Source: a bacterium (GTDB lineage Bacteria > Desulfobacterota > Binatia > HRBIN30 > CADEER01). Taken from it: a stretch of DNA of 64,000 bases. Below are positions 1 through 64,000 of the stretch, piece after piece. The position numbers and the translations under genes were made by a program. The notes under the pieces were generated by a model. That model made no database searches, was not told where the DNA came from, and was given only the letters and a program-made list of their open reading frames with translations. The stretch is taken from positions 150,286 through 214,285 of the forward strand of contig JAHBUY010000007.1 in the NCBI GenBank assembly GCA_019637795.1, in the 5' to 3' direction. How positions within the stretch are numbered: the stretch's first letter is position 1; each line of letters starts with the position of its first letter.

Positions 1-1065
1 CAGGCACCGTCGCCGACTCCCACCCCTGGGGGGGACTGTTGCAGCGTCCACGGCGGAACGGGATGCGATGTCGCGGCCTGCCAGGCGTGCGTCTGTGGAA
101 TCGATGAACCCTGCTGCAACCTGGTGTGGGACCCGACGTGCGTGGCCGAGGCCTCCGACGAATGTCTGTCGCAGTGTCCGTGTACCGCGCCGCCAACCGA
201 GACGCCGGCGCCGAGCCCGACGCCGGGAGGCGACTGCTGTTCAGCCCACGGCGGCCCAGACTGCAACGATAACGCCTGTGCCGCCTGCGTATGCGGGCTC
301 GATCCGGAGTGCTGTAACGGTGTGTGGGATGCGGACTGCGCTTCCGAGGCGAGCGTCGAGTGCGCCCTGGAGTGCGCCTGCCCTGGATCCGAGCCCTGCT
401 GCGGCGCGCATGACAGCGTCTCGTGTGACGATCTGCGGTGCAAGACCTGCGTCTGCGATCTCGACCCCGCATGCTGCACGGATTCGTGGGACCAGCGCTG
501 CGTCGACGAGGCCTCGGTCGATTGTCAGATCGACTGCACCTGCGATGCGCCCGGCAGTTGTTGCGATGCGCACGACGGCATCGGCTGCGAGGTCCAGGCG
601 TGCCAGGACTGCGTCTGCGCCATCGACGCGCCGTGCTGCAGCGACGGTTGGGATGCGCGCTGCGCCGACGAGGCGGCGAACGACTGCGCGGAACGTTGCG
701 GCGCGTGTGCCGCGAACAATTGCTGCGAGGCGCGCGGCGATGCCGGCTGCGGCGACGATGCCTGCCAGGCGTGCGTCTGCAACGTCGACGGCTTCTGCTG
801 CAACGAGCTCTGGGATGCGGGCTGCGTGAGCATCGCAGAGGGCGATTGCCCGAGCGAGTGCAGTTGCGGGAACGCGCCCACCTGCGCCGGTGACTGCGGC
901 GGCGACGGCAGGGTGACGGTCAACGAGCTCATCGCCGCGGTGAACATCGCGCTCGGGAACGCCGCGGTGAGCACCTGTACAGCGGTGGACCGGAATGGCG
1001 ACGGCGATGTCACCGTCAATGAGCTGATTCAGGCGGTGAACTCGGCGCTGAGCGGTTGCGGGTGA
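1..1065 (+). CDS. Cys-rich repeat surface protein with C-terminal dockerin-like (double EF-hand-like) module; 5' end outside window
   Basis: Frame is open from base 1 (QAPSPTPTPGGDCCSVH...). Five ~52-aa units, each with 12 Cys (CC..H...C....C..CVC..D..CC...WD..C...A...C...C.C), then CAGDCGGDGRVTVNELIAAVNIALG...DRNGDGDVTVNELI. Confidence 0.85.
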   Translation, partial: QAPSPTPTPGGDCCSVHGGTGCDVAACQACVCGIDEPCCNLVWDPTCVAEASDECLSQCPCTAPPTETPAPSPTPGGDCCSAHGGPDCNDNACAACVCGLDPECCNGVWDADCASEASVECALECACPGSEPCCGAHDSVSCDDLRCKTCVCDLDPACCTDSWDQRCVDEASVDCQIDCTCDAPGSCCDAHDGIGCEVQACQDCVCAIDAPCCSDGWDARCADEAANDCAERCGACAANNCCEARGDAGCGDDACQACVCNVDGFCCNELWDAGCVSIAEGDCPSECSCGNAPTCAGDCGGDGRVTVNELIAAVNIALGNAAVSTCTAVDRNGDGDVTVNELIQAVNSALSGCG

Positions 1066-1080
1066 ACGTCCGGCGGGCGG

Positions 1081-2118
1081 TCACTGCGGCATGCTGGCCG
1101 CAGTCGTCGTGCCGCTGCTCTGCATCTTGAAGATCAGGTCGGTCACGCGGCCCGCCAGCTTGAGCTTGGAGGCGAGCTCGCGGTTCTGACGGTGCTCGTC
1201 ATCGAGGCGGCGTTGCAGGGCCGCGTTCTCGGCGCGCAGGCTCGTGACGCTGTCGGCCAGGGACACGCCGTCGCCGTCCTGCTGCGCCAGGGCGGCGCGG
1301 AGCTCTCCCTCGCGCTGCTGGCTGGCGGCGAGATCCTGTTGGATGCTGGCGAGGACGCGGCGCTGACGCTCCTTGAGCGCCGCGATCTCTTCGCTGTCCG
1401 CGCCGCTGCGTGCGGTCCGTTCGAGCTGTTGCTGCAGCGTCGCATAGCGCCGTTCGAGATCGCCGCGTTCGCGGCGCTCGGTCGCCAGGGTGTTGCGCAG
1501 CTCGCCGATCTCCTGCTGGGCGGTGGCGAGCTGTTCGCGCAGGTGCTGGTCGACGACGTTGCCGGATCGTTCGTACGGACCGGCGGACGTCTCCTCGAGC
1601 AACTTGGCCATCTCGCTCTCGACATGCTTGCGGCGCTGCATCTCGCTGTCGAGCCGCGTCTCGAGGGTGGCCACCTGCCGTTTCGCTTCGTCGAGCTCGG
1701 CCTCCTTGGCCGCCAGCGCGGCAGCGGATGAGTCGGGTGCTGTCACGCCGCCCGCCAACGGCGCCGAGCTGCCAGTCGTCGACCCACCGCCGGTCTGCTC
1801 CGTGGGTACCGGTGATCCGGAAGGCTGTCGGCGGGCGGCGGCGAGCTGCGTCTGTACGGCGGCGATCGTGCGATCGCGCTCAGCGAGCTGAGCCTCGAGC
1901 TCCTGCACCTGCCGCTCGGCGGGCGTCAGGGGGCGCTGTGGCGCGACCCGCCGCGCATCGGCCGCGGCGTTGTCGTCGGCGCCATCCTCTTCCGTGAAGC
2001 GTTCCGTTTCGGACGGAAGCGTGGGATCAGGTGCGGCTGAAGGGTGGACGCGCGGAATGCATCCCGCCAACAGGACGGCCGCGGCAAACATCCATGTGGC
2101 CCGTTGAAGCCCCATCAC
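1081..2118 (-). CDS. Coiled-coil lipoprotein, unknown function
   Basis: Signal peptide with lipobox LLAGC, followed by long heptad-rich E/Q/R/L helices. Confidence 0.7.
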   Translation of the reverse strand: MMGLQRATWMFAAAVLLAGCIPRVHPSAAPDPTLPSETERFTEEDGADDNAAADARRVAPQRPLTPAERQVQELEAQLAERDRTIAAVQTQLAAARRQPSGSPVPTEQTGGGSTTGSSAPLAGGVTAPDSSAAALAAKEAELDEAKRQVATLETRLDSEMQRRKHVESEMAKLLEETSAGPYERSGNVVDQHLREQLATAQQEIGELRNTLATERRERGDLERRYATLQQQLERTARSGADSEEIAALKERQRRVLASIQQDLAASQQREGELRAALAQQDGDGVSLADSVTSLRAENAALQRRLDDEHRQNRELASKLKLAGRVTDLIFKMQSSGTTTAASMPQ

Positions 2119-2204
2119 CCCTCCACCAACCGACGCGGCCGCGAGGCTAGACCCAACGGGTCACCTTGTCCAGGCATGATTCTCGGGCTCGGCCGCGCCG
2201 CCTA

Positions 2205-2954
2205 CTACGCGGCCGGGAGGGGCACCTCGACATAATCGCGTCGACAGGGTGGGCCAGGCGCGTGCCAGTACCGCAGACGGCCGGCGGCGTCGGCGGCCAC
2301 GACCGAGGACGAGCGGGTCCCATAGCCGGGCAGGTGCACACAGAGCGTGTCGATGATCTCGGCGCGAGGGTCCAGGGCGGTCGAGTGGTCGGACAGGATG
2401 GTGCGGAGCGCCGGCAATAGCGCCGGAACCTCGGGCGCCGCGGCGAGGTCGAGGGCGCGGAAGCGCTGTGACGACTTGGCGATCCGCGGGCAGGTCGGGT
2501 CGTTGAGCTCGAGATTGGTGAGCAGATGCACCCCGGGTTCGAGCGGTGCGATCTGCATGGCGCCGCCGCGGTTGGTGGCGACCAGTGCGGCGGCGTGGTC
2601 GGCTATCAGGAGGCTGAAAGGGTTGTAGGCGCTGCCGTCCTCGCCTTCGAGCAGGCGCCGGGCGTTGGCAATCCCACGCTGCTGGAGCACCGACAGAGTC
2701 AGCAGGCCGCGAGACCGCAGGCTCGCGTCGGGCCCGCCACGACTTCTTCGGTTGAGCAGGCCGACGACGAGGCCGGCCTGGTTGACGCCGAACCAGGTAC
2801 CGCCGGCGCTGAGGTCCTGCCCGCCGACGACCCATGGATCCGCTGCCAACTGGCGCGGGTCGGCGGTCGGGCGATCGAGGAATTCGTCGCGATTGGCGGC
2901 GACCAGCAGCGGCAGGGAAGGGGCGCAGCCCACGTACACGGCCAGGGTACACAC
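2205..2954 (-). CDS. NRDE/TANGO2 family protein
   Basis: GTG start gives MCTL...; motifs AANRDEF..RP, GGQDL.AGGTW, SRGLL, YGTRSS. Confidence 0.9.
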   Translation of the reverse strand: MCTLAVYVGCAPSLPLLVAANRDEFLDRPTADPRQLAADPWVVGGQDLSAGGTWFGVNQAGLVVGLLNRRSRGGPDASLRSRGLLTLSVLQQRGIANARRLLEGEDGSAYNPFSLLIADHAAALVATNRGGAMQIAPLEPGVHLLTNLELNDPTCPRIAKSSQRFRALDLAAAPEVPALLPALRTILSDHSTALDPRAEIIDTLCVHLPGYGTRSSSVVAADAAGRLRYWHAPGPPCRRDYVEVPLPAA

Positions 2955-3206
2955 GCCGAATGCGCTAGCGAGGCGGCGGGCCGCTGGCAAATACCCGGGG
3001 CGCGGAAGCGGTGCCACCGCCGCTCCCCGGCCGCCGCGCCGGAACCGTCGATTGTGTGCGTCGGACCCCTGTGGTAGCCGATTTTCATCGCACGAACGGC
3101 TCCACGATGCTGGAGAACGGACCTTGGACACGAGGTCCGCGCCCAGACGAGAATGGCGCCAGTCGAGGCCAGTACGACGCGCAGCCAGCCACCGCCGGGA
3201 GCCCGC

Positions 3207-4160
3207 ATGTTTGCCAGTATCGACGACGTCATCACCCAGTTCGCCGCCCAGCGCTACATCTGCAACCGGCGCATCGCCACGGTGGTCTACCTGGCCACCC
3301 ACCTCGAGAAGCCGATCCTGATCGAGGGCCCGGCGGGCGTCGGCAAGACCGAGCTCGCCAAGGTGGTGGCCGCGGCGCTCGACCTCAACCTGATCCGTCT
3401 GCAGTGCTACGAGGGCCTCGACGAGGCCAAGGCGCTGTACGAGTGGGAATACGCGAAGCAGCTCCTGTACACCCAGATCCTCAAGGACAAGATCAGCGAA
3501 GTGATCGGCGGCGCGGCGTCGCTGCGCGAAGCCGTCGACCGCATCGCCACGCAGGATGACGTCTTCTTTTCCGACCGCTTCATCCTGCCGCGGCCGCTGC
3601 TGCGCTCGATCACCTCGGCCGAACGCACCGTCCTGCTGATCGACGAGATCGACAAATCCGACAGCGAGTTCGAGGCCTTCCTGCTCGAGGTGTTGAGCGA
3701 CTTCACGGTCAGCGTCCCCGAGCTCGGCACCTTGCGGGCGACGCATGTGCCGATCGTCCTGCTCACCAGCAACAACGCGCGCGAGATGTCGGACGCGCTC
3801 AAGCGACGCTGCCTGCACCTCTACATCGACTTCCCCTCGAGCGCCCAGGAGCTCGAGATCGTTCGCCTGAAGGTTCCGGATATCGGCCCACAGCTCGCGG
3901 CGCAGGTCGTCGAGGCGGTGCAGCGGGTGCGCAAGCTCGACCTCAAGAAGGTGCCGAGCATCAGCGAAACCCTCGACTGGGCGCGCACCCTGACCCTGCT
4001 CAACGCCACGCAACTCGACGAGTCGTTGGTCGAGGACACGCTGACCGCGATCCTCAAGTACGAGGGGGACATGCGCAAGGCGCAGGACGAGCTGAAGGCC
4101 TTCCTGCAGCAGCCAGCCGCTGCGGGCGGGCAGGGGAACGGCAGCGACGTCCGTCACTGA
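3207..4160 (+). CDS. MoxR-family AAA+ ATPase (CoxD-like)
   Basis: Walker A EGPAGVGKTE, RLQCYEGLD, Walker B LLIDEIDK, DALKRRC. Confidence 0.9.
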   Translation: MFASIDDVITQFAAQRYICNRRIATVVYLATHLEKPILIEGPAGVGKTELAKVVAAALDLNLIRLQCYEGLDEAKALYEWEYAKQLLYTQILKDKISEVIGGAASLREAVDRIATQDDVFFSDRFILPRPLLRSITSAERTVLLIDEIDKSDSEFEAFLLEVLSDFTVSVPELGTLRATHVPIVLLTSNNAREMSDALKRRCLHLYIDFPSSAQELEIVRLKVPDIGPQLAAQVVEAVQRVRKLDLKKVPSISETLDWARTLTLLNATQLDESLVEDTLTAILKYEGDMRKAQDELKAFLQQPAAAGGQGNGSDVRH

Positions 4161-4164
4161 GGCG

Positions 4165-5574
4165 ATGGACGACCGGATCGTCGATTTCACGGCGCTGCTG
4201 CGCGCCAACGGGCTGCGGGTCTCCATGTCCGAGCACCTCGACGCCTTCCACGCCGTCGCCGCGCTCGGCATCGCCGACCGCGAGGTGTTCAAGGACGTGC
4301 TGCGCAGCACGATGGTGAAGCGCAGCGTCGACCTCCCCGTCTACGACGAGCTCTTCGATCTCTACTTCGCCGGCCTCGGCCGGGCGATCTCCGAGAACTC
4401 CGAGGCGGCGATGAAGGCCCTGCAGCTCAATCCGCAGGAGTACCAGGCCCTGATGGAGCAGCTTGCCGAGCTGCTCCAGGACCTCAACATCAACCTGTCG
4501 CAGCTTGCGGAGGCGTTGCTCCGCAACGACAGCGGCCGACTCGAGCGCATGTTGCGCGAGGCGGCGGACCAGGCGCAGGCGCAGGGCATCGAACGCTCCT
4601 ACCAGGAGGGGCGCTACAGCCACAGCACCGCCCAGAGCCTCGGCCTCGGCGGGCTGAGCGAGGAGCTGGAACAGCTCAAGGAACAGCTCGGCCAGGCGGG
4701 ACTGTCGCCTGAGCTCAACGAAGCGCTGCGGCGGCTGATCGATCAACGGCTGCGCGACCTGCGGGAGATGATCCGCCGTACCGTCCGCCTCGAGCTCGAG
4801 AAGCGCGACCAGACGCAACGCGAGAAGAACCGCCTCGCCAGTCTGGCGGAGAAGAGCTTCTACTATCTCTCCGAGGACGAGATGCGGCGGATGCGCGAGG
4901 CGGTGACGAAGCTCGCGCAACGCTTGAAGAACGTGGTCTCGATCCGCCGCAGGCGCGGCAAGCGCGGCAAGTTCGACCTCAAGGGCACCCTGCGCAAGAA
5001 CCTGCAGTACGGCGGCGTGCCGTTCCGCATCCAGTTCGACCGCAAGATCAAGGACAAGCCGCAGGTGCTGGTGCTGTGCGACGTGTCGGATTCGGTGCGC
5101 AACGTGTCACGCTTCATGCTCCAGTTCGTGTATTCGCTGCAGGATCTCTATTCGCGCGTGCGAAGCTTCATCTTCGTCAGCGAGATCGGCGAGATCACTC
5201 AGCTTTTCGAGGAGAACGACACGCAGCGGGCGATCGAGCAGGCGCTCACCGGGTCGATCATCAACGTCTTCGCCCACTCGGATTTCGGCCGCGCGTTCAA
5301 GACCTTCCATCGCGATCATCTCGGGGCGGTCAACAACCGCACGACGGTGATCATCCTCGGCGACGCGCGCAACAACTACAATCTGGCGCAGGAATGGGTG
5401 CTGCGGGACATCCAGGCGCGCGCCAAGCAGCTCATCTGGCTCAATCCCGAGAGCCGCCTCACGTGGGGGTTTGGGGACTCGGAGATGGACCGCTATCTGC
5501 CGTTCTGCGACCTCGTCGAGGAGTGCCGGAACCTGAATCAGCTCTATCGCGTCGTCGACCGCCTGGTGCGCTGA
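4165..5574 (+). CDS. VWA-domain CoxE-like protein
   Basis: MIDAS-like LCDVSDSV, IILGDARNNY, IWLNPE..W..GDS; immediately follows the MoxR gene. Confidence 0.9.
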   Translation: MDDRIVDFTALLRANGLRVSMSEHLDAFHAVAALGIADREVFKDVLRSTMVKRSVDLPVYDELFDLYFAGLGRAISENSEAAMKALQLNPQEYQALMEQLAELLQDLNINLSQLAEALLRNDSGRLERMLREAADQAQAQGIERSYQEGRYSHSTAQSLGLGGLSEELEQLKEQLGQAGLSPELNEALRRLIDQRLRDLREMIRRTVRLELEKRDQTQREKNRLASLAEKSFYYLSEDEMRRMREAVTKLAQRLKNVVSIRRRRGKRGKFDLKGTLRKNLQYGGVPFRIQFDRKIKDKPQVLVLCDVSDSVRNVSRFMLQFVYSLQDLYSRVRSFIFVSEIGEITQLFEENDTQRAIEQALTGSIINVFAHSDFGRAFKTFHRDHLGAVNNRTTVIILGDARNNYNLAQEWVLRDIQARAKQLIWLNPESRLTWGFGDSEMDRYLPFCDLVEECRNLNQLYRVVDRLVR

Positions 5575-5638
5575 TGCGCACCGATGAGCGGGCGAAAACG
5601 CGTTGACCGAGCGAATTCTTTCTGGGCACAATTCCCGT

Positions 5639-6160
5639 ATGAGCCGCGAAGACGCGATCCCGATGACCGTCGGCGGGCTGACCCTCGATCCCGCGACCAA
5701 GACGCCGATCGTCATTCTGCGCGACGACGACAACAAGCTGAACCTCCCGATCTGGATCGGCCTGCTGGAGGCGACCGCGATCGCCACCGAGCTCGAGGGC
5801 ATCCAGATGACGCGGCCGATGACTCACGATCTCCTGCGCAACCTCATCGGCGAGCTCGGCGCCACGGTGCAGAGCATCGAGATCTCCGACCTGCGCGACA
5901 ACACGTACTATGCCGTCATCAATCTCGTCGTGGACGGCGCGCCCCGCATCATCGATTCCCGACCCAGCGACGCGATTTCCCTGGCACTGCGCGCCAAGAG
6001 CCCGATCTACGTCGCGCGCCGTGTGCTCGAGGCCTCGAGCGTGCTGCAGCAGGGCGAGAGCGGCGACAACGTCGAGAGCAACCTGTCCAACGTCTCGCGC
6101 GACAAGTGGTCGGAGATCCTCGAGAAAATGTCGCCGGACGACTTCAAGTACAAGATGTGA
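5639..6160 (+). CDS. Bifunctional nuclease family protein (DUF151)
   Basis: LPIWIG..EA.AI, RPMTHDLL, IDSRPSDAISLALR. Confidence 0.9.
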   Translation: MSREDAIPMTVGGLTLDPATKTPIVILRDDDNKLNLPIWIGLLEATAIATELEGIQMTRPMTHDLLRNLIGELGATVQSIEISDLRDNTYYAVINLVVDGAPRIIDSRPSDAISLALRAKSPIYVARRVLEASSVLQQGESGDNVESNLSNVSRDKWSEILEKMSPDDFKYKM

Positions 6161-6258
6161 CCTCAACCAGGCCGGCACCGGGTGTCGGCCTATTCCGGGA
6201 TCGCGTTCGTCGCCCGTGCGGCGCGCGACGCCCGAAAGTCCGCGGAGGGGAGACGATC

Positions 6259-6918
6259 GTGGCGGAGAAGGCGCGCCTGTCGCACAAGGAAGCGAAGCAA
6301 CCAGACGAGTTCATCACCCTGACCAACCAGGCCATGGCCTGGGGGCGGGCGCACCAGCAGACGGTCATCTGGAGCGCCATCGCCGTCGCTGTCCTGATAG
6401 CCGCTCTGGGGATCGCCACCGCCTACCGCAGCGCGCAGCGCCGGGACGCCAACGCTGACCTGGCGCAGGCGGTGGCGAAGATCCAGAGCAATGACCTCGC
6501 CGGCGCCATCACGGACCTGAACACCGTCACCGAACGCTGGTCCGGGACCGAGGTCGCGCGCATCGCGACCCTGATGGCCGCGAACACCGCGTTACGCCTG
6601 GGTGACCCGGACAAGGCGCTCAGCGCTCTCGCCAGCATCCCATCGTCGAGCCTGCCGGCCTACCTGCAGCAGCAGATGCTGCTCGCCTGGGGCACGGCCC
6701 TCGAGGACAAGGAGCAGTGGGCGGACGCCGCCACCAAGTACCGCGCCGCAGCGGCCATCGCCGGCCCGTACACCGGCACGGCGATCGTCGCTGAAGCCCG
6801 TACCACCGAGCTCGCCGGCGACAAGGAAAAGGCGCGTACGCTGTATCGCCAGGCCTACGAGCAGTTCCCGGATCTACCGGGCCGCGAGGTCCTGACGAGC
6901 AAGATCTCGGCGTCCTGA
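6259..6918 (+). CDS. YfgM-like TPR membrane protein
   Basis: N-terminal K..KQPDEF, single TM helix, TPR-like helices; GGAGGGG SD upstream of GTG. Confidence 0.75.
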   Translation: MAEKARLSHKEAKQPDEFITLTNQAMAWGRAHQQTVIWSAIAVAVLIAALGIATAYRSAQRRDANADLAQAVAKIQSNDLAGAITDLNTVTERWSGTEVARIATLMAANTALRLGDPDKALSALASIPSSSLPAYLQQQMLLAWGTALEDKEQWADAATKYRAAAAIAGPYTGTAIVAEARTTELAGDKEKARTLYRQAYEQFPDLPGREVLTSKISAS

Positions 6919-7040
6919 TCGCCTCGGGCGGCGGCGAGCCATTCCAGGGACGTCAGCCGGCTCAGGTCACATAATCCATCTTATCAGACGTTGAACCGAG
7001 GCGACCGGCGAGGCGGCACCGTTGGCTCTTGCCGGGCCGG

Positions 7041-8198
7041 CTACCCCCGTTCCCCGGGATCGAAGAGTTTCCGGTGCTCTTCGAGCGCGAACCGGTCGGT
7101 CATGCCGGCGATGTAGTCGGCGATGATCCGCGGCAGCGGATCGCCGACCCGGGCGTGGCGCTCGAGGATGTGCGGGGGCAGTTGCTGCGGCTCGCTCATG
7201 TAGGCGCCGAAGAGCTCGCGCATGACGCGCTTCGCCTTCTCGAACATCCGGATGACCTTGTAGTGGCGGTACAGGTTGTCCATCAGGAATGCCTTGAGCT
7301 CCTGACGCTGGGTTTCGACCTCCGGGCTGTGTCCCACCAGCGGCTCGCCGTGGGCGCGAACGTCGTCGAGCGTCTCGGCGCCGGCCGCGGCGAGCCGGCG
7401 TTCCAGGGTCTCGATGAGGTCGGTGACGAAGCGGTCGATGATCAGCCGGATGGCCTGGTAGCGCCAGATGCGTTGGCTGGCGTGCGGCGAGCGGTCGCGA
7501 ACGGCGCGGTACGCGTCGCGCCAGAGCCCTACCCCGTCGAGTTGCTCGAAGGTCAGGAGGCCGGATTTCAGCCCGTCATCGATGTCGTGGCTGTTGTAGG
7601 CGATCTCGTCCGTGTAGTCGACGAGCTGGGCCTCGAGGCAAGGTCCGCGCCCGGGCTCGAAGGCGGCGGCCAGCGGCTTGTCGTACGGGGGGGTGTGCTT
7701 GACGATGCCCTCGCGCACCTCCCAGGTCAGGTTGAGCCCGGGGAAATCCGGGTAGCGCTCCTCGAGCACGTCGACGATTCGCAGGCTCTGGGCGTTGTGT
7801 TCGAAGCCGCCGTGCGCCGTCATGAGATCATTGAGGACGCGCTCGCCGGCGTGGCCGAAGGGCGTGTGTCCGAGGTCGTGCGCCAGCGCCACCGCCTCCG
7901 CCAGGTCGGCGTTGAGGCGCAGCGACTTGGTGATGGTGCGGGTGATCTGGGCGGCTTCCATCGTGTGGGTCAGACGGGTGCGGTAGTAGTCGCCCTCGTG
8001 GTTCACGAAGACCTGGGTCTTGTACTCCAGGCGGCGGAACGCGGTGCTGTGGATGATCCGATCGCGATCGCGCTGGAAGGCCATGCGGAACGGGTGTTCG
8101 CTCTCGGCGTGGACCCGACCGCGCGTGGCGGCGCTGCGTACGGCGTAGGGCGCGAGGAGGCGGTTCTCCAGTTCCGCGAACTCCGCGCGTGTCAGCAT
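7041..8198 (-). CDS. dgt: dGTP triphosphohydrolase
   Basis: FQRDRDRIIHS.AFRRL..KTQVF, RTRLTH, HD motif AHDLGHTPFGHAGE, DYIAGMTDRFA. Confidence 0.95.
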   Translation of the reverse strand: MLTRAEFAELENRLLAPYAVRSAATRGRVHAESEHPFRMAFQRDRDRIIHSTAFRRLEYKTQVFVNHEGDYYRTRLTHTMEAAQITRTITKSLRLNADLAEAVALAHDLGHTPFGHAGERVLNDLMTAHGGFEHNAQSLRIVDVLEERYPDFPGLNLTWEVREGIVKHTPPYDKPLAAAFEPGRGPCLEAQLVDYTDEIAYNSHDIDDGLKSGLLTFEQLDGVGLWRDAYRAVRDRSPHASQRIWRYQAIRLIIDRFVTDLIETLERRLAAAGAETLDDVRAHGEPLVGHSPEVETQRQELKAFLMDNLYRHYKVIRMFEKAKRVMRELFGAYMSEPQQLPPHILERHARVGDPLPRIIADYIAGMTDRFALEEHRKLFDPGERG

Positions 8199-8358
8199 GG
8201 GCGGCGTCTACCACGGGGTATGTGGAGCGACCAGTGGAGGCCTCCTGCGGAGCGACATTTTTCGGACGCCGAGCGGCAGGCGTCGACGCGGCGCCAGGCG
8301 CTGGCCGCTGATCTCGGCGGGCGCCGCATCGCTGGGCGCTTGGCATGCCGATTGTTGA

Positions 8359-10269
8359 ATGCGCCCAACCGTGATGGTCGCACTTCGCGGTGGGCACGGC
8401 GCGCAGGTCCTCGTCTGTCTCTCTCTACTCCTCGTCTCGACGGCGGCCGATGTCGCCCGCGGGGCCAGTGGCATGGCCCCGCCGGTACCGGGGCGTCTCG
8501 TGCTTCGAGGCCGTGGCGGGCTGGACCCCGAGGCGCTGCAACGGGCGCTGAACGCGGCCGGAGCGCGCCGGGTCGAGAGCGTGGATGGCGTCGAGGGCAC
8601 CGTCGTCGAGGCCGATCCGGCGACCCTGCTCGGAGTGGCCGACAGCCTGCGGCGATCGGGACTCTTCTCGAGCGTCGAGCGCGATCAGCAGGTGCGGATC
8701 GCGGAGCCGGACGATCCGTACTACCAGTCGCAGTGGGGCCTGCCGCGCGGCGGCGTGCCCGCGGCGTGGGCGCTCTCGTCCGGCGCTGGCGTGACGGTGG
8801 CGGTGGTCGACACCGGCGTCGATGCCAGTCATCCGGATCTCCAGGGGCAGTTGCTCCCCGGCTACGACTTCCTGAACGACGATCCCTACCCCAACGACGA
8901 CAACGGTCACGGCACGCGCATGTCCGGCATCGTCGGCGCCGCGTGCGACAACGGTGAGGGCATCTGCGGCGTCGCGCCGGGGGCGATGGTCCTGCCGATC
9001 AAGTCGCTCGACGCCCAGGGCTACGGCCCGTACAGCGCCGTCGCCAACGGCATCATCTACGCCGTCGATCACGGCGCGCGCATCGTCAACCTGAGCCTGG
9101 TCGGCACCGCGCCCTCGAGCATCCTGCAGGCAGCGGTCGACTACGCGGCGGCGCACGACGTGATCGTCGTCGCGGCGGCGGGCAACTTCGGCACCGACAC
9201 GCCCGGCTATCCCGCCGCGTCGACTGGCGCGGTGGCCGTGGCGGCGATCAATGACGCCGACGGACACCCGAGCTTCTCCAATTACGGTCCCTGGGTGAGC
9301 ATCTCGGCCCCGGGTGTCGACGTGGTGACCACCAGCCCCGGCGGGTACGCCGCCTCGACCGGCACCTCGCCTGCGGCTGCGTTCAGCTCCGGCGTGTTCG
9401 CGCTGCTCCTGGCCGCCAACCCGGCGCTGAGCCGCGCCGACGCGGTCGCCCGCGTGCGCGCCGGCGCGGTCGACCTCGGGGCGAGCGGGTGGGATCCGTA
9501 TTTCGGTTGGGGACGGGTCGACGCCTACGGCGCCCTGGTGCCGGGCCAGGTCGGCGCGCCACCACCCGACACCACGCCGCCGACCATCGGCATCCTCAGC
9601 CCGACCAAGGGCAGTCTGCAATCGAACATGGTGGCGGTCGACATCGCCGCCAACGACAACGTCGGCGTCGGCCGCGTCGAGCTCTTCGTCGACAACCGCT
9701 GGTACGCCACGATGACCGCCCCGCCCTACTCCTTCGTCATCGACGCCGGCACCCTGGAAGCGGGCGATCACAAGCTCCGCGCCTATGCCTACGACACCAG
9801 CAACAATGTCGCGAAGACCAAGAACCAGAAGGTGTCCTTCACCCCGGGCACCGGCTTGCTGGTCACCCATACGGTGGTCAAGCCGTCGAGCGTCTCGGTG
9901 AGTGGCAAGTTCGCGTTGCCAGCCGGCGTGGCGTTCAACCCCAGCGCCGACGACGTCGTCGTCACCCTGACCTCGGCCGACGGAACGCTCCTCTCGGCGG
10001 TCGCCAAGGCCGGCTCATTCAACGTCAGCGGCAGCGGCAAGATGCAGGGCATCATGTCGCCAAGCGTGCCGAGCACCGGCTCGGTGCGCCTGACGGCCAA
10101 GAGCGACATCACCGACCAGCCGCTCTACACGTTCAAGATCCGCGCCTCGAACCTCAGCGGCATGAGCGCCCGCCAGTCCCTCATGAATCTCGGGATCGCG
10201 GTTGGCGGCATCCAGCTCTCCCAGAGCCTGCCGTGTCGCGCCAAGGGGAGCACCCTGCTCTATCCGTAG
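8359..10269 (+). CDS. Secreted S8 subtilase with Ig-like C-terminal domains (start uncertain)
   Basis: Catalytic triad VAVVDTG, GHGT, GTS; AAAGN oxyanion motif; DTTPPT..I.SP / V.RVELFVD Big-type domain. Confidence 0.9.
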   Translation: MRPTVMVALRGGHGAQVLVCLSLLLVSTAADVARGASGMAPPVPGRLVLRGRGGLDPEALQRALNAAGARRVESVDGVEGTVVEADPATLLGVADSLRRSGLFSSVERDQQVRIAEPDDPYYQSQWGLPRGGVPAAWALSSGAGVTVAVVDTGVDASHPDLQGQLLPGYDFLNDDPYPNDDNGHGTRMSGIVGAACDNGEGICGVAPGAMVLPIKSLDAQGYGPYSAVANGIIYAVDHGARIVNLSLVGTAPSSILQAAVDYAAAHDVIVVAAAGNFGTDTPGYPAASTGAVAVAAINDADGHPSFSNYGPWVSISAPGVDVVTTSPGGYAASTGTSPAAAFSSGVFALLLAANPALSRADAVARVRAGAVDLGASGWDPYFGWGRVDAYGALVPGQVGAPPPDTTPPTIGILSPTKGSLQSNMVAVDIAANDNVGVGRVELFVDNRWYATMTAPPYSFVIDAGTLEAGDHKLRAYAYDTSNNVAKTKNQKVSFTPGTGLLVTHTVVKPSSVSVSGKFALPAGVAFNPSADDVVVTLTSADGTLLSAVAKAGSFNVSGSGKMQGIMSPSVPSTGSVRLTAKSDITDQPLYTFKIRASNLSGMSARQSLMNLGIAVGGIQLSQSLPCRAKGSTLLYP

Positions 10270-10512
10270 ATTCGTCGGCGCAGTGCCGAGCCTGGGGCGG
10301 ATCGGTCACCCCCTTTGCCGGGGACGGTGGCGCCTGTCAGCGGCCCGCGAACCAAGGCACAGCGGCGCTGTGGGGGGCGCCCGGCAGACCGCCCTGGCTG
10401 CGCCGCGACGCTAAGCCGAGCGGCGCAGTGGATGCCTCTGGTCGTCAGCACAACGCGCAGCGCGAGTGCCGGCCGACGGGTGGGACAGCACCCACCTCGT
10501 CGGCCGCGGGTA

Positions 10513-10647
10513 CTACTTGCCGCTGGTTGCGCTCTGCGCGTCGCTGTCTGCCTTGCCGTCGCAGGCGAGCACCGGCGCCGCGAGCACCGTCGCGACGAAC
10601 GCGCAGGCGAGTGCAGCCATCACCAGGCGGCGTATGGAATGACGCAT
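10513..10647 (-). CDS. 44-aa secreted-type small protein
   Basis: AAGGAGG Shine-Dalgarno 8 nt before ATG; signal-peptide-like MRHSIRRLVMAALACAFVATVLAAPVLA followed by CDGKADSDAQSATSGK. Confidence 0.6.
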   Translation of the reverse strand: MRHSIRRLVMAALACAFVATVLAAPVLACDGKADSDAQSATSGK

Positions 10648-10863
10648 CTGTCGATCCTCCTTCGTGGCCGTATCGTACACGCATGAAGGAGTCCGGCAAC
10701 CCGGTGTCGTGGGGGTCTGTGCGGCCTGGGCTGGTCGTCCGGGACGCTGCCGTCCTCCCGTCTCCCTTCCGGACCGGGGAGCCGGCGCCATCCCATCGGC
10801 GGGCTCGCGCGCTTTGCGTCCGGGCGCGGATGTGGCAGATGCCGCTCCATGGAGAGAGGAGAC

Positions 10864-11418
10864 ATGATGCGTCGAGGGGATCACCGATCGTATGCTGCGG
10901 CACTGGTCGGCGCCGGCGCTGCCGCGTTGCTGCTCGCCGGGTGCGTGTTCCAGTCTACTTACAACAACATGCTGCAGCAGCAGGAGGCGATCGAGTCCGC
11001 GCTGCGCTCGGAGATCGCCGCCGATCAGGTCAAGATCGACCAGTTGGAGAACGGCATCCGGGTGCGGATGTCGAATGACCTGCTCTTCCGTGAGGGGGGC
11101 GTCGAGCTGAGCGAGGCGGGTGCGCGCGCCCTGGACAAGGTCGTGCCGCAGCTCAACACCAGTGCGTACATCGTGGACGTGGTCGGCAGCACCGACAACG
11201 TGCCCATCGGTCCCGGGCTGGCCGACCGCTATCCGACCAACTGGGAGCTCGCCGGCGCGCGTGCGGCAGTGGTGGTCCGTCACCTGCAGGCTGGCGGCGT
11301 CGACCCGACCGCGATGCGAGCGGTATCGGACGGCCAGTACCACCCGGTCGCCTCCAACGACACGGCGCAGGGTCGCGCCGACAACCGCAACGTCTCCCTG
11401 CTGCTGCGCCCGCGCTGA
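10864..11418 (+). CDS. OmpA/MotB-family lipoprotein
   Basis: Lipobox LLAGC; GSTDNVPI, YPTNWELA.ARA..VV, N.T..GRA.NRNV. Confidence 0.9.
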   Translation: MMRRGDHRSYAAALVGAGAAALLLAGCVFQSTYNNMLQQQEAIESALRSEIAADQVKIDQLENGIRVRMSNDLLFREGGVELSEAGARALDKVVPQLNTSAYIVDVVGSTDNVPIGPGLADRYPTNWELAGARAAVVVRHLQAGGVDPTAMRAVSDGQYHPVASNDTAQGRADNRNVSLLLRPR

Positions 11419-11556
11419 TCGCACCGCGCGGGCGACTCGAGGATCGCGCGTTCCTCGTGCAACGCGACCTCGATGCCGCCGGTGAGGTTCTTCACCCTGG
11501 TCGGGTCGGCATGGACAGCCAGAGAGCCTTCCGGTAAGTCGGGCGAGTCAGCGTGA

Positions 11557-11630
11557 GCCCCCGTAGCTCAGGTGGATAGAGCACAGGATTCCTAATCCTG
11601 GGGTCAGGCGTTCGAGGCGCCTCGGGGGTA
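11557..11630 (+). tRNA. tRNA-Arg(CCT), chimeric at attL (3' half apparently element-derived)
   Basis: Cloverleaf: acceptor GCCCCCG/CGGGGGT, anticodon stem CAGGA/TCCTG with loop TTCCTAA, T-arm AGGCG-TTCGAGG-CGCCT. Confidence 0.9.
11588..11603 (+). repeat. attL core
   Basis: ATTCCTAATCCTGGGG, identical to 23995-24010; spans the anticodon loop. Confidence 0.92.
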
Positions 11631-11670
11631 CGTAAAATCAGCAACTTGCGCCGGCGGCACCCGCGAAATT

Positions 11671-11688
11671 GTTTCCATCTGTTTCCAC
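11671..11688 (+). promoter_or_regulatory. Putative integrase arm-type sites (attL side)
   Basis: GTTTCCATCT GTTTCCAC tandem; related tandem GTTTCCATC at 23874-23893 near attR. Confidence 0.65.
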
Positions 11689-11711
11689 GGGTGCCGCCGG
11701 GTCGCAAGGTC

Positions 11712-12875
11712 TCAGCCTTTGGCCGCGTCGGCGGCGATGCCGTCGAGGCTCGCCAGCGCCGACGGATCGTGCTCGGCGCGCAGCCAGTGCGCGTAGACGC
11801 GACGGGTGACAGAACTGTCCTTGTGGCCACAGAGCGCCGCCACCTCCGTGTCCGCCCGGCCCGCCATGAGCAGCGTCGACGCGAAGGTGTGCCGCAGGGA
11901 GTGCAGCCGCACGCGCTTCACGCCGGCGGCATCGCAGGCCGGGTGCAGCGCCTTGTGGGCAAGCGTGCTGCGATGCACGGGCGTCCCCTCGCTTGACGGG
12001 AACACCCATCCGTCCGCGGTCGGCGGACATGCCAGCTTCCAGCGCCGCAGGGCGGCGACCAATTCGGGGCGGAGCGGGATGCGGCGCTTGCCGGCGCTCG
12101 TCTTGGGCGGCTTGTAGGTCGGCCCGCTGGCCGGCTCGTCGCGCCGATGGGCCCACGTGACGCTGCGCGCGATCCGCACCTCGCCCTTGGTCAAGTCGAT
12201 GTCATCCCAGATGAGCGAGGTCAGCTCCCCTACCCGCCCGCCGGTCAGCACCGCCATGTGCAGGAAGGTCTGGTACATGCCCGGCGTCGCCTGTGCGATG
12301 ACGGTGCGCGCCTGCTCGGCGGACAGCACTGTGGTCGGGTCCACCGCGCCGTCCTCCAACTCGGCTGCCAGCTCGGCGAGCGCCTTGACGGACTTCGCCG
12401 CGACCACGCGCCGGCAGCGCGGCACGACGTCCACCGGGTTGCGGTCGATGTACTCGTGGCGGACGGCATAGTTGAACACGTCGGCTGCGGTGGTCAGGAA
12501 CTTGTTGACCGTCTGCGGCGCCAGCTTCGCCGCCAGCCGATTGCGGCAGAAGGCTTCCAGGTGCCGCACGCGGATCTGGTCGATGCGGTGCTCGCCGAGG
12601 ATCGGCACAAGGTGCAGGTCGAGGTGAACTTGGTAGCCGGCGATGGTCGCCACGCTCACGCGCTCGGCCCGCTCAGCCAGCCAGTCCGCCGCCACTGCCT
12701 TGAAGGTCGGCAGTTGGTCAGGCGCTAAGAAGGTGCCCTTCTGAAGCTGGCTCGTCACCTGCGCCAGGTAGGCGTAGGCAGCCGGCTCATCGGCGCACGG
12801 CTTGATGAAGCGCCGGCCGGTGTCGTCGCGCCAGTCGGCGCACCACTTGCCGCGAACCTGTCGGACCGTTGCCAT
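11712..12875 (-). CDS. int: Tyrosine recombinase/integrase
   Basis: N-terminal arm-binding-like RGKWCADWRD; catalytic set GGRVGEL (R), PPKT (K), HSLRHT (HxxR), GHKD (H), VYAH (Y); AAGGAGG SD. Confidence 0.95.
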   Translation of the reverse strand: MATVRQVRGKWCADWRDDTGRRFIKPCADEPAAYAYLAQVTSQLQKGTFLAPDQLPTFKAVAADWLAERAERVSVATIAGYQVHLDLHLVPILGEHRIDQIRVRHLEAFCRNRLAAKLAPQTVNKFLTTAADVFNYAVRHEYIDRNPVDVVPRCRRVVAAKSVKALAELAAELEDGAVDPTTVLSAEQARTVIAQATPGMYQTFLHMAVLTGGRVGELTSLIWDDIDLTKGEVRIARSVTWAHRRDEPASGPTYKPPKTSAGKRRIPLRPELVAALRRWKLACPPTADGWVFPSSEGTPVHRSTLAHKALHPACDAAGVKRVRLHSLRHTFASTLLMAGRADTEVAALCGHKDSSVTRRVYAHWLRAEHDPSALASLDGIAADAAKG

Positions 12876-12894
12876 GCTCTCCCCTCCTTTGGTG

Positions 12895-13401
12895 TTACCG
12901 TCGCTTGAGCGACTGCATCAGCTCGTTGATGTCGCTCATGACTTCCGCGTGCGCTGGATTGAGGTCCGGGTGGTACTTCTTGGCGAGGCGGCGGTACACC
13001 TCACTGTCGACGCTGGGCGTCTGTCCGCGCCCGCCGAACATCTCGAACAACCGTTCCCGGTTCATGCGATTGGCGCGCTTCTCCATGCGGGCGAGGCGCA
13101 GGTCGAATTGTAGTTGTTTGACCTTTTCGCGGGCGGCGTCGCGCGCGCCCGCGATGGTCTCGACTCGGCGATGCAGAGCACGGATCTCGTCCAGGCGCCG
13201 CTCGAGCTGCGCCCGGAGGGACGCCAGCTCTGCCGCGACGCGCTCCTCGCGGTCGAGAAACTGCGTCAACCACGCCGGCATGGCGAGTACGCCCCGTTCC
13301 CATCGAGCTACCGTATTGGCGGCGACGCCTAGCTCCGCCGCAAGGGCAACCTGGGTTAACGCGCGGCGATGGCGATACTCTCGAAGGGCAGACGGCGTCA
13401 T
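12895..13401 (-). CDS. XRE HTH regulator fused to coiled coil and C-terminal J-domain-like segment
   Basis: LREYRHRRALTQVALAAELGVAANTVARWERG (XRE); C-terminus YRRLAKKYHPDLNP...EVMSDINE (helix II-HPD-helix III). Confidence 0.8.
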   Translation of the reverse strand: MTPSALREYRHRRALTQVALAAELGVAANTVARWERGVLAMPAWLTQFLDREERVAAELASLRAQLERRLDEIRALHRRVETIAGARDAAREKVKQLQFDLRLARMEKRANRMNRERLFEMFGGRGQTPSVDSEVYRRLAKKYHPDLNPAHAEVMSDINELMQSLKRR

Positions 13402-13454
13402 ACGATGGTCGGCTATACCATACGTATGGCGGCGCCGTCTATACCTATCGTATG
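13399..13454. promoter_or_regulatory. AT-richer operator-like cluster upstream of the XRE gene
   Basis: Perfect palindrome CCATACGTATGG (13418-13429), flanking inverted CATACGAT/ATCGTATG, direct repeat CTATACC x2. Confidence 0.55.
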
Positions 13455-13736
13455 CGTGGTGCTGAGCCGGTACACCGTCACCGCCCCCAGCTCCGCCCCG
13501 CAGAGCGCGCAGCCCGCGTCGAGGTCGCCGGGTAGCGGCGCCCCCGGCCGCTCCTGCATGTAGCGGCAGCGCGGCTGCGAGCAGGTGACGCGCGTCCACA
13601 GACTCGCTGCGGCGCAGCGATCCGGCGCAGCCATTGCCGGCCGGGCCGGCGGGTGCGATGCGCCCGCCATGGACTGGACGTATCTGGCGATGGGCGCGGG
13701 CATGATCCTGCTCATGCTGCTGCTGACCTCGCTCAT
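13413..13736 (-). CDS. Hypothetical protein with Cys pairs (possible Zn ribbon)
   Basis: Starts at an ATGA overlap with the upstream ORF; C....C and CALC motifs; competes with an antisense peptide ORF. Confidence 0.4.
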   Translation of the reverse strand: MSEVSSSMSRIMPAPIARYVQSMAGASHPPARPAMAAPDRCAAASLWTRVTCSQPRCRYMQERPGAPLPGDLDAGCALCGAELGAVTVYRLSTTHTIGIDGAAIRMV

Positions 13737-13743
13737 CGACTAG
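13669..13743 (+). CDS. 24-aa hydrophobic peptide (possible type I toxin-like)
   Basis: MDWTYLAMGAGMILLMLLLTSLID*, a single TM-length helix; no clear SD. Confidence 0.35.
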   Translation: MDWTYLAMGAGMILLMLLLTSLID

Positions 13744-13867
13744 CCCACCACCGCACCCGACACCGCGGGCACCGCCCCGGCACCTCCCGCGGCGCGTAGA
13801 GCAGCACCAGGCCGCAGGCGCACGTCACGCGGACGCCGCCAGGGACGAGACGGACGGTGGCCGTCAT
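13733..13867 (-). CDS. 44-aa Zn-ribbon-like protein
   Basis: MTATVRLVPGGVRVTCACGLVLLYAPREVPGRCPRCRVRWWASR; ATGA overlaps at both ends. Confidence 0.55.
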   Translation of the reverse strand: MTATVRLVPGGVRVTCACGLVLLYAPREVPGRCPRCRVRWWASR

Positions 13868-13980
13868 GGCTGCCGGCCCCGGAGGGGCGGACGCCGAGTA
13901 GCCTGCATCACCGGCCGATCACGCGCGACGGCCGTGAGCCCACGCAGGCACCGCCGCGCAACCGCCTCCCGCATCATCAC
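13864..13980 (-). CDS. Small basic hypothetical protein (~38 aa)
   Basis: GTGA overlap with the upstream stop and ATGA overlap with the downstream start. Confidence 0.4.
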   Translation of the reverse strand: MMMREAVARRCLRGLTAVARDRPVMQATRRPPLRGRQP

Positions 13981-14882
13981 GCCGCCGGCACCGCCGCCGT
14001 AGGCTCCGGCTGCGGCGCGCGCTCCAGCTCCTCGCGCGCCCGCACGGCGGCCTCGCGCCGGCGCTGCGCGCGACGCTCCAGCCGCTCCTGCGCGTGGCGG
14101 ATGCCGCTGCCCGGCCCCTCGGCCTCCAGCGCCGGCCCGCTCGGCTTCTCGGCGGTGGTCACGGCGCCGACGTCGTCGACGTCGCCGGTCGCCATCTGGC
14201 CATAGACCTGGCGGATGGTCTCGGCGTCGGCGGCGATGGCGTCGAGCACCTCGAGCACCTCCGCCTGGTCGGCCGGCAGCGGCGTGGCCGTGATCGCCTC
14301 GTGGACGCGCCGACGCACGGGTGCGTACGCCTTGCCGGCGCGGCCGTCGAGCTCGTCGGCCAGCACGCCAAGCAGCCACAGGTTGCGGTCGGCCGCGGCC
14401 TGCTCGACGAGGTGCGTAAGCGTCCGCGCGCTCGCCCGCGACACGCGCTGCAAGGCGGTGAACTGCGTCAGCGTGTTCGCCAGCTCGGCCGCCTGCTGGC
14501 GCTGCTCATGGTGCTGCCGCGCCGCATCGACCTGGAAGTCGGCGAGCCCGTCAACCAACTCGTGCCGGTTGAACGGCTTGACCGCCGGGACCGGGCGAGC
14601 GCGGAGCGCCGCCAGGTACGGGTCGGACAGCGCGGCCCGCTCGGCCTGCAGCGCCTGCGCCCGACTGAGCGCGGCGTCCGCCAGCGGCCGCGCCCGCCTC
14701 ACGGCGTCGCGGCGCGCCTGCGCCTTGCGCCCGGCGCGGTAGTCCGCCTGGTAGGCCGCGACGATGTCGGGGGCATCCATCGCGGCCCGCTCGATCTGCA
14801 ACGCATCCCGCGCGGCGATCATGGCGGTGCGCGTCGTGGCGATCTCGGCCGCGGCCTGCTGGAGTGCTCGGCGATCGATCAT
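13977..14882 (-). CDS. All-helical hypothetical protein (~301 aa)
   Basis: Ala/Arg/Gln-rich helices; ATGA overlap with the upstream ORF fixes the start. Confidence 0.75.
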   Translation of the reverse strand: MIDRRALQQAAAEIATTRTAMIAARDALQIERAAMDAPDIVAAYQADYRAGRKAQARRDAVRRARPLADAALSRAQALQAERAALSDPYLAALRARPVPAVKPFNRHELVDGLADFQVDAARQHHEQRQQAAELANTLTQFTALQRVSRASARTLTHLVEQAAADRNLWLLGVLADELDGRAGKAYAPVRRRVHEAITATPLPADQAEVLEVLDAIAADAETIRQVYGQMATGDVDDVGAVTTAEKPSGPALEAEGPGSGIRHAQERLERRAQRRREAAVRAREELERAPQPEPTAAVPAA

Positions 14883-15115
14883 CGGGCACCCCACTTCCCC
14901 GCCGCACTGCCGCGGGGGCCGAGCCGGCCGTCGACCACGTCGACGGCGCCGCGCCCCGGCGGCGGCGGACTCACGCGCGTCTGCGCGGCGACGGCATCGG
15001 TGCGCTGCGCCCGCGGCCGCACAAGCGCGGCGGCCTCAGCCGGCGTGAAGCCCGGCGATCGCCGCGCCCCACTGCGACGCGCGGCGGCGATGGCGTTGGT
15101 AATCGTGTTCTTCAT
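14879..15115 (-). CDS. Hypothetical protein (78 aa)
   Basis: GGAGG SD then MKNTITNAIAAARR... Confidence 0.6.
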   Translation of the reverse strand: MKNTITNAIAAARRSGARRSPGFTPAEAAALVRPRAQRTDAVAAQTRVSPPPPGRGAVDVVDGRLGPRGSAAGKWGAR

Positions 15116-15173
15116 CTCGAATCCTCCGGTAGTGGCTCGCGTCTCGGCGCCCGCGAGCGATGGCGCATGAAGG

Positions 15174-16604
15174 TCAGCCCCAGAGCACGCGGGAGATACT
15201 GCCGGTGGCGCGGCCACCGTGCGCGATGGCGAGCGCCACCACGTTGGCGACGTCGTCATGGCCGCCCCGCGGATGGTCGACGGAATCGCGGCCGGTGCGT
15301 GACGTGGTGCGCCGCTGGAGCAAACTGAACTGCCGCATCATCCGGTCGGCAGTCACCGAGCGCGCCGGGTCCGGCAACGAGACCCGCCCACCGACCAGCC
15401 ACGGCAACGCGAGTACGTATGCCTCCGAGCGCGTGTGCAGCGTCGGCATCACGCCGAGCCCGACGCGACGCAGCGCATCAACGAGGAACTCTGATGCGTA
15501 CCGGTCCGACCACACGACGCCGACGCCATACGGCCGCAGGAAGTCGCGCAGGCGCTCGACCGCCGCCGCCACCTGAAACGGGGGGCGAGTCTCGAGCAGG
15601 TCGTCGACCACGATCAGCGGCGCCCCATGGCGCGTCTCGCGATGGTAGACGCAGGCCGTGAACGAATCGCCCGCCTGGGTGCCGGACGCGGCGTCGATGG
15701 CCGCGGCGTAGGCGTGCCCCATCGGCGGCCGGCGCACCCGGTCCTGCTCGACGCAGCCCTCGAGCTCGGTCCAGCCAATCAGCCCCTCGATGTCGGCCCG
15801 GAACTCCGCATCCCACTCCGCCCGCGCCGCCGCGGGATCATCGGCGTGCGCCTCGTCGATCACCGTCTGCGCGATCGTCGGGTTCATGCGGCGGGTCGGC
15901 GCCTGCCACGTCAGCACCGGCGAGCCGTCGACGCCGTGGTGGGCGCGATACCAGTCCCAGAGCACCCCACGCCGCGCATACGGCGAGGAGATGCACAGCA
16001 GCAGCGAGCCCGGCACACGCGCCAGCCCCGGCGTCACCGCGCGCACCAGCTCGGCGTCCGGGTTGGCGGCGTCGTCCGTCGGCAAGAACGCGCACTCATC
16101 GATCACCGCGCCGGCCAGCGAATAACCGCGGGTCGAGCGGAAGGACGCGGTGTGAATCTCGATGACACAGCCCGTCGAGAGCGTCAGGCTCTCGCTGGTC
16201 TCGGCGGTGACCAGCCGGTCGAGCATGGGCGATGCGCGCAGGAGCCCGCGCACGTAGCGGAACGCCACCCGCGCCTGGCGGCGGTCGGGACACAAGAGCA
16301 TCGCCGTCGCCAGCTCCCCCGGCCCGAGCACGGGGCGGAAGTCGCGCGAGCAGGCGAGATAGACGATCAGGAACGCGGCGAGCAGCGTCTTGCCCGAGCC
16401 GCGGCCGGCGATCACCATCGCCCGCGATGCCGGCACGGTCGGCGCCGCCGAGCGCCCCGAGCAGGCGCGGTAGATCGCCAGCGCCTCGGCATCGAGCGGC
16501 AACCCGTAGATCGCCGCCACCAACGCCCGAGCAGCAGCGAACGATGGGCCGCCGAAGGTCCGCCCGCACAGGTGCGGGTCGGTCATCCAGTCGAGCGGCG
16601 TCAC
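15174..16604 (-). CDS. terL: Terminase large subunit-like protein
   Basis: Walker A VIAGRGSGKT, Walker B AVIDECAF, ISSP coupling motif, RNase H-like AAIDAASG and HDDVAN. Confidence 0.85.
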   Translation of the reverse strand: MTPLDWMTDPHLCGRTFGGPSFAAARALVAAIYGLPLDAEALAIYRACSGRSAAPTVPASRAMVIAGRGSGKTLLAAFLIVYLACSRDFRPVLGPGELATAMLLCPDRRQARVAFRYVRGLLRASPMLDRLVTAETSESLTLSTGCVIEIHTASFRSTRGYSLAGAVIDECAFLPTDDAANPDAELVRAVTPGLARVPGSLLLCISSPYARRGVLWDWYRAHHGVDGSPVLTWQAPTRRMNPTIAQTVIDEAHADDPAAARAEWDAEFRADIEGLIGWTELEGCVEQDRVRRPPMGHAYAAAIDAASGTQAGDSFTACVYHRETRHGAPLIVVDDLLETRPPFQVAAAVERLRDFLRPYGVGVVWSDRYASEFLVDALRRVGLGVMPTLHTRSEAYVLALPWLVGGRVSLPDPARSVTADRMMRQFSLLQRRTTSRTGRDSVDHPRGGHDDVANVVALAIAHGGRATGSISRVLWG

Positions 16605-16789
16605 GCGGCAGGCCTCCCGCAGGTCGGGCACCGCCACCGCTCGAGCGCCCGATCGAGCGCCCGATCGTCGTCGCGGTCGACGATCACACGGGGATGCCCA
16701 TCGACGCCGCACCACACACCAGCGCGGGCACGCCAGATGCCAGCAGCGGGCGGCACGTCCCGGCAGGGCGGCGCGTCGTGCCAGCTCAT
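16601..16789 (-). CDS. Small hypothetical protein with CPTC motif
   Basis: 62 aa; 4-nt overlaps on both sides. Confidence 0.55.
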   Translation of the reverse strand: MSWHDAPPCRDVPPAAGIWRARAGVWCGVDGHPRVIVDRDDDRALDRALERWRCPTCGRPAA

Positions 16790-17061
16790 GCGCCGTCCTC
16801 GCCAATCGGCGGCACCGGCACGGGGAACACGCCGGCGATCTCCTCGGCGCCGTCGATGTCGACGTAAACCACCGTGACGTGCGACGGCGGCGGGTCGGCG
16901 GGAATGAAGGAGTCGAGGTCGGCGTCGGCGTCGCCAGCCAGCTCGAGGGCGCGCTGCGCCGCCTCGCGCCGGGCGCGCACCTGTGCGGCGATGGCGGCGC
17001 CGAGCGCCTGCGCGGCGTGGCGGTCGGCGGCGGAGGACCAGCGGCGGTGATCGCGGGTCAT
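16786..17061 (-). CDS. Hypothetical protein (91 aa)
   Basis: 4-nt overlaps on both sides. Confidence 0.6.
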   Translation of the reverse strand: MTRDHRRWSSAADRHAAQALGAAIAAQVRARREAAQRALELAGDADADLDSFIPADPPPSHVTVVYVDIDGAEEIAGVFPVPVPPIGEDGA

Positions 17062-17495
17062 CGGATGTCCTCGCCCGCCTGCGGCGATCCTGGGGCCGGG
17101 AAGTCGCTCTGAGTGTTGGCCGCCGCGCGGTGGCGCGCGAGGGCGGCGGTGCCGGCCGCAACCAACGCGGCCCGGTGCTCCTCGCTCAGTCGCCGGCGCC
17201 GGTACGGCCGCAGGATCGCCAGCACGGCGTCGAGGTGGTCGACGTGAAAGACGACGCGCACCTCAGCGTCGCCCAGCGCCCGCTCGACGAACGGCAGCGC
17301 CCGCAGATGCACCCCGATGCGCGGCCGGTCGGTCCACGCGAACAGCCGCTCGCCGCCCTGGGCGCCGACGTAGCCATGCCGGCAGGCGATGCGAGCGAGC
17401 CAGGGGCGGTCAGCGACGGGCCAGTCGGCGGCCTGCGGCTCGAAGACGATGCGGTAGCGGCGGCTATACCGGGCGGATAGGTCGATGCAGGTCAT
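17058..17495 (-). CDS. Hypothetical phage-type protein (145 aa)
   Basis: Globular composition; 4-nt overlaps on both sides. Confidence 0.7.
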   Translation of the reverse strand: MTCIDLSARYSRRYRIVFEPQAADWPVADRPWLARIACRHGYVGAQGGERLFAWTDRPRIGVHLRALPFVERALGDAEVRVVFHVDHLDAVLAILRPYRRRRLSEEHRAALVAAGTAALARHRAAANTQSDFPAPGSPQAGEDIR

Positions 17496-18010
17496 GCGGG
17501 ATCGTCTCCTGTGGTGTCGGCGGACACCTCGGCGTCGACCACGGCCGCCTCGGCCGGCGGCGCCGCCTCGGCCGGCGCGGCAGCGGTCGTGGCGCGGTCG
17601 CGCAGGTAGGCGTCGAGCGACGGCAGGTCGGCAGCGCGGTCCGGGCGCAGGCCGAGCGCCTGCAGCATCCGCGAAAGCGACTGAACGTGCGTCACGTAGC
17701 CGCGGCGCAAGATCGGCAGCAGCTCGCCAGCCGCGTCAACCAGGCGGTCGGCCTGGAACACATGCCCCTCGATGGTCGAGCAGATGAGCGCCGCCGCGGC
17801 GCAGCGGTCGACCAGCAAGCGCTCACGCGCTGTCAGCCGGTCGTAGCCGCCGGCATCGGCGGCGAGGTCCTGGCGCAGCTCGGCGAGCGCCCGAGCAATC
17901 CAGGTCCGCTGGTCGAGACTGCCGGCGGCGAGGTGGCGGGCGAGCGAGCGGGCGCCGTGTTTCGGCGGCGTGCCGGCGCGTCGGCGCATAGGCACCGGGC
18001 GGCTAGCCAT
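17492..18010 (-). CDS. Terminase small subunit-like protein
   Basis: N-terminal KHG and C-terminal LGL.P motif typical of P27-like TerS; upstream of terL in the same operon. Confidence 0.55.
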   Translation of the reverse strand: MASRPVPMRRRAGTPPKHGARSLARHLAAGSLDQRTWIARALAELRQDLAADAGGYDRLTARERLLVDRCAAAALICSTIEGHVFQADRLVDAAGELLPILRRGYVTHVQSLSRMLQALGLRPDRAADLPSLDAYLRDRATTAAAPAEAAPPAEAAVVDAEVSADTTGDDPA

Positions 18011-18431
18011 GGCGGATCACCGCCTGAAATCCCGTACCCCTGCCCAGCGTCTCGGTGGAAACAGATGGAAACGGACCCGCGCCGTTGCTGGATTTTTCGG
18101 CGGTCGCAGGACTGCCCATCCTGTGGTCCGCCTCGAGCGCTGCGCGCACGGCGCCGCGATCGAAGCGCCAGTACTTGCCGCAGCGCCGCGCCGGCAGCCG
18201 ACCAGCACGCGCCTGCGCGCGGAACCACGTCACCGGCAAGTGGAACTCGGCGGCCAGCTCATCGGCGGTCGCGAAGGCGGTGCGCGATGGCGGCACATCG
18301 GCTGGCGCGGTCATCGCCGCGACCAACTGCACCTGCGCGCCGGCGAGGGCAGCCACGGCGGCGGCCCGATCGGTCGCGGACAGCTCGGCGCAGGCACGAT
18401 CCAGCGTCCGGCGCAGCTCCTCGAGCGTCAT
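18003..18431 (-). CDS. Excisionase-like (HTH_17/MerR-type) DNA-binding protein
   Basis: FATADELAAEFHLPVTWFRAQARAGRLPARRCGKYWRFDRGAV winged-helix Xis signature. Confidence 0.75.
   Translation of the reverse strand: MTLEELRRTLDRACAELSATDRAAAVAALAGAQVQLVAAMTAPADVPPSRTAFATADELAAEFHLPVTWFRAQARAGRLPARRCGKYWRFDRGAVRAALEADHRMGSPATAEKSSNGAGPFPSVSTETLGRGTGFQAVIRHG
18055..18072 (-). repeat. Internal inverted exact copy of the attL arm-type 18-mer
   Basis: GTGGAAACAGATGGAAAC is the reverse complement of 11671-11688. Confidence 0.85.
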
Positions 18432-18527
18432 CGGCGGCCCCGGGGCGCAATCTGTGAAGCATTGCCGGCGGCGGAGGTGCCGGTCGCGGGGGGAATCATC
18501 ATGCCCCATCCCCTACAGCCGACCCCA

Positions 18528-18668
18528 GACGGATACGGCGTATCTGTCTCGCCGGTCCGACCCAGGCTCAGACCAGGCTCACCAGGCTCACGGTCCATAT
18601 GTCTCTCGCGCGCGCGCGCGCTATGCGGGTAAACGGACGGAGAGCCTGATAAGCCTGCTTGGGCCTGG
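18528..18668. promoter_or_regulatory. Putative replication origin of the element
   Basis: CCAGGCTCA x3 (18562, 18573, 18582), a (CG)7 run at 18607-18621, three inverted degenerate copies (GAGCCTG, AAGCCTG, GGCCTGG); directly downstream of the D5 helicase gene. Confidence 0.65.
18533..18543. promoter_or_regulatory. ATAC-GGC-GTAT palindromic site, copy 1 of 4
   Basis: Identical 11-mers at 20154, 20979, 22870; here the arms extend to GACGGATAC/GTATCTGTC. Confidence 0.7.
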
Positions 18669-18687
18669 CGGTGGGTCATTTGGGCCG

Positions 18688-20100
18688 TCATTCCTGTTCT
18701 TGGGCTGCCGCTCGCAGCCGAACACCGACGCGAAACCGGACGCCACCGATCTTCTCGGCGTGGATGCCGAGCCGGTGCAGCTCGTCGCCGAAGTCGCGCT
18801 TCTTGAGCGCGTCGTGCCTCAGCTCGGCGACGTAGGCATCGAACAGCACCTTGAACGGCGTGCGTGCTCGCGGGTCGCGCTCGCAGTACTCGTCGACCCA
18901 CTGCCCGACAGCGTCCATCTCGGCGCGGTAGGCGGCGGTGGCGGCGCGGACGATCTCGGGCGGGCGCAGGCCGTCGGCGTACCAGGCGATGGCGCCGTCG
19001 ATGATCCAACGGAGGATGCCGGGCAGCTCGTCGGTGAGCGAGGCGGCGAAGTCGCGGACCAGATTGGTCTGCAGCCGCTCCTCGAGGTTGACGACGAAGG
19101 GCACCAGATGGATGCGGCGCCAGATGGCGGGGTCGGTGCCGCGGACGTCGGGCTTGTGATTCCCCGCCAGCCAGAACGTGTGCGTCGGCGCGAACTCGAA
19201 GAAGTCCTGCCGCATGTACCGCGCCTTCAACTGGTCGCCGCCGGTGAGCCACTTGACCTTCGTTTCGGCCAGCCCGCGACCCTGCTCGGTCTCGATGGCC
19301 GAGACCAGGCGGGCGCCCATCAAGTCGGCGATCTCGGTCGGGTGCGCGTCGTGCTTGGTCGCCATCAACAGCGACGGGGCGGCGGTGCGGGCGTAGTCGC
19401 CGAGTGCGGCATGGAGCAGCGACAGGAAGGTCGACTTGCCGTTTGCGCCGCTGCCCCACAAGAACAGCAAGCACTGCTCGCGGACCGACCCCGTGGCGCT
19501 GTAGCCGGCGGCGCGCTGCAGGAAGTCGATCAGCGCCGTGTTGTCGAAGGTCAGCGTCAAGAACTCCATGAACCGTGGACAGGTCGCGTCCGGGTCATAG
19601 GCGACTGGCGTGCGGCGGCTGATGAGGTCCTCGCGGCGGTGCGGGCGCAGCTCGCCAGTGCGGAGGTCGACGGTGCCGTTCTCGCAGGTCAGCAACCACG
19701 GGTCGCGATCGAAGGCGTCGGGCGGGAGCGCCACGCGCCGATCGGCAGCGGCGAGCGCCAACATCGCCTCCAGCCGGTTGCGCTTGCCGGACGCAAGGAA
19801 GTGTTGCGCCAGGATGGCCCGCTCCTCGGGCGAGCCAGCGGCGCCCACCTCGGCCCACCACTGCGCGATGGTGGTGGTCGCCAGCGCCATCGTCGCGGCC
19901 GTAGCATCGGGCTGCCAGCGTCCCTCCGTCCAGACGTGCCAGCCGGCGCCGCGGTGCGCGTAGCGCAGCGTGTCGGCGTGCGCGTCGATGAACGCCTCGG
20001 CGTTGGCGACGTCGGTGGTGCGCCACTTGGCGTCGCGGATGGCAGCGGGGTTGGGTAGATCGCTCGCGCCGAAGAGGTCTACGATCTTCCCGCGGCTCAT
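18688..20100 (-). CDS. P4/D5-family SF3 helicase (phage/plasmid primase family C-terminal part)
   Basis: D5_N region (TDVANAEAF...W), Walker A GSGANGKST, KWLTGGD, GNHKP, WRRIHLVPF. Confidence 0.9.
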   Translation of the reverse strand: MSRGKIVDLFGASDLPNPAAIRDAKWRTTDVANAEAFIDAHADTLRYAHRGAGWHVWTEGRWQPDATAATMALATTTIAQWWAEVGAAGSPEERAILAQHFLASGKRNRLEAMLALAAADRRVALPPDAFDRDPWLLTCENGTVDLRTGELRPHRREDLISRRTPVAYDPDATCPRFMEFLTLTFDNTALIDFLQRAAGYSATGSVREQCLLFLWGSGANGKSTFLSLLHAALGDYARTAAPSLLMATKHDAHPTEIADLMGARLVSAIETEQGRGLAETKVKWLTGGDQLKARYMRQDFFEFAPTHTFWLAGNHKPDVRGTDPAIWRRIHLVPFVVNLEERLQTNLVRDFAASLTDELPGILRWIIDGAIAWYADGLRPPEIVRAATAAYRAEMDAVGQWVDEYCERDPRARTPFKVLFDAYVAELRHDALKKRDFGDELHRLGIHAEKIGGVRFRVGVRLRAAAQEQE

Positions 20101-21008
20101 CGGGGCGCATCCTGGGCTGTCATGCGGCGCACCGTACCGGCCGTGCGTGCCGGATACGGCGTATGTGTCCGCTGCCCTGACCCGGCATCGTAGGATTCGA
20201 CGCTGGCCAAGATGGCGTTGACTTCGCGTTTCCCCAGCGGCTTGTCGCAGCGTTCCGTGTTCGCGGTGTGGACGGACGCGCAGAGCAGCTTCCACTCCAC
20301 CTTCCGCGCCCGCATCGACGCCGCGTAGCGGAACAGCGTGTCGTTGCGCTCGCCCTTGCCGATCGTGTCCGGCAGCCGGAACGGGTCGCCGTGCTCGCCG
20401 CGGAGCTCGTCGAGGTGGCGAATCGCCGCGACCCAGAGCGGCGGCAGCTCGGGCAACGGGAGGTCGGCGGCCGAGTAGCCGATCAAGTAGGCGTAGCCGC
20501 GGCAGGGCGGCGGAAAGACCAGGCTGTTGTCGCCGCGGATGTCGACACCGGCACCCAGCTTGGCGACCGAATTGCGAATCCCGCCGGGCGCCTGGAAGTA
20601 TCGGTGCTCGCCGTGGTGCGGGGTCGTGACCGTTGGCGCATCCGGTAGCGGGCCGTAGCGCTGTTCCAGGTCGTGGAGTGTGTCGCAGCCGTCGACGCCG
20701 TGTTTGCGGTCGGCGTCGAGGATCAGCAGGCGATCGGTGGTGAGGAGCGCGCAGTCGGCATCGGGAAACCGCTGCCACCAGCGGTCTAGTTGGTCGAGGT
20801 CATCGCTCGCCCGCTGGTGGCCAACACCAGTCGGCCCGATGCAGGTCCAGCGTGTGCCCGGCCGCATCGGCACCACGCGCGTGTGCCAGTGCGCGATGTA
20901 CCACTGTGCGGCGCGCAGGCCGCGCGGCGTCTGTTGTGGCGGCGTCATGAGCGGCGGTGTACGTGGCGCCGCGCCCACATACGGCGTATCCGTCCCCGGC
21001 GTCATCAT
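20097..21008 (-). CDS. Bifunctional DNA primase/polymerase (Prim-Pol + PriCT)
   Basis: LLILDAD, VTTP..G.H.YF, GVDIRG, PriCT-like GERNDTLFRYA. Confidence 0.85.
   Translation of the reverse strand: MMTPGTDTPYVGAAPRTPPLMTPPQQTPRGLRAAQWYIAHWHTRVVPMRPGTRWTCIGPTGVGHQRASDDLDQLDRWWQRFPDADCALLTTDRLLILDADRKHGVDGCDTLHDLEQRYGPLPDAPTVTTPHHGEHRYFQAPGGIRNSVAKLGAGVDIRGDNSLVFPPPCRGYAYLIGYSAADLPLPELPPLWVAAIRHLDELRGEHGDPFRLPDTIGKGERNDTLFRYAASMRARKVEWKLLCASVHTANTERCDKPLGKREVNAILASVESYDAGSGQRTHTPYPARTAGTVRRMTAQDAPR
20154..20164. promoter_or_regulatory. ATAC-GGC-GTAT site, copy 2
   Basis: About 55 nt upstream of the D5 helicase start. Confidence 0.65.
20979..20989. promoter_or_regulatory. ATAC-GGC-GTAT site, copy 3
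   Basis: At the 5' end of the Prim-Pol gene. Confidence 0.65.
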
Positions 21009-22645
21009 CCGGCCACCGTTCGTGCTGCTGTCGACTGCCAGCCGCGGCCGGCGACGATGCGGCGCACCTGTCGGCGGGTGAGCGCATCGGCCGCGGCGCC
21101 CTTGCTCATGCCCGGCACGTAGCCCGCACGTAGCGCCGCGCGTTGCCCATCGCTGGCAGGTTGGCTGCGCCAGCGCGCATCCGCCCGGGCGATGCGCCAG
21201 CGTGCCGGGTCGGCGCGCAGCAGCTCCTCCGCGACGCCCTGTGCCAGCTCGAGCGACGGCACGGCGCGATGCACGGTTTCGACGGTCCGCGTCTCTCGTG
21301 ATTGCCACAGCACGTCGACCGTCCCGTCCGCCTCGGTCGACAGGATCACCACGCCATCGCCCATCGACACGGCGTAACTGCCATCGACCGTCAGCCAGGC
21401 GATGCGACTGTCGCGCGGCGCGAAGAGCGCCACCTCGCGCGCGGTCAGTGCCGCGGCCCGTCCCTGCTCCGCTGCCTCCCGTGCTGCGGCCTGGGCCGCG
21501 TCTGCGGCGAGCACGCCATCGGCCAGCGCCGCCGCCGGCGTCTCGAACAGTACGGCGGCCGTCATCAGGTCATGGGTGCCTGTCGCGCCGACGCAATCGA
21601 GTACCAGGCAGTCCGCCTTTGCCGGGTGCTTCCGCGCGCCGCGCCCGAGCATCTGCTGATAGAGCACGGGGCTGCGCGTCGGACGGGCGATGCAGACGCA
21701 ATCCACGCGCGGAAGGTCGACGCCTTCCGTGGCGACGCCGACGTTGACCAGCACGGGCAGCTCGCCGGCGCGCACCGCCGCGAACAGTGCGGCCCGCTCG
21801 TCGGTAGGGGTGGCGCCCGTAACCAGCGCGGCGTGCAGTCCGCGCCCCCGGCACGCATCGACGGTTGCCTCGGCCACCGCGATCGTCGGCGCGAACACCA
21901 GCGAGACGCGGCCCGATGCGTGCTCGGCCAGTGCGGTGGCGATGTGTACCGGCGCGTCGGCGCCGCTCAGCGCCTCGCCGAGCGCCCCTTGCGCGTAGTC
22001 GCCATCGACGCGCGGTAGGCTGGCGAGGTCGACCGCCAGCGCAATCTGCAGCCCGCGGAAGTCGCACAGGTAGCCCTGGCGGATCAGCTCGATCAGCGAG
22101 GTCTGATACACGATCTCCTGATACGTCGGCGCCAGGCCGCGCCCGTCGGCGCGTGTCAGCGTGGCGGACACGCCGAGGAGCTGCGGCGCGTCGGCCCCAT
22201 CGTCGAGCGCCCCGACGCCGGCGAGCACCGTCTGGTAGCTCTGCGCGGCGCTGTGGTGCGCTTCGTCCACCACGACGAGCGAAAAACGGCCGGCGGCGCC
22301 GATCTGCTCGAGCCGGCGCGGCTGCCGCAGCGTCGGGACGCTGCCGACGATCACGGCGGCGTCAGGCGTGTTGTGGTCGGCGCGGACGATGCCGATGGCG
22401 CGGGCATCGCCGAGCACATAGCCGATCGTCGCGGCGGCCTGGTCGATCAGCTCCTCGCGGTGCGCGAGCACCAGCGCCCGGTCGCCGCGTCGGACATGCT
22501 CGGCGACCAAATGACCAAACGTGACCGTCTTGCCGCCGCCGGTCGGGATTTGGATTGCCGCACGGCGGATACCGCGGAGCGCCGCGGCGCCGATCGCCGC
22601 GAGCGCATCCCGTTGGTAGGGGCGCAGCGCGATTCCCGCGCTCAT
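21005..22645 (-). CDS. SF2 DEAD/DEAH-box helicase
   Basis: LRPYQ, PTGGGKT, DEAHH, SAT, EGVDLP, QMLGRGAR. Confidence 0.92.
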   Translation of the reverse strand: MSAGIALRPYQRDALAAIGAAALRGIRRAAIQIPTGGGKTVTFGHLVAEHVRRGDRALVLAHREELIDQAAATIGYVLGDARAIGIVRADHNTPDAAVIVGSVPTLRQPRRLEQIGAAGRFSLVVVDEAHHSAAQSYQTVLAGVGALDDGADAPQLLGVSATLTRADGRGLAPTYQEIVYQTSLIELIRQGYLCDFRGLQIALAVDLASLPRVDGDYAQGALGEALSGADAPVHIATALAEHASGRVSLVFAPTIAVAEATVDACRGRGLHAALVTGATPTDERAALFAAVRAGELPVLVNVGVATEGVDLPRVDCVCIARPTRSPVLYQQMLGRGARKHPAKADCLVLDCVGATGTHDLMTAAVLFETPAAALADGVLAADAAQAAAREAAEQGRAAALTAREVALFAPRDSRIAWLTVDGSYAVSMGDGVVILSTEADGTVDVLWQSRETRTVETVHRAVPSLELAQGVAEELLRADPARWRIARADARWRSQPASDGQRAALRAGYVPGMSKGAAADALTRRQVRRIVAGRGWQSTAARTVAG

Positions 22646-22848
22646 GTGGCGTCGTTCCGTCGCTGATGTCGCGGCGGCTCGAGGAGCTGATGCGCCTCGA
22701 CAAAGAACTGTTCGAGGTCCTTCCGTAGGGCGCGCTCCGCCCGCTCGCGGGCGACGGAGCGCGACCAGGCGCGCAGGAGCGCGCGGAGGGCCGGGTTGCG
22801 GGACCGACGGAGCGCCGATGGCAGTGCGGGTGTCGTCATGCGCCGCAT
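22642..22848 (-). CDS. Small basic hypothetical protein (68 aa)
   Basis: ATGA overlap with the helicase start. Confidence 0.55.
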   Translation of the reverse strand: MRRMTTPALPSALRRSRNPALRALLRAWSRSVARERAERALRKDLEQFFVEAHQLLEPPRHQRRNDAT

Positions 22849-22869
22849 GGTAGGCGGCGCAGATGACTG

Positions 22870-22880
22870 ATACGGCGTAT
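22870..22880. promoter_or_regulatory. ATAC-GGC-GTAT site, copy 4
   Basis: Intergenic, upstream of the replication operon. Confidence 0.7.
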
Positions 22881-22890
22881 TCGTCGCGCG

Positions 22891-23721
22891 CTACTTCTGC
22901 GCGACCTTCAGGGCCTTCCGCACGGACGCAAATTGCAGGATCACGCGCCGCGCACCGCCGCGCGCGGCCTCCGTGTATTCCACGGTGATGGTCCGCGCCT
23001 CGCGGTCCACGTCGACTTCGGTAGCGAGCGGTAGGAGGTTGCCGTCCATCAGGGCCAACGCATCCTCGACGGTGTCCGGGTCGCCGAGCACCTTTAGGAA
23101 CCCCTTCCATGTCTGCGGTTGGGTCGCCGCCCACACGCGACGAAAGAGCACTGTGTGTGGCTGCTTGGGTTTCCCTTTGCCCGCACGGCCGGCGGCGCTA
23201 TTTTGAGTCCGTATTTTCGTGCGGTCTGCCACCACTTTCCGCCGCGCCTCCGCGTCGCCGACGATGTAGAGCGCTTGCTCGCCGAGCCACCGGTCGATGA
23301 TTGCGCGCTCCGATTGGTCGTCGGCCGTCATGGTGAGCAGCCCGTGCATCATGTCGCCGGACCAGTCGGGGTGCCCGCCCGTGGCGTGCAGGCGTTTCCA
23401 GGCCGCTCTATACGTGCGGTCGAGTTCCTTCTGTCGCTCGCGCACGTCGGTATCGCTCTCGCCGGGACGCCGGGCGCGCTCAATGGCCGCCTCAGCCGCG
23501 ATTACCGCGCAGAGTGCTACCGCCGTAACCCGCCGTCGCTGCGCCGTCGCTCTATACGTCTCGGCGTCTCGCTGGCGCGGTGTGCCGTCGCGGTTCCAGG
23601 TCGACTCCGCCATCAGGCGCCGTCGCACCTCGTCGAGGATGACGGCGCGGAACGGATCCTGTCGCGATTCCTTCGCCGGCGGCGTTGCCCCCGGCTTCCG
23701 CGTCGTGCGTGTCGCCATCAT
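22891..23721 (-). CDS. Hypothetical protein (276 aa), first gene of the element
   Basis: Long ORF with protein-like composition; basic C-terminal region. Confidence 0.7.
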   Translation of the reverse strand: MMATRTTRKPGATPPAKESRQDPFRAVILDEVRRRLMAESTWNRDGTPRQRDAETYRATAQRRRVTAVALCAVIAAEAAIERARRPGESDTDVRERQKELDRTYRAAWKRLHATGGHPDWSGDMMHGLLTMTADDQSERAIIDRWLGEQALYIVGDAEARRKVVADRTKIRTQNSAAGRAGKGKPKQPHTVLFRRVWAATQPQTWKGFLKVLGDPDTVEDALALMDGNLLPLATEVDVDREARTITVEYTEAARGGARRVILQFASVRKALKVAQK

Positions 23722-23873
23722 CCACCACCCGTTCGTGGGACCCGATCTACTGTTGCACCGCCGCCGGCGGGGCGCTCGGGTCTGCGCCGTTCGGTGGCCG
23801 ACCTAGCCGGCGGCGGTATGGCTATGGCTACGCTACCAACTCGATTCCCGGCGAAGAAAGAGGCGCACGGCGT

Positions 23874-23893
23874 GTTTCCATCGTGTTTCCATC
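23874..23893 (+). promoter_or_regulatory. Putative integrase arm-type sites (attR side)
   Basis: GTTTCCATC-GT-GTTTCCATC, about 100 bp inside the attR core. Confidence 0.65.
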
Positions 23894-23994
23894 ACGGTGC
23901 GTCCACACCGCACGGTGCGTCAGCCGGTCCGCGAAAACGCTGAGGCTTCCGACGTATCGGACGCACGGCGCGGCGAGCCTCATGACTTGACCGC

Positions 23995-24037
23995 ATTCCT
24001 AATCCTGGGGCCGTGCGTTCGAATCGCGCCGGGGGCA
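23995..24037 (+). repeat. attR: core plus displaced 3' half of tRNA-Arg(CCT)
   Basis: Core followed by CC-GTGCG-TTCGAAT-CGCGC-CGGGGGC-A; CGGGGGC pairs perfectly with the 5' GCCCCCG at 11557. Confidence 0.92.
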
Positions 24038-24106
24038 TTCACCTTCCAGTTGCGCACCAATCGCTGGTGCCCGATCCGCGGCCCCGGGGCGTTCCGCGGC
24101 AGTGGC

Positions 24107-24520
24107 TCAGACGGCGAGGGCGGCGGCGGCGCGCTCGTAGTCTTCGGGTTTGACGTAGATGACGTAGCCGAAGGTGCCGCGGCCGTCGGCGACGCCGCTG
24201 CAGGCGTAGACGTTGACGTTCGCCTCGAAGATCCGGGCGTGGATCCTGGCGAGCGCGCCGAGCTCGTCGTCGCCCTGTACCAGCAGCGCCGGGTGCGGGC
24301 CGTCCAGGACCAGTCCAGCTTTGCGCGCCGCATCCTCCATGCGCAGCGGATCATCCGGGAAGAGCGTGAGCTGGGCCCGTAACGGCCCCACCGGCATGGC
24401 GGTGAAGGCGACCAGATTGAGCCCGAGATCGGCGAGCTGCGACAGCAGCTTGTACGCTTCGCCCGGCCGATCCTGCACCGTCGTGGTGAAGTACTCGACT
24501 CGCCGGATGTTGAAGGCCAT
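24107..24520 (-). CDS. ACT-domain protein
   Basis: VQDRPGEAYKLL..L...GLNL; second ACT-like D..GALARI...I..ANVNV. Confidence 0.8.
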   Translation of the reverse strand: MAFNIRRVEYFTTTVQDRPGEAYKLLSQLADLGLNLVAFTAMPVGPLRAQLTLFPDDPLRMEDAARKAGLVLDGPHPALLVQGDDELGALARIHARIFEANVNVYACSGVADGRGTFGYVIYVKPEDYERAAAALAV

Positions 24521-24814
24521 GACCACCTCCCTCCTCGGCGCCTCGCCTCCGCCGCCTGCGCCTGTCGGGTCGGTAGCAGCGCCTCGCGGTCGCGAGAAGC
24601 CCCGTGGCCCGCTGCCCCCCGCGCGATGGAGACCGCAGTGGTCGCTGCCGCCGCCGCGAGAGACGGGACGGAATTCCCGGGTCTACTCCCGCCCGCCCCC
24701 GCCCCATCGACATAGCGGAAATCAGCGTGTTAGAGGGCGCTGCGCCAAGCGTGAGCGCGGCGACCGGGACGGCCGATCAGTCGAACCGCGAGTCCGATTC
24801 AGGGAGGAGTCGGG

Positions 24815-25156
24815 ATGCTCTATCTGCTGCTCAACTGGGTGCTGAGCGCGTTGTGCCTGCTGATCGTTACCAAGGTCGTGCCGGGATTCGAGATCGCGAG
24901 CTTCGGCACGGCGCTGGTGGCGGCGCTGGTGATCGGCTTGTTCAACGCCACCATCGGGCTGGTGTTGAAGATCGTCACTCTCCCGCTCACCATCGTCACG
25001 CTCGGGCTGTTCCTGTTCATCGTCAATGCCTTCGTGCTCTGGCTGGCGGCGCAGGTGGTGAAGGGCTTCGCCATCACCAGTTTCGGATCGGCGCTGCTGG
25101 CAGCGATCGTCCTGGCGCTCGTGCACCTGCTGCTGCGCCGCCTCGCGTTCGCCTGA
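24815..25156 (+). CDS. YvlD/4-TMS 'phage holin' family membrane protein
   Basis: Four hydrophobic helices, ALVIGLFNA.I..VL...TLPL...TLGLF...VNA. Confidence 0.85.
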   Translation: MLYLLLNWVLSALCLLIVTKVVPGFEIASFGTALVAALVIGLFNATIGLVLKIVTLPLTIVTLGLFLFIVNAFVLWLAAQVVKGFAITSFGSALLAAIVLALVHLLLRRLAFA

Positions 25157-25175
25157 CGGGCAGCGCGCCCGCCAG

Positions 25176-25955
25176 TCAGAGACTCTGGCGGAAGTGCAGC
25201 GCGTCGGCGCGCGGGAGGGAATCGGCGCGCCGGCGGGTTCCGGGGCTCTCGCGCGTGTCGCCGCGGATACCGGGAGGCAGGTCGCTGGCGCGGATCACGC
25301 TCCCGCTGCAGAGCACGACGACGCGCTCGACGACGCTTTCCAACTCGCGCACGTTGCCGGGCCAGTCGTACTGCCACAGCTCGACGAGCGCCTCGGTTTC
25401 GATCGCCGGGGCCCGCACGTCGTTGCGCGCCGCGTAGATGCGCAGGAAGTGCTGCACGAGCACGGGGATGTCCGCCCGCCGTTGACGCAGCGCCGGCAGC
25501 ACCACCTCCACGGGCTGCAGCAGGTCGAGCAGGTCAGCGCACAGGCGGCGGTCGCGTCGGTGCTGCGCGAGCTCGCGGTCCAGACAGGCGAGTATCTGCG
25601 GCCGCTCGCGGCGATCGATCGCCGCGAGCTCGGCATGGAGACGTCGCTGGAGCTCGCGGTCGAGCTGGGGCAGATCGTCGAGCAGGAGGCTGCCGCCACT
25701 GGCCCGTCGCCAGCCGCCCTCGCGTTCGAACAATGCCTGCTCCAGCCGCTGCGGCGAATTCTCGGCGCAGTCGATACGCACGAAGCGCTCGGCCGGTCGC
25801 GCCGCGGCGGCGTGCAGATAGCGTGCGAACAGTTCCTTGCCGCTGCCACGCTCGCCGACGATCGCCACCGCGTCGCCGCTCTCGGCCAGCCGAGCGGCGG
25901 CGCGGCTGAGCGCCCGGACGATCGGATGGCTTCCTAGGATTCGCGTCGACTGCAT
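25176..25955 (-). CDS. Stand-alone sigma54-activator-like AAA domain (degenerate)
   Basis: GERGSGKELFA, LLLDDL, LRQRRADI..L, YDWPGNVRELE; lacks GAFTGA and a clear HTH. Confidence 0.8.
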   Translation of the reverse strand: MQSTRILGSHPIVRALSRAAARLAESGDAVAIVGERGSGKELFARYLHAAAARPAERFVRIDCAENSPQRLEQALFEREGGWRRASGGSLLLDDLPQLDRELQRRLHAELAAIDRRERPQILACLDRELAQHRRDRRLCADLLDLLQPVEVVLPALRQRRADIPVLVQHFLRIYAARNDVRAPAIETEALVELWQYDWPGNVRELESVVERVVVLCSGSVIRASDLPPGIRGDTRESPGTRRRADSLPRADALHFRQSL

Positions 25956-26051
25956 GGGCACCGTCAGGGGAGCAAGCGATGTGCCCGCTCCAATTCGGGC
26001 CCGGGCGCCGTCCGGCGGCAAGGGGGCTCGTGTCGCTTGCTCGCAGTCCGA

Positions 26052-26909
26052 TCAGCCTCTTGCAGGGACGCAAGCGAGATCGTCGGGCAGTGGCGTGTCG
26101 TCGCCCTGCAGTAGTCGGAAAAACAACGCCAGGGCCGGGGCGGTCCTGGCACCGTACCAGGACAGTGCTTTGCCATCGATCAAGTGGACCGCCCCGGCCC
26201 GCCAGGCGGTGGTGTCGCGCAGGGCGGCGAGATCGGGAAGATGCCTGGTCGCAAAGGGGTATGGTTCGTCGGGCAGCAGGATGACCTGCGGATCGGCGGC
26301 GGCGATCGCCGCCAAGTCGACCGTGGGATAGCGAGCCGGCAGGCGGGCGCAGACGTTGTCGCCCCCCGCCCTCGCCAGGACGTCGTGGCAATAGGTGTCG
26401 GCGTTGAACGACATCCACGGCGTGCGCCAGATCGGACAGAAGACCCGGGGCCGGCGCCTGAGGAGCGGCCGGAGCACCGCGGCGGCGCGCCTGATCCGCT
26501 CGTCCAGGGCCGCGGCCGCGGCGTCCGCGGCGATGGCGGCGCCGAGGCGGAGGATCCCCTCCCCTGCTGCCTCGACGCTGGTGGGGAAGCTCACGAACAC
26601 CGGCAGGCCGTGGTCGACCAGGCGCGCGAAATGGGCGCGGTCGTTCTCCTCGCTGTTCATCACCACCAGATCCGGCTGCAGCGCCAGCAGGGCCTCGCAG
26701 TCGGCGGTCTTGGTGCCGCCCAGCCGCGCCAGGCGCGCGACGACGTCCGGCGGCTCGGTGCAGAAGCGGGTTGCCCCGACCAACCGCGCGCCGGCGCCGA
26801 GGTCGCACAACAGCTCGGTGACGCTCGGAACCAGGCTGACGATCCGGCGCGGCGGAGCCGGGAGCGTCAGCTCGCGGCCCAGATCATCGGCGACGCTGCG
26901 CCAGGCCAT
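26052..26909 (-). CDS. BtuF-like cobalamin/metal-binding periplasmic protein
   Basis: DDLGR...PRRIVSLVPSVTELL, GGTK, PDLV, IDG..LSWYG.R. Confidence 0.85.
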   Translation of the reverse strand: MAWRSVADDLGRELTLPAPPRRIVSLVPSVTELLCDLGAGARLVGATRFCTEPPDVVARLARLGGTKTADCEALLALQPDLVVMNSEENDRAHFARLVDHGLPVFVSFPTSVEAAGEGILRLGAAIAADAAAAALDERIRRAAAVLRPLLRRRPRVFCPIWRTPWMSFNADTYCHDVLARAGGDNVCARLPARYPTVDLAAIAAADPQVILLPDEPYPFATRHLPDLAALRDTTAWRAGAVHLIDGKALSWYGARTAPALALFFRLLQGDDTPLPDDLACVPARG

Positions 26910-26912
26910 CGG

Positions 26913-27137
26913 TCAGCCGGATTCACCTGCCGCGCCACCAGCGTGACCGACCGGGGTTGGAAAGCGGAACGGCACCGGTTCGGGCGACCGCGCGACGCGC
27001 ACCAGACCGGCGATGGCCGCGGCGGCGATGGCGCCGGCGAGCAGGAGGCCGACCGCGATCACCCTGCCGCCGAGTCGCCGCCGGCGGGGCGAAGGGGCGC
27101 GGCGCGCTTGGCGTCGTCGCGCGGGGCGGCGCGCCAT
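26913..27137 (-). CDS. Small single-TM membrane protein
   Basis: Arg-rich N-terminus followed by a hydrophobic helix; TGATG overlap with the upstream gene. Confidence 0.5.
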   Translation of the reverse strand: MARRPARRRQARRAPSPRRRRLGGRVIAVGLLLAGAIAAAAIAGLVRVARSPEPVPFRFPTPVGHAGGAAGESG

Positions 27138-28306
27138 CAGGCGCCCACGCGGTTGGTGAGGAGCGCGCCCACGGCCTGCCAGCCGCTGCGACGGTCCCAT
27201 CCGTCGACGCCGTTGTACCAGCGCAGTCCGAGGGCGCGTACGCGCCGACTGCGCTCGGCGACGGCGAAGGCGAGGCGCCAGGTCGGGCCATAGAAGAGCC
27301 GCGTCGCCAGATGCAGGCGGCGCAGCTTGGCGGCGAGCCACGACGTCTCGAACGCGCGCTGGTACGCGGCGGCCGAGGCATCGCGCCGCCGCACCGCGCC
27401 GATGATCGCGGCGGCGGCCAGGTCGCCGTACTCCATGGCCAGGGAGATGCCCTCGCCCATCAGTGGATCCACGCCGGCGGCGTCGCCGACCAGCCAGGCA
27501 CCGTCGCTGGCGATGCGCGCCCCGGGCTCGTACCAGTGGATCGGGAAGGCGACGCGGCGCGGCGCGCCGGCGCCGAGCTCACGCAGGTACTCGGTGAACG
27601 CCGCGTCGAGCGCCGCGCCAGTCGGGGTGACCGCGTAGGCGCCGATGTTGGCGTGCGGCACGCCGTCGATCAGGCAGGGAAACGCCCAGAGATAGCCGCG
27701 TACGCCGCGGCGCAGGAGGCGGAAATCGAAGTCGTAGCGGGCGCGCGTCGCGCCGTCCCAGCGGGTGTCTTCGACCGGGACGTCCGCCATCAGCGCCCGC
27801 GCGATGCGGGTGCGGGCGTCGTCCACCAGGCGCCGGCGCACCACGCTGCCGGCGCCGTCGGCGCCGATCACCAATGGCGTGTGCCAGGTGCGGTCCCCGG
27901 TGACGACGCGGATCCCGCCGCCGTCGCGTTCCAGCGCCTGGACCGGGGTGTCCTCGTGGATCTCGATGCCCCGGGCGCGCACCGCGTCGGCGAGTGCCGC
28001 GTCGAGCTCGTTGCGGCGGATCACGTAGCAGAGGTTCTGGTCGTCGTGCTCGACCGCGCGGGTCGGCGTCGCCACGTGGGCGCGGTGGACGGTGACGTGG
28101 GGTACGCCGAACGGCACGTCATGATCCGCCATCCACTGGCGCCCGGCCGGGATGAGGCCGCCGGCGCACACCTTCGGCCGCGGGTGACGCGCCTTCTCCA
28201 GGACGAGGACGTCGCGCGCCAGGGACGGGTCGCGGCGGTGCAGCGCGATCGCGGTGGCGGTGCCCGCCGGCCCGGAGCCGACGATGATGACGGGACGGCG
28301 CTCCAT
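27137..28306 (-). CDS. FAD-dependent oxidoreductase, geranylgeranyl reductase family
   Basis: IIVGSGPAG, PRPKVCAGG, IGADGAGS, LVGDAAG..PLMGEGI..A. Confidence 0.88.
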   Translation of the reverse strand: MERRPVIIVGSGPAGTATAIALHRRDPSLARDVLVLEKARHPRPKVCAGGLIPAGRQWMADHDVPFGVPHVTVHRAHVATPTRAVEHDDQNLCYVIRRNELDAALADAVRARGIEIHEDTPVQALERDGGGIRVVTGDRTWHTPLVIGADGAGSVVRRRLVDDARTRIARALMADVPVEDTRWDGATRARYDFDFRLLRRGVRGYLWAFPCLIDGVPHANIGAYAVTPTGAALDAAFTEYLRELGAGAPRRVAFPIHWYEPGARIASDGAWLVGDAAGVDPLMGEGISLAMEYGDLAAAAIIGAVRRRDASAAAYQRAFETSWLAAKLRRLHLATRLFYGPTWRLAFAVAERSRRVRALGLRWYNGVDGWDRRSGWQAVGALLTNRVGA

Positions 28307-28328
28307 GGCGCGGCGGTGCTCGCGAACG

Positions 28329-28733
28329 TCAGGGGCGCGGCTGCAGCGCCGTGCGCGCCCAGGCGACGATGTGTTCGGTGCTGGCCCCGGGGGTGAAGAT
28401 CTCGCGGATCCCCTGCGCCTTGAGCTCGGCGATGTCCTCCGGGGGGATGATGCCGCCGCCGAACAGCGGCACGTCGCCGCCGCCGCGCTCGCGCAACAGC
28501 GCCTGGACGGCCGGAAACAGGGTCATGTGGGCGCCGGAGAGGATGCTCAGCCCGATCGCGTCCACGTCCTCCTGCAGCGCCGCCTCGACGATCATCTCCG
28601 GCGTCTGGTGCAGGCCGGTGTAGATGACCTCGAAGCCGGCGTCGCGCAGCGCGCGGGCGATGATCTTGGCGCCGCGGTCGTGGCCGTCGAGCCCCGGCTT
28701 GGCGATCAGGATGCGCAGCCGTTGGTCCTGCAC
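28329..28733 (-). CDS. B12-binding small subunit of acyl-CoA mutase (IcmB/MCM C-terminal type)
   Basis: [11 protein letters not shown] (DxHxxG), [15 protein letters not shown]. Confidence 0.95.
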
Positions 28734-28735
28734 GC

Positions 28736-30364
<1,629 letters not shown>

Positions 30365-30368
30365 GATC

Positions 30369-30608
30369 CTACTCCGTGCGGACGAGGCGCAGGCGCGGCC
30401 CCTCGGCCTCGCGCTCGCGGCCGCGGATGAGGCCCTGCGCGATGTGCAGCCAGTCGGCGCGCACCAACAGGCGCACCTCGCCGATGCCGAGCGGCTTGAC
30501 GGTCAGCCGCCCGCCCTCGATCAGGCAGGGCACTCCGAACTGTTCCAGATAGCCCTTCACGAGGTGAGCCTGGAACTCGTTGGACGTGCTGTAACATGGC
30601 TCCCACAT
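30369..30608 (-). CDS. DUF2007-like putative signal-transducing protein
   Basis: [15 protein letters not shown]...G....GEVRLLV pattern. Confidence 0.65.
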
Positions 30609-30774
30609 CAGGCAGGACTTGACCGCAGAGGCGCAGAGGGACGGAGCGTGCCTGCCAGCGGCCACCGTCCGATCTCTCGTGGAAGATCCGAATGCATCTC
30701 TCGACCGAGCTCTCGCTTGGTATGCGTCTGAGCGCCGCGATCTCGACGTCTCTGCGCCTTCGCGGTGAAGTCCA

Positions 30775-31731
30775 TCAGTTGTAGTCCGGCTTGAGGTCGA
30801 AGCGGTGGACCGAGCGCAGGAAGCGCACGGTATGGGTGCGCGAGCGCATGACCACCGAGTTGGTCGCGCCACCGCCGCGGAAAAAGCGGACGCCGTCGAG
30901 ATAGTCGCCGTTGGTGACGCCGGTGCCAGCGAACATGACGCTGCCGGAGGCCATCTCCTCGATGTCGTAGATCTTGGCCAGGTCGCGGATGCCCATCTCC
31001 CGCGCCCGCTCGGCGTCGTCACCGTTGCGTGGGACGAGGCGCGCCTGCATATCGCCGGCGGCGCAGCGCAGCGCCGCCGCGGTGAGGATGCCCTGGCGGG
31101 CGCCGCCGGTCCCGATCAACATGTCGATGCCCGACTCCGGGTTGGTCGTCGCCATGGCCGCGGCGACGTCGCCGTCCCGCAGCAGGCGTACGCGGGCGCC
31201 GGCGCGGCGCACCTCCTCGATCAGCTTCTCGTGCCGCGGCCGGTCGAGGATGGCGACGGTCAGGTCGGCGACGTAGACGCCGCGCGCCTCCGCGATGGTG
31301 CGCAGGTTGTCGGTCGGGCTCCGTTCGAGCTTGATCAGCCCGCGCGCCTCGGGACCGACGGCGATCTTCTCCATGTGCATGTCCGGACAGCGGAGGAATC
31401 CGTTGCGCTCGGCGATGGCGACGATGGAGAGCGCGTTGTAGCCGCCGGTGGCGCAGATCGCGGCGCCCTCCAGCGGGTCGAGCGCGACGTCGAGCTCGGG
31501 TCCGGTGCCGTTGCCGACCCGGGCGCCGACCGGCAGCACCCCGCCCTCGGCGTCCTCGGCATCGCCGATGACGATGACGCCGTTGATGGCGATCGAGCGA
31601 AAGGTGCGCAGCATCGCCTCCGCGCCGGCGCGGTCGGTGGCGTCGATGTCGCCGCGTCCCATGAGGCGCGCCGACGCCAGCGCCGCCGCTTCGGTCACAC
31701 GCACCGCTTCAAGAGCCAGATTCCGATCCAT
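30775..31731 (-). CDS. glpX: Fructose-1,6-bisphosphatase class II
   Basis: MDRNLALEAVRVTEAAA, DVALDPLEG, MEKIAVGP, ILDRPRH, DGDVAAA. Confidence 0.92.
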   Translation of the reverse strand: MDRNLALEAVRVTEAAALASARLMGRGDIDATDRAGAEAMLRTFRSIAINGVIVIGDAEDAEGGVLPVGARVGNGTGPELDVALDPLEGAAICATGGYNALSIVAIAERNGFLRCPDMHMEKIAVGPEARGLIKLERSPTDNLRTIAEARGVYVADLTVAILDRPRHEKLIEEVRRAGARVRLLRDGDVAAAMATTNPESGIDMLIGTGGARQGILTAAALRCAAGDMQARLVPRNGDDAERAREMGIRDLAKIYDIEEMASGSVMFAGTGVTNGDYLDGVRFFRGGGATNSVVMRSRTHTVRFLRSVHRFDLKPDYN

Positions 31732-31923
31732 GACAGGCCGTTCCACTCCCAGCTCCGGCAGGCGTTGAGGCGCCGGAACATTCGCATCGGCACTATACCG
31801 AGGTCGGTGTGGTTTTCCTACAATCGTCGCGGACTTGGCGCGCTTCGACCGGTGAACGCGATGATCGCCGAGCGGGGACGCGTCTTCGGCTGCCCGGGGG
31901 CGGAGGCTCCCCCGCCGGCCTGA

Positions 31924-33240
31924 TCAGCTCAGACTCTCCTCGATCCGAATGACCGTCGTCCGGGCGCGCACGACGCTGAGCCGATCGATGGCCTTCACGG
32001 CCCTGCGCAGGGTCTGCTCGCCAACGTCGTGGGTGCGGATGACCACCGGCACCACCCGGCCGTGCTCGCGTTCGCGCTGGATGACGCTGGCGATGGACAC
32101 CTCGTGCTGGCCCAGGATGCCGGCGATGCGACCGAGAACGCCCGGGCGGTCGACGACCATGAAGCGCAGGTAGTATTCGCCGTGCAGGCCGTCGAGCGCC
32201 AGGGCGCGGGCCCGCGCCTGCTGCCGCACCGGGTAGCCGAGCGGCGCCACCCGGCCACGGCACCCGTGGAGGCGGTCGCGCGCGACGGCCATGAGGTCGG
32301 CGACCACCGCCGTCGCGGTCGGCATCATCCCCGCGCCGGCGCCGACGTACATGCTCGGGCCGAGCGCCTCGCCGTGCACGACGATGGCGTTGAGCGCGCC
32401 GTTGATCTCGGCCAGCGGGTGTCGGCGGCTGACCATCGTCGGCTGCACCGAAGCCTCGATGCGCTCTCCTGCCCGCTTGGCGACGGCGAGCGATTTGATC
32501 GCGTAGCCGAACTCGCGCGCGAAGGCGATGTCCGCCTGGCTGACGTGGCGAATGCCCTCGACGCGCACCGCGTCGAAGGGCACCCGGACGCCGAACGCGA
32601 GTTGGATGAGCAGGGTCAGCTTGTGCGCCGCGTCGATGCCGTCGACGTCGAACGACGGATCCGCTTCCGCCAGGCCGTCGGCCTGCGCGCTCCGCAGCAC
32701 GTCGGCGAACTCGCCGCCGGCGTCGCTCATTCGGCTCAGGATGTAGTTCGAGGTGCCGTTGACGATGCCGTAGACCGCCTGGTTGCGGTCGCCGCACAGC
32801 CCTTCCTTCAGCACGCGGATGATCGGGATGCCGCCACCGACGCTGGCTTCGAAGGCGACCTGGACGCCCTGCCGTTCGGCGGCGCGGAAGATCTCGTCGC
32901 CGTGATGCGCGAGGAGCGCCTTGTTGGCGGTGACGACGTCCTTGCCGGCGGCGATCGCTTCCATCACGAAGCGGCGCGCCAGGCCCGTGCCGCCCATCAG
33001 CTCGATGACGATGTCGATCGCCGGATCGTCGAGGATGCGCCGCGCGTCGCCCACCAGGACGCCGCGTCCCAGCTTGACGCCGCGGTCGCGCCGCGTGTCG
33101 ACGTCGGCGATTCGTACCAGGTCGAGGCCCACCCCGACGCGGTCGCGGATGGAGCCGCGCTGGCGCTGCAGCAGCTTGACCACGCCGGTGCCGATGGTGC
33201 CGAAGCCGATCAGTCCGATGCGAATGGCGTTGTTCCCCAC
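31924..33240 (-). CDS. hom: Homoserine dehydrogenase with C-terminal ACT
   Basis: GFGTIGTG, VVTANKALLA, FEASVGGGIP, NGTSNYIL, DRPGVL. Confidence 0.95.
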   Translation of the reverse strand: MGNNAIRIGLIGFGTIGTGVVKLLQRQRGSIRDRVGVGLDLVRIADVDTRRDRGVKLGRGVLVGDARRILDDPAIDIVIELMGGTGLARRFVMEAIAAGKDVVTANKALLAHHGDEIFRAAERQGVQVAFEASVGGGIPIIRVLKEGLCGDRNQAVYGIVNGTSNYILSRMSDAGGEFADVLRSAQADGLAEADPSFDVDGIDAAHKLTLLIQLAFGVRVPFDAVRVEGIRHVSQADIAFAREFGYAIKSLAVAKRAGERIEASVQPTMVSRRHPLAEINGALNAIVVHGEALGPSMYVGAGAGMMPTATAVVADLMAVARDRLHGCRGRVAPLGYPVRQQARARALALDGLHGEYYLRFMVVDRPGVLGRIAGILGQHEVSIASVIQREREHGRVVPVVIRTHDVGEQTLRRAVKAIDRLSVVRARTTVIRIEESLS

Positions 33241-33320
33241 GCGGGCTCTCCTCGTCCGGAACGGCGTGGTGTAATCGAAGGGCTCCGGGTGTGCAATCGG
33301 CGATTCGCCGCGTCACGCCT

Positions 33321-35090
33321 TCAGCGGCACGCGCTGGGCGCCGTTCCGGCGCTCGCGGGCGCGGCACCGATGTAGGCCAGGGCCTCGCGCAGCGTCTCGA
33401 TCATGTGGTCGACGCCGATCGCATCCGTGAGCCGGTGTCGGGCGAGGTCGTGCGCGAGCGACGGCGGCACGTGCACCAGCAGCACGGTGACGCCGGCCTG
33501 GCGCAGGTCGGACAGCACGGTGCCGAACACGCGCGCCGCGGAATAGTCGATGGCGGTGATGGCGCCGGCATCGATGACCAGCCAGCGCACGGGGGCGGGT
33601 GCGCTGGCGATCAGGCGGCGCAGCGTCGTCGCGAAGTGGTCGGCGTTGGCGTAGAAGAGGTCGGCGCCGAAGCGGAAGATGATCACGCCCGGCAGGCTCG
33701 CCGCCCCGGGACGGGCCGGCGTCGCACGCCACTGGCCGCTCTCGTCGGCGACCAGCACCGCCGTGTGCGGCAGATAGCTGTGCCGGACGTGGCGCATCAG
33801 CGACAGCGCCATGGCGAGCAGGATTCCCATTTCGACGCCAGCGCCGACGACCACCAGGGCGGTGGTGACGGCGAGGCGGAACTCGCCGACGGATTCGCGT
33901 CGGATCGCGGCCAGGCTGCGCAGGTCGATCAGACCGACGGCAATGGTGAAGACGATGGCGCCGAGGACGCAGCGCGGCAGGTAGGAGAGGATCTCGGCGA
34001 GGAACAGGAGGACCAGGGCGACCACGGCGGCAGTGCTCACGTGGGCGAGCTGACTGCGTCCGCCCGCCGCCTCGACCATCGCGGTCTGCGTCGGGCTGCC
34101 GTTGACCACGAAGGTGCCGGTCGCCGCGGCCGCCAGGTTGGCCGCCGCCAGTCCGACCAGGTCGTCGTTCTCGTCCACGCTCTGGCGGTGGCGCACGGCA
34201 TAGATGCGGGCCGTTGCCGCGCTCTGGGCGACGATGACGAGGAAACAGGAGGCGGCCACCGGCACCAGGGCGCGGATGTCGCGCCAGTCCAGGGGCGGCA
34301 GCGTCAGGTGCGGCAGGCCGCCGGCGATCGGCCCGATCACGTGCAGGCCGCGGCCGGCGAGGTCGAATGCGGCGCTGGCGGCGATCGCGCCGCCGACCGC
34401 GATCAGCGCGCCCGGGAGGCGAGGCGAGACGGCGCGGCAGACGAGCACCACGGCCACCACGCCGGTCGACAGGGCGAGCGCGGCGCCGTTGATCTCGGCG
34501 AGGCCGTGACGCAGCGCCGCCACCTGCTGCAGCGCGCCGCCCGGCGGGTTGTCGAGACCGAGCATCTCGCCCAGCACCGCGATGCCGACCTGGACGCCAA
34601 CCCCGGCGAGAAAGCCGACGAGCACCGTCTGGGACAGGAAGTCGGCGAGAAAGCCGAAGCGGAAGAGGCGCGCCAGCAACAGGTAGGCAGCGGTCAGCAG
34701 CGCCACCAGGCCCGCCAGGGCGACGTAGCGATTGCTGCCGGGCGCGGCGAGCGGCGCCAGGCCGCTGGCCAGGATGGCCGCGGTGGCGGAGTCGGCGGCC
34801 ACCACGAGAAAACGCGACGAGCCGAGCGCGGCGAACGCCAGGAGCGGCAGCAGGAGCGTGTAGAGCCCGGTGACCACCGGCATGCCGGCGATGGTCGAAT
34901 AGCCGAGCGCCTGCGGGACGTTCATCGCCGCCAGGCTCAGGCCGGCCAGCACGTCGCCGCCGGCGTCGGCGGCGCTCGCCGGGCGCATGCCCGCGAGGAG
35001 CGTCCACCGCCGGGCGCTGGCGAGCGGGGTGTCGACGGGCTGCCGCGCCCGGTTCGGCGGGCGCTCGGGGTCCTTCGTCGCACCGCGCAT
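33321..35090 (-). CDS. SulP-family anion transporter with STAS domain
   Basis: DVLAGLSLAA..VPQALGY, GLY, NGSPTQT, C-terminal LFYANA/DYSA STAS. Confidence 0.9.
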   Translation of the reverse strand: MRGATKDPERPPNRARQPVDTPLASARRWTLLAGMRPASAADAGGDVLAGLSLAAMNVPQALGYSTIAGMPVVTGLYTLLLPLLAFAALGSSRFLVVAADSATAAILASGLAPLAAPGSNRYVALAGLVALLTAAYLLLARLFRFGFLADFLSQTVLVGFLAGVGVQVGIAVLGEMLGLDNPPGGALQQVAALRHGLAEINGAALALSTGVVAVVLVCRAVSPRLPGALIAVGGAIAASAAFDLAGRGLHVIGPIAGGLPHLTLPPLDWRDIRALVPVAASCFLVIVAQSAATARIYAVRHRQSVDENDDLVGLAAANLAAAATGTFVVNGSPTQTAMVEAAGGRSQLAHVSTAAVVALVLLFLAEILSYLPRCVLGAIVFTIAVGLIDLRSLAAIRRESVGEFRLAVTTALVVVGAGVEMGILLAMALSLMRHVRHSYLPHTAVLVADESGQWRATPARPGAASLPGVIIFRFGADLFYANADHFATTLRRLIASAPAPVRWLVIDAGAITAIDYSAARVFGTVLSDLRQAGVTVLLVHVPPSLAHDLARHRLTDAIGVDHMIETLREALAYIGAAPASAGTAPSACR

Positions 35091-35136
35091 CGACGGGCGG
35101 TTAGCACGCGTCCAGGAGCTGTGCCATTGGACGTCA

Positions 35137-36015
35137 ATGCCCCACTGGCGCCGCGCCGTCCTTCTCGGAGTCACGGCGCTGGTCGCCGTCGGCGCGGCGG
35201 CGTACTGGTCGGCCGGCGAGTGGGCGGCCGCCGACCACCGCCGCGTCGGCCAGCCGCCGCCCGACCTGCCGGCGCAGGCGGTCGACTTCCGCGCCGCGGA
35301 TGGCGACACGCTGCGCGGCTGGTTCGTGCCCGGCGAGCCCGGCGGCGGCGCGGTGCTGCTGATGCACGGGTCGCACGAGACGCGGCGCGCCATGATCGGG
35401 CGGGCGCGCTTCCTCCACCGCCACGGCTACACGGTGCTGCTCTTCGACTTCCACGCCTACGGGGAGAGCAGTGGCACCCGCACCACCTTCGGCTACGGCG
35501 AGGCCGCCGACGCGGCGGCGGCGGTGGCGTTACTGCGAACCCTGGCGCCAGGGGAGCGCGTCGCCGCCATCGGGTTCTCACTCGGTGGCGCCGCCGCGCT
35601 GCTCGGCGAACAGCCGCTCGCGGTCGATGCCCTGATCGTCGAAGCCGTCTACGCGGACATCCGCGACGCGGTCGCCAACCGGCTCCGCCTGCGCTTCGGC
35701 CCGCTCGGGCCGTGGCTGGCGCCGTTGCTGACGGCGCAGGTCGGCTGGCGCTTCGGCCTGCGCCTGGACCAACTCCGACCGGTCGAGGGCATGAAGCGGG
35801 TCCGCGTGCCGGTGCTGATCATCGCCGGCGCCGCGGACGGGCGGGCCCCGCCTGCCGATGCGCAGCGCCTGTTCGCCGCCGCCCACGAGCCGAAGCGGCT
35901 GTGGATCGTGCCCGGCGCGGCGCACGTGAACTTCCAGCACTTCGCTCCGGGGGAATACGAGGCGCACGTCCTCGCGTTCCTCGACCGGTATCTGCGCGGC
36001 AGCGCCGCGCCCTGA
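35137..36015 (+). CDS. Alpha/beta hydrolase
   Basis: GFSLG nucleophile elbow, PVLIIAG..D, AAH. Confidence 0.85.
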   Translation: MPHWRRAVLLGVTALVAVGAAAYWSAGEWAAADHRRVGQPPPDLPAQAVDFRAADGDTLRGWFVPGEPGGGAVLLMHGSHETRRAMIGRARFLHRHGYTVLLFDFHAYGESSGTRTTFGYGEAADAAAAVALLRTLAPGERVAAIGFSLGGAAALLGEQPLAVDALIVEAVYADIRDAVANRLRLRFGPLGPWLAPLLTAQVGWRFGLRLDQLRPVEGMKRVRVPVLIIAGAADGRAPPADAQRLFAAAHEPKRLWIVPGAAHVNFQHFAPGEYEAHVLAFLDRYLRGSAAP

Positions 36016-36046
36016 GCGCGATGTCCGGGGGGTGTCGCCCGCCAGG

Positions 36047-38524
36047 TCAGCCGATCTCGGCCAGACCCAGGCGGCCCTTCCAGCGGTGCTCGAGCACCTG
36101 GCGCAGTGGCGCGGACTCCGATGAGCGGAGATGCGGGTCGACGGTGAGCCACTGCTCGGCGGCCTCGCGCGCCTCGGCCAGCGTCCGGGTGTCGCGGATC
36201 AGGCTGGCGACCCGGAAGTCCGGCAGCCCGTGCTGGCGGGTGCCGAGGAAATCGCCGGGGCCGCGCAGCTCGAGATCGACCTCCGCGATGCGGAAGCCGT
36301 CGGTCGTCGACGCCATCGCCTGCAGGCGGCGATAGGTGTCCGACGCGCGGTCGGCGACGTAGGGCGCGACCAGCAGGCAGACGGCGTCCTCGCTGCCGCG
36401 CCCGACACGACCGCGCAACTGGTGCAACTGCGAAAGGCCGAAGCGCTCGGCGTGCTCGATCACCATCACGGTGGCGTTGGGGACGTCGACCCCGACCTCG
36501 ACGACGGTGGTGGTCACCAGCACCTGGATCTCGCCAGCGCGGAAGCGGCGCATGACGGCGTCCTTCTCGTCCGCCTTCATCCGGCCGTGCAGGAGACTGA
36601 CCCGGATGCCGCTTCCCTTGAATACCGTCTCGCGCAGCGCCTCGCACATGGTCGTGGCGTCGCGCAGGTCCTCCTTCTCCGACGCCTCCACCAAGGGATA
36701 GACGATGTACGCCTGGCGGCCGCGGGTCAGGTGTTCGCGAACCCGGTCGTAGAGCTGCCGGCGGGCCGCTTCGTTGACGATGTGGGTGCGCACCGGTCTG
36801 CGGCCGGGCGGCAGCTCATCGAGCAGCGACACGTCGAGGTCGCTGTAGATGGTCATCGCCAGCGTGCGTGGGATCGGGGTCGCGGTCATCAACAGGATGT
36901 GCGGCAGCGGGCCGTCAGGATCGCCGCGCAACTGGGCCAGCGCGGCGCGCTGCAGGACTCCGAAGCGGTGTTGCTCGTCGATCACGCCGAGCGCCAGCCG
37001 CGGCATGCGCACGCCAGCCTGGATCAGTGCATGGGTGCCGACGGCGAGTTGCACCTCGCCGCCCTCGAGGGCGGCGCGCAGCGCCCCGCGCTTGCCGCGC
37101 GCCGCCTCGCCGGTCAGCAGGGCGATGCGGACGCCGAGCGGCTCGGCCAGCGTCGACAGCGTGCGGTGGTGCTGTTCCGCCAGCAGCTCGGTCGGCGCCA
37201 TGAACGCCGCCTGGTAGCCGGACTCGATCGCGGCGAGCGCGGCGTAGAGGGCGACCACCGTCTTGCCGCTGCCGACGTCGCCCTGCACCAGGCGGTGCAT
37301 GGGATGGCCGCGGGCGAGATCGCGCTCGATGTCGGCGATCACCCGCCGCTGCGCCCCGGTGAGCGCGAAGGGCAGCGCCGCGCCGAGCCGTTGGCTGAGC
37401 GGGCCGCCCGTGCGGAGCGGCAGTCCAGCTTCGCGGGCGATCTGACGTCGCTTCAGCCCGAGGCCGAGCTGGAGGAAGAAGAGCTCGTCGAACACCAGGG
37501 CGCGGTGCGCCTCGGTGGCGAAGCGGTTGAGGCGGTCGACGTCCGCCTCGGGCGACGGCGCGTGCAGGGCGCGCAGGGCGAGACCGGGGTCGGCGATGCC
37601 GGCGCGCGCCACGATCGCCGCCGGGATGACGCGCGGCACGCTGTCGGCGTGCTCGGCCGCGGCGCGCTGGACGATGCGCCGCATGGTGGCGAGCGGCAGG
37701 GTCGTCGGCTTCTCGTAGACCGGGACGATGCCGGCGTTCGCCTCGCTGTCGGGCGACAGCTCGACGTCGGGATGGACGATCCGCTTGCCCCCCGCGGGCG
37801 TGCGCTCGACGCGGCCGTAGACGCGGCAGCGCTGCCCGGTGCGGTAGCGGGCGCGATAGGACGTGACGTGGTTGTACCAGACGAGACCGAGCAGCCCGCT
37901 GTCGTCGCGCAGCGTGCCCTCGAGGATGCGGCGACGGGCGCGCCCGACGGTCCGTTCCTCGAGCTGCACCAACTCGCCGACGATGCCCGCTTCCTCGCCG
38001 ATCCGCACGCTGGCGATGTCGCGCAGGCGGCGCCGATCCTCGTAGCGGAACGGCAGGTGGTAGAGGAGGTCCTCGACCGTCTCGAGGCCGAACTTGCCCA
38101 ACTTCGGCGCCCGACTGGGGCCGACCTCCTTCGCGTACTGCACCCCCAGGCGGAGCCGCTCGAGCGCCGCGGTCACGTCGTCCGTCTGCTGCCGGTACCG
38201 CGGCTCGATGTCGCGGCCGCCCTGCCCCGCCACCATGGCCGCGAGGTCGCGGCACTCGGCGGCGAGCCGGGCCCGTTCGGCAGCGGCGGATGCCGCTTCC
38301 AGGCGTTCCAGCCGTTGGCACAGGGTGTCGAGCGCGGCGCGCCGGTCGCCGTCGACGGCGCGCCGGAGTTGCCGCCCGCGCGCGGCGAGCTGGCGGCCGG
38401 GGATCTGGGTGCGGGCAGCGGCGGCGGCGCCAGCCGACGCCAGGTAGTCGAGCGGGCGGCGCACGGCGACGAGGAACTCGCCCAGCGCGTCGCCGCTCGA
38501 CGGCGCTCCGGCAGGCTCGGGCAC
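36047..38524 (-). CDS. recG: ATP-dependent DNA helicase RecG (start approximate)
   Basis: DLLYHLPFRYEDR, QGDVGSGKT, DEQHRFG, MTATPIPRT, QLRGRVGRG. Confidence 0.95.
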   Translation of the reverse strand: MPEPAGAPSSGDALGEFLVAVRRPLDYLASAGAAAAARTQIPGRQLAARGRQLRRAVDGDRRAALDTLCQRLERLEAASAAAERARLAAECRDLAAMVAGQGGRDIEPRYRQQTDDVTAALERLRLGVQYAKEVGPSRAPKLGKFGLETVEDLLYHLPFRYEDRRRLRDIASVRIGEEAGIVGELVQLEERTVGRARRRILEGTLRDDSGLLGLVWYNHVTSYRARYRTGQRCRVYGRVERTPAGGKRIVHPDVELSPDSEANAGIVPVYEKPTTLPLATMRRIVQRAAAEHADSVPRVIPAAIVARAGIADPGLALRALHAPSPEADVDRLNRFATEAHRALVFDELFFLQLGLGLKRRQIAREAGLPLRTGGPLSQRLGAALPFALTGAQRRVIADIERDLARGHPMHRLVQGDVGSGKTVVALYAALAAIESGYQAAFMAPTELLAEQHHRTLSTLAEPLGVRIALLTGEAARGKRGALRAALEGGEVQLAVGTHALIQAGVRMPRLALGVIDEQHRFGVLQRAALAQLRGDPDGPLPHILLMTATPIPRTLAMTIYSDLDVSLLDELPPGRRPVRTHIVNEAARRQLYDRVREHLTRGRQAYIVYPLVEASEKEDLRDATTMCEALRETVFKGSGIRVSLLHGRMKADEKDAVMRRFRAGEIQVLVTTTVVEVGVDVPNATVMVIEHAERFGLSQLHQLRGRVGRGSEDAVCLLVAPYVADRASDTYRRLQAMASTTDGFRIAEVDLELRGPGDFLGTRQHGLPDFRVASLIRDTRTLAEAREAAEQWLTVDPHLRSSESAPLRQVLEHRWKGRLGLAEIG

Positions 38525-38540
38525 CTCGCGCTCCGCCGCG

Positions 38541-41738
<3,198 letters not shown>

Positions 41739-41742
41739 CGGC

Positions 41743-42861
41743 TCAGCGGGCGGTGTCCATCAGGTCGACGAAGCGACGGAACAGGTAGTTGGCGTCGTGT
41801 GGGCCCGGCGACGACTCCGGGTGGTACTGGACGGAGAACAGAGGCAACTCGGTATGGGTGAGGCCCTCGACGGTCCGGTCGTTGAGGTTGACGTGCGTCA
41901 GCGTGGCCCTGCCGCCGAGCGAGTCGACGTCGACCGCGAAGCCGTGGTTCTGGCTCGTGATCTCGACCTTGCCGGTGGTGAGGTCCATCACCGGCTGGTT
42001 GCCGCCGTGATGCCCGAATTTGAGCTTGTAGGTCGTGCCGCCGAGCGCCAGGCCGAGGATCTGGTGGCCGAGGCAGATGCCGAAGATCGGCACCTTGCCG
42101 ACCAGATCGCGCACCGCCTCGGCGGCGTAGGGCACGGCGGCGGGATCGCCGGGACCGTTCGAGAGGAAGACGCCGTCCGGCTCCATCGCCAGAACGTCGG
42201 CCGCCGGCGTTGACGCCGGAACGACCCGGACCCGACACCCGGCCTGGATCAGGTTGCGGAGGATGTTGCGCTTGATGCCGAAGTCGTAGGCGACGACGAA
42301 GTGGCGTCCGGGGCGCTGGGCGTTCTCGTAGCCGCGCTCGAGCGTCCACGACCCCTCCTGCCAGTCGTACGGCGCCGCGCAGGTGACGCGCGTCACCAGG
42401 TCCTGGCCCTCCATGCTCGGCGCCTGACGCGCCCTGCGCACCAGGCGCTCGGGGTCGAGGTCGACGCTGGAGAGGACGCCGTTGAGGCTGCCCTTGTCGC
42501 GCAGCAGCCGCACCAGGGCGCGGGTGTCGATGCCCTGGATGCCGGGGATGCCGTGCCCCGCCAGATAGTCGCCCAGGGACTGGGTCGCGCGCCAGTTGCT
42601 CGGCGTCTGCCAGTACTCCTTGACGATGAAGCCCTCGACCCAGGGCCGCGACGATTCGACATCCTCGGGGTTGATGCCGACGTTGCCGATCTCCGGATAC
42701 GTCATCGCCACCAATTGGCCGCAGTACGACGGATCGGTGAGCACCTCCTGGTAGCCGGTCATGGAGGTGTTGAAGACCACCTCGCCGACCGCCTCGGCGC
42801 GGGCGCCGAAGGCCGTGCCCTTGAAGATGGTCCCGTCCGACAGTGCGAGGATGGCCGTCAT
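41743..42861 (-). CDS. carA: Carbamoyl-phosphate synthase small subunit
   Basis: [36 protein letters not shown]. Confidence 0.97.
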
Positions 42862-44177
42862 CGCGCCGCGCTCCGCTTCCTCGCCGCCGCCAGGGGCGGG
42901 ATCGCCTGCCATTTCACCTCGCCGCCGACGAGGGTGGCGCGCGCCTGGCCGGTGAGCGCCCAGTTGGCGAAGGGCGTGTTGCGCGACTTCGAGTGGAAGC
43001 GGTCCGGATCGACCTCCCAGGCGACGGCGGGATCGATCACCGTGACGTCGCCGATCTCGCCGACCGCCAGGTTGCCCCCGGGCACGCCGAGGATGCGCGC
43101 CGGGGTGACGCTCATCGCCCGCACCAGGGTCTCGATGTCGACCCCGTGCTCGCGGACCAGCGCCAGGCTCAGCGCCAGCGACGTCTCGAGGCCGACGATG
43201 CCGTGCGCGGCGCACTCGAACTCGACGTCCTTCTCGTCGCGATGGTGCGGCGCGTGATCGCTGGCGATGGCGTCGACGGTGCCGTCGCGCAGCGCCGCGA
43301 TCACCGCCTCGACGTCCTGGCGCTGGCGCAATGGCGGATTCATCTTGGCGTTGGTGTCGTACTCGCCCACCGCGTCCTCGGTCAGCGTGAAGTGGTGCGG
43401 CGTCGCCTCCACCGTCACCGCGAGGCCGCGCGCCTTGGCGCGCCGCACCAGGTCGATGGTGCCGGCGGTGCTGGCGTGGGCGATGTGGAGGCGGCCGCCG
43501 GTGCGTTCGAGGAGCGCGATGTCGCGCGCCACCATCGCCTCCTCGGCCGCGGCGGGCATCCCCTTCAGGCCGAGGCGGAACGCCGTCGGCCCCTCGTTCA
43601 TGCATCCCTCGCCGGCCAGCGCCCGATCCTCCTCGTGCGCGATGACCGCCAGGCCGAACATCGCGCTGTACTCGAGGGCGCGGCGCATCAGCGCGCTGTC
43701 CATGATCGGTTTGCCGTCGTCGGAGACGGCGACGATCCCCGCCTCGCGCATCTCGCCGATCTCCGCCAGGCGCTCGCCCTGCAGGCCCACCGACACGGCG
43801 CCGATCGGGTAGACGCGCGCCAGCCGCGCCGCGGCCGCCTTCTCGACGATGTACTTCGTGACGGCGCCGGTGTCGTTCACCGGGTTGGTGTTGGCCATGC
43901 ACGCGACGGCGGTGAAGCCGCCGGCCACGGCGGCCTGGGCGCCCGTCAGCACCGTCTCCTTGTACTCGTACCCCGGCTCGCGCAGGTGCACGTGCATGTC
44001 GATGAGCCCGGGGGTGACCCAGCAACCGCTGGCATCGATCTGCACGTCGGCGTTCCCGGCGCCGCCAGGCTCGGCGACGGCCGCGATGCGCCCCTCCTCG
44101 AGGCGCACGTCGAAGGCGCCATGGCGACCGGTGGCCGGGTCGACGACCGTGCCGCCGCTGATCAGAACGCTTCCCAT
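42858..44177 (-). CDS. pyrC: Dihydroorotase (multifunctional complex type)
   Basis: [29 protein letters not shown]. Confidence 0.95.
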
Positions 44178-45161
<984 letters not shown>

Positions 45162-45163
45162 CT

Positions 45164-45712
45164 TCAACCCTCCTGGCTGCGGACGAGCACGACCTCGTCG
45201 CGCCCATCGCGTTCCCTGAGCCGTACCTCGACCGATTCGTTGGTTGCCGTGGGCAGATTCTTGCCGACGTAGTCGGCGCGGATGGGCAGCTCGCGGTGGC
45301 CGCGGTCGATGAGGACCGCCAGTTGCACGCAGCGCGGCCGCCCCAGGTCCATCAACGCGTCGAGGGCGGCGCGCACCGTGCGACCGGTGTAGAGGACGTC
45401 GTCGACCAGCACCACCTGGCGGTCGTCGATGTCGAAGGGGATGTCGGTGCCCTTCACCGCCGGCTGCTGGGCGGCGCGGCTGAGATCGTCGCGGTAGAGC
45501 GTGATGTCGATGACGCCGCGCGGCACCTCGACCCCTTCGATCGCCGCCGCCTTGGCGGCGAGACGCTCGGCGATCTCCACCCCGAGCGAGCGGACGCCGA
45601 TGAACACCAGGTCCTCGACGCCCTTGTTGCGCTCGAGAATCTCGTGCGTCACGCGGGCGAGCGCACGCTCCACTCCCTGCGCGTCGAGCACCATCCGCTC
45701 CGTCGCGGCCAT
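45164..45712 (-). CDS. pyrR: PyrR attenuation regulator/UPRTase (alternative start 45694)
   Basis: [34 protein letters not shown]. Confidence 0.97.
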
Positions 45713-45716
45713 GGTG

Positions 45717-45748
45717 AAAAAAAAGCCCCCTCGCCACCGAGGGGGCTT
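45717..45748 (-). terminator. Attenuator terminator of the pyr leader
   Basis: AAGCCCCCTCG-GTGG-CGAGGGGGC followed by T8 on the - strand. Confidence 0.9.
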
Positions 45749-45798
45749 CAGGCCGCGCTTTCGCTGTTGTCGAACGTATGACGAGGAGACATTGGAAC

Positions 45799-45829
45799 CC
45801 TTTCTGGCCTCACCGGACCAAGTTAAAGG
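45799..45829 (-). promoter_or_regulatory. PyrR-binding RNA loop
   Basis: CCTTTAA-CTTGGTCCGGTGAGGCCAG-AAAGG matches the PyrR element consensus (ARUCCNGNGAGGY). Confidence 0.88.
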
Positions 45830-45836
45830 CTGCCTC

Positions 45837-45865
45837 TTGCTAGCCGGGCAGGTGCGCCGAGTCAA
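45837..45865 (-). promoter_or_regulatory. Candidate sigma70 promoter of the pyr operon
   Basis: TTGACT-17 nt-TAGCAA immediately upstream of the PyrR loop. Confidence 0.55.
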
Positions 45866-46095
45866 TATTGCGCCGCGCCTCGTCTCGCGCCTGACATGGA
45901 ATGTCACCGCGCATGGCGCGGGACACGGCGTCAACAATGCGGCGGCCGGCGAGCCGAATTGACGCTCGGGCGCGCGTCGAAGGTGAGCCTCCGCATGCGA
46001 CCCCGCTCGCCGGCGAGCGCCGCCGCCGCGTCCGACGCGCGTCCCCGACTGTTCCGCTTCATGGCACACTCCTCGCACCGGGCACGCGCGTGGGC

Positions 46096-48018
46096 ATGGC
46101 CAACCGCGGACGGATCACCCGGCTCAGCGCGCGCGCCGCGGCGCCGGCCACCGCCCACGAGCCGGCCCCGCCGGCGCCGCTCGAAGCCGTGTCGCCGCCC
46201 GCTCCTGCGTCCCCGGCCCCCGCCCCGTCGCGCCTGGCGCTCGGGCCGCTTCCCCTGGCCCTCATCGCGCTGGCCCTGGTGGCCCTGGCGTCGCAGGTGC
46301 AGCTCTCGTTCAACCTCAGCGGCGGCCTCCCCGTTCTGCTCGCCGCCGCGGCGCTGCTCGTGGCCGCGGCGGTGATCATCGCCCCGGCGCTGAAGCCGTT
46401 GGCGATCCGGGCGCTCACCCCGGAGCTGGCGGCGCTGCCGCTCGCCGGTGTCGCCTACGCCGCCAGTCTGCGGCCGCTGCCCGAACCGGTGGCGCCCCTG
46501 GTGGCGGCCGCGGCGGTGATGGCCGCCGCGCTGGTGGTCCCGCGGCGGCCGATGATGCCGCCGTTGGCGGCGCTGGCCCTCGCCGGCGGCGCCCTGCTGG
46601 CGCACGCCGATGCTGGCTGGGGCGCCCTCGCCGCCCCCGCCCTGCTCTTCCAGATCGGCGCCGCCGCCGGCGCCGCCACGCTGATGACCGTGACGGCGCG
46701 GCGCATCCGCCAGGCGGAGGAGCGCACCGAAGCGGAGGCGCTGCGCTGGCGAGAGTCGAGCGTCCGGCTGGAAGCGGAGAACTGCGCCATCAAGGAGACC
46801 ACGGAGGTGGCGACCTCGGTCCTCGAGGTCGCCAACGGCATCACCACCGCTCTCGATCCGGGATCGATCGCCGACCAGATCGTGCGCGGCTCCGCCAACC
46901 AGCTCCGCGCCGTCGGCACGGTGCTGCTGCTCTGGGACGACGCCAGCGAGACCTTCCGGGTCGGCGCGATTCACGGACCTCACGCCCTCGGCGCCACCGA
47001 CCTGCGTCAGGTCGAGGTGCGGCCGGACACCGTGCCGACCCTCGGCCAGGGCGACTCCGGCGTCGTTGTCCAGTTGGCGCCGAACAGCGTCCGCGAAGCG
47101 ATGCTGCGCGGGCTCCTGCAGCGCTGGAAGGCGACCAGCCTGGTCGGCGTGCGACTGCAGCGCGGCGAGCATCTGCGCGGTCTCCTCTTCGCGGCGCGCG
47201 GCGATCGCCAGCCGCCCTTCACCTCGCGCGACTGCCGCATTCTCGCCGGCATCGGCGTCCACGCCGCGGCCGCGCTCGACTACGCCAACCTGATCGCCGA
47301 TCTGCAGTCCGCCAACCAGCTCAAGGAAGAGTTCATGGCGACGATGTCGCACGAGCTGCGCACGCCGCTGAACGTGATCATCGGCTACACCGACCTGCAA
47401 CTCGAGGGCGCCTTCGGCGATCTGCCCGCGGATCACATCGAGACGCTGAACACGGTGCGCCATCAGGCGTTGCAGTTGCTGGAGCTCATCCAGGCGACGC
47501 TCGACATGAGCCGCCTCGAACGGGGGCTGATGACCGTCGACCTGCGCGACGTCACGGTCGGCCAGCTCATCGAGCAGCTCCAGGTGCAGATCCCGCCAGC
47601 ATGGCGCAAGCCCTCGGTCGAGCTCAACTGGCGGGTCGAGCCCGGGCTGTCGCCCCTGCGCACCGATCCGGCCAAGCTCGGCATCCTGCTGCGCAACCTG
47701 GTGCACAACGCGCTCAAGTTCACGCACCACGGCATGGTGACGGTGTCGGTGTCGGCCCACCCCGACCGGCGCAAGGTGACGTTCGTGGTGCAGGACTCCG
47801 GCGTCGGCATCAAGGCCGAGCACCTGTCGGAGATCTTCGACATGTTCCGGCAGGCGCCGGACGGCGAGAGCGCCCCGGGCGGCGTCGGCCTCGGCCTCTA
47901 CATCGTCAAACGCCTGGCGACCGTGCTCGGGGCCGAGATCGAGGTCGGCAGTGCCCCCGGGCGCGGCGCCACCTTCCGCATCCACATCCCGATCGACGGC
48001 CCGCTGGCTCGCGCCTGA
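46096..48018 (+). CDS. Membrane sensor histidine kinase with GAF domain (start uncertain)
   Basis: TM helices, GAF, H-box [10 protein letters not shown]-box [22 protein letters not shown]. Confidence 0.92.
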
Positions 48019-48050
48019 TCCCGCGCGTCCGGCCGGCGCGCAGCGCCGTT

Positions 48051-48575
48051 TCAGGCGGCGTAGTGGGTGCGCAGGGCGCGCATGTAGGGGACGCAGGCGC
48101 GGCGTGATTTCACGGCGGCGCAGGCGTCATCGAGGCTCAGTCCGTGGTGGCGATGCAGGTAGGCGACGGCGACGGTTGGCGCCCGGTTCAGGCCGGCATT
48201 GCAATGCAGGTAGACGCGCTCGCCCTTGCCCAGACGGCCGTGCAGATCGGCCAGGATCCGATCGAGCATGCGGCACAGCGCGGCGGCATCGCCATCGGCG
48301 ATCGGGTAACGGGAGAAGGCGATCGCGACGCGCTCGTAGGCACGGTGCAGGGCGCTCAGCGGGACGCCCTTGCGCTCCAGGTCGAGGTCGTCCTGCAGTG
48401 AGATCACCGCGCTGACGCCGCAGGTGTGGCGCAGCCAGGTTGCGTCCTCCGGCGTCGGATACTCGCCAACCGCCAGGGCGGGGAGCACGAAGGCGTGCCC
48501 CGGGTGTCCGGCGGGTCGCGCCGCCGGGCCGGCGAGTTGGAGATGCAGGGGCGGCAGGTCGGTGTGATCGGTCAT
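48051..48575 (-). CDS. Dual-specificity phosphatase family protein
   Basis: HCNAGLNRA (CX5R) and an upstream PIAD acid loop. Confidence 0.88.
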   Translation of the reverse strand: MTDHTDLPPLHLQLAGPAARPAGHPGHAFVLPALAVGEYPTPEDATWLRHTCGVSAVISLQDDLDLERKGVPLSALHRAYERVAIAFSRYPIADGDAAALCRMLDRILADLHGRLGKGERVYLHCNAGLNRAPTVAVAYLHRHHGLSLDDACAAVKSRRACVPYMRALRTHYAA

Positions 48576-50056
48576 CAGCCTGCGTCCCCGTCGGGCAGGA
48601 CGCGGATCGAGAGCTTGCCGATCAGCGGTACCAGCGCCGCGTGGGTCTCGGGGCCGCCTTCGATCAGCTTCAGGTGCGTCACGTCGGCCGGCATCTGGTC
48701 GAAGATGGCGTCGACGCTCACCCAGCCCTCGCCCAGCCACACCTCGTTCCAGGCGTGATAGAGGAACGCGTCGTTCTGGTAAACGAGTCCGGCGACGACC
48801 CGCGCCGGCAGACCGACGGCGCGCGCCAGCGCCGCGTAGAGCACCGCGTGCTCGTTGCAGTCGCCGGCTCGCGTCTGCAGCACCTGCAGCGCATTGGGCA
48901 GGGTGGCCGCCGGGCGCTGTTCGAGCGAGTCGTGGACCCAGCGGCGCAGCCGCTCGGCGGCGCTGCGGGGGTCCGTCTCTCCATCGACCGCGGCGGCGGC
49001 GGCGGCGCGAACCTGCGGCTGATCGCTCTGCAGGAACATGGTCGGCTGCAGGTCGCCGCGCCACTGCTCGCCGGCGTACGGCAGACGGTAGGTCGCGGCG
49101 GGCAGGGCTTCGCGCTGGATGACCCATTCCCCGGCATTGCCGTGTTGGCGTCCGTCGCTCGGGATGGCGACGCCGGCGGTGCCGGTCAGGCGCAGGCGCA
49201 GACGATCGCGGCCGCGTGGATCGCTGATGGCGGCGACGGGCACTGCCACGGCGCCCATGAGGTCGAGCGGCGTCTCGCCCCAGCCCTTGGCGACGGCGTC
49301 GGCGGGTGACTCGCGTCGCGCCTCGAGACCCATGGGGCCGCGTTCGCGCACGGTACGCCCGTGGTCGTCGAGCCAGACGTCGGATTCCATGCCGCGGAAC
49401 GACTCGCGCACCTTCCAGGTCGGCACCGCGACGCCGTCCTCCGTCAGCGTCTCACGGCCAACGATCCGCATCGTCATCGGCTGCTGCTGCATGGCGGCCG
49501 CGTCGAAGACCTGCACCGTCAGCGTGCGCCCTGCGCGCAGCCCGCCCTGGGTCAGCCGGACGCGTGCCGCGGCCGCCAGATACAGGGGTTGGTCCAGCGG
49601 CAGGCGCTGGCTCGAGGTCTGCCCGCCGGTGGTCACGTCCAGCACCAGACCGTGGTTATCGACGCGGCCGCGGGCGGCGAAGGTCCCGAGGTCGCTGGTC
49701 AGTGCGACGTCGAAGCGCCGCAGCGACAGGTCGTCCGCCGCGCTGCCGCTGATCGTGGCCTGCACCGTCTGCTCGCGATCGAGCACGGTCAGGCGCAGCA
49801 CGGAGGTCTCCTCGATGCGCAGGCCGCCGGACTCGGGGACGGCGCGATAGTGCGCGAACCCGATCTTGCTCCCCTTCATGTAGATGCCGGTCCACTCGTC
49901 TTCCGCCGCGTCGCCGGCCAGCGAGCCGACCGCCGCGGACACGGGGTTCATACCCTGGTCCGCGCGATGCGGCAGACTGGACGCCGCGAGGGCGATCAGG
50001 AGGGCGGCCCAGACGCCGACGATGGCGTAGCGCGTCGCGCGGACCAGGGACGTCAT
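48575..50056 (-). CDS. Exported transglutaminase-like protein
   Basis: Signal/TM N-terminus; GDCNEHA, HAWNEV, DA triad. Confidence 0.88.
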   Translation of the reverse strand: MTSLVRATRYAIVGVWAALLIALAASSLPHRADQGMNPVSAAVGSLAGDAAEDEWTGIYMKGSKIGFAHYRAVPESGGLRIEETSVLRLTVLDREQTVQATISGSAADDLSLRRFDVALTSDLGTFAARGRVDNHGLVLDVTTGGQTSSQRLPLDQPLYLAAAARVRLTQGGLRAGRTLTVQVFDAAAMQQQPMTMRIVGRETLTEDGVAVPTWKVRESFRGMESDVWLDDHGRTVRERGPMGLEARRESPADAVAKGWGETPLDLMGAVAVPVAAISDPRGRDRLRLRLTGTAGVAIPSDGRQHGNAGEWVIQREALPAATYRLPYAGEQWRGDLQPTMFLQSDQPQVRAAAAAAVDGETDPRSAAERLRRWVHDSLEQRPAATLPNALQVLQTRAGDCNEHAVLYAALARAVGLPARVVAGLVYQNDAFLYHAWNEVWLGEGWVSVDAIFDQMPADVTHLKLIEGGPETHAALVPLIGKLSIRVLPDGDAG

Positions 50057-50315
50057 GGCGGAGATGGTGCCAGATGGCGCTGCGGCTCGCCACGGGCGAT
50101 CTGGCGCACCGGCGCCTGAACGGCCGCGGGCGGGTCGTGATCCGACAGGACGCGATCAACGCGAGGACGCGACGAGACGGAGTGGCGCCGGACCTCCACG
50201 GCTCGTTCTCGTTTCGCCAACGCCAGCGACCGTGCGCCTCGGCCCTACCGTCGAACGCCCCCCCTGCCCCTGGATTCCCCGTCTCCGCGCGCACGGATCG
50301 GGGCTGGCCCCGGGG

Positions 50316-50564
50316 CTACGAGCGCGAGCCGCAGCGGCCGCCGCCGCAGTCGGGCCGACCGCAGCCCGCTTCCTCGTAGAGGGCGTAACCGCTGTCGGCC
50401 AGGTCGAGGCCGCGCGTCGGGCGGATGCGGCCGCTGATCGTCGTGCCGCAGTGCACGCACTCCCGCGTCTCGCCGTTGCCGCCCACCGCGGTGAGGACCT
50501 CGCGCTGGCAGGGCTCGCACCAGCCGAGCGGAAAGTCGAGATCGTCGAACTGCAGCTCGTCCAT
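50316..50564 (-). CDS. Small Cys-rich (Zn-finger-like) protein
   Basis: WCEPC...CVHC plus C-terminal CGRPDCGGGRC. Confidence 0.65.
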   Translation of the reverse strand: MDELQFDDLDFPLGWCEPCQREVLTAVGGNGETRECVHCGTTISGRIRPTRGLDLADSGYALYEEAGCGRPDCGGGRCGSRS

Positions 50565-50575
50565 TGGTCGGGATC

Positions 50576-51082
50576 CTAGCCCGACCGTCCCATCCGGGGA
50601 AGCGCCGTCATGCGCTGGCGGAGCCCCTCATAGACCGCGATGGACACGGCGTTGGACAGGTTCAGGCTGCGCACGTGCGGGGTGAGGATGGGAATGGCGT
50701 ACAGCCGCTCGGCGTGGAGGGCGCGCAACGCCGCGTCCAGACCGCGGGTTTCGCCCCCGAAGACGAGATGCACGACGGGGTCGGTCAACGGCGCATCGAG
50801 ATAGCTCCGGGTGGCGCGGGCCGAGAAGCAGACGAGGGTTCGCGGCTGCTCGGCGTCGAGAAAGTGCTGCCAGGAGTCGTGGACGTGCAGGTCGACGAAC
50901 GGCCAGTAGTCGAGGCCGGCCCGCTTCAGGTAGCGATCCTCGAGCGAGAACCCGAGTGGACGGACGAGATGGAGCGGGATCGCCGTCGCCGCGCACAGAC
51001 GGGCGATGCTGCCGGTGTTGGGCGGGATCTCGGGCTGCACGAGCACCACGCGCAGCCCGGCGGCGGGCTCAGCGGCGGCCAA
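50576..51082 (-). CDS. trmL: tRNA (cytidine(34)-2'-O)-methyltransferase (start approximate)
   Basis: VVLVQPEIPPNTG.IARLCAAT, LKRAGLDYW, FG.ETRGL, RSLNLSN. Confidence 0.93.
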   Translation of the reverse strand: MAAAEPAAGLRVVLVQPEIPPNTGSIARLCAATAIPLHLVRPLGFSLEDRYLKRAGLDYWPFVDLHVHDSWQHFLDAEQPRTLVCFSARATRSYLDAPLTDPVVHLVFGGETRGLDAALRALHAERLYAIPILTPHVRSLNLSNAVSIAVYEGLRQRMTALPRMGRSG

Positions 51083-51527
51083 TGGGGAAGCGCCCCGCCG
51101 CCGTGCGGAAGACGAAGCCGCCGTCGTCGACGGCGATGCGGTCGGCGAGCTGGTAGTACGCCGGGCGGAGAAAGCGCGCCGCCTCGCGTCCGTCCTTGAC
51201 CCGGCAGTACAGGACATCGTCGGCGCCGACCGCCAACGTGCGCGGGTCGAGCGCCTCGCGGCTGCCGTCGTTGAGGTCGATCCACGCCGTGCCGTCGTCG
51301 CCGATGGTGGCGCTGATGACGACGTACGGCGTGTCGTCGACCGCGATCGCCGCCCGCTCCTCGGCGACGCGCAACTCGTAGCCGCCGTCGGCCGCGCGCC
51401 GCACGCTCTGCGAGAACAGGCGGGCGATGCGCTGATTCTCGATCGGCTGGCCATCGGCGTACCAGCGGCCGTCGCGGCCGAAGCGGATGCTGGCGTTGTG
51501 GATGGCGTAGAAGCCGGCGCGCGGCAT
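51069..51527 (-). CDS. DUF1285-like protein
   Basis: I....DGRWY.DG.PI...IARLF, I.VDDTPY, LYCRVK, ARFLRPAYYQL. Confidence 0.7.
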   Translation of the reverse strand: MPRAGFYAIHNASIRFGRDGRWYADGQPIENQRIARLFSQSVRRAADGGYELRVAEERAAIAVDDTPYVVISATIGDDGTAWIDLNDGSREALDPRTLAVGADDVLYCRVKDGREAARFLRPAYYQLADRIAVDDGGFVFRTAAGRFPIGRR

Positions 51528-51528
51528 G

Positions 51529-51975
51529 TCAGGTCTCGCGCGAATCGAGCAGGATGGTCACCGGACCGTCGTTGATCAGAGCGACCCGCATGTGGGCGCC
51601 GAACCGACCGGTGGCGACGGCGACGCCGCGGGCGGCGACCGCCGCCACGACGCGCGCGTAGAGGGGCTCGGCCTGCGGCCCGGTGGCAGCGGAGGTAAAT
51701 GATGGCCGGCGCCCCCTGCGGGTGTCGGCGTGGAGGGTGAACTGCGAGACCAGCAGGACGCTCCCGCCGACGTCGAGCACCGACGCATCGAGCTTCCCGG
51801 CGGCGTTCTCGAAGATGCGCAGCCCGACCATGCGGTCGGCGATCCAGTCGGCGTCGGCGGTGGTGTCGTGCGTGCTCACCCCGACGAGCGCTACCAGTCC
51901 GCGGTCGATGCGACCGACGGTCTCGCCGTCGACGAGAACCGACCCGGCGCTGACGCGCTGGAGTACGGCGCGCAT
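51529..51975 (-). CDS. dtd: D-aminoacyl-tRNA deacylase
   Basis: MRAVLQRV, VSQFTL, GRRPSF, FGAHM.V.LINDGPVT. Confidence 0.96.
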   Translation of the reverse strand: MRAVLQRVSAGSVLVDGETVGRIDRGLVALVGVSTHDTTADADWIADRMVGLRIFENAAGKLDASVLDVGGSVLLVSQFTLHADTRRGRRPSFTSAATGPQAEPLYARVVAAVAARGVAVATGRFGAHMRVALINDGPVTILLDSRET

Positions 51976-52026
51976 CGCGTCAGTCAGCGCGCGCGGCGCG
52001 CCCCGCCGGCCATACGGGCACGGCGC

Positions 52027-52221
52027 TCACCACTCCTCTTCGTCGTCGTCCTCTTCGTCGTCGTCTTCGTCTTCGTCCAATTCCTCGTCTTCCTCGCCCT
52101 CCTCGTCCCACTCCTCGTCTTCCCACTCGTCCTCGTCGCCGTCCTCCTCCTCGTCGGACTCCTCGTCCTCGGTCCATTCCTCGTCCTCGTCACGGCGCGG
52201 ATTCAGAATCCACTGATGCAT
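52027..52221 (-). CDS. Extremely acidic 64-aa protein
   Basis: GAGGAGG SD before ATG; 45 of 64 residues are D/E, with 5 Trp. Confidence 0.65.
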   Translation of the reverse strand: MHQWILNPRRDEDEEWTEDEESDEEEDGDEDEWEDEEWDEEGEEDEELDEDEDDDEEDDDEEEW

Positions 52222-52483
52222 CTTCTCCTCCTCGCGGGGCGCCGCGGATCGGCGCTTCGCCGCCGCCGGCCGCGTCAGCCGACTGGTTCACATTGCCGCT
52301 CCGCGGCGATGCGGGCGTCTCTAACCGCGTGCTCGGAAGTTGTCAATTTTCCACGCGCTGCAGTCGGCGGGCGCGGCCTGCGGCCGCGCCTCTCCGCGTC
52401 GCCGGCTCGCTTGACACTGCGGAGCCGCATCTCATAAGCGGGCTCGGTCAGATGATTGAAGCGCCACGGCGAGGGGGGGACAC

Positions 52484-53137
52484 GTGCCGCGTGCTGCGTT
52501 GAAGAAGGTGCGCGAGGCGCCGGAGTCGACCAAGGCGCGCATCCTCCGTGCCGCGGAGGCGGTGTTCGCGGCGCGCGGTTTCGACGGCGCGTCGACGCGC
52601 GAGATCGCGGCCGCCGCAGGCGTGAACATCTCCAGTCTCCACTACCACTGGGAGTCGAAGGAGACGCTCTACTTCGCGGTCTTCGCGCACGTCTACGACC
52701 GCATCCTCGAGCTGGTGCGCTCCTCGATCCCCGACGCCTCGATGGAACGGCCGGCGAGCCGTGAGGTGGTGGACGACGTCATGGGGCGTCTCTACGACTT
52801 CTTCGCCGACAATCCGACCATCCCCCGCCTGATGGTGCGCCGTCTGCTCGAGACGGGCACCGACACGAGCGACATCGAGCGCGAGATCCTGTTGCCCGCG
52901 TGGCGAGGTTTCGCGACCTGGACGTACGACCTGAGCAAGGTGGTGAGCGCCGAGGACGCGCCGATCATGATGTTGACCGTCCATTCCGTGCTGCTGCTGT
53001 TCATGTTGGACAGCCAGCAGTTCGCGGCGCTGCTCGGCGGCAGTGTCCGCAGCCCGGACATGCGAGCGCGTCTCCGGCCGCACATCATCGACCTGGTGCA
53101 TGTGCTCATCCGCGCCGAGAAGAGGAAGCGAGCGTGA
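52484..53137 (+). CDS. TetR/AcrR family regulator
   Basis: RILRAAEAVFAARGFDGASTREIAAAAGVN...HYHW.SKE.L. Confidence 0.93.
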   Translation: MPRAALKKVREAPESTKARILRAAEAVFAARGFDGASTREIAAAAGVNISSLHYHWESKETLYFAVFAHVYDRILELVRSSIPDASMERPASREVVDDVMGRLYDFFADNPTIPRLMVRRLLETGTDTSDIEREILLPAWRGFATWTYDLSKVVSAEDAPIMMLTVHSVLLLFMLDSQQFAALLGGSVRSPDMRARLRPHIIDLVHVLIRAEKRKRA

Positions 53138-54138
53138 AAGCCCTGATCACCGCGTCGTTCACGCCCGAAGGGGTGGAGCGCCTCCGCCGTCACATGGACG
53201 TCGTGCACGAGGATTGGCGCGCCCGGCATTCGATCTACTTCGACGGCGAGGAATTCGCGCGCCGCATCCGCGCCGTCGGGGCGGACATCCTGATCGTCGA
53301 GGCCGACCTCGTGCACGACGAGGTGCTGACCGCCGTTCCGCTCCGCCTGATCGGCTGCTGCCGTGGGGACCCGATCAACATCGGCGTCGAGCGCGCCACG
53401 GCGCTGGGGATTCCAGTGCTCTTCGCGCCGGGTCGCAACGCCGATGCGGTCGCCGACCTGACGCTGGGCTTCATGCTCGCCCTGGCACGCCACATCTACA
53501 CCGTGAACGCGTTGCTCAAGTCGGGACAGATGACCTTCTCCGCGACACGCGATTATCTCGACATCTACAACACCTACGGCGGCTTCGAGCTCGGCGGGGT
53601 AACGGTCGGCGTGGTCGGATTCGGCGCCATCGGACGCCGCGTCGTGCGGCGGCTGCGCGCCTTCGGCAGCCGGGTCCTCGTCTTCGACCCATTCGTCGCC
53701 CCCGAGGCGGTGCGCGACGCCGGGGCCGAGCCGGCCGCCCTCGATGACCTCGTCCGCAGCGTCGACATCCTGACCCTGCACTGTCCCGACACGCCCGAGA
53801 ACTACGGCCTGATCAGCGCCGAGCGGATTCGCGGCATGAAACGGGGGGCGTACGTGCTGAATCTGGCGCGGGCGGCGATCGTCGACGACGAGGCGCTCTA
53901 CGCGGCGCTGCGCGACGGCGATCTCGCGGGTGCGGCCTTGGACGTCTTCGCCGACGAGCCGGTGCGGCCGGAGAACCGCTACGTGCGGCTGCCGAACGTG
54001 CTGGTCGCGCCGCACCTCGGCGGCGCGACGCGTGACGTCGTGCGACATCAGACCGAGATGATCGTCGACGGTATCGAGGCCTGGCTGGGCGGCGAACCGC
54101 CCCGCCACATCGTCAATCCCGCGGTTCTCGGGCGCTGA
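53134..54138 (+). CDS. D-isomer-specific 2-hydroxyacid dehydrogenase family
   Basis: APGRNADAVAD, GVVGFGAIG, LNLARA, LDVF..EP, PHLGG. Confidence 0.9.
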   Translation: MKALITASFTPEGVERLRRHMDVVHEDWRARHSIYFDGEEFARRIRAVGADILIVEADLVHDEVLTAVPLRLIGCCRGDPINIGVERATALGIPVLFAPGRNADAVADLTLGFMLALARHIYTVNALLKSGQMTFSATRDYLDIYNTYGGFELGGVTVGVVGFGAIGRRVVRRLRAFGSRVLVFDPFVAPEAVRDAGAEPAALDDLVRSVDILTLHCPDTPENYGLISAERIRGMKRGAYVLNLARAAIVDDEALYAALRDGDLAGAALDVFADEPVRPENRYVRLPNVLVAPHLGGATRDVVRHQTEMIVDGIEAWLGGEPPRHIVNPAVLGR

Positions 54139-54145
54139 GCGGCCA

Positions 54146-55642
54146 ATGGCGGCGATCGCCGTCTTCGACGCCGGCACTGGCGGGGCGAAGTGCACCGTAT
54201 TCGATCTCACCGGCAGGCTGCGCGGCTACCACAGCGAGGCGTGGAGCTACAGCGTGCGCGCCCATCGCGATGTGCCGCTGGTGAAGGAATACGCGTTCGA
54301 CCCGGATGCCTTCTGGGGTGCCCTGGCGCGCTGCATGCGGATGGCGCTGGCGCAGTCGGGCGTCGATCCGGCGGAGGTGATCGGCGCCGTGACCACCAGT
54401 CAGCGCGAGGGGTGCGTGTTCCTCGCCGCCGATGGGCGCGAGATCTACGCCGGCCCGAATCTGGACAGCCGGGGATTCATGGAGGGTCTGGAGATCCTCG
54501 GTAGCCTCGGAGCGGAGCGCCTCTACGCGATCACCGGCCACTCGGCGCCGTTCATCTTCCCCCTGGCGCGCTATCTCTGGTACCGCAAGCAGGGCGGCGA
54601 GCCGGTGGCGCGCATCCTGATGATCAACGACTGGATGAGCTTCCGGCTCTGCGGCGCGCTGGCGGCGGAACCGTCGAACGCCAGCGAGTCGATGCTGTTC
54701 GATTTCCGCGCCCGGCAGTGGTCGGAGGAGATCCTGGAGCGCTTCGCGATTCCGCCTGGCATCCTGCCGGCGATCGTCCCCTGCGGCGCGGCGATCGGCA
54801 CCGTGAGCGCGGCGGCTGCGGCGGCGACGGGCCTGCGTGAGGGCACGCCGGTGTTCGCCGGCGGCGCCGACACGCAGTGTGCGCTGTTGGGGGCCGGCGC
54901 GGTGGAGGTTGGCGACACGGCGGCCATCCTCGGCACGACGACGCCGGTACAAGCGGTCGTCGGCGCACCCCTCCTCGATCCGACGGCCAATCTCTGGGCC
55001 GGGTGTCACGTCGTACCCGAGCGCTGGGTCATCGAGTCCAACGGCGGCAGCACCGGTGATGCCTATCTCTGGTTGCTCGATCTGCTGGTCGGCGGCGATG
55101 GTGATCGCTTCGCGCGCGCCGAGGCGCTGGCGGCGGCGGCGGCCGACGGCGCCGCGTATGCCTTCATCGGCCCGCGGGTGTTCGACCTCACGCGCATTCG
55201 CCCCGACATGCCGGGTGGCATCCTGTTTCCGTTCCCCACGCTGCAGTTGCGGCCGAGCGCCGGCGAGCTGTTGCGCGCCTTCCTGTCGAGCATCGCCTTC
55301 GCGGTGCGCGCGAATGCAGCGCAGATCGCCGCCGTGACTGGGCGACCGGCGGCGGAGATCATCGTCGGTGGGGGGATGTCCCGCAGCCCGTTGCTCGTGC
55401 GCCTCGTCGCCGACAGTTGTGGGGTGCCGGTGCGACGGGCGCTGGAGCCGCAGAGCACGGGACTGGGATGCGCGATGCTGGTCGCGGTTGGCGCCGGGGC
55501 GCATGCCGATCCGGCGAGCGCCGGACGCGCCATGTGCCGTCACGAGGTGATCGCACCCGACGCGGAGCGGCGTGAGGCGCTCGAGTCTGGCTTCCGCAAA
55601 TGGCGCGAGCTCTACGACAACCTCGAAACCCACTCGATCTGA
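54146..55642 (+). CDS. FGGY-family carbohydrate kinase (LsrK-like)
   Basis: FDAGTGG.K, TTSQREG, GGADTQCA..G, LGTT, GGMS.S. Confidence 0.88.
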   Translation: MAAIAVFDAGTGGAKCTVFDLTGRLRGYHSEAWSYSVRAHRDVPLVKEYAFDPDAFWGALARCMRMALAQSGVDPAEVIGAVTTSQREGCVFLAADGREIYAGPNLDSRGFMEGLEILGSLGAERLYAITGHSAPFIFPLARYLWYRKQGGEPVARILMINDWMSFRLCGALAAEPSNASESMLFDFRARQWSEEILERFAIPPGILPAIVPCGAAIGTVSAAAAAATGLREGTPVFAGGADTQCALLGAGAVEVGDTAAILGTTTPVQAVVGAPLLDPTANLWAGCHVVPERWVIESNGGSTGDAYLWLLDLLVGGDGDRFARAEALAAAAADGAAYAFIGPRVFDLTRIRPDMPGGILFPFPTLQLRPSAGELLRAFLSSIAFAVRANAAQIAAVTGRPAAEIIVGGGMSRSPLLVRLVADSCGVPVRRALEPQSTGLGCAMLVAVGAGAHADPASAGRAMCRHEVIAPDAERREALESGFRKWRELYDNLETHSI

Positions 55643-55654
55643 GAGGCCGCTGCC

Positions 55655-56308
55655 ATGGAGTTGATTCACGCCGCCTACGAACCCGCGGGCCCCGGTCCGC
55701 ATCCGACGTTGATCGCGCTGCACGGCTGGGGCGCCAATGCCCTCGACCTGCTCGGCCTGGCACCCCATCTCGGCGACGGGCAGATCCTCGTGCTCTGCCC
55801 CCAAGGCCCGCTCGAGGTGCCGATCGCTCCCGGGATGAACGGCTATGGGTGGTTCCCCATCACCATGGGGGCGCCACCCGACCCCGGAACATTCGCGCGC
55901 TCCGTCGACGCGCTCGACGGCTTCATCGGCGCCGCGCAGCGGCGGTATCCGATTGCCGGCGACCGGCTGGCGCTGCTCGGCTTCAGTCAGGGGGGTGTGA
56001 TGGCGTACGCGCTGGCGCTCCGGCACGGTCGGGCACTGGCCGCGGTGGCGGCGCTGTCCACCTGGTTCGCGCCCGGCCTCGGCGGGGCGGCGTCGCTGGA
56101 GGGCCTGCCCGTGCTCGTCCAGCACGGCACGCGCGACGAGCTGATCGACGTATCGCGCGGCCGGGAGTCGGTCGAGGCGCTGAGGGCCGCCGGCGCCGAC
56201 GTGCGCTACCGCGAGTACGAGATGGGTCACGAGATCACGGCCGACAGCCTGCGGGAGCTGGCGGCCTTCCTCGGCGAACAGTTGTTGCCGCGGATCGTGT
56301 TGCCCTGA
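55655..56308 (+). CDS. Phospholipase/carboxylesterase
   Basis: LHGWG, GFSQGG, QHGT.D, MGH. Confidence 0.9.
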   Translation: MELIHAAYEPAGPGPHPTLIALHGWGANALDLLGLAPHLGDGQILVLCPQGPLEVPIAPGMNGYGWFPITMGAPPDPGTFARSVDALDGFIGAAQRRYPIAGDRLALLGFSQGGVMAYALALRHGRALAAVAALSTWFAPGLGGAASLEGLPVLVQHGTRDELIDVSRGRESVEALRAAGADVRYREYEMGHEITADSLRELAAFLGEQLLPRIVLP

Positions 56309-56349
56309 GCCGGGGAGCGACCGCCGCGCCGGCGGTCGCTCCCCGGCTC
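56307..56349. terminator. Perfect 19-bp hairpin between convergent genes
   Basis: GAGCCGGGGAGCGACCGCC-GCGCC-GGCGGTCGCTCCCCGGCTC; no U-tract. Confidence 0.7.
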
Positions 56350-56353
56350 GCGG

Positions 56354-57736
56354 TCACTGCTTGGCCGCGAGCAACGTGGTGACCAGGGTGTCGCCGACCA
56401 TGGCGCCATCCAGGGTTGGGAAGGCGGTGGCGAGCGCGCTGCGCAGCGGCGCGTTGGGGTTGGTGATGATCGCGTCGCAATCGACGCCGGAGCCGCTCAC
56501 CTTGGTGACGCACTGGGTGGTGCCGCCGCAGGTCGCGCCGTCCTTGATCGCGTCGCCGGCGGTGTTGTTGACGTCGTAGATCGCCACTTCCGCCGAACCC
56601 GAGGTGGTCGGCGCGATGTTCGCCGTGCCCTTCTCCAGATCGTCGTCGGTGCACGGCAGGCAGTCGGGTCCGTAGTCCGCGTAGAGACACTTGCCGTTGC
56701 GCATCGGCTTGCTCGTCGTGCACGCGGCGCCGTCCTGCAGCAGGCCGATCGAGGAGCTGTTGACGAGGAGCACGGCGCCGCGCGCCGCCTGACCGCCGGA
56801 GAAGGTCACGATGCGCGGGCTGTTGCACGCGGCGGGAGTCACCGCCGGCGGGAAGTGCGTGTTGTTCTCGGTCGAGCACAGGGCACCACTACCCTCGCGG
56901 CAGGCCGAAGAGTGGATGTAGCGGCCGGCGGTGCTGGTGTCGTCGCATTCCGGATCGTCGGGAAGCCCCGAGGCGGAACCGCCGTTGCCAGGGCTTCCGG
57001 GCGTGGTGTTGTGATCCTGTTCGACCTTGAAGTTGATGTCGGTGAGTCCCTCGCTGCCGCAGCCGATCACGCCAACGCCGGAGATGCCGGGGCCGAAATC
57101 GTCGACCGGCACGCCGCGCACGCAGGCGCAGGCGATGCCGAACACGGGCACTGGATTGAACTGCACGTCGGCGCCCTTGATGACCACCGGAATCTCACCG
57201 GCCTTGAAGATCTGGGCGCCGTCCTTGCCGATCACCGGCACGTCGCGATAGGCGCCGACGGTCAACACCTGGGTGCCGCTCAGTTGCAGTGGGATGGCCA
57301 GGGTTCGGACCTGCGCTGTTGCCTTGGCGCGGGCGGGATCCAGCTCGGTCACGCGGCGGGTTTCCAGCGTGCAGTTGGCGGCGCAGCCGTCGCCGCCCTG
57401 GTTGTTGCCGTCATCGCACGTCTCGCCAGCGACGTTCATCTGGCCGTCGCCGCACACCTCGTTGCCGCCGATCGGGCTGCAGCCGGCGAGCGCGGCGTTC
57501 ACCGCCGCGATCAGCTCGTTGATGGCGACGGAGCCGTCGCCGTTGACGTCGCAGGGCGCGCAGGAGGGCACCGTCGCGCTGCCGAGGGCGATGTTGACGC
57601 AGAGCACGAGCTCGTTGATGGCGACGTCGCCGCCGCCATCGCAGTCGCCGGCGCAGCGCTCCTCGGCACCCGCGCCGCTGACTCCGCCCATCATGAGAAG
57701 CGCCGCCGTCAGGGCGGCGAGTCGGGGATGACGCAT
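56354..57736 (-). CDS. Secreted protein with N-terminal dockerin-like module, Cys-rich CGDG repeat and unknown C-terminal domain (paralog 1)
   Basis: Signal peptide; CAGDCDGGGDVAINELV.CVNIALG; CGDG...GETCDDGN...DGCAANC. Confidence 0.85.
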   Translation of the reverse strand: MRHPRLAALTAALLMMGGVSGAGAEERCAGDCDGGGDVAINELVLCVNIALGSATVPSCAPCDVNGDGSVAINELIAAVNAALAGCSPIGGNEVCGDGQMNVAGETCDDGNNQGGDGCAANCTLETRRVTELDPARAKATAQVRTLAIPLQLSGTQVLTVGAYRDVPVIGKDGAQIFKAGEIPVVIKGADVQFNPVPVFGIACACVRGVPVDDFGPGISGVGVIGCGSEGLTDINFKVEQDHNTTPGSPGNGGSASGLPDDPECDDTSTAGRYIHSSACREGSGALCSTENNTHFPPAVTPAACNSPRIVTFSGGQAARGAVLLVNSSSIGLLQDGAACTTSKPMRNGKCLYADYGPDCLPCTDDDLEKGTANIAPTTSGSAEVAIYDVNNTAGDAIKDGATCGGTTQCVTKVSGSGVDCDAIITNPNAPLRSALATAFPTLDGAMVGDTLVTTLLAAKQ

Positions 57737-57759
57737 CGGGATCCTCCAGAGCCAAGAAA

Positions 57760-57791
57760 GAAGGGGTGATGCGTTGTCGCATCACCCCTTC
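57760..57791 (-). terminator. Intrinsic terminator-like hairpin between the paralogs
   Basis: 14-bp perfect stem GAAGGGGTGATGCG/CGCATCACCCCTTC, followed by TTTCTT on the - strand. Confidence 0.75.
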
Positions 57792-57825
57792 CGCTCATGT
57801 TGCGATCACCTGAGGCGGTCTCGTC

Positions 57826-59193
57826 TTACTGGTTCGAGAACACCGTGCAGGTCACGTTGTCGCCGATCTGCGCCGCGTCGATCGACGTGAAGCAGACGCC
57901 GAGCGAGCCGCCCGACAGAGTTCCGGGAGGGCAGCCGGACTCGGGGCACGGCGTCAGCTTGCTGCAGTCGAAGGCCGAGCCCGTCACCGACGTCGCGCAC
58001 GGCGCGCCGAAGCAGCTCTGGTCCTTGTCGATCACTGCGTTGCCGTTGTTGGCGTCGAACAGCGCCGCTTCGGCGCTTCCGCTCGTGGTCGGGTTGGTCT
58101 CGGTGTTGCCCTTCTGCAGGTCGTCGTCGGTGCAGGGCAGGCAGTCCGGCCCGTAGTCCTCGTAGACGCACTTGCCGTTGCGCATCGGCTTGTTGGTGGC
58201 ACAGGCGCCGGCATCCGACAGCAGGCCGATCGCCGTGCTGTTGACGATGTACGCCGAGCCCTTGGGGGCAGTGCCGCCGCTGAAGGTGAGGATCCGCGGG
58301 CCATTGCAGGCGGCCGGAACCACTCCAGGGGGGACGTGCGTGCTGTTGTTGGTCGAGCACCGCTCGCCGACGCCCTCGCGGCACGCCTCTGACGTTCCGC
58401 CCGCGGGCAACGGGGCCGTGTCGTCGCACTCCGGATCATCGGGCGTTCCCATGCGGAAGTTGCCCTTGCTGCCCGGCGCGGTGTTGTGGTCCTGGACCAT
58501 CCGATAGCTGATGTCCGTCAGGCCCTGGTCGCCGCAGCCGACCGATCCGCTGGCTGAAATGCCGGGGCCGAAGGCGTCGACCGGGATGCCGCGCACGCAG
58601 GCGCAGACGAGACCGGTCACCTTGACTGGATCGAACTTCAGCTCCGAGGCCTTGATCACCGCCGGGATCTCGCCCGCCGGGATGACGCCGCCGCCCACCT
58701 GGGTGGTGGCCGTGGCGCGCGCGTGCCCGGTGCGGAAGGTCTGCTGGCCGGTGAGGTTCAGGGTGATCGGAAGCGCTTCGGTCTGCACGGTCGCCACGGT
58801 CTTCTCGGGATCGAACACACCGACGCGCGCGTCCTCGGTGGTGCAGTTGGCTGCGCAGCCATCACCGCCGAAGATGTTGCCGTCGTCGCACTCCTCGCCC
58901 TCTTCCTTGGTGCCGTTGCCGCAGATCGCGCCCGACGTGCCACCGCACCCTTCGAGAGCCTTGTTGACCGACGCGATCAACTCGTTGATCGCCACCTCCC
59001 CGTTGCCATTCACATCGCAGGACGGGCAGGCGGAGACCTGCGAGCTGCCGAGCGCGATGTTGACGCAGGTGATCAACTCGTTGATGGCGACCGAGTTGTC
59101 GCCGTTACAATCTCCTGGGCAGGTCTGAGCCGTACCCGCGCTGCTCCAGAACAGCGCGGCACACCCGACCGCCATCCACATGAATCGCTTCAT
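57826..59193 (-). CDS. Secreted dockerin-like/Cys-rich protein (paralog 2)
   Basis: Same architecture; shares KPMRNGKC.Y.DYGPDCLPCTDDDL.KG with paralog 1. Confidence 0.85.
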   Translation of the reverse strand: MKRFMWMAVGCAALFWSSAGTAQTCPGDCNGDNSVAINELITCVNIALGSSQVSACPSCDVNGNGEVAINELIASVNKALEGCGGTSGAICGNGTKEEGEECDDGNIFGGDGCAANCTTEDARVGVFDPEKTVATVQTEALPITLNLTGQQTFRTGHARATATTQVGGGVIPAGEIPAVIKASELKFDPVKVTGLVCACVRGIPVDAFGPGISASGSVGCGDQGLTDISYRMVQDHNTAPGSKGNFRMGTPDDPECDDTAPLPAGGTSEACREGVGERCSTNNSTHVPPGVVPAACNGPRILTFSGGTAPKGSAYIVNSTAIGLLSDAGACATNKPMRNGKCVYEDYGPDCLPCTDDDLQKGNTETNPTTSGSAEAALFDANNGNAVIDKDQSCFGAPCATSVTGSAFDCSKLTPCPESGCPPGTLSGGSLGVCFTSIDAAQIGDNVTCTVFSNQ

Positions 59194-59228
59194 GAACGCT
59201 CCCTTCGTTTTGCGCCCGAGGTAGTTGC

Positions 59229-59283
59229 CGTAATCGACCGGATTACGTTCATTGAAATACGTTTGAAAATTTTGTGTCAAGGG
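59229..59283 (-). promoter_or_regulatory. AT-rich promoter region with palindromic operator candidate
   Basis: TTGACA on the - strand (59275-59280); CGTAATC-GACCG-GATTACG palindrome at 59229-59247. Confidence 0.55.
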
Positions 59284-59468
59284 TTTCACGCTGCGGCGCT
59301 CCAGCGAAGCGGATCGACATCGAATTCGCGGACCGTCCGCGCCCCGGCCCCGGCCATGGGCGTTCGGATGTGGGTGGAGCCGTCTGCCTCGACTTGCTCG
59401 CGCATTCGGCGTGTGGTACCCGACTGCGATTGCTGGCGGCTCGGAGCCAGCAATCCCCATACACCTGA

Positions 59469-59541
59469 TCCCCGGTAGCTCAGTCGGTAGAGCGATCGGC
59501 TGTTAACCGATTGGTCGCTGGTTCGAGTCCGGCCCGGGGAG
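59469..59541 (+). tRNA. tRNA-Asn(GTT)
   Basis: TCCCCGG/CCGGGGA acceptor, ATCGG-CTGTTAA-CCGAT anticodon arm, GTTCGAGT T-loop. Confidence 0.95.
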
Positions 59542-59547
59542 CCTGCG

Positions 59548-59581
59548 GAGGGGGCGGGTTGCTACGGCAACCCGCCCCCTC
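59548..59581. terminator. Hairpin with C(UACG)G tetraloop between convergent tRNAs
   Basis: 15-bp perfect stem GAGGGGGCGGGTTGC-TACG-GCAACCCGCCCCCTC. Confidence 0.75.
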
Positions 59582-59645
59582 GACGCTACTGAGATGGCTC
59601 CCTCAGCGCGCATCACGCCGCGCGGCGCGAGAGGGGAGGAAGGAG

Positions 59646-59718
59646 AGGCGGCGAGCGGATTCGAACCGCTGCATGGAGGTTTTGCAGACCTCTCCCTTAA
59701 CCACTTGGGTACGCCGCC
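59646..59718 (-). tRNA. tRNA-Cys(GCA)
   Basis: GGCGGCG/CGCCGCC acceptor, U73, anticodon loop CTGCAAA. Confidence 0.95.
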
Positions 59719-59801
59719 GTACCGGAGGCAGCTAACACGGGCGCTCCAGCGCCGCAACCGCGGCGCGGCCGTCGCGGACGCGATTCGCGCCCTCGGTTCG
59801 A

Positions 59802-60035
59802 TCACCGCTTGCCTTTGGCGCGCTTGCGAACCGATCCTTTGGTCTTGGCGTCGTCATACCGCTCGAGCCCTTCGTTGAGCAGCGCGACCACCACCTCGCC
59901 CTTGCCGGCGTTGAGCAGATCGACAACGTCGTCGATGCGCTGGATCAGATCGACGGGCACCCGTACGGACAGCAGCTTCATCGGAACGAGCTCGCTGCGT
60001 TCCTTGAGATCCTCGAGCTTCAGGTCACGCTTCAT
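59802..60035 (-). CDS. Ribbon-helix-helix-like small DNA-binding protein
   Basis: LLSVRVPVDLIQRIDD...GKGEVVVALL; basic C-terminal tail. Confidence 0.6.
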   Translation of the reverse strand: MKRDLKLEDLKERSELVPMKLLSVRVPVDLIQRIDDVVDLLNAGKGEVVVALLNEGLERYDDAKTKGSVRKRAKGKR

Positions 60036-60225
60036 CAGTCTCCCCTCGCTGAGCCGCTCGGCAGCCAGTTGCCGAGCTAGACAATCTGCTGTCTATCGGC
60101 GGTGCTGCGGCAAAGCAAGGCTGCTGACACGCTGCTAGTCGCACGCGCCGCAAGCGGCATTGACAACGCCTGCGAGCATTGGGGAGGATCTCCCCGCCGT
60201 GGACGCGCGCAGCGCCGCGGCGGTG

Positions 60226-60693
60226 TCAGGCGACGTGACGCAGCGCGCCCTGTTGCGCCGCGTGCGCTGCGATCGCCGCCCAGCCATCCCGGTACGGGGC
60301 ATAGCGTCCCTTGTACTGGCGGCGGCCGCCGTGCAGCGAGAAGGTCTTGCCGCTGACGGCCTCCCAGGGGATGACGAAGACCTCGTCTCTGCCGGCGTCC
60401 TCCAGACGGGCACCGAAGCATACGAAGAAGTCCGTGTAGCGATCCCGTAGCTGGCCGTGGTGATGAAAATTGAAGTGCCACGTTTGATACCGGTATTGGT
60501 ACCGGCGGCCCGCGACGGTGACGCAGTGGCGGCGCATGCCGGGAAACGCGACCCGCAAGGTGACGCGGGTGGTCCCGTTGACCAGGAGGTCGTACCCGGC
60601 GGCGCTCGGGAATGGACGCACGGAGAGTCCCATGCGTCGGAGGCGCGCGGCGACCCGCCGCTTGGGCAGGTCGTGTTTGGCAAGTCTGTTCAC
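60226..60693 (-). CDS. Hypothetical protein, possible degenerate PD-(D/E)XK fold
   Basis: YDLLVNG...TLRV, DFFVC, FVIPW, Y...W pattern; no clear E-x-K. Confidence 0.55.
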   Translation of the reverse strand: MNRLAKHDLPKRRVAARLRRMGLSVRPFPSAAGYDLLVNGTTRVTLRVAFPGMRRHCVTVAGRRYQYRYQTWHFNFHHHGQLRDRYTDFFVCFGARLEDAGRDEVFVIPWEAVSGKTFSLHGGRRQYKGRYAPYRDGWAAIAAHAAQQGALRHVA

Positions 60694-60785
60694 GCTCGCT
60701 TTGACGCCGCGGAACTCCAGCTTATTCGATGCGCTCTCTGATCTGATGCCACGGCGTGGCGCCGATGCGGCGAGGAAGGAGGAGA

Positions 60786-60859
60786 TGGCGGCGGAGTGAC
60801 TCGAACACTCGACACCGGGATTATGAGACCCGTGCTCTAGCCACCTGAGCTACGCCGCC
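60786..60859 (-). tRNA. tRNA with CAT anticodon, probably elongator Met (Ile2 not excluded)
   Basis: G1-C72 pair (not initiator); anticodon loop CTCATAA. Confidence 0.88.
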
Positions 60860-60906
60860 CGCGAGGTTGGTTAGTGGACGGGTGCCGCCCGGTCAAGACG
60901 ACCCAT

Positions 60907-61599
60907 TCACTCCAGCGCGTCGGCGACGACGTGGCGCTGGCCGCGACCGATCTGCCAGACGGTGCGCGCGTCGATTTCGAGGCAACTGAGGCGGTTGCCA
61001 TAGACGAGTCCGGTGTCGAGGCCGACCTTGTACGGCAGGTCGACGAACACGTCGCGGTGGGGCGTGTGCCCGAAGAGCACCGTGTAGGGGAACGGATGCG
61101 CCTGGGCGATGAAATCCTCGCGGATCCAGAGGAGATCCTCCTCCGACTGCGAGGCGAGCGGCCGGTTCGGGCGGACGCCAGCGTGGACGCAGAGGAAATT
61201 GTCGAAGTACGCGTGCGTCCGGAGTCCGGCCAAAAAGGCACGGTGCTCGGCCGGCAGGTGTCGCGCGACGGCCGCGCCCGACAGTCCGTGGCAGCCGTAG
61301 CTGGCGAGCGTCGCGTCGCCCCCATTCCACAAAAAGGCGTCGCCGTGACGGCCGGGCTCTCCCATGAAGGCGAGGAACATGTCCTCGTGATTGCCCTTGA
61401 GAAAGATGCACTCCGGCCCCTCGCGGCGCAGGCGGAGCAGGCGGTCGACGACGCCGCGCGGGTCGGGGCCGCGATCCACGTAGTCGCCGAGGAAGCAGAT
61501 CGCGTCTCCGGCGCCGGGAGCCAGGTGGTCGAGGAGGCGCTCGAGCTCGTCGCGACAGCCGTGTACGTCGCCGACGACGAAGCGTCTCCCGACGCTCAT
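60907..61599 (-). CDS. PPP-family metallophosphoesterase (Ser/Thr phosphatase-like)
   Basis: GDVHG, GDYVDRG, GNHE, FGHT. Confidence 0.92.
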   Translation of the reverse strand: MSVGRRFVVGDVHGCRDELERLLDHLAPGAGDAICFLGDYVDRGPDPRGVVDRLLRLRREGPECIFLKGNHEDMFLAFMGEPGRHGDAFLWNGGDATLASYGCHGLSGAAVARHLPAEHRAFLAGLRTHAYFDNFLCVHAGVRPNRPLASQSEEDLLWIREDFIAQAHPFPYTVLFGHTPHRDVFVDLPYKVGLDTGLVYGNRLSCLEIDARTVWQIGRGQRHVVADALE

Positions 61600-62588
61600 G
61601 ACGCCTTGCCCGCCCTGTCTGGTTCCGCGAGCAGAGCGTCGGCGAATGCCGGATCGGCAAGGATCTGCCGCATGGCGGCGTAGGGGTCCAGTGCGCCCTG
61701 CTCGACTGCACGGACGACCGTGGCGCAGGTGGCGCCGGCGAGGGCGCGGCTGGCGCGACGATCGAGCTCGTCGCGCAGGGTGTGCATGAGCTCACTGCGG
61801 CGGCCGGCCGCCATCCTTCGGGCTCCCTCGCCGCTGGCGTCCAGATAGGCGCGGTGCGCCGCCACCTGCGTCACGAGCTCGGGGATGCCCTTGCCCTCGA
61901 CGGCGACGGTCAACAGCACCGGCACGTTCCAGCCGGACGGTGGCCGCAGGGTCAGCGTCAGTTCCAGCTCCGACTTCATGCGCGCCGCGCCCTCGCGATC
62001 GGCCTTGTTGACGACGAAGATGTCGGCGATCTCCAACAGTCCTGCCTTCATCGCCTGTACGGTGTCGCCGGCCTCGGGCACCAGCACCACGATCACCGTC
62101 TCCGCGAGGCGCATGACGTCGAATTCGTTCTGCCCGACGCCCACGGTCTCGACGATGATGGCATCCTGACCGAACGCGGCCATCAGCCGGGTCACCTCGC
62201 GCGCCGCCCGCGCCAGGCCGCCGACATTGCCGCGCGCGCTGAGGCTGCGGATGAACACGCCGGCGTCGAGGAAGTGGCCCTGCATGCGGATCCGATCGCC
62301 GAGCACGGCGCCGCCGGAGAACGGACTCGATGGGTCGACGGCGACCACGCCCACGCGCTGTCCCGCCTGCCGGAACGCACCGATCAGGCGGTCGACCAGC
62401 GTCGACTTGCCAGCTCCCGGCGGTCCGGTGATGCCGAGCACCCGCGCCTGCTCGCCCCGGCCGTGCAGGCGGGCCATGATCTCGGCCGCTTCCGGGTCGC
62501 GGTTCTCGACCAGGGTCAGCAGCTTCGCCAAGCCGACTCGGTCGCCGGCGAGCATGCGCTCGAGAAGCGCGGCCGTCCGCTCGGTCAT
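61596..62588 (-). CDS. meaB: MeaB/ArgK GTPase chaperone of B12 mutases
   Basis: GITGPPGAGKST, DPSSPFSGGAVLGDRIRM, ETVGVGQ, VNKAD. Confidence 0.93.
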   Translation of the reverse strand: MTERTAALLERMLAGDRVGLAKLLTLVENRDPEAAEIMARLHGRGEQARVLGITGPPGAGKSTLVDRLIGAFRQAGQRVGVVAVDPSSPFSGGAVLGDRIRMQGHFLDAGVFIRSLSARGNVGGLARAAREVTRLMAAFGQDAIIVETVGVGQNEFDVMRLAETVIVVLVPEAGDTVQAMKAGLLEIADIFVVNKADREGAARMKSELELTLTLRPPSGWNVPVLLTVAVEGKGIPELVTQVAAHRAYLDASGEGARRMAAGRRSELMHTLRDELDRRASRALAGATCATVVRAVEQGALDPYAAMRQILADPAFADALLAEPDRAGKAS

Positions 62589-62656
62589 CAGGCGTGTCCT
62601 ACCCTGCCCATTGGCGACGCACAACGCCGCCGTTCCCGCTGCGGGTTTCTGCTGCG

Positions 62657-64000
62657 TGTCGCTGACACTTTGAAAAGTCCGGGTCATTAGCTTTGAAGAA
62701 TGTCCGCTGTTCGTGGATGCCATTCAGGCCCGCGGAAGGGACGCGGGGCGGCCTGGGGCGGTGGGGGTGCGCCGGGGTGGGCGGTGCGGGCCGGAACCGA
62801 GCCGGGCACCGCGGCGGGGGGTGGCGGCGCGCGGCGGCGGGGTGGCGAGCGCGGTGCCGTCGGGTTCGTAGCGCGCGAGGAGCCGGCCTTGGTAACTCAC
62901 CCCGAAGCGCCCATCGGGAAACTCGTGCACCAGCACCGGGCAGCGGACGTAGTGCGCTCGGTCGCCGGTGCGCGGGAGTTGGAGGGCGAGGCGCCGGAAC
63001 GACACGGTGCTGTCGTTTTGCACCGTGCGCGCATGCTGTACGGACAGCAGCAACTCGAGATCGACTCCGACCACCGGAATGAAGGCACTGCCGGTCTGCG
63101 CCGGGGCGACGGTGAAGCGGGCGTTGAAGTCGGGGACGAACACCTCGGCCAGATAGCGATTGGCCGCCGCATAGCTGGTGATGCCGGCGTGGCGGAGCTC
63201 GGCCGGCAAGCGGCCCTGCACCGTCCCGAAGGCGCGCTCACTGCGGCCGCGCGCTTGCGGGGAGTAGGCGAGAATCTGCCGAATGCCGAGCACCTTCAGG
63301 GCCCGGCTCACCTCGCCCTGATGCTCCGTGGTGGCGCCGCCCCCGGCCGTGGGCGTATGGCAGAAGTGGCTGCCGCGGTCGGTGTAGAGCTCGGCGAAGC
63401 GGCCATAGGTGCGCAGGATGTGCGCCACGGCCGCGAAGGTGGATGCGGTCCCCTCTTCGGGCACGAACGCGGCGTAGAGCATCCGGCTGTCGGCATCGTC
63501 GAGCGCCACCACCAGATCCTGCGGCGGCAGCCCGGGCAGCCAGTCGTGCCGCGACGCATCCAAGTGCACCATCTGCCCGCGCAGCGCCCGCCGCTCACGG
63601 CGCCGCCGATACCTCCCCCGCGCCCCCCCTGTCGGGGCCAACCCGGCGGCCTGCAACGTCAGCTTCGTCCACGTGTACGACACCGCCACGCCGTGCCTCG
63701 CGCTCAGCTGCTCCCAGAAGTGCTGGACGCTGTAGTCCGGGTATTCCTCGCGCTTGAGCCGACAGATCTCCTCCAGCGTGGCCACTGCAATGCGCTGCCG
63801 CCGCGGCGTGCGCCCGCGCTGGTCGAGCACCGCATCGAATCCCCGGCGCTCCACCTCGCGCTTGAGCCGCCGCATCTGGCGCGCGCTCATGCCGCAGATA
63901 TCGGCTGCTTGCACCCACGTGAGCTCCCGCGCGATCGCTCGCAGGATCACTTCGCGTCTGGTCATCGCCTTCACCTCTCTCGCCACCGCTCGCTCCAGGG
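62657..64000 (-). mobile_element. Insertion sequence (ISNCY/IS481-like); left end outside window
   Basis: Terminus TGTCGCTGACAC with subterminal repeats CTTTGAA...GTCCG x2 (62668, 62691) downstream of the transposase. Confidence 0.75.
62724..63965 (-). CDS. DDE transposase (ISNCY family type)
   Basis: N-terminal HTH (AADICGMSARQMRRL), HLDASRHDW, DDA, LYTDRGSHF, SPQARGRSER.FGT.QGRL. Confidence 0.92.
   Translation of the reverse strand: MTRREVILRAIARELTWVQAADICGMSARQMRRLKREVERRGFDAVLDQRGRTPRRQRIAVATLEEICRLKREEYPDYSVQHFWEQLSARHGVAVSYTWTKLTLQAAGLAPTGGARGRYRRRRERRALRGQMVHLDASRHDWLPGLPPQDLVVALDDADSRMLYAAFVPEEGTASTFAAVAHILRTYGRFAELYTDRGSHFCHTPTAGGGATTEHQGEVSRALKVLGIRQILAYSPQARGRSERAFGTVQGRLPAELRHAGITSYAAANRYLAEVFVPDFNARFTVAPAQTGSAFIPVVGVDLELLLSVQHARTVQNDSTVSFRRLALQLPRTGDRAHYVRCPVLVHEFPDGRFGVSYQGRLLARYEPDGTALATPPPRAATPRRGARLGSGPHRPPRRTPTAPGRPASLPRA

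Follow-up and report, generated by a model that had tools for sequence, protein, structure and literature searches.

Element and Genes at the tRNA-Arg(CCT) Locus

The window, that is, the whole stretch of 64 kb of DNA that was analyzed, contains a tRNA-Arg(CCT) gene that ARAGORN and Rfam call alike at 11557–11630/31 on the + strand, and an element of 12.4 kb (11604–23994 plus one core copy) inserted in it. The features are collected in Table 1. Between the stop codon of the integrase gene and the tRNA end there are 81 bp. The start of the helix-turn-helix ORF is uncertain; the public gene call (L202) gives 128 aa at 12895–13281. A related element (L204) has a counterpart of the terminase-like protein, with weak TerL matches. 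Five ORFs of the element gave no match in Pfam and PHROG, capsid or tail genes could not be recognized in the element with these databases, and the interval 11631–23994 holds no tRNA gene according to ARAGORN and Rfam. Nor did the analysis reveal a helper phage, a cos/pac site or genes for capsid remodelling. Judging from its gene content, the element resembles a phage satellite.

Table 1. Features of the occupied tRNA-Arg(CCT) locus and their positions in the window.
Feature	Position	Strand	Evidence or description
Chimeric tRNA-Arg(CCT) gene at attL	11557–11630	+	ARAGORN; Rfam RF00005 56.8 bits (gathering score 29)
Common core, attL copy, ATTCCTAATCCTGGGG	11588–11603	+	16 bp; tRNA positions 31–46; sequence reading
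Element-derived (P') tRNA 3' half, TCAGGCGTTCGAGGCGCCTCGGGGGTA	11604–11630	+	U47, A49-U65, G50-C64, G59, G60, U72
IHF-like site, AATCAGCAACTTG (WATCARNNNNTTR)	11636–11648	+	IHF consensus match; between core and P' arm repeats
P' arm-type repeats, TGTTTCCA twice in tandem	11670–11687	+	Repeat count in window
Tyrosine integrase, 387 aa	11712–12875	-	Pfam PF00589 1.4e-23, plus PF22022 and PF14659 (core-binding domains)
Helix-turn-helix ORF, repressor-like	12895–13599	-	Pfam HTH_31, HTH_3; PHROG transcriptional repressor or regulator
Terminase large subunit-like protein	15174–16805	-	PHROG phrog_2 3.9e-20; Pfam Terminase_6N 3e-5
Excisionase/AlpA-like HTH_17 protein	18003–18509	-	Pfam HTH_17 9e-6, just under curated cut-off; PHROG excisionase 2e-7
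D5_N/DUF5906 primase-associated helicase	18688–20778	-	Pfam D5_N 9.7e-32; true start probably near 20090
Primase-polymerase with PriCT-1 domain	20097–21308	-	Pfam Prim-Pol 1.8e-22, PriCT_1 1e-9; true start probably near 21000
Superfamily-2 helicase (ResIII/DEAD/Helicase_C)	21005–23134	-	Pfam
P arm-type repeats, TGTTTCCA twice	23873–23891	+	Repeat count in window
Common core, attR copy, ATTCCTAATCCTGGGG	23995–24010	+	16 bp; sequence reading
Displaced host-original 3' half (B'), CCGTGCGTTCGAATCGCGCCGGGGGCA	24011–24037	+	Equal to native halves in metagenomes, L105 and the X5 unitig

Attachment Sites and the Two 3' Halves

The common core begins with the final base in the 5' strand of the anticodon stem, runs through the loop TTCCTAA and the opposite (3') strand of that stem, and closes with G44–G46. 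The identity of the attL and attR ends stops at these 16 bp, with mismatched adjoining bases on either side, and its left boundary is the same as in a mini-element at another locus (L128). The core must contain the crossover. The gene at attL is made up of positions 1–30 from the host, the common core at 31–46 and positions 47–73 from the element.

After the core, TCAGGCGTTCGAGGCGCCTCGGGGGTA at attL and CCGTGCGTTCGAATCGCGCCGGGGGCA at attR differ at 8 of 27 nt, namely positions 47, 49 and 65, 50 and 64, 59, 60, and 72. Four of these mismatches form two compensated pairs of the T-stem and three fall in loops; through the eighth, the pair G1-C72 becomes G1-U72. The attL form has the T-stem AGGCG/CGCCT and the T-loop TTCGAGG, and the attR form, whose discriminator base is position 24037, has GTGCG/CGCGC and TTCGAAT. 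The original prediction had described the core, the mismatches, the stems, the loops and the 1:72 pairs in these same terms, and our reading of the sequence confirms all of them. It had also called G60 unusual. This holds by frequency, the TTCGAGG loop being present in only 1 of the 120 other loci described below, but it does not hold as the loss of a conserved position, because positions 59 and 60 of tRNA are not conserved.

In the rebuilt attP, two TGTTTCCA arm repeats and a spacer of ~100 bp precede the 16-bp core. The complete tRNA 3' half (47–73) comes next, then the IHF-like site and a second pair of TGTTTCCA arm repeats, and last the terminal part of the integrase gene. This attP is of the lambda type, with arm repeats on each side of the core and a candidate site for a bending protein. 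The arm repeat occurs five times in the window against 0.3 expected, and four of the five copies flank the att sites. The IHF consensus is matched three times in the 64 kb against 0.2 expected, and the motif is kept at the equivalent place in other occupied loci, which suggests that IHF may bind at 11636–11648.

Native Form of the tRNA Gene

Three independent lines of evidence support the attR half as the host original. The first is a metagenomic survey of 120 loci whose 47-nt 5' part matches this tRNA exactly; the attR remnant is the commonest 3' half among them (30 of 120) and the attL half is absent (0 of 120). The second is provided by two element-free syntenic loci (L105 and L086), with the gene order subtilase, tRNA, holin-like gene and sigma-54 activator. 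Both carry TTCGAAT and C72, not TTCGAGG and G1-U72, and the tRNA of the former is identical to the attR half. The third is a unitig of 44 nt and depth 2.7 in one sequencing run (X5, labelled metatranscriptomic), which links the tRNA 5' half straight to the attR half. They likewise support that the element brought a non-identical half and produced a chimeric tRNA gene, as the original prediction stated.

The sequencing runs are stored as unitigs rather than reads. In the graph of X5, the left-flank contig is intact up to 11603 and the right-flank contig is intact from 23995, and the branches of the element (depth 4–6) are found alongside the 44-nt bridging unitig. Empty and occupied sites thus coexist in this sample, in a pattern of presence/absence polymorphism, and their flanks are near-identical; the insertion is therefore recent or still polymorphic. 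As for the junctions that the original prediction named, the attB-type bridge was found, while the attP junction of a circular form was absent from the unitigs of four runs, a type of data that drops rare variants. The empty sites in the runs may come from cells that the element never entered.

Proposed Mechanism and the State of the Chimera

We think it very probable that a lambda-type integrase inserted the 12.4-kb element in the anticodon loop of tRNA-Arg(CCT) and installed a heterologous half there. The host would be a Binatia-like bacterium of activated sludge, and the insertion would be performed by the element's own lambda-type tyrosine integrase. Strand exchange would be limited to the 16-bp core, so that the DNA 3' of the core at attL would come from the element and the host half would be left at attR. 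By analogy, the exchange itself would take place in the 7-nt anticodon loop, between the inverted arms of the anticodon stem. The half carried by the element would not be a copy from the present host, but a heterologous tRNA-Arg(CCT) half evolved under tRNA constraints, whose source was most likely an earlier host lineage, or else swaps among the elements that use this hot spot. No donor lineage with an attL-type 3' half as its native form was found. A different host lineage as the usual tRNA-Arg target, already contemplated in the original prediction, is the likeliest origin of the divergence.

The chimera still looks like a tRNA. When 200,000 random variants with eight substitutions were generated, only 18 (9e-5) kept the 12 stem pairs together with T54, T55, C56, R57 and A58; therefore, the compatibility of the eight mismatches with the structure is not due to chance. 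Both reconstructions score as tRNA in Rfam, where the native form reaches 64.3 bits and the chimera 56.8 (cut-off 29); the G59-G60 loop and G1-U72 account for the drop of 7.5 bits. The chimera has a cloverleaf as its centroid fold, whereas its minimum-free-energy fold, 1 kcal/mol lower, is not one. The identity elements of E. coli ArgRS are A20, C35, U36 and A73. All of them are kept in the chimera: A20, C35 and U36 belong to its host-derived 5' half or to the core, and A73 is alike in both 3' halves. Because the cloverleaf and these identity elements are kept, the chimera is expected from its sequence to be a working AGG decoder, perhaps a slightly poorer one.

It is unlikely, in our opinion, that the chimera is instead an effective pseudogene, inactivated by integration, whose loss is borne because the AGG codon is infrequent and can be read by another tRNA, e.g., tRNA-Arg(UCU). 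AGG makes up ~4% of the Arg codons in host genes and element genes alike, so the demand for AGG decoding is low, and the lower score, G1-U72 and the non-cloverleaf minimum-free-energy fold would fit a decaying gene. Nevertheless, 12 of 12 intact stem pairs together with intact conserved residues of the T-loop would hardly be expected of a pseudogene, nor would a score so far over the tRNA threshold, and the element has no tRNA gene of its own. Moreover, the T-stems at related occupied loci differ (GTGCG/CGCGC, CCGCG/CGCGG, AGGCG/CGCCT), yet all of them pair, which points to continuing selection on the halves.

Related Elements at the Same Hot Spot

Integrases that are 51–80% identical to this one, some of them fragments, lie at the same spot 3' of tRNA-Arg(CCT) in relatives, and homologues with 68–75% identity adjoin the gene in related hosts. 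Those with at least 71% identity (L204, L192, L182, L206) are followed by the TGTTTCCA arm repeats, while the more distant ones have other repeats. TGTTTCCA is also found 3' of the tRNA in L186, and the host context in L204 is the same as here, with subtilase and HD-domain genes. Judging from this survey, elements often integrate at tRNA-Arg(CCT) in soil and sludge bacteria, which would make it a busy hot spot, and the arm-site specificities seem to be modular. Related versions of the 3' half reported here are present at other occupied sites; we call them TCA-type halves, defined by U47, A49-U65, often U72 and sometimes the TTCGAGG loop.

This raises the question of whether the TCA-type half is a lineage borne by elements rather than by hosts, and kept different deliberately so that the element, while integrated, gains from a change in some property of the host tRNA, e.g., processing, stability or escape from a tRNA-targeting nuclease or defence. 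Of the sites that are clearly occupied, 7 of 24 have U72, against 1 of 42 where nothing points to an element (p = 0.003, Fisher test), although the sites were sorted by a crude classifier and the loci are phylogenetically non-independent. U72 is accompanied by at least five different classes of arm repeats, and several integrase/arm-site classes have the TCA-type half. However, many related elements (integrases 51–80% identical) have ordinary native-type halves, the data would be accounted for just as well if U72 were native to some donor clade that escaped detection, and there is no linked defence or nuclease gene. We consider such a benefit very improbable.

Finally, that an initially identical attL copy mutated in place after an old integration is hardly credible: low AGG demand would relax the constraint on it, but the reading has no direct support, empty and occupied sites with near-identical flanks are found together in one sample, two double compensatory changes plus four substitutions in 27 nt are irreconcilable with essentially identical flanks, and related TCA-type halves exist at other occupied sites.

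Implications

The integration of a heterologous half at this locus offers a clean and naturally polymorphic example in which tRNA-gene integration requires identity across the crossover core alone. An element is therefore able to replace 27 nt in an RNA gene of an essential type, here with sequence that is foreign yet structurally compensated. Boundaries of this kind would be misplaced or missed by island finders that depend on tRNA repeats being long and identical, MAG-derived catalogues of tRNA genes will hold chimeras made by elements, and assembly breaks occur at the tRNA-Arg(CCT) hot spot. The locus does not overturn current understanding.

Comparison with Known Systems

Lambda-type tyrosine integrase elements and prophages reportedly target the anticodon-loop sublocation of tRNA genes (Williams 2002, NAR 30:866). 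The element resembles such integrators in its crossover in the symmetric anticodon stem-loop and in the arm-type repeats around the core. It also follows the Islander principle for tRNA-targeting integrative elements (PMC4383910): the integrase adjoins attP, the tRNA 3' part borne by attP regenerates the gene, the tRNA (11557–11630) stands at one end and the displaced 3' fragment (23995–24037) at the other, and a precise empty site exists in the population and in relatives (X5 unitig, L105, L086). Unlike in Islander-type islands, the identity is only 16 bp and the next 27 nt are 70% identical, which leaves the mechanism unaffected.

P4-like and PICI-like satellites share with the element a small size (12.4 kb here), an integrase situated at a tRNA gene, an HTH_17 protein of the AlpA/excisionase kind, a D5_N-type primase-helicase with Prim-Pol and the absence of recognizable capsid/tail genes; the TerL-like gene and the SF2 helicase set it apart from them.

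In the tRNA-dependent lysogeny of Fionnbharth and cluster L phages, a core of ~10 bp does not rebuild the tRNA and the phage bears a complete tRNA of the same isotype (PMC10865867). The short core at the tRNA anticodon region (16 bp here), the lambda-like integrase and the arm-type sites are similar, but our locus differs in that the tRNA is rebuilt at attL (56.8 bits, with paired stems) and the element has no tRNA gene.

The mycobacteriophage Boilgate has an attP/attB-4 core of 43 bp with five mismatches and a foldable tRNA-Lys at attL (Guerrero-Bustamante & Hatfull 2024, PMC10865867). As in Boilgate, attP covers the tRNA from the anticodon loop through its 3' half and the mismatches are tolerated by the fold of the attL tRNA. 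The present case differs from it in the phylum, in the target (tRNA-Arg(CCT), not Lys-TTT), in being known from sequence alone and in the number and kind of mismatches, with eight in 43 bp that include two compensated pairs and G-U at 1:72.

A protein-coding parallel is e14/phage 21 in E. coli icd (Hill et al. 1989, per PMC13626634). There the element supplies a diverged functional 3' end and the original is left as icdC; on excision the other allele returns, which ties the sequence of the gene to the integration state. The likeness lies in the diverged replacement of the 3' end of the target gene with the displaced original kept as a fragment, and the difference in the changes themselves, which are mostly synonymous or conservative codon changes there and compensated RNA stem pairs here. 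Replacement of a gene half by a mismatched copy is thus already published, for a tRNA in phage Boilgate and for icd in e14.

The tRNA gene and its two 3' halves

A 16-bp identity, ATTCCTAATCCTGGGG, is present at both ends of the 12.4-kb element that is inserted in the tRNA-Arg(CCT) gene. This core corresponds to tRNA positions 31-46, covering the last base of the anticodon-stem 5' strand, the loop TTCCTAA, the stem 3' strand and three Gs of the variable loop. In the 27 nt after the core, the half supplied by the element at attL, TCAGGCGTTCGAGGCGCCTCGGGGGTA, and the displaced half at attR, CCGTGCGTTCGAATCGCGCCGGGGGCA, differ at 8 positions: U47 at attL versus C47 at attR, A49-U65 versus G49-C65, G50-C64 versus U50-G64, G59 G60 versus A59 U60, and U72 versus C72. 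The original prediction had described this configuration, and every statement of its observation is correct according to the ARAGORN and Rfam calls, the reading of both element ends and the counting of the differences; its end coordinate, 24037, indeed falls on the discriminator base of the half that was displaced. The differences are not random decay, because only 18 of 200,000 simulated variants, each with 8 random substitutions, retained the full set of twelve T-stem and acceptor pairs together with the conserved T-loop residues.

Features of the element and of its surroundings in the window
Feature	Positions	Strand	Remark
tRNA-Arg(CCT), ARAGORN	11557-11631	+	
tRNA-Arg(CCT), Rfam tRNA model	11557-11630	+	
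Core, left copy	11588-11603		
attL half	11604-11630		
IHF-like motif	11636-11648		6 nt past tRNA end; predicted site
Tandem repeat pair	11670-11687		
Tyrosine integrase	11712-12875	-	stop codon 81 bp from tRNA
Helix-turn-helix ORF		-	Pfam/PHROG
Terminase large subunit-like protein	15174-16805	-	Pfam/PHROG
Excisionase/AlpA-like HTH_17 protein	18003-18509	-	Pfam/PHROG
D5_N/DUF5906 helicase		-	Pfam/PHROG
Prim-Pol with PriCT-1 domain		-	Pfam/PHROG
SF2 helicase		-	Pfam/PHROG
int-alpA (RF02996), weak Rfam match	23746-23813	-	just inside element right end
Core, right copy	23995-24010		
attR half	24011-24037		
PF04020 'mycobacterial 4-TMS phage holin' family gene	24755-25156	+	just outside attR
tRNA genes Asn-GTT, Cys-GCA, Met-CAT	59469-60859		cluster of three further tRNA genes

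Element content and attachment site architecture

Element genes were obtained by GC3-guided ORF selection followed by Pfam/PHROG scans, in which several ORFs had no match. All the identified genes between the core repeats are on the minus strand, and neither ARAGORN nor Rfam found a tRNA gene within the element. This gene set resembles that of a phage satellite, or else that of a reduced prophage. CGA and CGT make up 148 of 521 Arg codons in the element (region 11712-23721) versus 47 of 445 in host genes, a usage that is compatible with a foreign origin.

The octamer TGTTTCCA has 5 copies in the 64-kb window versus 0.3 expected; two stand in tandem 66-84 bp to the right of the attL core, and the attR core has two more at about 105-120 bp on its left side. 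The motif just past the tRNA end matches the IHF consensus WATCARNNNNTTR. Once joined, the ends would give a lambda-like attP, formed by P arm sites, core, tRNA 3' half, IHF-like site, P' arm sites and the integrase gene, and the junction of the excised form would read …GACTTGACCGC-core-TCAGGCG…. The int-alpA match reaches only 25.5 bits (E = 0.1), against a gathering score of 35.8.

Which half is native

The original prediction took the attR half for the host original, and several kinds of evidence support it. Scanning metagenomes for the exact 47-nt 5' part of the tRNA gave 120 loci; the attR remnant is identical to the commonest 3' half, carried by 30 of them, whereas the attL version was found in none of the 120. 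In addition, two loci, L105 and L086, are syntenic with the window and element-free. L105, with the gene order subtilase, tRNA, holin-like gene, sigma-54 activator and next gene, joins the host 5' half to a half identical to that at attR, while L086 has a close variant of it (TCGTGCG…); the TTCGAGG/U72 form, which the original prediction had named as the observation that would refute it, is thus absent from these empty loci. The PF04020 gene is kept beside the tRNA at both of them, and is therefore a host gene outside the element. The opposite assignment, with a native attL half and a foreign one at attR, is ruled out by the recombination geometry, the 120-locus survey, the syntenic empty loci and an attB unitig from the source community.

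Empty and occupied sites in the source community

Near-identical sequence is present in activated-sludge and wastewater runs, and a public run search matched the element interior in the same runs as the host flank. The data for these runs are unitigs, not reads. The attR junction is contiguous in three of the runs (X1, X3 and X4) and the attL junction in X1. Another run, X5, is labelled metatranscriptomic, yet has DNA-like coverage. In its graph, the left-flank unitig is unbroken to 11603 and the right-flank unitig begins at 23995, with two partners per flank node: the element branches, at depths of 5.7 and 4.05, and a 44-nt unitig composed of GGATAGAGCACAGG plus 23995-24024, at a depth of 2.7. 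The latter is the exact attB junction, in which the attR-type half directly follows the 5' half. Both flank unitigs pass the tRNA ends without a break, which excludes a contribution from the tRNA context of another organism in this run. This graph is the signature of a presence/absence polymorphism, with roughly a third of the molecules empty. Of the two junctions proposed for checking, attB was found and attP was not seen in the unitigs of the runs inspected. An exact-protein lookup of the integrase returned the same sludge contigs only, with no second host and no free form.

Assemblies frequently break at tRNA-Arg(CCT), many metagenomic contigs ending inside the gene, and in one scaffold (L213, 1405-1425) a stretch of N coincides exactly with the anticodon, so that L213 says nothing about the 3' half. 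These breaks are compatible with a repeated and polymorphic hot spot.

Host and flanking genes

The host is a Binatia-like bacterium; the OmpA-like protein of the flank has 62-79% identity to 'Candidatus Binatia' and 'Deltaproteobacteria bacterium' MAGs. A synteny search via this upstream gene gave 80 loci, and none of the 13 closest (L001-L012, L037) has a tRNA-Arg nearby; the OmpA-like gene is not a conserved tRNA neighbour. In MAG MFD05442.bin.2.281 (L004, 10067-20537, compared with window 10849-31923), homologues of window genes 30775-26052 come after this gene in reversed order and orientation, which indicates an inversion that has one of its ends close to the tRNA/att region.

Related elements and the hot spot

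Homologues of the integrase have 68-75% identity. The Binatia MAG GCA_031401035.1 (L204) shares the host context of the window, that is, integrase, tRNA-Arg(CCT), subtilase and HD-domain protein, and its arm repeats, TGTTTCCATCTGTTTCCA, are those of the window element; in the tRNA half, however, L204 has the ordinary TCGTGCG…GGGGGCA. L206, with an integrase of 71% identity, has TCCCGCG/CGCGG. Occupied metagenomic loci have a common layout, in which the tRNA is followed by an IHF-like motif 5-10 nt past its end and then by a tandem pair of 8-9-nt repeats, as seen in the window, L204, L206, L208, L211, L117, L133, L153, L172, L179, L128, L192, L182 and L186. The repeat sequence varies with the integrase subgroup (TGTTTCCA, CTGCTACC, AAGGTCAAC, AGTGTCCA, TGTGCCCA or GTCTCTA). 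At L128 (4471-7470), a 2.9-kb mini-element uses the same anticodon-loop sublocation, with perfect 44-bp att repeats whose left boundary of identity is as in the window; its integrase has 38% identity over a partial match. The shared layout, the subgroup-specific repeats and this mini-element point to a modular family of elements that share tRNA-Arg(CCT) as one integration hot spot.

Among the cases in which both ends can be seen, the window element is the only one whose two tRNA halves differ. The host's closest relative on the upstream side, L127, with flank proteins 63-90% identical, has at 5489-5700 a tRNA-Arg(CCT) whose T-loop is the rare TTCGAGG of the chimera; its stem is different but also compensated (AACCG/CGGTT), and it has C72. 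Downstream there is no intact integrase, only element-like trailer motifs, and this locus is probably a fixed remnant of another element. In viral contigs, the integrase search gave a single match of 22% identity and pattern scans found no halves beginning with TCA (A49-U65, hereafter TCA-type), while BLAST of the element-type half and trailer against cultured phages returned nothing beyond 30-nt matches to phage tRNA-Val genes, which are due to chance.

Sites were called occupied when an IHF-like motif and a tandem repeat were both downstream, and U72 was found in 7 of 24 clearly occupied sites versus 1 of 42 with neither sign (p = 0.003, from a crude, unvalidated classifier and non-independent loci). 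In this survey, TCA-type halves were seen only beside mobile-element signs. G1-U72 (L117, L148, L172, L133, L186, L211 and window 11629) co-occurs with them across several arm-repeat classes, and U72 itself is found with at least five. An unsampled donor clade with native U72 could explain this pattern; L173, a candidate empty site with native U72, has phage-like genes on its upstream side, and its downstream sequence is limited to 427 bp. Alternatively, core modules may be exchanged between the elements. We think that an element-borne lineage of tRNA halves with a function of its own is less likely than either, and very improbable. Since the loci are non-independent and the classifier unvalidated, the U72 association is only a lead.

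The chimera as a tRNA

Against an Rfam cut-off of 29, the chimera scores 56.8 bits; the native form in L105 reaches 64.3 and L127 reaches 58.2. Folding reaches the cloverleaf for both chimera and native form; in the chimera it is the centroid, at -33.2 kcal/mol, with an alternative fold 1 kcal/mol better. The identity elements of E. coli ArgRS are A20, C35, U36/G36 and A/G73, and in the chimera all of these determinants are within the host-derived or shared part, or unchanged (A73). In host genes and element genes alike, AGG represents about 4% of the Arg codons, a rarity that implies a low demand on tRNA-Arg(CCT). The chimera is expected to be functional, although it may be a slightly weaker tRNA.

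Comparison with known systems

Williams reportedly counted, in 2002, anticodon-loop crossover as one of the classical sublocations. The main point of the interpretation in the original prediction is supported. The element belongs to an already-known kind, because it integrated by an ordinary site-specific mechanism across a common core that contains mismatches. In our opinion, the case is of modest interest, and its value lies in providing a clean polymorphic example, compensated stem pairs and a survey of the hot spot.

By a textbook principle, attP contains the target tRNA's 3' part and restores the gene (PMC4383910), and replacement by a non-identical tRNA half has already been published (PMC10865867). 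In tRNA-dependent lysogeny, the core has 10 bp, the tRNA is not rebuilt and an entire tRNA gene arrives with the phage (PMC10865867). Compared with this system and with the published mismatched replacement, the window element is intermediate, combining a short identical core with a complete heterologous half, and e14/icd-icdC is its analogue in a protein gene (PMC13626634).

Follow-up and report, generated by a model that had tools for sequence, protein, structure and literature searches.

An inverted copy of half an attachment site at the head of the terminase-integrase module of a tRNA-inserted island: a possible regulatory site for the integrase

The island and its genes

The DNA analysed here, a stretch of 64 kb referred to as the window, carries a mobile island of 12.4 kb whose host site is a tRNA-Arg gene. 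The island itself, proposed earlier in a sequence-only reading of this DNA, is real: a tRNA-Arg(CCT) gene lies at one end and a 46-nt repeat of part of this tRNA lies at the other, with 80% identity between 11583-11628 and 23990-24035. The island genes are as follows.

11712-12875, minus strand: tyrosine integrase (Int), 387 aa (Pfam Phage_integrase, 1.4e-23; phrog_1, 1.5e-66)
12895-13599, minus strand: HTH protein of the XRE type, C-terminus weakly DnaJ-like; probable start at 13401
13977-14894, minus strand: 305-aa protein of the late module, no family match
15174-16805, minus strand: large terminase subunit, TerL (Terminase_6N, 3e-5; phrog_2, 3.9e-20); probable start at 16586
17058-17495, minus strand: 145-aa protein of no assigned function
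17492-18010, minus strand: TerS-like protein with a predicted HK97/P27-type small terminase fold, directly upstream of the TerL region
18003-18509, minus strand: HTH_17 (MerR/excisionase-type) protein (Pfam HTH_17, 9e-6; phrog_1840, excisionase)
18688-20100, minus strand: D5_N / DUF5906 primase-helicase (D5_N, 9.7e-32; phrog_2478, 8e-119)
20097-21008, minus strand: Prim-Pol and PriCT_1 primase-polymerase
21005-22645, minus strand: ResIII/DEAD helicase; the start may be further upstream
22891-23721, minus strand: 276-aa protein of no assigned function, the first island gene on the attR side

Int possesses an N-terminal extension of the arm-binding type (residues 1-56) ahead of its SAM-like domain, and in an alignment its residues R214, K258, H325, R328, H351 and Y361 are invariant. 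The TerL orthologue of a related element, L002, matches TerL_ATPase and TerL_nuclease. The TerS-like protein has 22 homologues. Its gene is always upstream of terL, and apart from one member at E=0.017 the family had no match in Pfam or PHROG. An AlphaFold model of this protein (pLDDT 72.7) finds its best PDB matches in the HK97 small terminase (8pop_B, probability 0.99; 6z6e, TMt 0.63); the probabilities for HK97 TerS are 0.99 and 0.97, yet the E-values are weak (0.26-2). Because homologues of the HTH_17 protein adjoin int, directly upstream, in most related loci, this protein is a probable directionality factor. The early genes contain a different repeated palindrome from which the late module is free. 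In the window, the stretch from terL to int contains gaps of 280-380 bp, and int may therefore have its own promoter.

The island resembles phage satellites (P4-like, PICI and cfPICI; SatelliteFinder, PMC10085698) in being a 9-12 kb island in a tRNA gene, and its gene content would also suit a satellite, with int, an excisionase-type HTH gene, a primase/helicase module and a terminase, and with no recognised capsid, portal or tail genes. Unlike those satellites, it has genes for both TerS and TerL but no capsid genes that could be recognised.

The attachment region and the arm sites of the integrase family

The attachment region contains the following features.

11557-11631, plus strand: tRNA-Arg(CCT), the integration target (ARAGORN); its 3' half is supplied by the island
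11584-11600, no strand assigned: real core, the anticodon stem-loop CAGGA-ttcctaa-TCCTG
11634-11645, plus strand: AAAATCAGCAAC, A-rich, separating the core from the P' arm pair; echoed at 18084-18096
11671-11688, plus strand: P' arm, arm-type pair GTTTCCAtctGTTTCCA(c) in tandem with a spacing of 10 bp, core 70 nt away
23874-23893, plus strand: P arm, tandem arm-type pair GTTTCCATCgtGTTTCCATC, 11-bp spacing, attR core about 103 nt away
23893-23921, plus strand: two direct repeats of CACGGTGCGTC between the P-arm pair and the core
23996-24011, plus strand: core identity block at attR; next to it comes the original 3' half of the tRNA, now displaced

In our reading the anticodon stem-loop comprises two core-type half-sites, inverted with respect to each other, and a 7-nt overlap between them; the identity block shared by attL and attR, ATTCCTAATCCTGGGG, occupies 11588-11603 and 23996-24011. 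The arm site had been placed 68 bp inside attL and a related tandem about 100 bp inside attR. Measured from the end of the identity block at 11603, the first distance is correct, and the second, from the tandem copies of GTTTCCATC (23874-82 and 23885-93) to the attR block at 23996, is 103 bp. The CACGGTGCGTC repeats, which occur only on the P arm and are not present at the internal site described below, are candidate directionality-factor sites.

The repeats had been taken for integrase arm sites, and comparison of related loci lends this identification in silico support. Of 80 related integrase loci, about 60 carry a tandem (T/C)GGNNNC pair at the 3' end of int, in an interval that runs from about -120 to +250 nt relative to the int stop; the spacing is 11 bp in most cases. 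In many relatives the 3' end of int overlaps the P' pair, int being transcribed towards att. Wherever both ends of an element are visible (the window, L002, L004, L007 and L024) there are pairs on both arms, in direct orientation. The family comprises at least six hexamer classes, those in our specificity table being GGTAGC, GGACAC, GGGCAC, GGTCAC, GGTGAC and GGAAAC. In a comparison of 45 non-redundant integrases, with pairs matched for identity in the catalytic domain, the N-domains are 47-59% identical within a hexamer class versus 31-38% between classes, and the core-binding domain differs little in identity between same-hexamer and different-hexamer pairs. The class-specific signatures of Int come after a G.RR motif. 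Because these repeats flank the core on both arms, recur at int 3' ends and track the N-domain of Int, we infer that GTTTCCA(T/C)C is the arm-type recognition sequence to which the island Int binds. The arrangement is like that of lambda, with its heterobivalent Int and its C'-H'-P'1-P'2 arm, in having a separate N-terminal arm-binding domain and pairs on both arms.

A composite site inside the island and its conservation

The 18-mer GTTTCCATCTGTTTCCAC occurs exactly twice in the window, at 11671-11688 on the plus strand and at 18055-18072 on the minus strand, and both copies are exact, as the sequence-only reading had it. With up to three mismatches allowed, no further match was found in the 64-kb window (expected 0.02). 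GTTTCCA alone has eight copies in the window, seven of them inside the island (expected 1.56), and in the window, therefore, the motif is not frequent. The internal copy belongs to a composite site with three elements.

18055-18072, minus strand: internal arm-type pair, identical to the P' pair but inverted; the terS ATG follows 45 nt downstream
18084-18096, minus strand: A-tract element (g)AAAAATCCAGCAAC, flanked by the pseudo-core and the pair
18107-18123, no strand assigned: pseudo-core CAGGA-ctgccca-TCCTG, with half-sites as in the real core and an unrelated 7-nt spacer

The internal pair is identical to the P' pair at 18 of 18 positions. Its location had been given as about 45 nt before terS, in the 3' tail of a xis-like gene, and this agrees with the terS ATG at 18010 and with the HTH_17 reading frame at 18003-18509 on the minus strand. 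The reported echo of AAAATC(C)AGCAAC is likewise present, as AAAATCAGCAAC at 11634-45 and as AAAATCCAGCAAC at 18084-96 on the minus strand; the A-tract at the latter position is probably an intrinsic bend or a nucleoid-protein site. No core had been seen at the equivalent distance, which would be 70 nt; a core-like CAGGA-N7-TCCTG does, however, lie 34 nt from the pair. This pattern has only two matches in the window, at 18107-18123 and in the tRNA anticodon stem (expected 0.06), and the former has the make-up of a core, with two inverted core-type half-sites and a spacer within 6-8 bp. On the gene strand the order is thus core-like inverted repeat (18123-18107), A-tract (18096-18084) and two arm sites (18072-18055), with a core-to-pair gap of 34 nt versus 70 nt at the real site. 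The composite is an inverted, shortened geometric copy of the core-to-P'-arm half of attP. It is ectopic and lies outside the real att region, with attL at a distance of 6.4 kb and attR at 5.8 kb. It also encodes the 41-aa tail of the HTH_17 protein, which is not conserved as protein and has a GC3 of 0.68 versus 0.85 in the body, with the rare codons AGG, CCT and AGT.

The internal inverted copy is present in homologous elements, where it co-varies with the arm sites of the element. Absence from homologues and a motif frequent genome-wide had been named beforehand as grounds for rejecting the proposal; neither was seen, the second as judged from the 64-kb window. A perfect internal pair is found at the 5' end of terS in five of six independent elements with a terS-like gene and a degenerate pair in the sixth, whereas only one or two of about 40 related loci without terS contain such a pair. 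It is always inverted relative to the att arms. Three different hexamers are represented among the conserved pairs: GTTTCCA in the window, TGCTACC in L002/L003, L004 and L024, and GGTCACC in L005/L006. In L002 the internal pair is identical to the P pair at 19 of 19 positions. The pseudo-core varies as well. CAGGA-N7-TCCTG lies next to the internal pair in the window, L002, L003 and L023, and the target tRNAs of the window, L002 and L023 all have a CAGGA/TCCTG anticodon stem; in L024 the pseudo-core is CTAGA-N7-TCTCG, one mismatch from the CTAGA-N7-TCTAG core of its own tRNA-Leu(TAG). The spacing follows suit: the real gap exceeds the internal gap by 36-38 nt in all four elements compared, and the window gaps are 9-10 nt shorter than those of the other elements at both the real and the internal site. 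In seven of seven elements, from genomes of 65-70% GC, the internal pair is preceded by an A5-7 tract 22-46 nt upstream. There are thus three co-variations, of the arm hexamer, of the pseudo-core half-sites and of the spacing. The site is retained in elements whose integrases are only 39-45% identical.

These observations bear on whether the site is a functionless relic of a past duplication or inversion of the attP region, its identity preserved by chance or by gene conversion. Recent copying could indeed account for the two exact matches, 18/18 with the P' pair of the window and 19/19 with the P pair in L002. A relic, though, would hardly persist across such divergent integrases with three hexamers and two pseudo-cores, each matching its own element, nor would it be concentrated in the elements with terS or keep its A-tract and phasing. 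This explanation, already disfavoured, strikes us as very improbable.

In L024 terS is the first gene and the internal pair lies inside its 5' end, far from the HTH_17 gene. Because of this arrangement the site is seen to go with terS and not with the HTH_17 gene. The gene labelled xis-like is this member of the HTH_17 family. It might nonetheless be supposed that the tandem repeats are bound by the winged-helix HTH_17 protein, whose gene overlaps the site, rather than by Int; a head-to-tail polymer would form on direct repeats spaced by a helical turn and autoregulate from the 3' end of its own gene. MerR-like wHTH proteins (RdfS, BldC and Xis) do recognise direct repeats separated by a single DNA turn and control transcription (PMC11963761), and the HTH_17 family is the usual neighbour of int. 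However, repeats on both att arms are what is usual for Int arm sites, not for the sites of a directionality factor, and the hexamer class tracks the N-domain of Int. It does not track the HTH region of the HTH_17 protein, which is 49% identical between L002 and L004 (shared hexamer) versus 54% between L002 and L005 (different hexamers). The distant L024 pair and the CACGGTGCGTC repeats, which are better candidates for the sites of a directionality factor, add to the case against binding by the HTH_17 protein, which we consider improbable.

Association with terS raises another alternative, that the composite is part of a cos/pac packaging signal at which Int and the A-tract bend serve as an architectural factor or gate for terminase loading. 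In HK97-like systems the cos/pac region lies just upstream of terS, and IHF is an architectural factor at lambda cosB. The link to the 5' end of terS in L024 and the predicted HK97 small-terminase fold of the TerS-like protein would fit, and a variable position, from about 150 nt upstream of the terS start (L004) to inside the reading frame (L024 and L007), presents no problem for a signal that acts at the DNA level. Against this, L023 has the composite site with no terS downstream, no sequence in the interval from the pair to terS was conserved across the elements compared, and we know of no role for Int in packaging. In the assembled contigs of public runs, no position was reported at which many molecules start or stop. 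We regard a packaging signal as unlikely.

Recombination and a possible regulatory role for the integrase

The internal spacer is unrelated to the real overlap. In the window ttcctaa is replaced by ctgccca/tgggcag, in L002 tcctgaa by tagtcaa and in L024 tcctaag by tcgggac; by a by-eye count 0-4 of the seven positions match in each element, and overlap identity is thus lost. With tyrosine recombinases, overlap mismatch prevents productive exchange. Because its spacer is unrelated to the real overlap, the internal site should fail in strand exchange, and the pseudo-core is apparently recombination-dead with attB, attP, attL or attR. An inversion between 11.7 kb and 18.07 kb had been put forward as something to look for; no such joint is listed in the assembled contigs of two DNA runs, which span 17924-25368 and 11576-13499 collinearly. 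It may still be argued that this is an active second recombination site, which occasionally inverts the terS-int segment against the real core or resolves replication multimers, since two internal sites have identical spacers and Int could recombine them. The full core-like geometry (two half-sites and a 7-nt spacer), the arm sites and the constant inversion relative to the att arms would all suit such a role. But no element has an internal spacer equal to its real overlap, the contigs are collinear, and attP x attP recombination could already resolve multimers. An active site therefore has little probability in our estimation.

We favour a different interpretation, with a probability of roughly 0.55: that the composite is a recombination-dead mimic of half of attP, bound by Int at the boundary between the early genes and terS-terL-int, where it regulates the latter module. 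That related islands retain the internal site argues that the integrase probably acts there as a regulator. The sequence-only reading had raised control of the packaging operon, DNA looping and a pac mark as possible roles. Binding would be two-handed, as at attP: the N-terminal domain of Int would contact the arm sites, its core-binding and catalytic domains would contact the half-sites, and the A-tract bend would lie in between. Situated at the 5' end of the late module terS-terL-...-int, bound Int might be a repressor or a roadblock. Alternatively, it might be one anchor of a loop whose other end is the real P'/core site, at a distance of 6.4 kb; such a loop would enclose exactly the segment from terS to int. 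Either arrangement would provide feedback on an operon that ends in int and would tie the expression of packaging genes to the recombination state. The variable position of the site with respect to the terS start means that a roadblock or a loop fits better than a classical operator. A search of 17800-18700 revealed no sigma-70-like promoter, though the host may use promoters of another type, and public 'metatranscriptome' runs had a flat, DNA-like depth with no transcript structure. The degenerate pair of L007, which lacks a pseudo-core like its own core, the weak pseudo-core matches of L004 and L005, which differ in orientation, L023 with its missing terS, and the gaps between terL and int are points against regulation by Int.

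In a more specific form, which is possible but doubtful, the islands would have copied the core-to-P'-arm half of their own attP, made it unfit for strand exchange by altering the overlap, and set the copy in inverted orientation before the terminase-integrase module, where it would sense integrase. Int would then bridge the decoy and the real att, looping out its own operon, and the packaging genes would be on only in a defined recombination state. In a limited full-text literature search we found no description of an ectopic att site, dead for recombination, that regulates at long range.

Known systems offer partial parallels. The composite is like a lambda-type attP in its inverted core half-sites, 7-bp spacer, bend element and tandem arm sites 35-45 bp away. 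Unlike lambda attP, it lies off the recombination locus, 6 kb inside the island where the terminase genes begin, its spacer and the overlap do not match, and an A-tract stands in place of an IHF site, none having been identified here. Secondary or pseudo-att sites of tyrosine integrases similarly combine resemblance to core half-sites with a divergent overlap, but those are chance chromosomal sites with no arm sites, whereas this one is inside the element, conserved, and equipped with its own arm pair and bend. The internal activation sequence of phage Mu is a transpositional enhancer that overlaps operators and is bound by a dedicated N-terminal domain of the transposase. An internal site far from the ends, a dedicated N-terminal domain of the recombinase and, as proposed here, a transcription-control region are shared with Mu; the Mu protein, however, is a DDE transposase, and the role of the Mu enhancer is to promote formation of the transposition complex, a stimulation that is not needed here.

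Integrases are usually seen as recombinases that act only at att, and the known cases of regulation involve a promoter that overlaps att. P4 Int is autoregulated through att-embedded sites. The integrase also represses its own promoter through such sites in KplE1, with IntS/TorI at PintS (PMC2951348), and in ICEMlSymR7A, with IntS at attP (PMC11963761). The regulation proposed here is like that of these three elements in that Int would act as a repressor on arm and core sites and int expression would be tied to the recombination state. In those elements the promoter overlaps the real att because int is transcribed away from att, whereas here a separate, ectopic copy lies upstream of the operon. 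The internal site points to a purpose-built copy of half of att, kept across integrases of about 40% identity, and if Int binds it, excision and integration would be coupled in a simple way to packaging-gene expression. If this is true, recombination-dead att mimics that act as operators or loop anchors would constitute a design principle, for which other islands can be searched. As a by-product, the table relating N-domain signatures of Int to arm hexamers can be used to annotate att sites for this integrase family in metagenomes.

The island and its arm repeats

The island lies in a tRNA-Arg(CCT) gene whose anticodon-stem region recurs at 23990-24035. An identical att block, ATTCCTAATCCTGGGG, is present at 11588-11603 and 23996-24011, and these copies delimit a 12.4-kb element. 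All of its genes are on the minus strand, and they are listed below in island order, after the target.

Table. Target and genes of the island (window coordinates)
11557-11631; tRNA-Arg(CCT), target of the island
minus strand; gene 1, 276-aa protein without assigned function
minus strand; gene 2, ResIII/DEAD helicase
minus strand; gene 3, Prim-Pol primase-polymerase
minus strand; gene 4, D5-type primase-helicase
18003-18509, minus strand; gene 5, HTH_17 (excisionase-type) protein
17492-18010, minus strand; gene 6, TerS-like protein
minus strand; gene 7, 145-aa protein without assigned function
minus strand; gene 8, TerL
minus strand; gene 9, 305-aa protein without assigned function
minus strand; gene 10, XRE-HTH protein with a DnaJ-like end
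11712-12875, minus strand; gene 11, tyrosine integrase (Int)

The product of gene 6 is classed as TerS-like from its constant place upstream of terL in every case, from its 22 homologues and from the best PDB matches of its predicted model (pLDDT 72.7, medium confidence), which are to the HK97 small terminase (8pop_B, probability 0.99; 6z6e, TM 0.63; E-values weak). Pfam and PHROG searches with this protein were essentially negative, and the TerS alignment A1 found no match in scans of metagenomes or of viral sequences. A scan of genomes with TerL gave a single distant match, in Rhodovulum, and a scan of viral sequences with Int returned solely integrases at 23-30% identity, which were left unused.

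The 18-mer GTTTCCATCTGTTTCCAC is present in exactly two copies in the 64-kb window, one by attL at 11671-11688 (+), the P' pair, and one inside the island at 18055-18072 (-), the internal pair. No further match with up to three mismatches was found in the window (expected, 0.02). By attR, the P pair is formed by a related tandem, GTTTCCATCgtGTTTCCATC, at 23874-23893. Seven of the eight window copies of GTTTCCA are inside the island (expected, 1.56), and an unbiased scan for any tandem 7-mer at 9-12 bp spacing returned GTTTCCA at exactly these three places. The sequence-only reading had reported the exact inverted copy, which the window search found again; its distances were correct on re-measurement, and the motif, whose frequent occurrence across the genome it had named as a ground for refutation, is not frequent in the window.

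Probable integrase specificity of the repeats

A tandem (T/C)GGNNNC pair is located between about -120 and +250 nt from the int stop codon in about 60 of 80 loci (designated by L-numbers) that encode related integrases. Its spacing is nearly always 11 bp, compared with 10 bp in the window, and its offset from the stop is fixed at -48 or -57 nt in many loci; across L012-L091 the P' pair, at a constant offset, often extends over the final 48-57 nt of the int reading frame. In elements with both ends visible, the second arm also has a pair, in the same orientation. There are at least six hexamer classes (GGTAGC, GGACAC, GGGCAC, GGTCAC, GGTGAC and GGAAAC), the last being that of the window.

Co-variation was assessed with 45 non-redundant integrases compared at fixed catalytic-domain identity. 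N-terminal-domain identity was 0.47 within a hexamer class and 0.31 between classes in the 40-45% catalytic bin, 0.59 and 0.34 in the 45-50% bin, and 0.56 and 0.38 in the 50-60% bin, while the core-binding domain showed little or no such difference. Class-specific residues follow a conserved G.RR motif; examples are RRWES for GGTAGC and RR(R/F)I(E/K) for GGAAAC. In the GGGCAC class, the N-terminal domain of Int contains a Cys-rich insertion (CxxxxCxC).

The repeats might instead be bound by the excisionase-type HTH_17 protein, whose ORF covers the internal pair in the window. However, the HTH region of this protein does not track hexamer class, and another repeat is better placed for a directionality factor. 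This is CACGGTGCGTC, which occurs twice with an 18-bp period (23893-23903 and 23911-23921) between the P pair and the attR core, and within the island only in the P arm. Because sites of this kind are expected in that position, CACGGTGCGTC is a candidate binding site for the excision directionality factor. Since hexamer class follows the Int N-terminal domain, we accept on bioinformatic grounds that the GTTTCCA-type pairs are Int arm-type sites.

Conservation and architecture of the internal site

When TerS-like homologues were recovered with their gene context, six independent elements were obtained.

Table. Arm pairs and internal pairs in six elements (locus coordinates)
Window; GTTTCCA pairs at P', internal (inverted) and P
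L002/L003; target tRNA-Leu(CAG); GGTAGCA at 6289 and 16269/16280; inverted pair 9902-9919, about 85 nt before terS
L004; target the 3' end of a sigma-54 activator gene; GGTAGCA at 6176 and 15054; inverted pair 9848-9866
L005/L006; GGTGACC at the int end; inverted pair 209-226, before terS
L024; target tRNA-Leu(TAG); terS the first gene after the P arm; inverted pair 2257-2275, within the 5' end of terS
L007/L008; target tRNA-Arg(ACG); degenerate inverted pair only (GGTAGC/GGTCGC, spacing 12), at the 5' end of terS

Across these elements the internal site holds its place and direction, and its sequence varies in step with the arm sites of each element. The sequence-only reading had named absence of the internal copy from homologues as refuting; the copy is present in them, in degenerate form in L007/L008. 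One-mismatch pairs are expected at random roughly once in 15-20 kb (a rough count), and L007 is a weak case. Among about 40 related loci with HTH_17 directly upstream of int and without terS, a perfect inverted pair was found only in L023 and a degenerate one in L086. L024 shows that it is terS, rather than the HTH_17 gene, that the internal site accompanies. The internal site is not a sequence copy of P' specifically, for the L002 internal pair equals its P pair and those of L004 and L024 are identical to neither arm pair; it resembles P' in geometry alone. L057 was too complex to be counted either way, with two att-like copies.

The sequence-only reading had seen no att core at the equivalent distance from the internal pair, and it missed a core-like inverted repeat. 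The real core, CAGGAttcctaaTCCTG, is the anticodon stem-loop at 11584-11600. A pseudo-core, CAGGActgcccaTCCTG, at 18107-18123, 34 nt from the internal pair, shares its 5-bp half-sites and 7-nt spacing, and a search of the window for this pattern gave no match beyond these two (expected, 0.06). The pseudo-core changes with the real core: L002 and L023 have tRNA targets with a CAGGA/TCCTG stem and a matching repeat 43-44 nt from the internal pair, and L024, with a real core CTAGAtcctaagTCTAG, has CTAGAtcgggacTCTCG at 44 nt. The matches in L004 and L005 (ACAAACTCG.GAA and ATTCCAAG) are short, disagree in orientation and have rough chance expectations of about 0.04-0.1 each; they are doubtful and suggestive only.

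The gap from core to pair in the window is 70 nt at the real site and 34 nt at the internal one, and in the other three elements 80-82 and 43-44 nt, a constant difference of 36-38 nt. An A5-7 tract separates pseudo-core and pair in 7 of 7 internal sites, in genomes of 65-70% GC. In the window this tract forms part of the AAAATCCAGCAAC echo that had been noted near the internal site, and that is indeed present.

In the window, the 41 codons of the HTH_17 ORF tail that overlie the site have a GC3 of 0.68, as against 0.85 for the remainder of that gene, contain the rare codons AGG, CCT, AGT and TTT, and show no conservation as protein, which together place the constraint on the DNA. A functionless relic of the attP region, one rival reading, is hard to align with the co-variation among elements. 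We estimate at roughly 0.8 the probability that the internal site is a functional Int-binding site.

The half-sites beside an arm pair could also make the composite site (pseudo-core, A-tract and internal pair) an active secondary recombination site. In every case, however, the 7 nt between its half-sites do not match the real overlap, and without that identity it would not complete an exchange of strands with any of the real att sites. Nor is the spacer an anticodon loop mimicking an alternative tRNA target, because positions 33 and 37 misfit in every element. In public runs, examined as Logan assembled contigs, the island appears in its integrated form, with collinear sequence across the internal site, and the inversion between 11.7 kb and 18.07 kb, for which a check had been suggested earlier, has no joint listed among these contigs. 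Listed joints have sides of just 20-25 nt, and were taken as noise that sister elements cause in assembly or mapping, not as rearrangements.

Possible control of the late module

The composite site combines a pair of core-type half-sites with a bend and two arm sites, as a heterobivalent integrase would require for stable two-domain binding, and it lies at the boundary between the early replication module and the late module, terS-terL-...-int. In KplE1 (PMC2951348) and ICEMlSymR7A (PMC11963761), Int represses through att-embedded sites, the int promoter overlapping att. In this family, in contrast, transcription of int runs towards att, which closes off feedback of that kind; an ectopic copy of the site, placed where the operon begins, would make it possible again. 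We consider control of the late module by the Int-binding site to have slightly better than an even chance of being correct. The internal site is always inverted, at the far end of the terS-to-int segment, and its pair-to-core order, read on the opposite strand, is that of the real P' arm. These features make attractive one version of the model, in which an Int-bridged loop would enclose the segment.

A packaging signal, the remaining rival, would suit the association with terS; L023, in which the composite site is present and terS is absent, speaks against it, and is an exception to the main reading too. Arm-type sites and Int autoregulation are already known. Full-text literature searches found no account of an att-half mimic that is both ectopic and conserved, has a mismatched overlap and is tied to terminase genes; the reading of it given here is drawn from sequence throughout.

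A scan of 17800-18700 revealed no sigma-70-like promoter, the consensus perhaps not being that of the host. A terminator-like hairpin at 18070-18086 is on the plus strand, antisense to the genes, and was disregarded. L023 has a near-consensus sigma-70 promoter (826-852, TTGACA-17-TATAAA) ahead of a 68-aa ORF and of int; the composite site lies about 270 bp further upstream, and an opposite-strand Zn-ribbon ORF separates it from the promoter. The depth of the "metatranscriptomes" was flat across the island flanks, and no transcript map could be derived.

Contigs of the public runs break exactly at the att cores (11576-11586 in X1 and X2; 11574-11603 and 23995-24024 in X5), although the assembler's word length exceeds the shared core. 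The breaks suggest alternative junctions, from an empty site or the excised form, coexisting in the sampled populations.

The window's genome, from a wastewater-type metagenome, has three further sister elements outside the window. Its TerS-like paralogues P0002, P0003 and P0022 (89%, 79% and 44% identity) share an identical C-terminus, ...AVVDAEVSADTTGDDPA, which points to several mosaic sister islands swapping segments. In the public runs, contigs break and depth rises at 13.5-17.9 kb, which is consistent with such islands.

L004 (26-bp att repeat, 6043-6068/15127-15152) and L005 (about 8090-8120) target the 3' end of a sigma-54-dependent activator gene, not a tRNA, and their integrases share 50% identity in the catalytic domain. 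L057 (869-887, 11150-11168 and 12158-12176; tRNA-SeC at 12230-12325) contains, next to tRNA-SeC, two att-like segments that are nearly identical and 1 kb apart, and may be a tandem or composite element; its inverted pair lies 9 kb upstream of int, near a TerS/ParB-methylase module whose TerS-like gene is different and on the opposite strand.

Four copies of the palindrome GATACGnCGTATC are present in the window, all inside the island (18532-18544, 20153-20165, 20978-20990 and 22869-22881; expected, 0.05). They lie within repeats of about 50 nt (18498-18548, 20119-20169, 20944-20994 and 22835-22885), at or near the points where the early genes adjoin (HTH_17, D5 primase-helicase, Prim-Pol and helicase). 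The late module has no copy, and the palindrome is probably the operator of a regulator of the early module. In L007 (3144-3240) and L008 (9107-9200), CGGAACA is repeated at least three times at 11-12 bp spacing within a 117-aa ORF of the replication module; these repeats are iteron-like and may mark an origin.

Follow-up and report, generated by a model that had tools for sequence, protein, structure and literature searches.

A mobile-element regulator that joins a helix-turn-helix to a minimal J-domain hairpin suggests a link to the host chaperone system

A tRNA-Arg island in the analysed window, a 64-kb stretch of bacterial DNA, encodes a protein, here called XRE-J, in which an XRE-type helix-turn-helix (HTH) and a long heptad-repeat helix are followed by a hairpin carrying the HPD tripeptide of J-domains. 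Comparison of sequence profiles confirms that this C-terminus is homologous to the J-domain and is not a chance occurrence of HPD. The fusion, which recurs in mobile elements of environmental metagenomes, suggests that the on/off switch of such elements may be coupled to the host chaperone system. The interpretation that we favour, tentatively, is that XRE-J acts as the DNA-binding master regulator of a satellite-like island and that its repression is tied to DnaK.

The N-terminus read from the ATG (MTPSALREYRHRRALTQ) aligns with the N-termini of the homologues (Table 1). A GTG start at 13599, giving 234 aa, was dropped, as the added extension is not conserved and the homologues begin right at the HTH, with no zinc ribbon before it. 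A frameshifted fusion with the ORF at 13413-13736, which would join a zinc ribbon to the HTH as in MqsA, was rejected on this last ground and because the frames differ. The XRE HTH recognised in the first-pass annotation is borne out by Pfam, where HTH_31 (PF13560; 30.0 bits, cut-off 27) and HTH_3 (PF01381; 27.7 bits, cut-off 23) both match residues 6-40 above their cut-offs; PHROGs and NCBIfam matches to the protein are to generic HTHs only. AlphaFold2 predicts a three-helix N-terminal module (pLDDT >90) and a single helix over residues 43-122 (pLDDT >90), in which L, I, V, M or F occupy 65% of the a/d positions, against a background of 29%, in a single uninterrupted heptad register. At about 80 aa this helix is longer than the coiled coil of some 60 aa first proposed; it comprises 11 heptads and most likely forms a parallel dimer. 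After a poorly ordered segment (residues 123-130), the C-terminal model again reaches pLDDT >90 across helix II and helix III, with the HPD in the loop that joins them. As had been noted from the sequence, an S24 peptidase domain is absent: Pfam returned no Peptidase_S24 match at E up to 1, and no other domain, so that the usual RecA input is missing. Also, no ImmA-type protease partner of XRE-J was found.

Table 1. Coordinates of the XRE-J gene, its encoded parts and the associated island features in the window.
Feature	Position	Strand	Remarks
XRE-J gene	12895-13401	-	168 aa plus stop; ATG 13399-13401, stop 12895-12897; ORF list, sequence
XRE-type helix-turn-helix, residues 6-40	13282-13386	-	Pfam, Foldseek
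Long heptad-repeat helix, residues 43-122	13036-13275	-	Putative dimerising coiled coil; AlphaFold2, heptad count
Minimal J-domain hairpin	12901-13011	-	Helix II 131-142, HPD loop, helix III 151-167; profile matches, AlphaFold2
HPD tripeptide, residues 144-146	12964-12972	-	GTCCGGGTG on the + strand; direct sequence reading
Tyrosine integrase	11712-12875	-	Pfam Phage_integrase, 1.4e-23
tRNA-Arg(CCT), integration target	11557-11631	+	ARAGORN
attL core ATTCCTAATCCTGGGG, 16 bp	11588-11603		Within tRNA-Arg; repeat search
attR	23995-24040	+	Second 16-bp core (23995-24010), then diverged tRNA 3' half
Three ATAC-N(0-5)-GTAT inverted repeats: ATACCATACGTAT, ATACGTAT, ATACCTATCGTAT	13415-13453		Putative promoter/auto-operator
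Palindrome ATACGGCGTAT	18533-18543		Conserved promoter-like block (family D6) upstream of HTH_17/excisionase-like gene
Palindrome ATACGGCGTAT	20154-20164		Upstream of D5-type primase-helicase gene
Palindrome ATACGGCGTAT	20979-20989		Upstream of Prim-Pol gene
Palindrome ATACGGCGTAT	22870-22880		Upstream of SF2 helicase gene

Evidence for the J-domain comes from several sequence comparisons. The window protein by itself matches Pfam DnaJ (PF00226) under the cut-off (E 7.7e-5; 23.2 bits, cut-off 27.8), with residues 135-166 aligned to profile positions 20-54 of 63, and J-domains top its phmmer matches in the PDB. With a profile of 28 relatives, J-domains make up 57 of the 59 PDB matches (best E 3.3e-7), and hhalign against residues 20-62 of E. 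coli DnaJ gives a probability of 96.6% (E 5.6e-10), upholding the initial reading of the C-terminus as J-domain helix II, HPD loop and helix III. Nearly all members of this family set (26/28) match Pfam DnaJ individually; one relative, L194, exceeds its threshold (28.6 bits), and PF00226 is precomputed for the relatives P0017, P0029 and P0159. Around the HPD the pattern Y-[KR]-R-L-A-x-K-Y-HPD-x-N-P is a near residue-for-residue match to DnaJ helix II, and the helix II consensus V-Y-[KR]-R-L-A-[RK]-K-Y has a mean net charge of +2.7 across 13 residues; the corresponding stretch of E. coli DnaJ has a net charge of +4. It is helices II and III and the HPD that make the contacts with Hsp70 (PMC7289447).

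Structural comparison, envisaged early on as a check by AlphaFold and Foldseek, agreed with this for the C-terminus and not for the whole chain. With a model of the C-terminal 65 aa, five of six PDB matches are J-domains, at E about 1, and the hairpin superposes on them over 29-33 columns at 0.9-1.4 Å, with weak E-values; a search of BFVD had a similar outcome, the similarity again being weak. With the full-length model the top matches are all XRE HTH proteins (for example HigA2, ImmR, Aca2, SinR and P22 c2), since the J hairpin makes up too little of the chain. Structural similarity by itself is not decisive for the assignment.

The four-helix J-domain fold, in which helices I and IV pack on the II/III hairpin, is not found in the XRE-J family. 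Helix IV is absent from all 28 aligned members, which stop 20-27 residues past the HPD and leave no room for it. Helix I had been described as apparently absent; it is vestigial and not wholly missing, although not conserved across the family. In the window protein a helix I-like RERLFEMFGG (residues 113-122) forms the last ten or so residues of the long helix, and phmmer aligns this remnant to helix I of DNAJC5 and DNAJA1, in alignments that start at residues 106-119. The LFEMFGG motif is seen in some family members only. Lacking helix IV and a conserved helix I, the hairpin may be unable to adopt the J-domain fold by itself. We file XRE-J among the class C J-domain proteins, as a variant.

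The family comprises at least 42 sequence clusters, with an identity of only about 30-40%. The HPD, on whose conservation among homologues the first reading depended, is retained in 39 of 42 members, so that the reading is not refuted on this count. In alignment A2 its H and D are invariant and its P is at least 90% conserved; outside the HTH, the HPD and the basic helix II are the most conserved parts of the protein, which at this level of identity points to selection on the parts that would contact Hsp70. The linker between HTH and J hairpin varies freely among homologues, both in length (about 25 to 110 aa) and in sequence. The coiled-coil and J tail is also found on a DUF6788-like zinc ribbon N-terminus, beside a ParA-like gene, and, as judged from these sequences, is a portable module carried by two different N-terminal domains. 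Phage J proteins that end right after helix III were also observed (L096, L099 and L102).

Every readable context of the relatives is a phage, a satellite or a plasmid-like element. The expected occurrence of the architecture next to integrases is seen here, where the integrase gene adjoins, and four of six other contexts have a recombinase no more than about 7 kb away. In other elements the homologue is alone on its strand or divergent from the adjoining gene block, between replication and packaging genes, where lysogeny regulators are usually located, which fits such a role. No relatives were matched among 50,697 isolate phage genomes, and none among 72,556 plasmids, where the sole match was an unrelated N-terminal J protein of a Haemophilus plasmid. 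A pattern scan of 185,579 representative genomes gave at least 600 matching stretches, with 163 loci confirmed by tblastn; the fusion was absent from the best 80 of these 163, which were inspected and whose products are ordinary DnaJ or short XRE proteins. A fusion of an XRE or other HTH to a J-domain was not found in the literature, of which the 2020 J Mol Biol census of bacterial and phage J-domain proteins fell outside our coverage, so that an earlier description is possible.

The att repeats delimit an island of 12.4 kb, integrated in the tRNA-Arg gene. Its genes, all on one strand, encode the integrase, a D5 primase-helicase, a Prim-Pol, an SF2 helicase, a large terminase (TerL) and an excisionase-like protein; capsid, portal or tail genes had no match among the island ORFs, five of which are without annotation. 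The island is a candidate phage satellite or PICI-like element. With all genes on one strand, it has no classical divergent switch, a point against the mechanism proposed below. The XRE-J gene is immediately upstream of the integrase gene, a position that we count in favour of a regulatory role; an AAGGAGG precedes the integrase ATG, which is 19 nt past the XRE-J stop, and the two genes are probably co-transcribed. Breaks of Logan contigs at the tRNA, considered as a trace of excision, speak neither for nor against it, the alternative path leading to the tRNA 3' half of other community members and not to the attR flank of the window. In public runs labelled as metatranscriptomes, coverage of the island and its flanks is even, which makes these runs uninformative on expression or regulation.

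Candidate operators are found at five promoters. The three inverted repeats at the XRE-J gene lie within 45 bp upstream of its start, beside a TATAGC hexamer resembling a -10 element, and overlap the 3' end of the upstream ORF (13413-13736), which is probably real. Seven of the eight ATAC-N(0-7)-GTAT inverted repeats in the window are inside the island: these three and four identical copies of ATACGGCGTAT, for which 0.35 sites are expected. The four copies overlap the -35 region of four early-gene promoters and are centred near -36. The presence of operator-like repeats both at its own promoter and at four others in the island is circumstantial evidence that XRE-J would be the repressor of the element. 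A palindrome near -36 would suit an activator no less than a repressor, and the 168-aa HTH_17 protein (18003-18509) could bind the palindromes instead of XRE-J.

In the mechanism that we propose, an XRE-J dimer would bind the ATAC..GTAT repeats at its own promoter and at the four near-identical promoters of the excisionase-like, primase, Prim-Pol and helicase genes, and would silence the island but leave the regulator-integrase operon expressed. Its basic helix II and HPD loop would dock on host DnaK in its ATP-bound state and set off hydrolysis of the ATP, as class C J-domain proteins do, and DnaK would then clamp the regulator itself, segment 123-130 or the end of the coiled coil being candidate sites. 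Repression would thus hinge on available DnaK, acting either as a co-repressor or as an inactivator. When DnaK is drawn off by unfolded proteins, whether from heat, proteotoxic stress or a burst of helper-phage structural proteins, the regulator would change state and the island would be induced independently of RecA. Chaperone titration is known to control sigma-32 and HspR, and these are precedents for such logic; also, phage Rki works through DnaK (PMC3486835). The more specific proposal, that a minimal J-domain regulator reads DnaK availability as a portable Hsp70-sensor module, and that stress or helper load leads to derepression through a RecA-independent switch, is possible though doubtful; the module would be called portable because it recurs on a second DNA-binding domain, that of the DUF6788-like architecture.

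An unlikely alternative is that XRE-J is a DNA-anchored recruiter of DnaK, in which the HTH brings the J hairpin to specific DNA sites of the island so that DnaK remodels a neighbouring nucleoprotein complex, repression by XRE-J itself not being the point. Clients could be the loading of a replication initiator or helicase, the integrase-excisionase intasome or the terminase, and parallels exist in DnaJ/DnaK at the lambda origin, in DnaJ/DnaK with P1 RepA and in the J-domain of polyomavirus large T antigen. The evidence for J homology applies equally to this alternative, and the palindromes precede every replication gene of the island. At one locus (L107) the homologue is back to back with a RepA_C replication initiator; at others its neighbours include DnaB, D5 and PriCT primases and a TerS-like gene, and the sister DUF6788-like architecture stands next to ParA. 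Class C proteins typically direct Hsp70 to one location or one client (PMC13254874). However, gene neighbours differ between elements and reveal no single conserved client, apart from a GP88/192-aa trio confined to one subclade, and the location beside the integrase gene together with the repeats at its own promoter better fit XRE-J as a regulator.

Somewhat less probable still is that the hairpin is a relic, derived from a J-domain and no longer in contact with DnaK, that serves as a helical cap or oligomerisation surface of the coiled coil or as a docking site, for instance for an antirepressor; CbpM, which binds the J-domain face of CbpA, offers a parallel for the last of these. The core helices I and IV are missing or vestigial, structural similarity is confined to a 30-residue hairpin, and the three members without HPD (P0021, with HSD, and the degenerate P0110 and P0160) all retain the helices, so that the hairpin also has an HPD-independent role. 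On the other hand, the HPD and the basic helix II stand out as the most conserved regions outside the HTH, as selection for Hsp70 contact predicts, and we know of no structural role for a solvent-exposed HPD. Substitutions in the HPD abolish stimulation of Hsp70 (PMC13254874), which we also count against a relic, and phage J proteins that likewise end after helix III exist. It is highly improbable that XRE-J is an antitoxin or generic XRE regulator (MqsA/HigA-like) with a tail that is J-like by chance: HigA2 and MqsA antitoxins are among its top Foldseek HTH matches, NCBIfam gives a weak match to an MqsA-family HTH and two small zinc-ribbon ORFs lie just upstream of the gene, yet no toxin family was detected in the adjoining genes, which are the integrase and these ORFs, the homologues have no zinc ribbon, and profile E-values of 3e-7 to 6e-10, almost solely to J-domains, exclude chance.

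If the hairpin of XRE-J engages DnaK, this would be the first transcriptional regulator of a mobile element that is itself a J-domain protein, and the decision on lysogeny or satellite induction would be tied to the host chaperone network instead of the SOS response. A piece of roughly 37 residues (helix II, HPD and helix III) on a coiled coil could then work as a J-domain, providing a compact module to tether Hsp70 at DNA sites of choice. This would bear on the detection of J-domain proteins as well, since Pfam misses the window protein, precomputed Pfam hits missed most relatives and a gene caller clipped off the HTH. Should the hairpin not engage DnaK, the family would still be an unrecognised conserved architecture of regulators in environmental phages, satellites and plasmids.

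Among known systems, the regulator resembles CI/LexA- and ImmR-type repressors in its N-terminal XRE HTH, its place in an integration and regulatory module and its C-terminal presumed signal input. In contrast to these, it has no S24 domain and no ImmA-type partner was found for it, the input consisting of the coiled coil and J hairpin. Like CbpA of E. coli, whose structures 3ucs and 2kqx are among the PDB matches of the family profile (E 1.3e-5), it combines bacterial DNA binding with a J-domain; CbpA, however, is a class B protein with a full N-terminal J-domain, DnaJ-type C-terminal domains, non-specific DNA binding and no HTH.

Class C (type III) J-domain proteins, including Rki of phage RB43 (PMC3486835), share with XRE-J an HPD and a basic helix II located away from the N-terminus. 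XRE-J retains only about 37 aa of the J-domain (helix II, HPD and helix III), with helix IV absent and helix I vestigial, and the partner domain in it is an XRE HTH and a coiled coil. Rki and other phage J-domain proteins are also encoded by mobile elements and carry an unrelated targeting domain, and XRE-J would act, like them, on host DnaK; unlike XRE-J, Rki, which acts on sigma-32, is without a DNA-binding domain. Polyomavirus large T antigen is a viral sequence-specific DNA-binding regulator that recruits host Hsp70 by its own J-domain (PMC13254874), and T and t antigens are among the weak profile and fold matches of XRE-J. Large T antigen differs in being eukaryotic, in having an N-terminal J-domain complete through helix III/IV and in being a much larger multifunctional protein (J, origin-binding and helicase domains), and the two share no common descent beyond the J-domain.

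The proposed logic is shared with HspR-DnaK co-repression and sigma-32-DnaK/DnaJ control, where the activity of the regulator reports free DnaK, as a functional analogy only. HspR is a MerR-type regulator without a J-domain, and the HspR and sigma-32 systems use the DnaJ of the cell or direct DnaK binding, whereas XRE-J carries a J element of its own.

The putative regulator (XRE-J) joins an N-terminal XRE-type helix-turn-helix (HTH) through a predicted coiled coil to a J-domain-like tail. Translation could also start in frame at a GTG at 13599, but this longer form was set aside in favour of the 168-residue one, whose N-terminus MTPSALREYRHRRALTQ coincides with those of the homologues. Pfam places both HTH_31 (30.0 bits, curated cut-off 27) and HTH_3 (27.7 bits, cut-off 23) at residues 6-40, which bears out the XRE HTH read by the first-pass annotation, and, as that annotation also held, finds no S24 peptidase or further domain in the protein. 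The DnaJ match at residues 135-166 is sub-threshold (E 7.7e-5, 23.2 bits against 27.8) and spans profile positions 20-54 of 63. In a phmmer comparison with all PDB sequences J-domains were the best matches, the top alignments starting at residues 106-119. Public gene calls start at Met41 (13281 instead of 13401), giving a 128-residue product without the HTH (protein P0001; loci L081 and L082), and most relatives carry no precomputed DnaJ match, so that automatic annotation hides the architecture.

A family of 42 distinct members, the window protein among them, emerged from profile searching of 1.84 billion representative proteins and from a second, word-indexed search; all are built of an HTH, a linker of about 25-110 residues and a C-terminal J-like tail with the consensus V-Y-[KR]-R-L-A-[RK]-K-Y-H-P-D-[RHL]-[NH]-P-x-x-A-E-V-M-x-D-[IL]-N-E-L-[WYM]-Q-A. 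HPD, the motif on whose conservation the first-pass annotation had staked its J-domain reading, is kept in 39 members; the exceptions are P0021, with HSD, and the degenerate P0110 and P0160. Helix II, with a mean net charge of +2.7, is basic and almost the same as YKRLAMKY of DnaJ. When a profile of 28 C-terminal segments was compared with the PDB, 57 of the 59 matches at E up to 1 were J-domains (best 3.3e-7), among them that of DnaJ from its crystal with DnaK (5nro_B, E 5.1e-6). Pfam DnaJ was matched individually by 26 of these segments, and some relatives pass its threshold. Alignment by hhalign to residues 1-76 of E. coli DnaJ gave 96.6% probability (E 5.6e-10) over DnaJ 20-62, a stretch that takes in helix II, HPD and helix III. 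Judged from these sequence comparisons, the J resemblance of the tail is real.

The core of a J-domain is built by helices I and IV. Contacts with Hsp70 are made by helices II and III and HPD (PMC7289447). The helix II-HPD-helix III arrangement described at first is confirmed, and the part missing from every member is helix IV, since all end 20-27 residues past HPD. The accompanying statement that helix I is apparently absent needs correcting for the window protein, in which RERLFEMFGG aligns by phmmer to the helix I motif, yet forms the terminal part of the coiled-coil helix, and a motif of this kind is conserved only in a subset of the family. Helix IV-less J-domains seem to be common in phages: in the IMG/VR contigs L096 (9923-10426), L099 (9899-10438) and L102 (9686-10327) the domain stops directly past helix III (HPDLGGDEEIMKQIN..), in L102 at the extreme C-terminus.

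The AlphaFold2 model of the full protein (four homologues, mean pLDDT 84.5) comprises a three-helix HTH, a single unbroken helix at residues 43-122 (pLDDT >90), a poorly ordered stretch at 123-130 and two helices (131-142 and 151-167) paired in a hairpin whose loop contains HPD (144-146). The long helix keeps a continuous heptad register, with 65% L/I/V/M/F at a/d positions against 29% overall, as would suit a coiled coil some 11 heptads long. Foldseek searches with the whole model returned XRE HTH proteins only (HigA2, ImmR, Aca2, MqsA, SinR, DdrO, P22 c2). When the last 65 residues were modelled separately (28 homologues), the hairpin had pLDDT >90 and superposed on J-domains in five of six PDB matches (0.9-1.4 A over 29-33 columns); with E about 1, and a like outcome against BFVD, the predicted structure agrees with a J hairpin without being decisive alone.

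XRE-J lies in an island integrated at a tRNA gene, all of whose genes are on the minus strand (Table). The 16-bp att core ATTCCTAATCCTGGGG occurs inside the tRNA at 11588 and again at 23995, there with a diverged tRNA 3' half after it. The XRE-J stop codon precedes by 19 nt the ATG of the integrase, which has an AAGGAGG ribosome-binding site, and the two genes therefore probably form one operon. Directly upstream of XRE-J, 11 nt from its ATG, lies the zinc-ribbon ORF pair; codon-position GC suggests that ORF 13413-13736 is a real gene. As neither capsid nor portal nor tail genes were recognised in the 12.4-kb island, it looks like a TerL-encoding phage satellite or a reduced prophage. In sequencing runs X3 and X4 contigs branch in the tRNA anticodon region (11560-11603), and read depth there climbs from about 25 to about 400; this resembles an excision junction but is instead due to other community members with the same tRNA segment.

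The host, an uncultured bacterium of 70% GC, comes from activated sludge or wastewater. In methylmalonyl-CoA mutase it is 88-90% identical to unclassified 'Deltaproteobacteria' MAGs and 76-81% to Candidatus Binatia. Elsewhere in the window, 56354-57736 and 57826-59460 (minus) are neighbouring paralogues of about 1.5 kb with 72-76% DNA identity (repeat families D1-D3), and the one tested had no Pfam match.

Table. Features of the island and of related loci (window coordinates unless a locus is named).
Feature	Location	Strand	Remarks
tRNA-Arg(CCT)	11557-11631		
Integrated island	11588-24010		12.4 kb, bounded by two att core copies
Tyrosine integrase	11712-12875	minus	Pfam
XRE-J	12895-13401	minus	ORF, ATG 13399-13401, 168 aa
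Zinc-ribbon ORFs, tandem	13413-13736, 13733-13867	minus	CxxC-type motifs, no family assignment
305-aa unknown		minus	
Large terminase (TerL)		minus	PHROG E 4e-20
Small unknowns		minus	
HTH_17/excisionase-like protein		minus	
D5-type primase-helicase		minus	PHROG E 7e-119
Prim-Pol		minus	
SF2 helicase		minus	
276-aa unknown		minus	
Promoter-like blocks (D6)	18498-18548, 20119-20169, 20944-20994, 22835-22885		51 nt, four near-identical copies
HTH/XRE-J/GP88 trio	L103 9388-11702; L104 1166-3480; L105 9419-11483; L106 9398-11459		
DUF6788-like (weak match) + coiled-coil/HPD tail fusions	L191 506-1261; L194 3089-3664		

The relatives are metagenome-derived throughout, mostly singleton clusters, and labelled at most 'XRE-family regulator'. 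No family member was found in the best 80 of 163 tblastn-confirmed loci among the first 600 pattern-matching stretches from 185,579 representative genomes, among 50,697 isolate phage genomes or among 72,556 plasmids. All readable contexts are mobile elements. The L103-L106 subclade conserves a trio in which a 192-aa HTH protein, resembling by eye a terminase small subunit and without Pfam match, is divergent from XRE-J, and a GP88 (PF17338) protein of unknown function follows XRE-J; integrases and DnaB or D5/PriCT primases lie a few kb away at most. In L107 XRE-J alone is on the plus strand, set between a RepA_C initiator, a GpA terminase and capsid/cement genes; in L108 it stands amid capsid, integrase, AlpA and PriCT genes; a serine recombinase occurs at 2.9 kb on the P0032 contig; and a short member comes from L083, a viral contig of IMG/VR. 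Of six contexts other than the window, four have a recombinase at a distance of about 7 kb or less. A metagenome scan also found the coiled coil and J tail (KLYRKLAAKYHPDHNPATAEVMKDLNELWQALK) on a DUF6788-like zinc ribbon with an HGPYWY motif, the tail scoring 28.6 bits for DnaJ, above the Pfam cut-off, and the L194 fusion adjoining a ParA-like gene. With a second N-terminal domain, the tail is therefore a portable module of mobile-element proteins. The profile search was dominated by proteins of 500-1000 aa with 6-12 tandem copies of one and the same XRE HTH type (..NTVxxWExG..; P0005, P0006, P0007 and many others), an unusual poly-HTH architecture.

Four island genes in succession, encoding the excisionase-like protein, primase, Prim-Pol and helicase, each have one of the 51-nt blocks ahead of the start codon. 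Every block holds the palindrome ATACGGCGTAT (four sites against 0.35 expected by chance), then 16-17 nt, a TAC-type -10-like hexamer, 7-9 nt and ATG. This layout would place the palindrome over the -35 region and points to leaderless or near-leaderless transcripts and to one common regulator of the four genes. ATAC-N(0-7)-GTAT inverted repeats number eight in the 64-kb window, seven of them inside the island: the four block palindromes and three within 45 bp upstream of the XRE-J ATG, which adjoin a TATAGC hexamer and overlap the 3' end of ORF 13413-13736. Circumstantially, this is the pattern expected if one dimeric HTH protein controlled its own and the island's early promoters; the HTH_17 protein could instead be what binds these putative operators.

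Taking as observed the domain anatomy, the J homology of the tail, the strong conservation of HPD and basic helix II, the mobile-element association and the operator-like repeats, we tentatively propose the following scheme, which we favour while rating it, as a whole, somewhat short of probable. The coiled coil would dimerise the protein and the two HTHs would read the inverted repeats. XRE-J would be the master regulator of the island and, given the position of the palindromes over -35 regions, more likely a repressor. The J hairpin would dock on ATP-bound DnaK and trigger hydrolysis, so that DnaK would be clamped either to the regulator or to a neighbour, and regulation would thereby be tied to free DnaK, a RecA-independent input responsive to stress or a helper. 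Sigma-32 and HspR are precedents for such DnaK-dependent logic. So is Rki, the J-domain protein of phage RB43 (PMC3486835). The protein might instead be a DNA-anchored recruiter of DnaK to replication, recombination or packaging complexes, with lambda O/P, P1 RepA and SV40 T antigen as parallels, which we think unlikely. Rather improbable is a pseudo-J relic that serves structure or docks a partner, a reading supported by the lack of helices I and IV and by the loss of HPD in three members. That XRE-J is an antitoxin, or its tail a chance resemblance, is very improbable.

No XRE/HTH + J fusion came to light in the literature searched. According to a 2026 review that sums up the census of phage J-domain proteins (JDPs), a further known domain is lacking in 48 of 49 unique class C JDPs of phages (PMC13254874). 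Specialists in chaperones and in phage regulation alike would find the fusion and its conservation surprising. By its function-defining motifs XRE-J resembles class C JDPs; it lacks the full set of four helices of a canonical J-domain, however, and the window protein scores under the Pfam threshold, so the tail is best termed minimal or truncated rather than canonical.

Follow-up and report, generated by a model that had tools for sequence, protein, structure and literature searches.

Four copies of one 11 nt box appear to form the invariant core of four minus-strand promoter cassettes of ~50 nt each, located within a genomic island in the window, that is, in the whole stretch of 64,000 nucleotides that was analysed. 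We put the probability that the boxes are the site of a factor acting inside these four promoters, with either sign of control, at roughly 75–80%. Since the boxes are placed exactly at the -35 position, 30 bases before an ATG, it is most likely that one regulator co-switches the replication and excision genes of this island. Its extent and the genes relevant here are the following:

11583–24035: island of 12.4 kb at tRNA-Arg(CCT), att repeat 11583–11628 vs 23990–24035
11712–12917: integrase
12895–13398, minus strand: XRE-J regulator (XRE HTH, coiled coil and minimal J-domain)
18003–18431, minus strand: HTH_17 protein (excisionase/AlpA-type, xis-like), 142 aa, E = 9e-6, narrowly missing the Pfam cutoff
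18688–20100, minus strand: D5_N/DUF5906 primase-helicase
20097–20948, minus strand: Prim-Pol plus PriCT_1 primase-polymerase (PrimPol), 283 aa
21005–22645, minus strand: ResIII/DEAD-box helicase
22642–22839, minus strand: orf65, small and basic, beginning at the P4 ATG, with no family match
22891–23721, minus strand: unk276 (ORFan; the first gene inward of attR)

All island genes are located on the minus strand, and the HTH_17 xis-like gene probably starts at the ATG at 18431. The island is satellite-like in that a homologue of the terminase large subunit (TerL) is present and capsid genes are absent. An iteron-like sequence, CCAGGCTC, occurs three times at 18562–18589 and, together with a (CG)n tract, adjoins box 1. 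The stretch 18562–18620 is a better candidate for the origin than the boxes are.

The exact 11-mer, ATACGGCGTAT, is found at positions 18533, 20154, 20979 and 22870, four times on the plus strand, so that the exact count confirms the same motif in one orientation at the four places given in the original prediction. That it is not random also holds: there was no occurrence in 100 dinucleotide-preserving shuffles, and the genome-wide count is five vs ~0.6 expected (6,157,168 bp, 71.8% GC). The motif had further not been noticed outside the element, and the count agrees with this, as four of the five copies fall within the island. The fifth (C5:936067), which encodes codons of the conserved DTPYGGG motif in TrmD, is a chance match within trmD. 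The extended forms GAC-N2-ATACGCCGTAT and box-N17-TA-N11-ATG occurred only in the island when the genome was scanned. Because all island genes are on the minus strand, the box is to be read as ATACGCCGTAT in functional terms. The description as a palindrome is correct for the 4 bp arms and incorrect for the asymmetric GGC centre, hence we speak of a near-palindrome. It forms the core of a 21 bp dyad, GAC-N2-ATAC-GCC-GTAT-N2-GTC. Boxes 1 and 4 show this dyad in perfect form, and all four boxes have the promoter-distal GAC. Each copy stands alone, 825–1891 bp from the next.

On the minus strand one layout, GAC-N2-ATACGCCGTAT-N17-TAnnnn-N7-ATGA, is common to all four cassettes:

22836–22885, minus strand: cassette P4, GAC 22885–22883, box 22880–22870, -10-like TACCAT 22852–22847, ATG 22839–22837 (start of orf65)
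20945–20994, minus strand: cassette P3, GAC 20994–20992, box 20989–20979, -10-like TACACC 20961–20956, ATG 20948–20946 (start of PrimPol)
20120–20169, minus strand: cassette P2, box 20164–20154, -10-like TACGGT 20136–20131, ATG 20123–20121
18499–18548, minus strand: cassette P1, box 18543–18533, -10-like TAGGGG 18515–18510, ATG 18502–18500

Relative to the ATG, GAC is always at -46 to -44, the box at -41 to -31, TA at -13/-12 and CATGA at -1 to +4. The spacer between box and ATG thus measures exactly 30 nt in four of four cassettes, and the centre of the 21 bp dyad is at -36 of the 5'-terminal ATG. Likewise, the box is exactly 17 nt upstream of the -10-like hexamer in every cassette, and each hexamer ends 7 nt before the ATG; the final T is missing from two of the four hexamers. 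Among the cassettes the spacer sequences have drifted to 30–57% identity, near background, while the 21 specified positions are invariant in all four, which argues for selection. As identity upstream of the boxes is at background too, conservation is directional.

Cassette P4 occupies the 51 nt gap past the stop of unk276 (22891) and P3 the 56 nt gap past the helicase stop (21005). Three boxes are intergenic (two in these gaps of 51–56 nt, one in a gap of ~185 nt) and one is in an inserted tail of PrimPol. Two copies had been assigned to coding sequence; this is the case for box 2 alone, since nine homologues start PrimPol at ATG 20948, at +31 of box 3, and box 3 therefore is intergenic. Cassette P2 is located within a stretch of ~72 nt which lengthens PrimPol by ~24 aa and is missing from the homologues; in the sequenced junction of one of these, L025, PrimPol and D5 directly overlap. 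Judged from protein alignments and direct reading, cassette 2 is an apparent insertion relative to the closest relatives; the MAFFT nucleotide alignment of the PrimPol/D5 junction was uninformative. Alignment to the homologues L025 and L022 confirmed the D5 start at 20100.

The other cassette ATGs have a feature in common. From the ATG of P2, 8 codons run in the PrimPol frame to a terminal TGA that overlaps the D5 ATG at 20100; the ATG of P1 opens a 24-codon ORF, the stop of which overlaps the ATG at 18431 (MTLEEL...); and orf65 ends in a stop that overlaps the ATG of the helicase at 22645, forming ATGA. Three of the four cassette ATGs, not including that of PrimPol, hence open short ORFs with stops overlapping the ATG of the next gene. 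This arrangement in three units suggests that translation proceeds by termination-reinitiation.

Conservation of the motif in homologues had been named as a check of the prediction and was not found. PrimPol has no relatives in the host family and at best ≤38% identity to relatives within the class; metagenomic relatives reach 59–68% identity. Related PrimPol/D5 islands, including those of these metagenomic relatives, have no equivalent repeated motif. Exact-pattern scans of genome, viral and metagenome contigs gave scattered single chance matches and no other contig with more than one box.

A sigma-70 consensus scan gave nothing in the island, as is expected for a GC-rich host, and host promoters were therefore derived from the genome itself. 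In the host, TANNNT peaks 6–9 nt before first start codons (43/15/11/22 vs a background of 3–5), with a TA excess at ~10% of ORFs, and 44% of such TANNNT promoters have a TTG 17–18 nt upstream, vs 8.5% in the background. The geometry of the cassettes agrees with these leaderless promoters (d = 7), the host -35 TTG being replaced by the box: none of the four cassettes has TTG in the -35 window because the box centre CGCCGT fills it. A strict TTG is also missing in 56% of the host TANNNT leaderless promoters, therefore the absent -35 says little in favour of activator dependence. The island is present in three 'metatranscriptome' runs, the contigs of which are DNA-like, up to 189 kb long, and without 5'-end information.

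From these data we propose that the cassettes would divide the co-directional gene string into four units, orf65-helicase, PrimPol, D5 helicase and xis-orf172, with transcripts probably starting at the cassette ATGs. One sequence-specific and probably dimeric factor, either island-encoded or from a helper phage, would bind the box and set all four promoters together. In agreement with the original prediction, the boxes precede one replication or excision unit after the other, and they do so at a position from which a bound protein would govern initiation. Control may be positive: the factor would dock on the box and switch on the four promoters jointly, with host RNA polymerase recruited to promoters lacking a -35, as is known from the four late promoters of Mu or from PICI operons driven by AlpA. 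For this form we see a good chance, if somewhat short of even. A repressor accounts for the fixed 17 nt spacing to TAnnnn and the missing TTG no better than an activator or a -35 substitute does, and we lean slightly towards activation. A dyad centred at -36 is in the classic position of a repressor operator, whereas the sites of class II activators are mostly centred around -41 to -43. Moreover, one cassette may have been copied recently, in which case the fixed spacing would be inherited and not selected.

The proposal may be taken further, to a portable leaderless module of ~50–70 nt consisting of factor box, -10 and a 5' ATG(A), which would have copied itself within the island, once into the PrimPol/D5 junction, and would be read by an ORFan or helper-phage factor replacing -35 recognition. 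In this extended form we consider it unlikely. If true, an uncultured Binatia-like lineage would have a satellite-specific transcription switch that has not been described before, and termination-reinitiation at upstream ORFs would be the standard translation route for the downstream gene.

Which protein binds the box has to be discussed together with a second motif of the island. The operator of XRE-J, as deduced from its conservation before five homologues, is CTATAC-N5-GTATAG, and three copies are present in the island:

13413–13429, minus strand: O_B, CCATACGTATGGTATAG, over the XRE-J promoter
13439–13455, minus strand: O_A, GCATACGATAGGTATAG, over the XRE-J promoter
17464–17480, minus strand: O_C, CTATCCGCCCGGTATAG, 15 nt inside orf145, at the junction of the excision and packaging modules

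The XRE-J promoter is the densest ATAC/GTAT cluster in the genome. Box and operator have the 4 bp arms ATAC/GTAT in common, are found in the same island and are each unique in the genome. All eight putative XRE-J-type operators, however, are N5 with TATAC/GTATA arms and a variable centre, those of the island being placed over the XRE-J -10 and inside orf145, whereas the boxes are strictly N3, ATAC-N3-GTAT instead of 6 bp arms at 5 bp, lack the outer T/A, have in addition the invariant GCC centre and GAC flanks, and are placed at the -35 of replication promoters. The conserved N5 operator and its third copy in the island weaken XRE-J as the obvious binder, and since XRE-J has this distinct operator, the N3 boxes are left to another factor. 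Of the earlier idea of distributed regulator sites, the position before the replication and excision units and the restriction to the island stand, whereas XRE-J as a named regulator is not supported, for its operator shares with the boxes the 4 bp arms alone.

Recognisable DNA-binding proteins in the island are XRE-J, the integrase and the HTH_17 protein only; searches against Pfam, PHROGs and NCBIfam revealed no further DNA-binding domain among the island proteins, whether Mor/C-like, sigma-like or of another type. The ORFan unk276, the second regulator candidate of the original prediction, has no detectable DNA-binding domain and no match in PDB or Pfam. A word-indexed search for its relatives returned itself alone, an exhaustive search two weak C-terminal relatives, and its AlphaFold model (pLDDT 45) was unusable. 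By inference, the best candidate for the box-binding factor is the HTH_17 xis-like protein or one of the ORFan proteins.

Negative control, essentially the model of the original prediction, is the main alternative to activation. The cassettes would then be leaderless promoters recognised by the host, and the box over the -35 would bind an island repressor (XRE-J, unk276 or another), which silences the units and may block read-through in the manner of L5-type stoperators. The dyad sits squarely on the -35 position, and the -10 and discriminator are host-like, with TTG often absent from host leaderless promoters anyway. As with L5 sites, there is a single orientation relative to transcription and three sites are in short gaps (PMC9283540). 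XRE-J homologues are found at divergent switch regions like CI-type repressors, the ATAC/GTAT arms are common to both motifs, and the L303 operator, ATACGGCGTGTAT, equals the box plus 2 nt. Nevertheless, it is unlikely that one rigid HTH dimer reads both N3 and N5, a second repressor is not identifiable, as unk276 is without a recognisable DNA-binding domain, and there is no box near the candidate repressors' own promoters. An operator, furthermore, would not need the exact 30 nt spacing. We regard repression as a tentative possibility.

The invariant 11-mer at a fixed 17 nt from the conserved TA, in promoters without a host-type -35, would also be compatible with a direct -35-type element for a dedicated sigma factor or for an RNA polymerase or specificity factor of a helper phage, which a satellite-like island with TerL and without capsid genes must sense. 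Sigma -35 elements are seldom dyad-symmetric, however, the island is without a sigma-like domain, and among the genome, viral and metagenome collections no phage or locus with several boxes was found, which leaves this very unlikely. It is just as improbable that the boxes are non-transcriptional DNA sites, such as origin iterons of PrimPol/D5, terminase (pac) or recombination sites. Their location in the replication module, the iteron-like repeats and (CG)n tract next to box 1 and the movement of one cassette into a gene junction would agree with it. Clustered iterons and pac sites, though, differ from single copies 0.8–1.9 kb apart; tandem clustering is seen in the three separate CCAGGCTC repeats and not in the boxes; the island has the better origin candidate described above; and the conservation that extends in one direction, with a -10-like TA and an ATG each at its fixed distance, would be left unexplained. 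An element at the RNA level (leader hairpin or protein site) is likewise very unlikely, as is the reading of the boxes as functionless remnants left by a recent duplication of cassettes. The 4 bp arms are able to pair and the cassettes resemble copies of each other (repeat family D1), but the four regions have no common fold (z-scores 0.15, -1.1, +1.3 and -2.7), and the box as an RNA hairpin was rejected, since none of the minimum-energy structures shows it as one. The box would also not be transcribed from its own promoter, because a transcript starting at the ATG begins downstream of it. A remnant, finally, is at odds with the selection suggested by the 21 invariant positions.

Distributed promoter/operator motifs which coordinate the genes of mobile elements are well known from Mu, L5, phiC31, P2/P4 and PICIs. 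The underlying control principle is already known, and the box system is a tidy example of it. [quoted passage not shown] The likeness is in the four dispersed promoters of one mobile element, each with a -10, no typical -35 and a dyad over the -35 at a fixed distance (PMC2582627); in the island both the -10 without host -35 and the fixed dyad were seen in four of four cassettes. However, the Mu C site is a 16 bp imperfect dyad centred at -43.5, whereas the island site is a 21 bp dyad with an invariant 11 bp core and its centre at -36 (PMC2582627). Unlike those of Mu, the island transcripts would be leaderless, and an element-encoded protein of the Mor/C family is not detectable in the island (Pfam, PHROGs, NCBIfam).

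The known system nearest to the model of the original prediction, a distributed operator array, is that of the L5/Cluster A operators and stoperators, where a short private motif is likewise spread across a mobile element in promoters and short gaps and in one orientation (PMC9283540, PMC6550527). Orientation and placement agree with the island. L5 sites are asymmetric 13-mers, more than 20 in number, monomer-bound and without a fixed distance to start codons (PMC9283540, PMC6550527), whereas the island has four near-palindromic sites at exactly -41 to -31 from the ATG and the operator of its repressor-like protein differs. [quoted passage not shown] These are, like our element, small tRNA-integrated islands of satellite type with an integrase, pri/rep genes and an AlpA/excisionase-type (HTH_17) regulator (PMC6092414). 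Here, the HTH_17 protein is a distant family member encoded downstream of box 1, and the island adds XRE-J and its own TerL; the binding sites of PICI AlpA are not defined (PMC6092414). The PeSL cassettes of T4-type phages are also short conserved intergenic promoter cassettes repeated between genes (PMC2839356, PMC4122927), and cassette 2 of the island appears inserted. A PeSL, however, has a stem-loop terminator in addition to its early promoter, and the genes flanked by PeSLs are variable (PMC2839356, PMC4122927). In the island a common stem-loop is absent and the flanked genes are core replication genes; one cassette is inserted relative to the homologues, but no gene shuffling was seen.

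If our reading is true, it gives a clean view of how a phage-satellite-like element wires its replication and excision genes in an uncultured, high-GC Binatia-like lineage. Four identical boxes would be set with base-pair precision into leaderless promoters of host style, next to a separate family of XRE-J operators. The 50 nt cassettes, the 21 bp box and the 17 bp XRE-J operator would be cheap test objects for the switch protein, for leaderless initiation and for ATGA-coupled translation.

The 11-mer ATACGGCGTAT is found at positions 18533, 20154, 20979 and 22870 of the window (boxes 1 to 4), each time on the plus strand, and did not occur once across 100 dinucleotide-preserving shuffles. The observation of four identical boxes is thus real and non-random, as the original prediction had it. 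In the whole genome (6.16 Mb, 71.8% GC; the window is C10:150286-214285) the 11-mer is present five times, compared to approximately 0.6 expected copies. The fifth copy, at C5:936067, codes for the DTPYGGG motif of TrmD and is without any flanking feature. Since extended forms of the motif were found only in the island when the whole genome was scanned, the earlier count and the claimed absence of the box outside the element were right. A second element with these boxes was not found in any of the collections searched (genome, viral and metagenome contigs).

The boxes are located within a 12.4-kb island with a tRNA-Arg(CCT) gene as insertion site. All its genes are on the minus strand; in order from attR the features are:

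23990-24035 versus 11583-11628: att repeat (repeat family D7)
22891-23721, minus strand: unk276, the first gene
22642-22839, minus strand: orf65
21005-22645, minus strand: ResIII/DEAD helicase
20097-20948, minus strand: Prim-Pol
18688-20100, minus strand: D5 primase-helicase
18003-18431 or 18003-18509, minus strand: HTH_17 xis-like protein
between the xis-like gene and TerL, minus strand: orf172, orf145
15174-17057, minus strand: TerL
between TerL and XRE-J, minus strand: orf352, then two small zinc-ribbon-like ORFs
12895-13398, minus strand: XRE-J, a regulator with XRE HTH, coiled coil and minimal J-domain
11712-12917, minus strand: integrase, the last gene
11557-11631: tRNA-Arg(CCT)

Although TerL is present, neither capsid nor tail genes could be recognised in the island, which makes it satellite-like. 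Its host, an uncultured organism from wastewater, has a TrmD nearest to Candidatus Binatia MAGs (68-69%). In public sludge assemblies (runs X5 and X1) contigs end or fork precisely at the att core on both sides of the island (11574-11603, 23995-24024); as far as contig ends alone can tell, this would fit a population in which the occupied form is mixed with empty or excised ones. Just inside attR, upstream of unk276 (23872-23921), two pairs of direct repeats occur: CACGGTGCGTC is located at 23893 and 23911, and GTGTTTCCATC in tandem at 23872 and 23883. They are possible arm sites of the integrase, or might regulate this first gene.

On the coding strand all four sites share the layout GAC-N2-ATACGCCGTAT-N17-TAnnnn-N7-ATGA, the distance from box to ATG being exactly 30 nt. 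With the A of the ATG as origin, GAC (-46 to -44), the box (-41 to -31), TA (-13/-12) and CATGA (-1 to +4) are invariant. The rest of the 30-nt spacer has drifted (30-57% pairwise identity), and upstream of GAC identity is at background (8-38%); therefore, conservation is directional, down the coding strand. The box forms the centre of a longer dyad of 21 bp, GAC-N2-ATAC-GCC-GTAT-N2-GTC. This dyad is perfect at box 1 and box 4, and its distal half is perfect at all four. A Shine-Dalgarno sequence is absent upstream of three of the four ATGs. In the box 4 cassette (22833-22866) the -10-like hexamer and the orf65 ATG lie between the arms of a strong inverted repeat, GTCATCTGCGCCGC ... GCGGCGCATGAC. 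The RNA fold there (z = -2.7) has no counterpart in the other three cassettes; the repeat might serve as an additional operator, or as a hairpin masking this ATG when transcription reads through from unk276.

The ATG behind box 3 (20948) is the Prim-Pol start, since nine homologues have their N-terminus at this point of the alignment. The automatic database model of 303 aa, with 20 residues in excess of the homologues, takes in this box (20949-21008) and is too long. The automatic XRE-J model (128 aa) conflicts with homologues as well, its HTH being cut off (13279-13398). Box 3 is thus intergenic, and instead of two boxes within coding sequence, as originally proposed, there is only box 2. At box 4, orf65 starts with ATG 22839 and ends in a stop codon that overlaps the helicase ATG (ATGA). 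ATG 18502 behind box 1 opens 24 codons, and their stop overlaps ATG 18431 (MTLEEL...), the probable xis start, for which alignment gave no confirmation. Behind box 2, ATG 20123 opens eight codons in the Prim-Pol frame, and the terminal TGA overlaps the D5 ATG at 20100, a start confirmed by alignment. Prim-Pol homologues terminate at ...SVESYxAGRRAA, whereas the protein in the window has approximately 24 more residues (GQRTHTPYPARTAGTVRRMTAQDAPR), encoded by cassette 2 itself. In the related locus L025 both genes overlap directly (GTGA), and from the conserved ...GCCGGG to the D5 start there are 12 nt, compared to 84 in the window. Cassette 2 hence appears to be an insertion into the Prim-Pol/D5 junction, and a promoter cassette dropped there would explain a box in coding sequence. 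Related Prim-Pol/D5 islands have their replication genes packed in operons without such cassettes.

Host promoter features were taken from the genome itself, using 3,434 high-GC3 ORFs. TANNNT has its maximum 6-9 nt ahead of the first start codon (counts of 43/15/11/22, background 3-5), and the TA excess there corresponds to about 10% of ORFs; therefore, this organism uses leaderless transcripts. Shine-Dalgarno-led genes are likewise common in this probably Binatia-like host. In 91 clear cases the -10 element is TAG(G/C)(G/C)T, ending 6-9 nt before ATG or GTG with a GC-rich discriminator, and TTG is located 17-18 nt upstream in 44% (background 8.5%). The cassettes agree with the host in -10 position (d = 7), hexamer type (TACCAT, TACACC, TACGGT, TAGGGG) and discriminator. 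TTG is missing from the -35 window of all four cassettes, the window being filled by the box centre CGCCGT, so that the box occupies the very position at which sigma region 4 would usually recognise DNA. The best-supported reading, in which transcription start, protein binding and sign of control are inferred, is that of four leaderless promoter cassettes under common regulation, each with a factor-binding dyad that would take the place of the -35 element.

The start region of XRE-J is the densest ATAC/GTAT cluster of the genome. Among XRE-J homologues (34-41% identity) the recognition helix NTVARWERG is invariant, and a 17-bp palindrome is located 7-11 nt before the ATG in all five homologue loci (L299-L303) with DNA available:

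L299 (9976-9992), L300 (5534-5550), L302 (~308-324): CTATACCAG(T/C)GGTATAG
L301, just upstream of the gene: CTATCCAGGGTGTATAG
L303, just upstream of the gene: CTATACGGCGTGTATAC
window, N5 sites: O_B 13413-13429; O_A 13439-13455; O_C 17464-17480

In three of the five loci (L299, L300, L302) the right arm includes a -10-like TATAGT; in L303 the sequence is TATACT. Together with the three window sites, the only N5 sites in the genome, these palindromes point to CTATAC-N5-GTATAG as the XRE-J operator, a second private site family of the island. Between orf352 and XRE-J there are two small ORFs rich in Cys (13733-13867 and 13413-13736); the 44-aa one has a weak zinc beta-ribbon match (E = 6e-4), and the 3' end of the 107-aa one overruns the XRE-J operators. 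O_C, located 15 nt into orf145 and between the excision and packaging modules, could act as a roadblock. The boxes have 4-bp arms in common with the operator, and nine contiguous bases with L303, but depart from it in N3 spacing, outer arm bases, the invariant GCC centre and the GAC flanks. These differences, together with the N5 retained at the remote target O_C, argue against XRE-J as box binder, though it might bind with low affinity or in an altered mode. The original interpretation is partly right: regulatory sites before each replication unit are upheld, XRE-J as their regulator is weakened and not established, and neither is silencing. Besides XRE-J, the xis-like protein is the only recognisable DNA-binding protein; unk276 is an ORFan with an unusable AlphaFold model (pLDDT 45), and searches of the island proteins gave no sigma-, Mor/C- or RHH-like domain. 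Without homologue in box-less relatives are unk276, orf65, orf145, orf352, orf107 and the xis-like protein.

If the boxes are transcription-factor sites, we would place activation against repression at about 55:45. The runs labelled 'RNA' in which the island occurs are in effect DNA. A factor switching the promoters on would agree with the exact 17-nt spacing from box to -10, kept despite spacer drift, the lack of a -35 in all four cassettes, the total invariance of the box including its asymmetric centre, and the lack of a repressor matching it. The textbook parallel is Mu with its four C-dependent late promoters (PMC2582627). AlpA of Gram-negative PICIs, an HTH regulator from the broad family that also includes the xis-like protein, auto-activates and triggers excision and replication (PMC6092414). 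A factor keeping them off would suit the dyad centre at -36, a classic operator position, the many host leaderless promoters that manage without TTG, and the need of an integrated island to hold its replication genes off; L5-type operators and stoperators resemble the boxes in their single orientation and short-gap placement (PMC9283540). A non-transcriptional role fits poorly with single, dispersed copies and directional conservation, as does an RNA-level role with the lack of a fold common to the four regions. For a replication origin, the D5-xis intergenic region (18562-18620) is a better candidate than the boxes. It contains three CCAGGCTC repeats (18562, 18573, 18582), and after them come a (CG)n run (18607-18620) and a short patch richer in AT.

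The boxes of this island belong to a known class, the distributed promoter/operator motifs in mobile elements. Specific here are the base-pair-exact leaderless geometry, the ATGA-coupled leader ORFs and the one cassette located in a gene junction.
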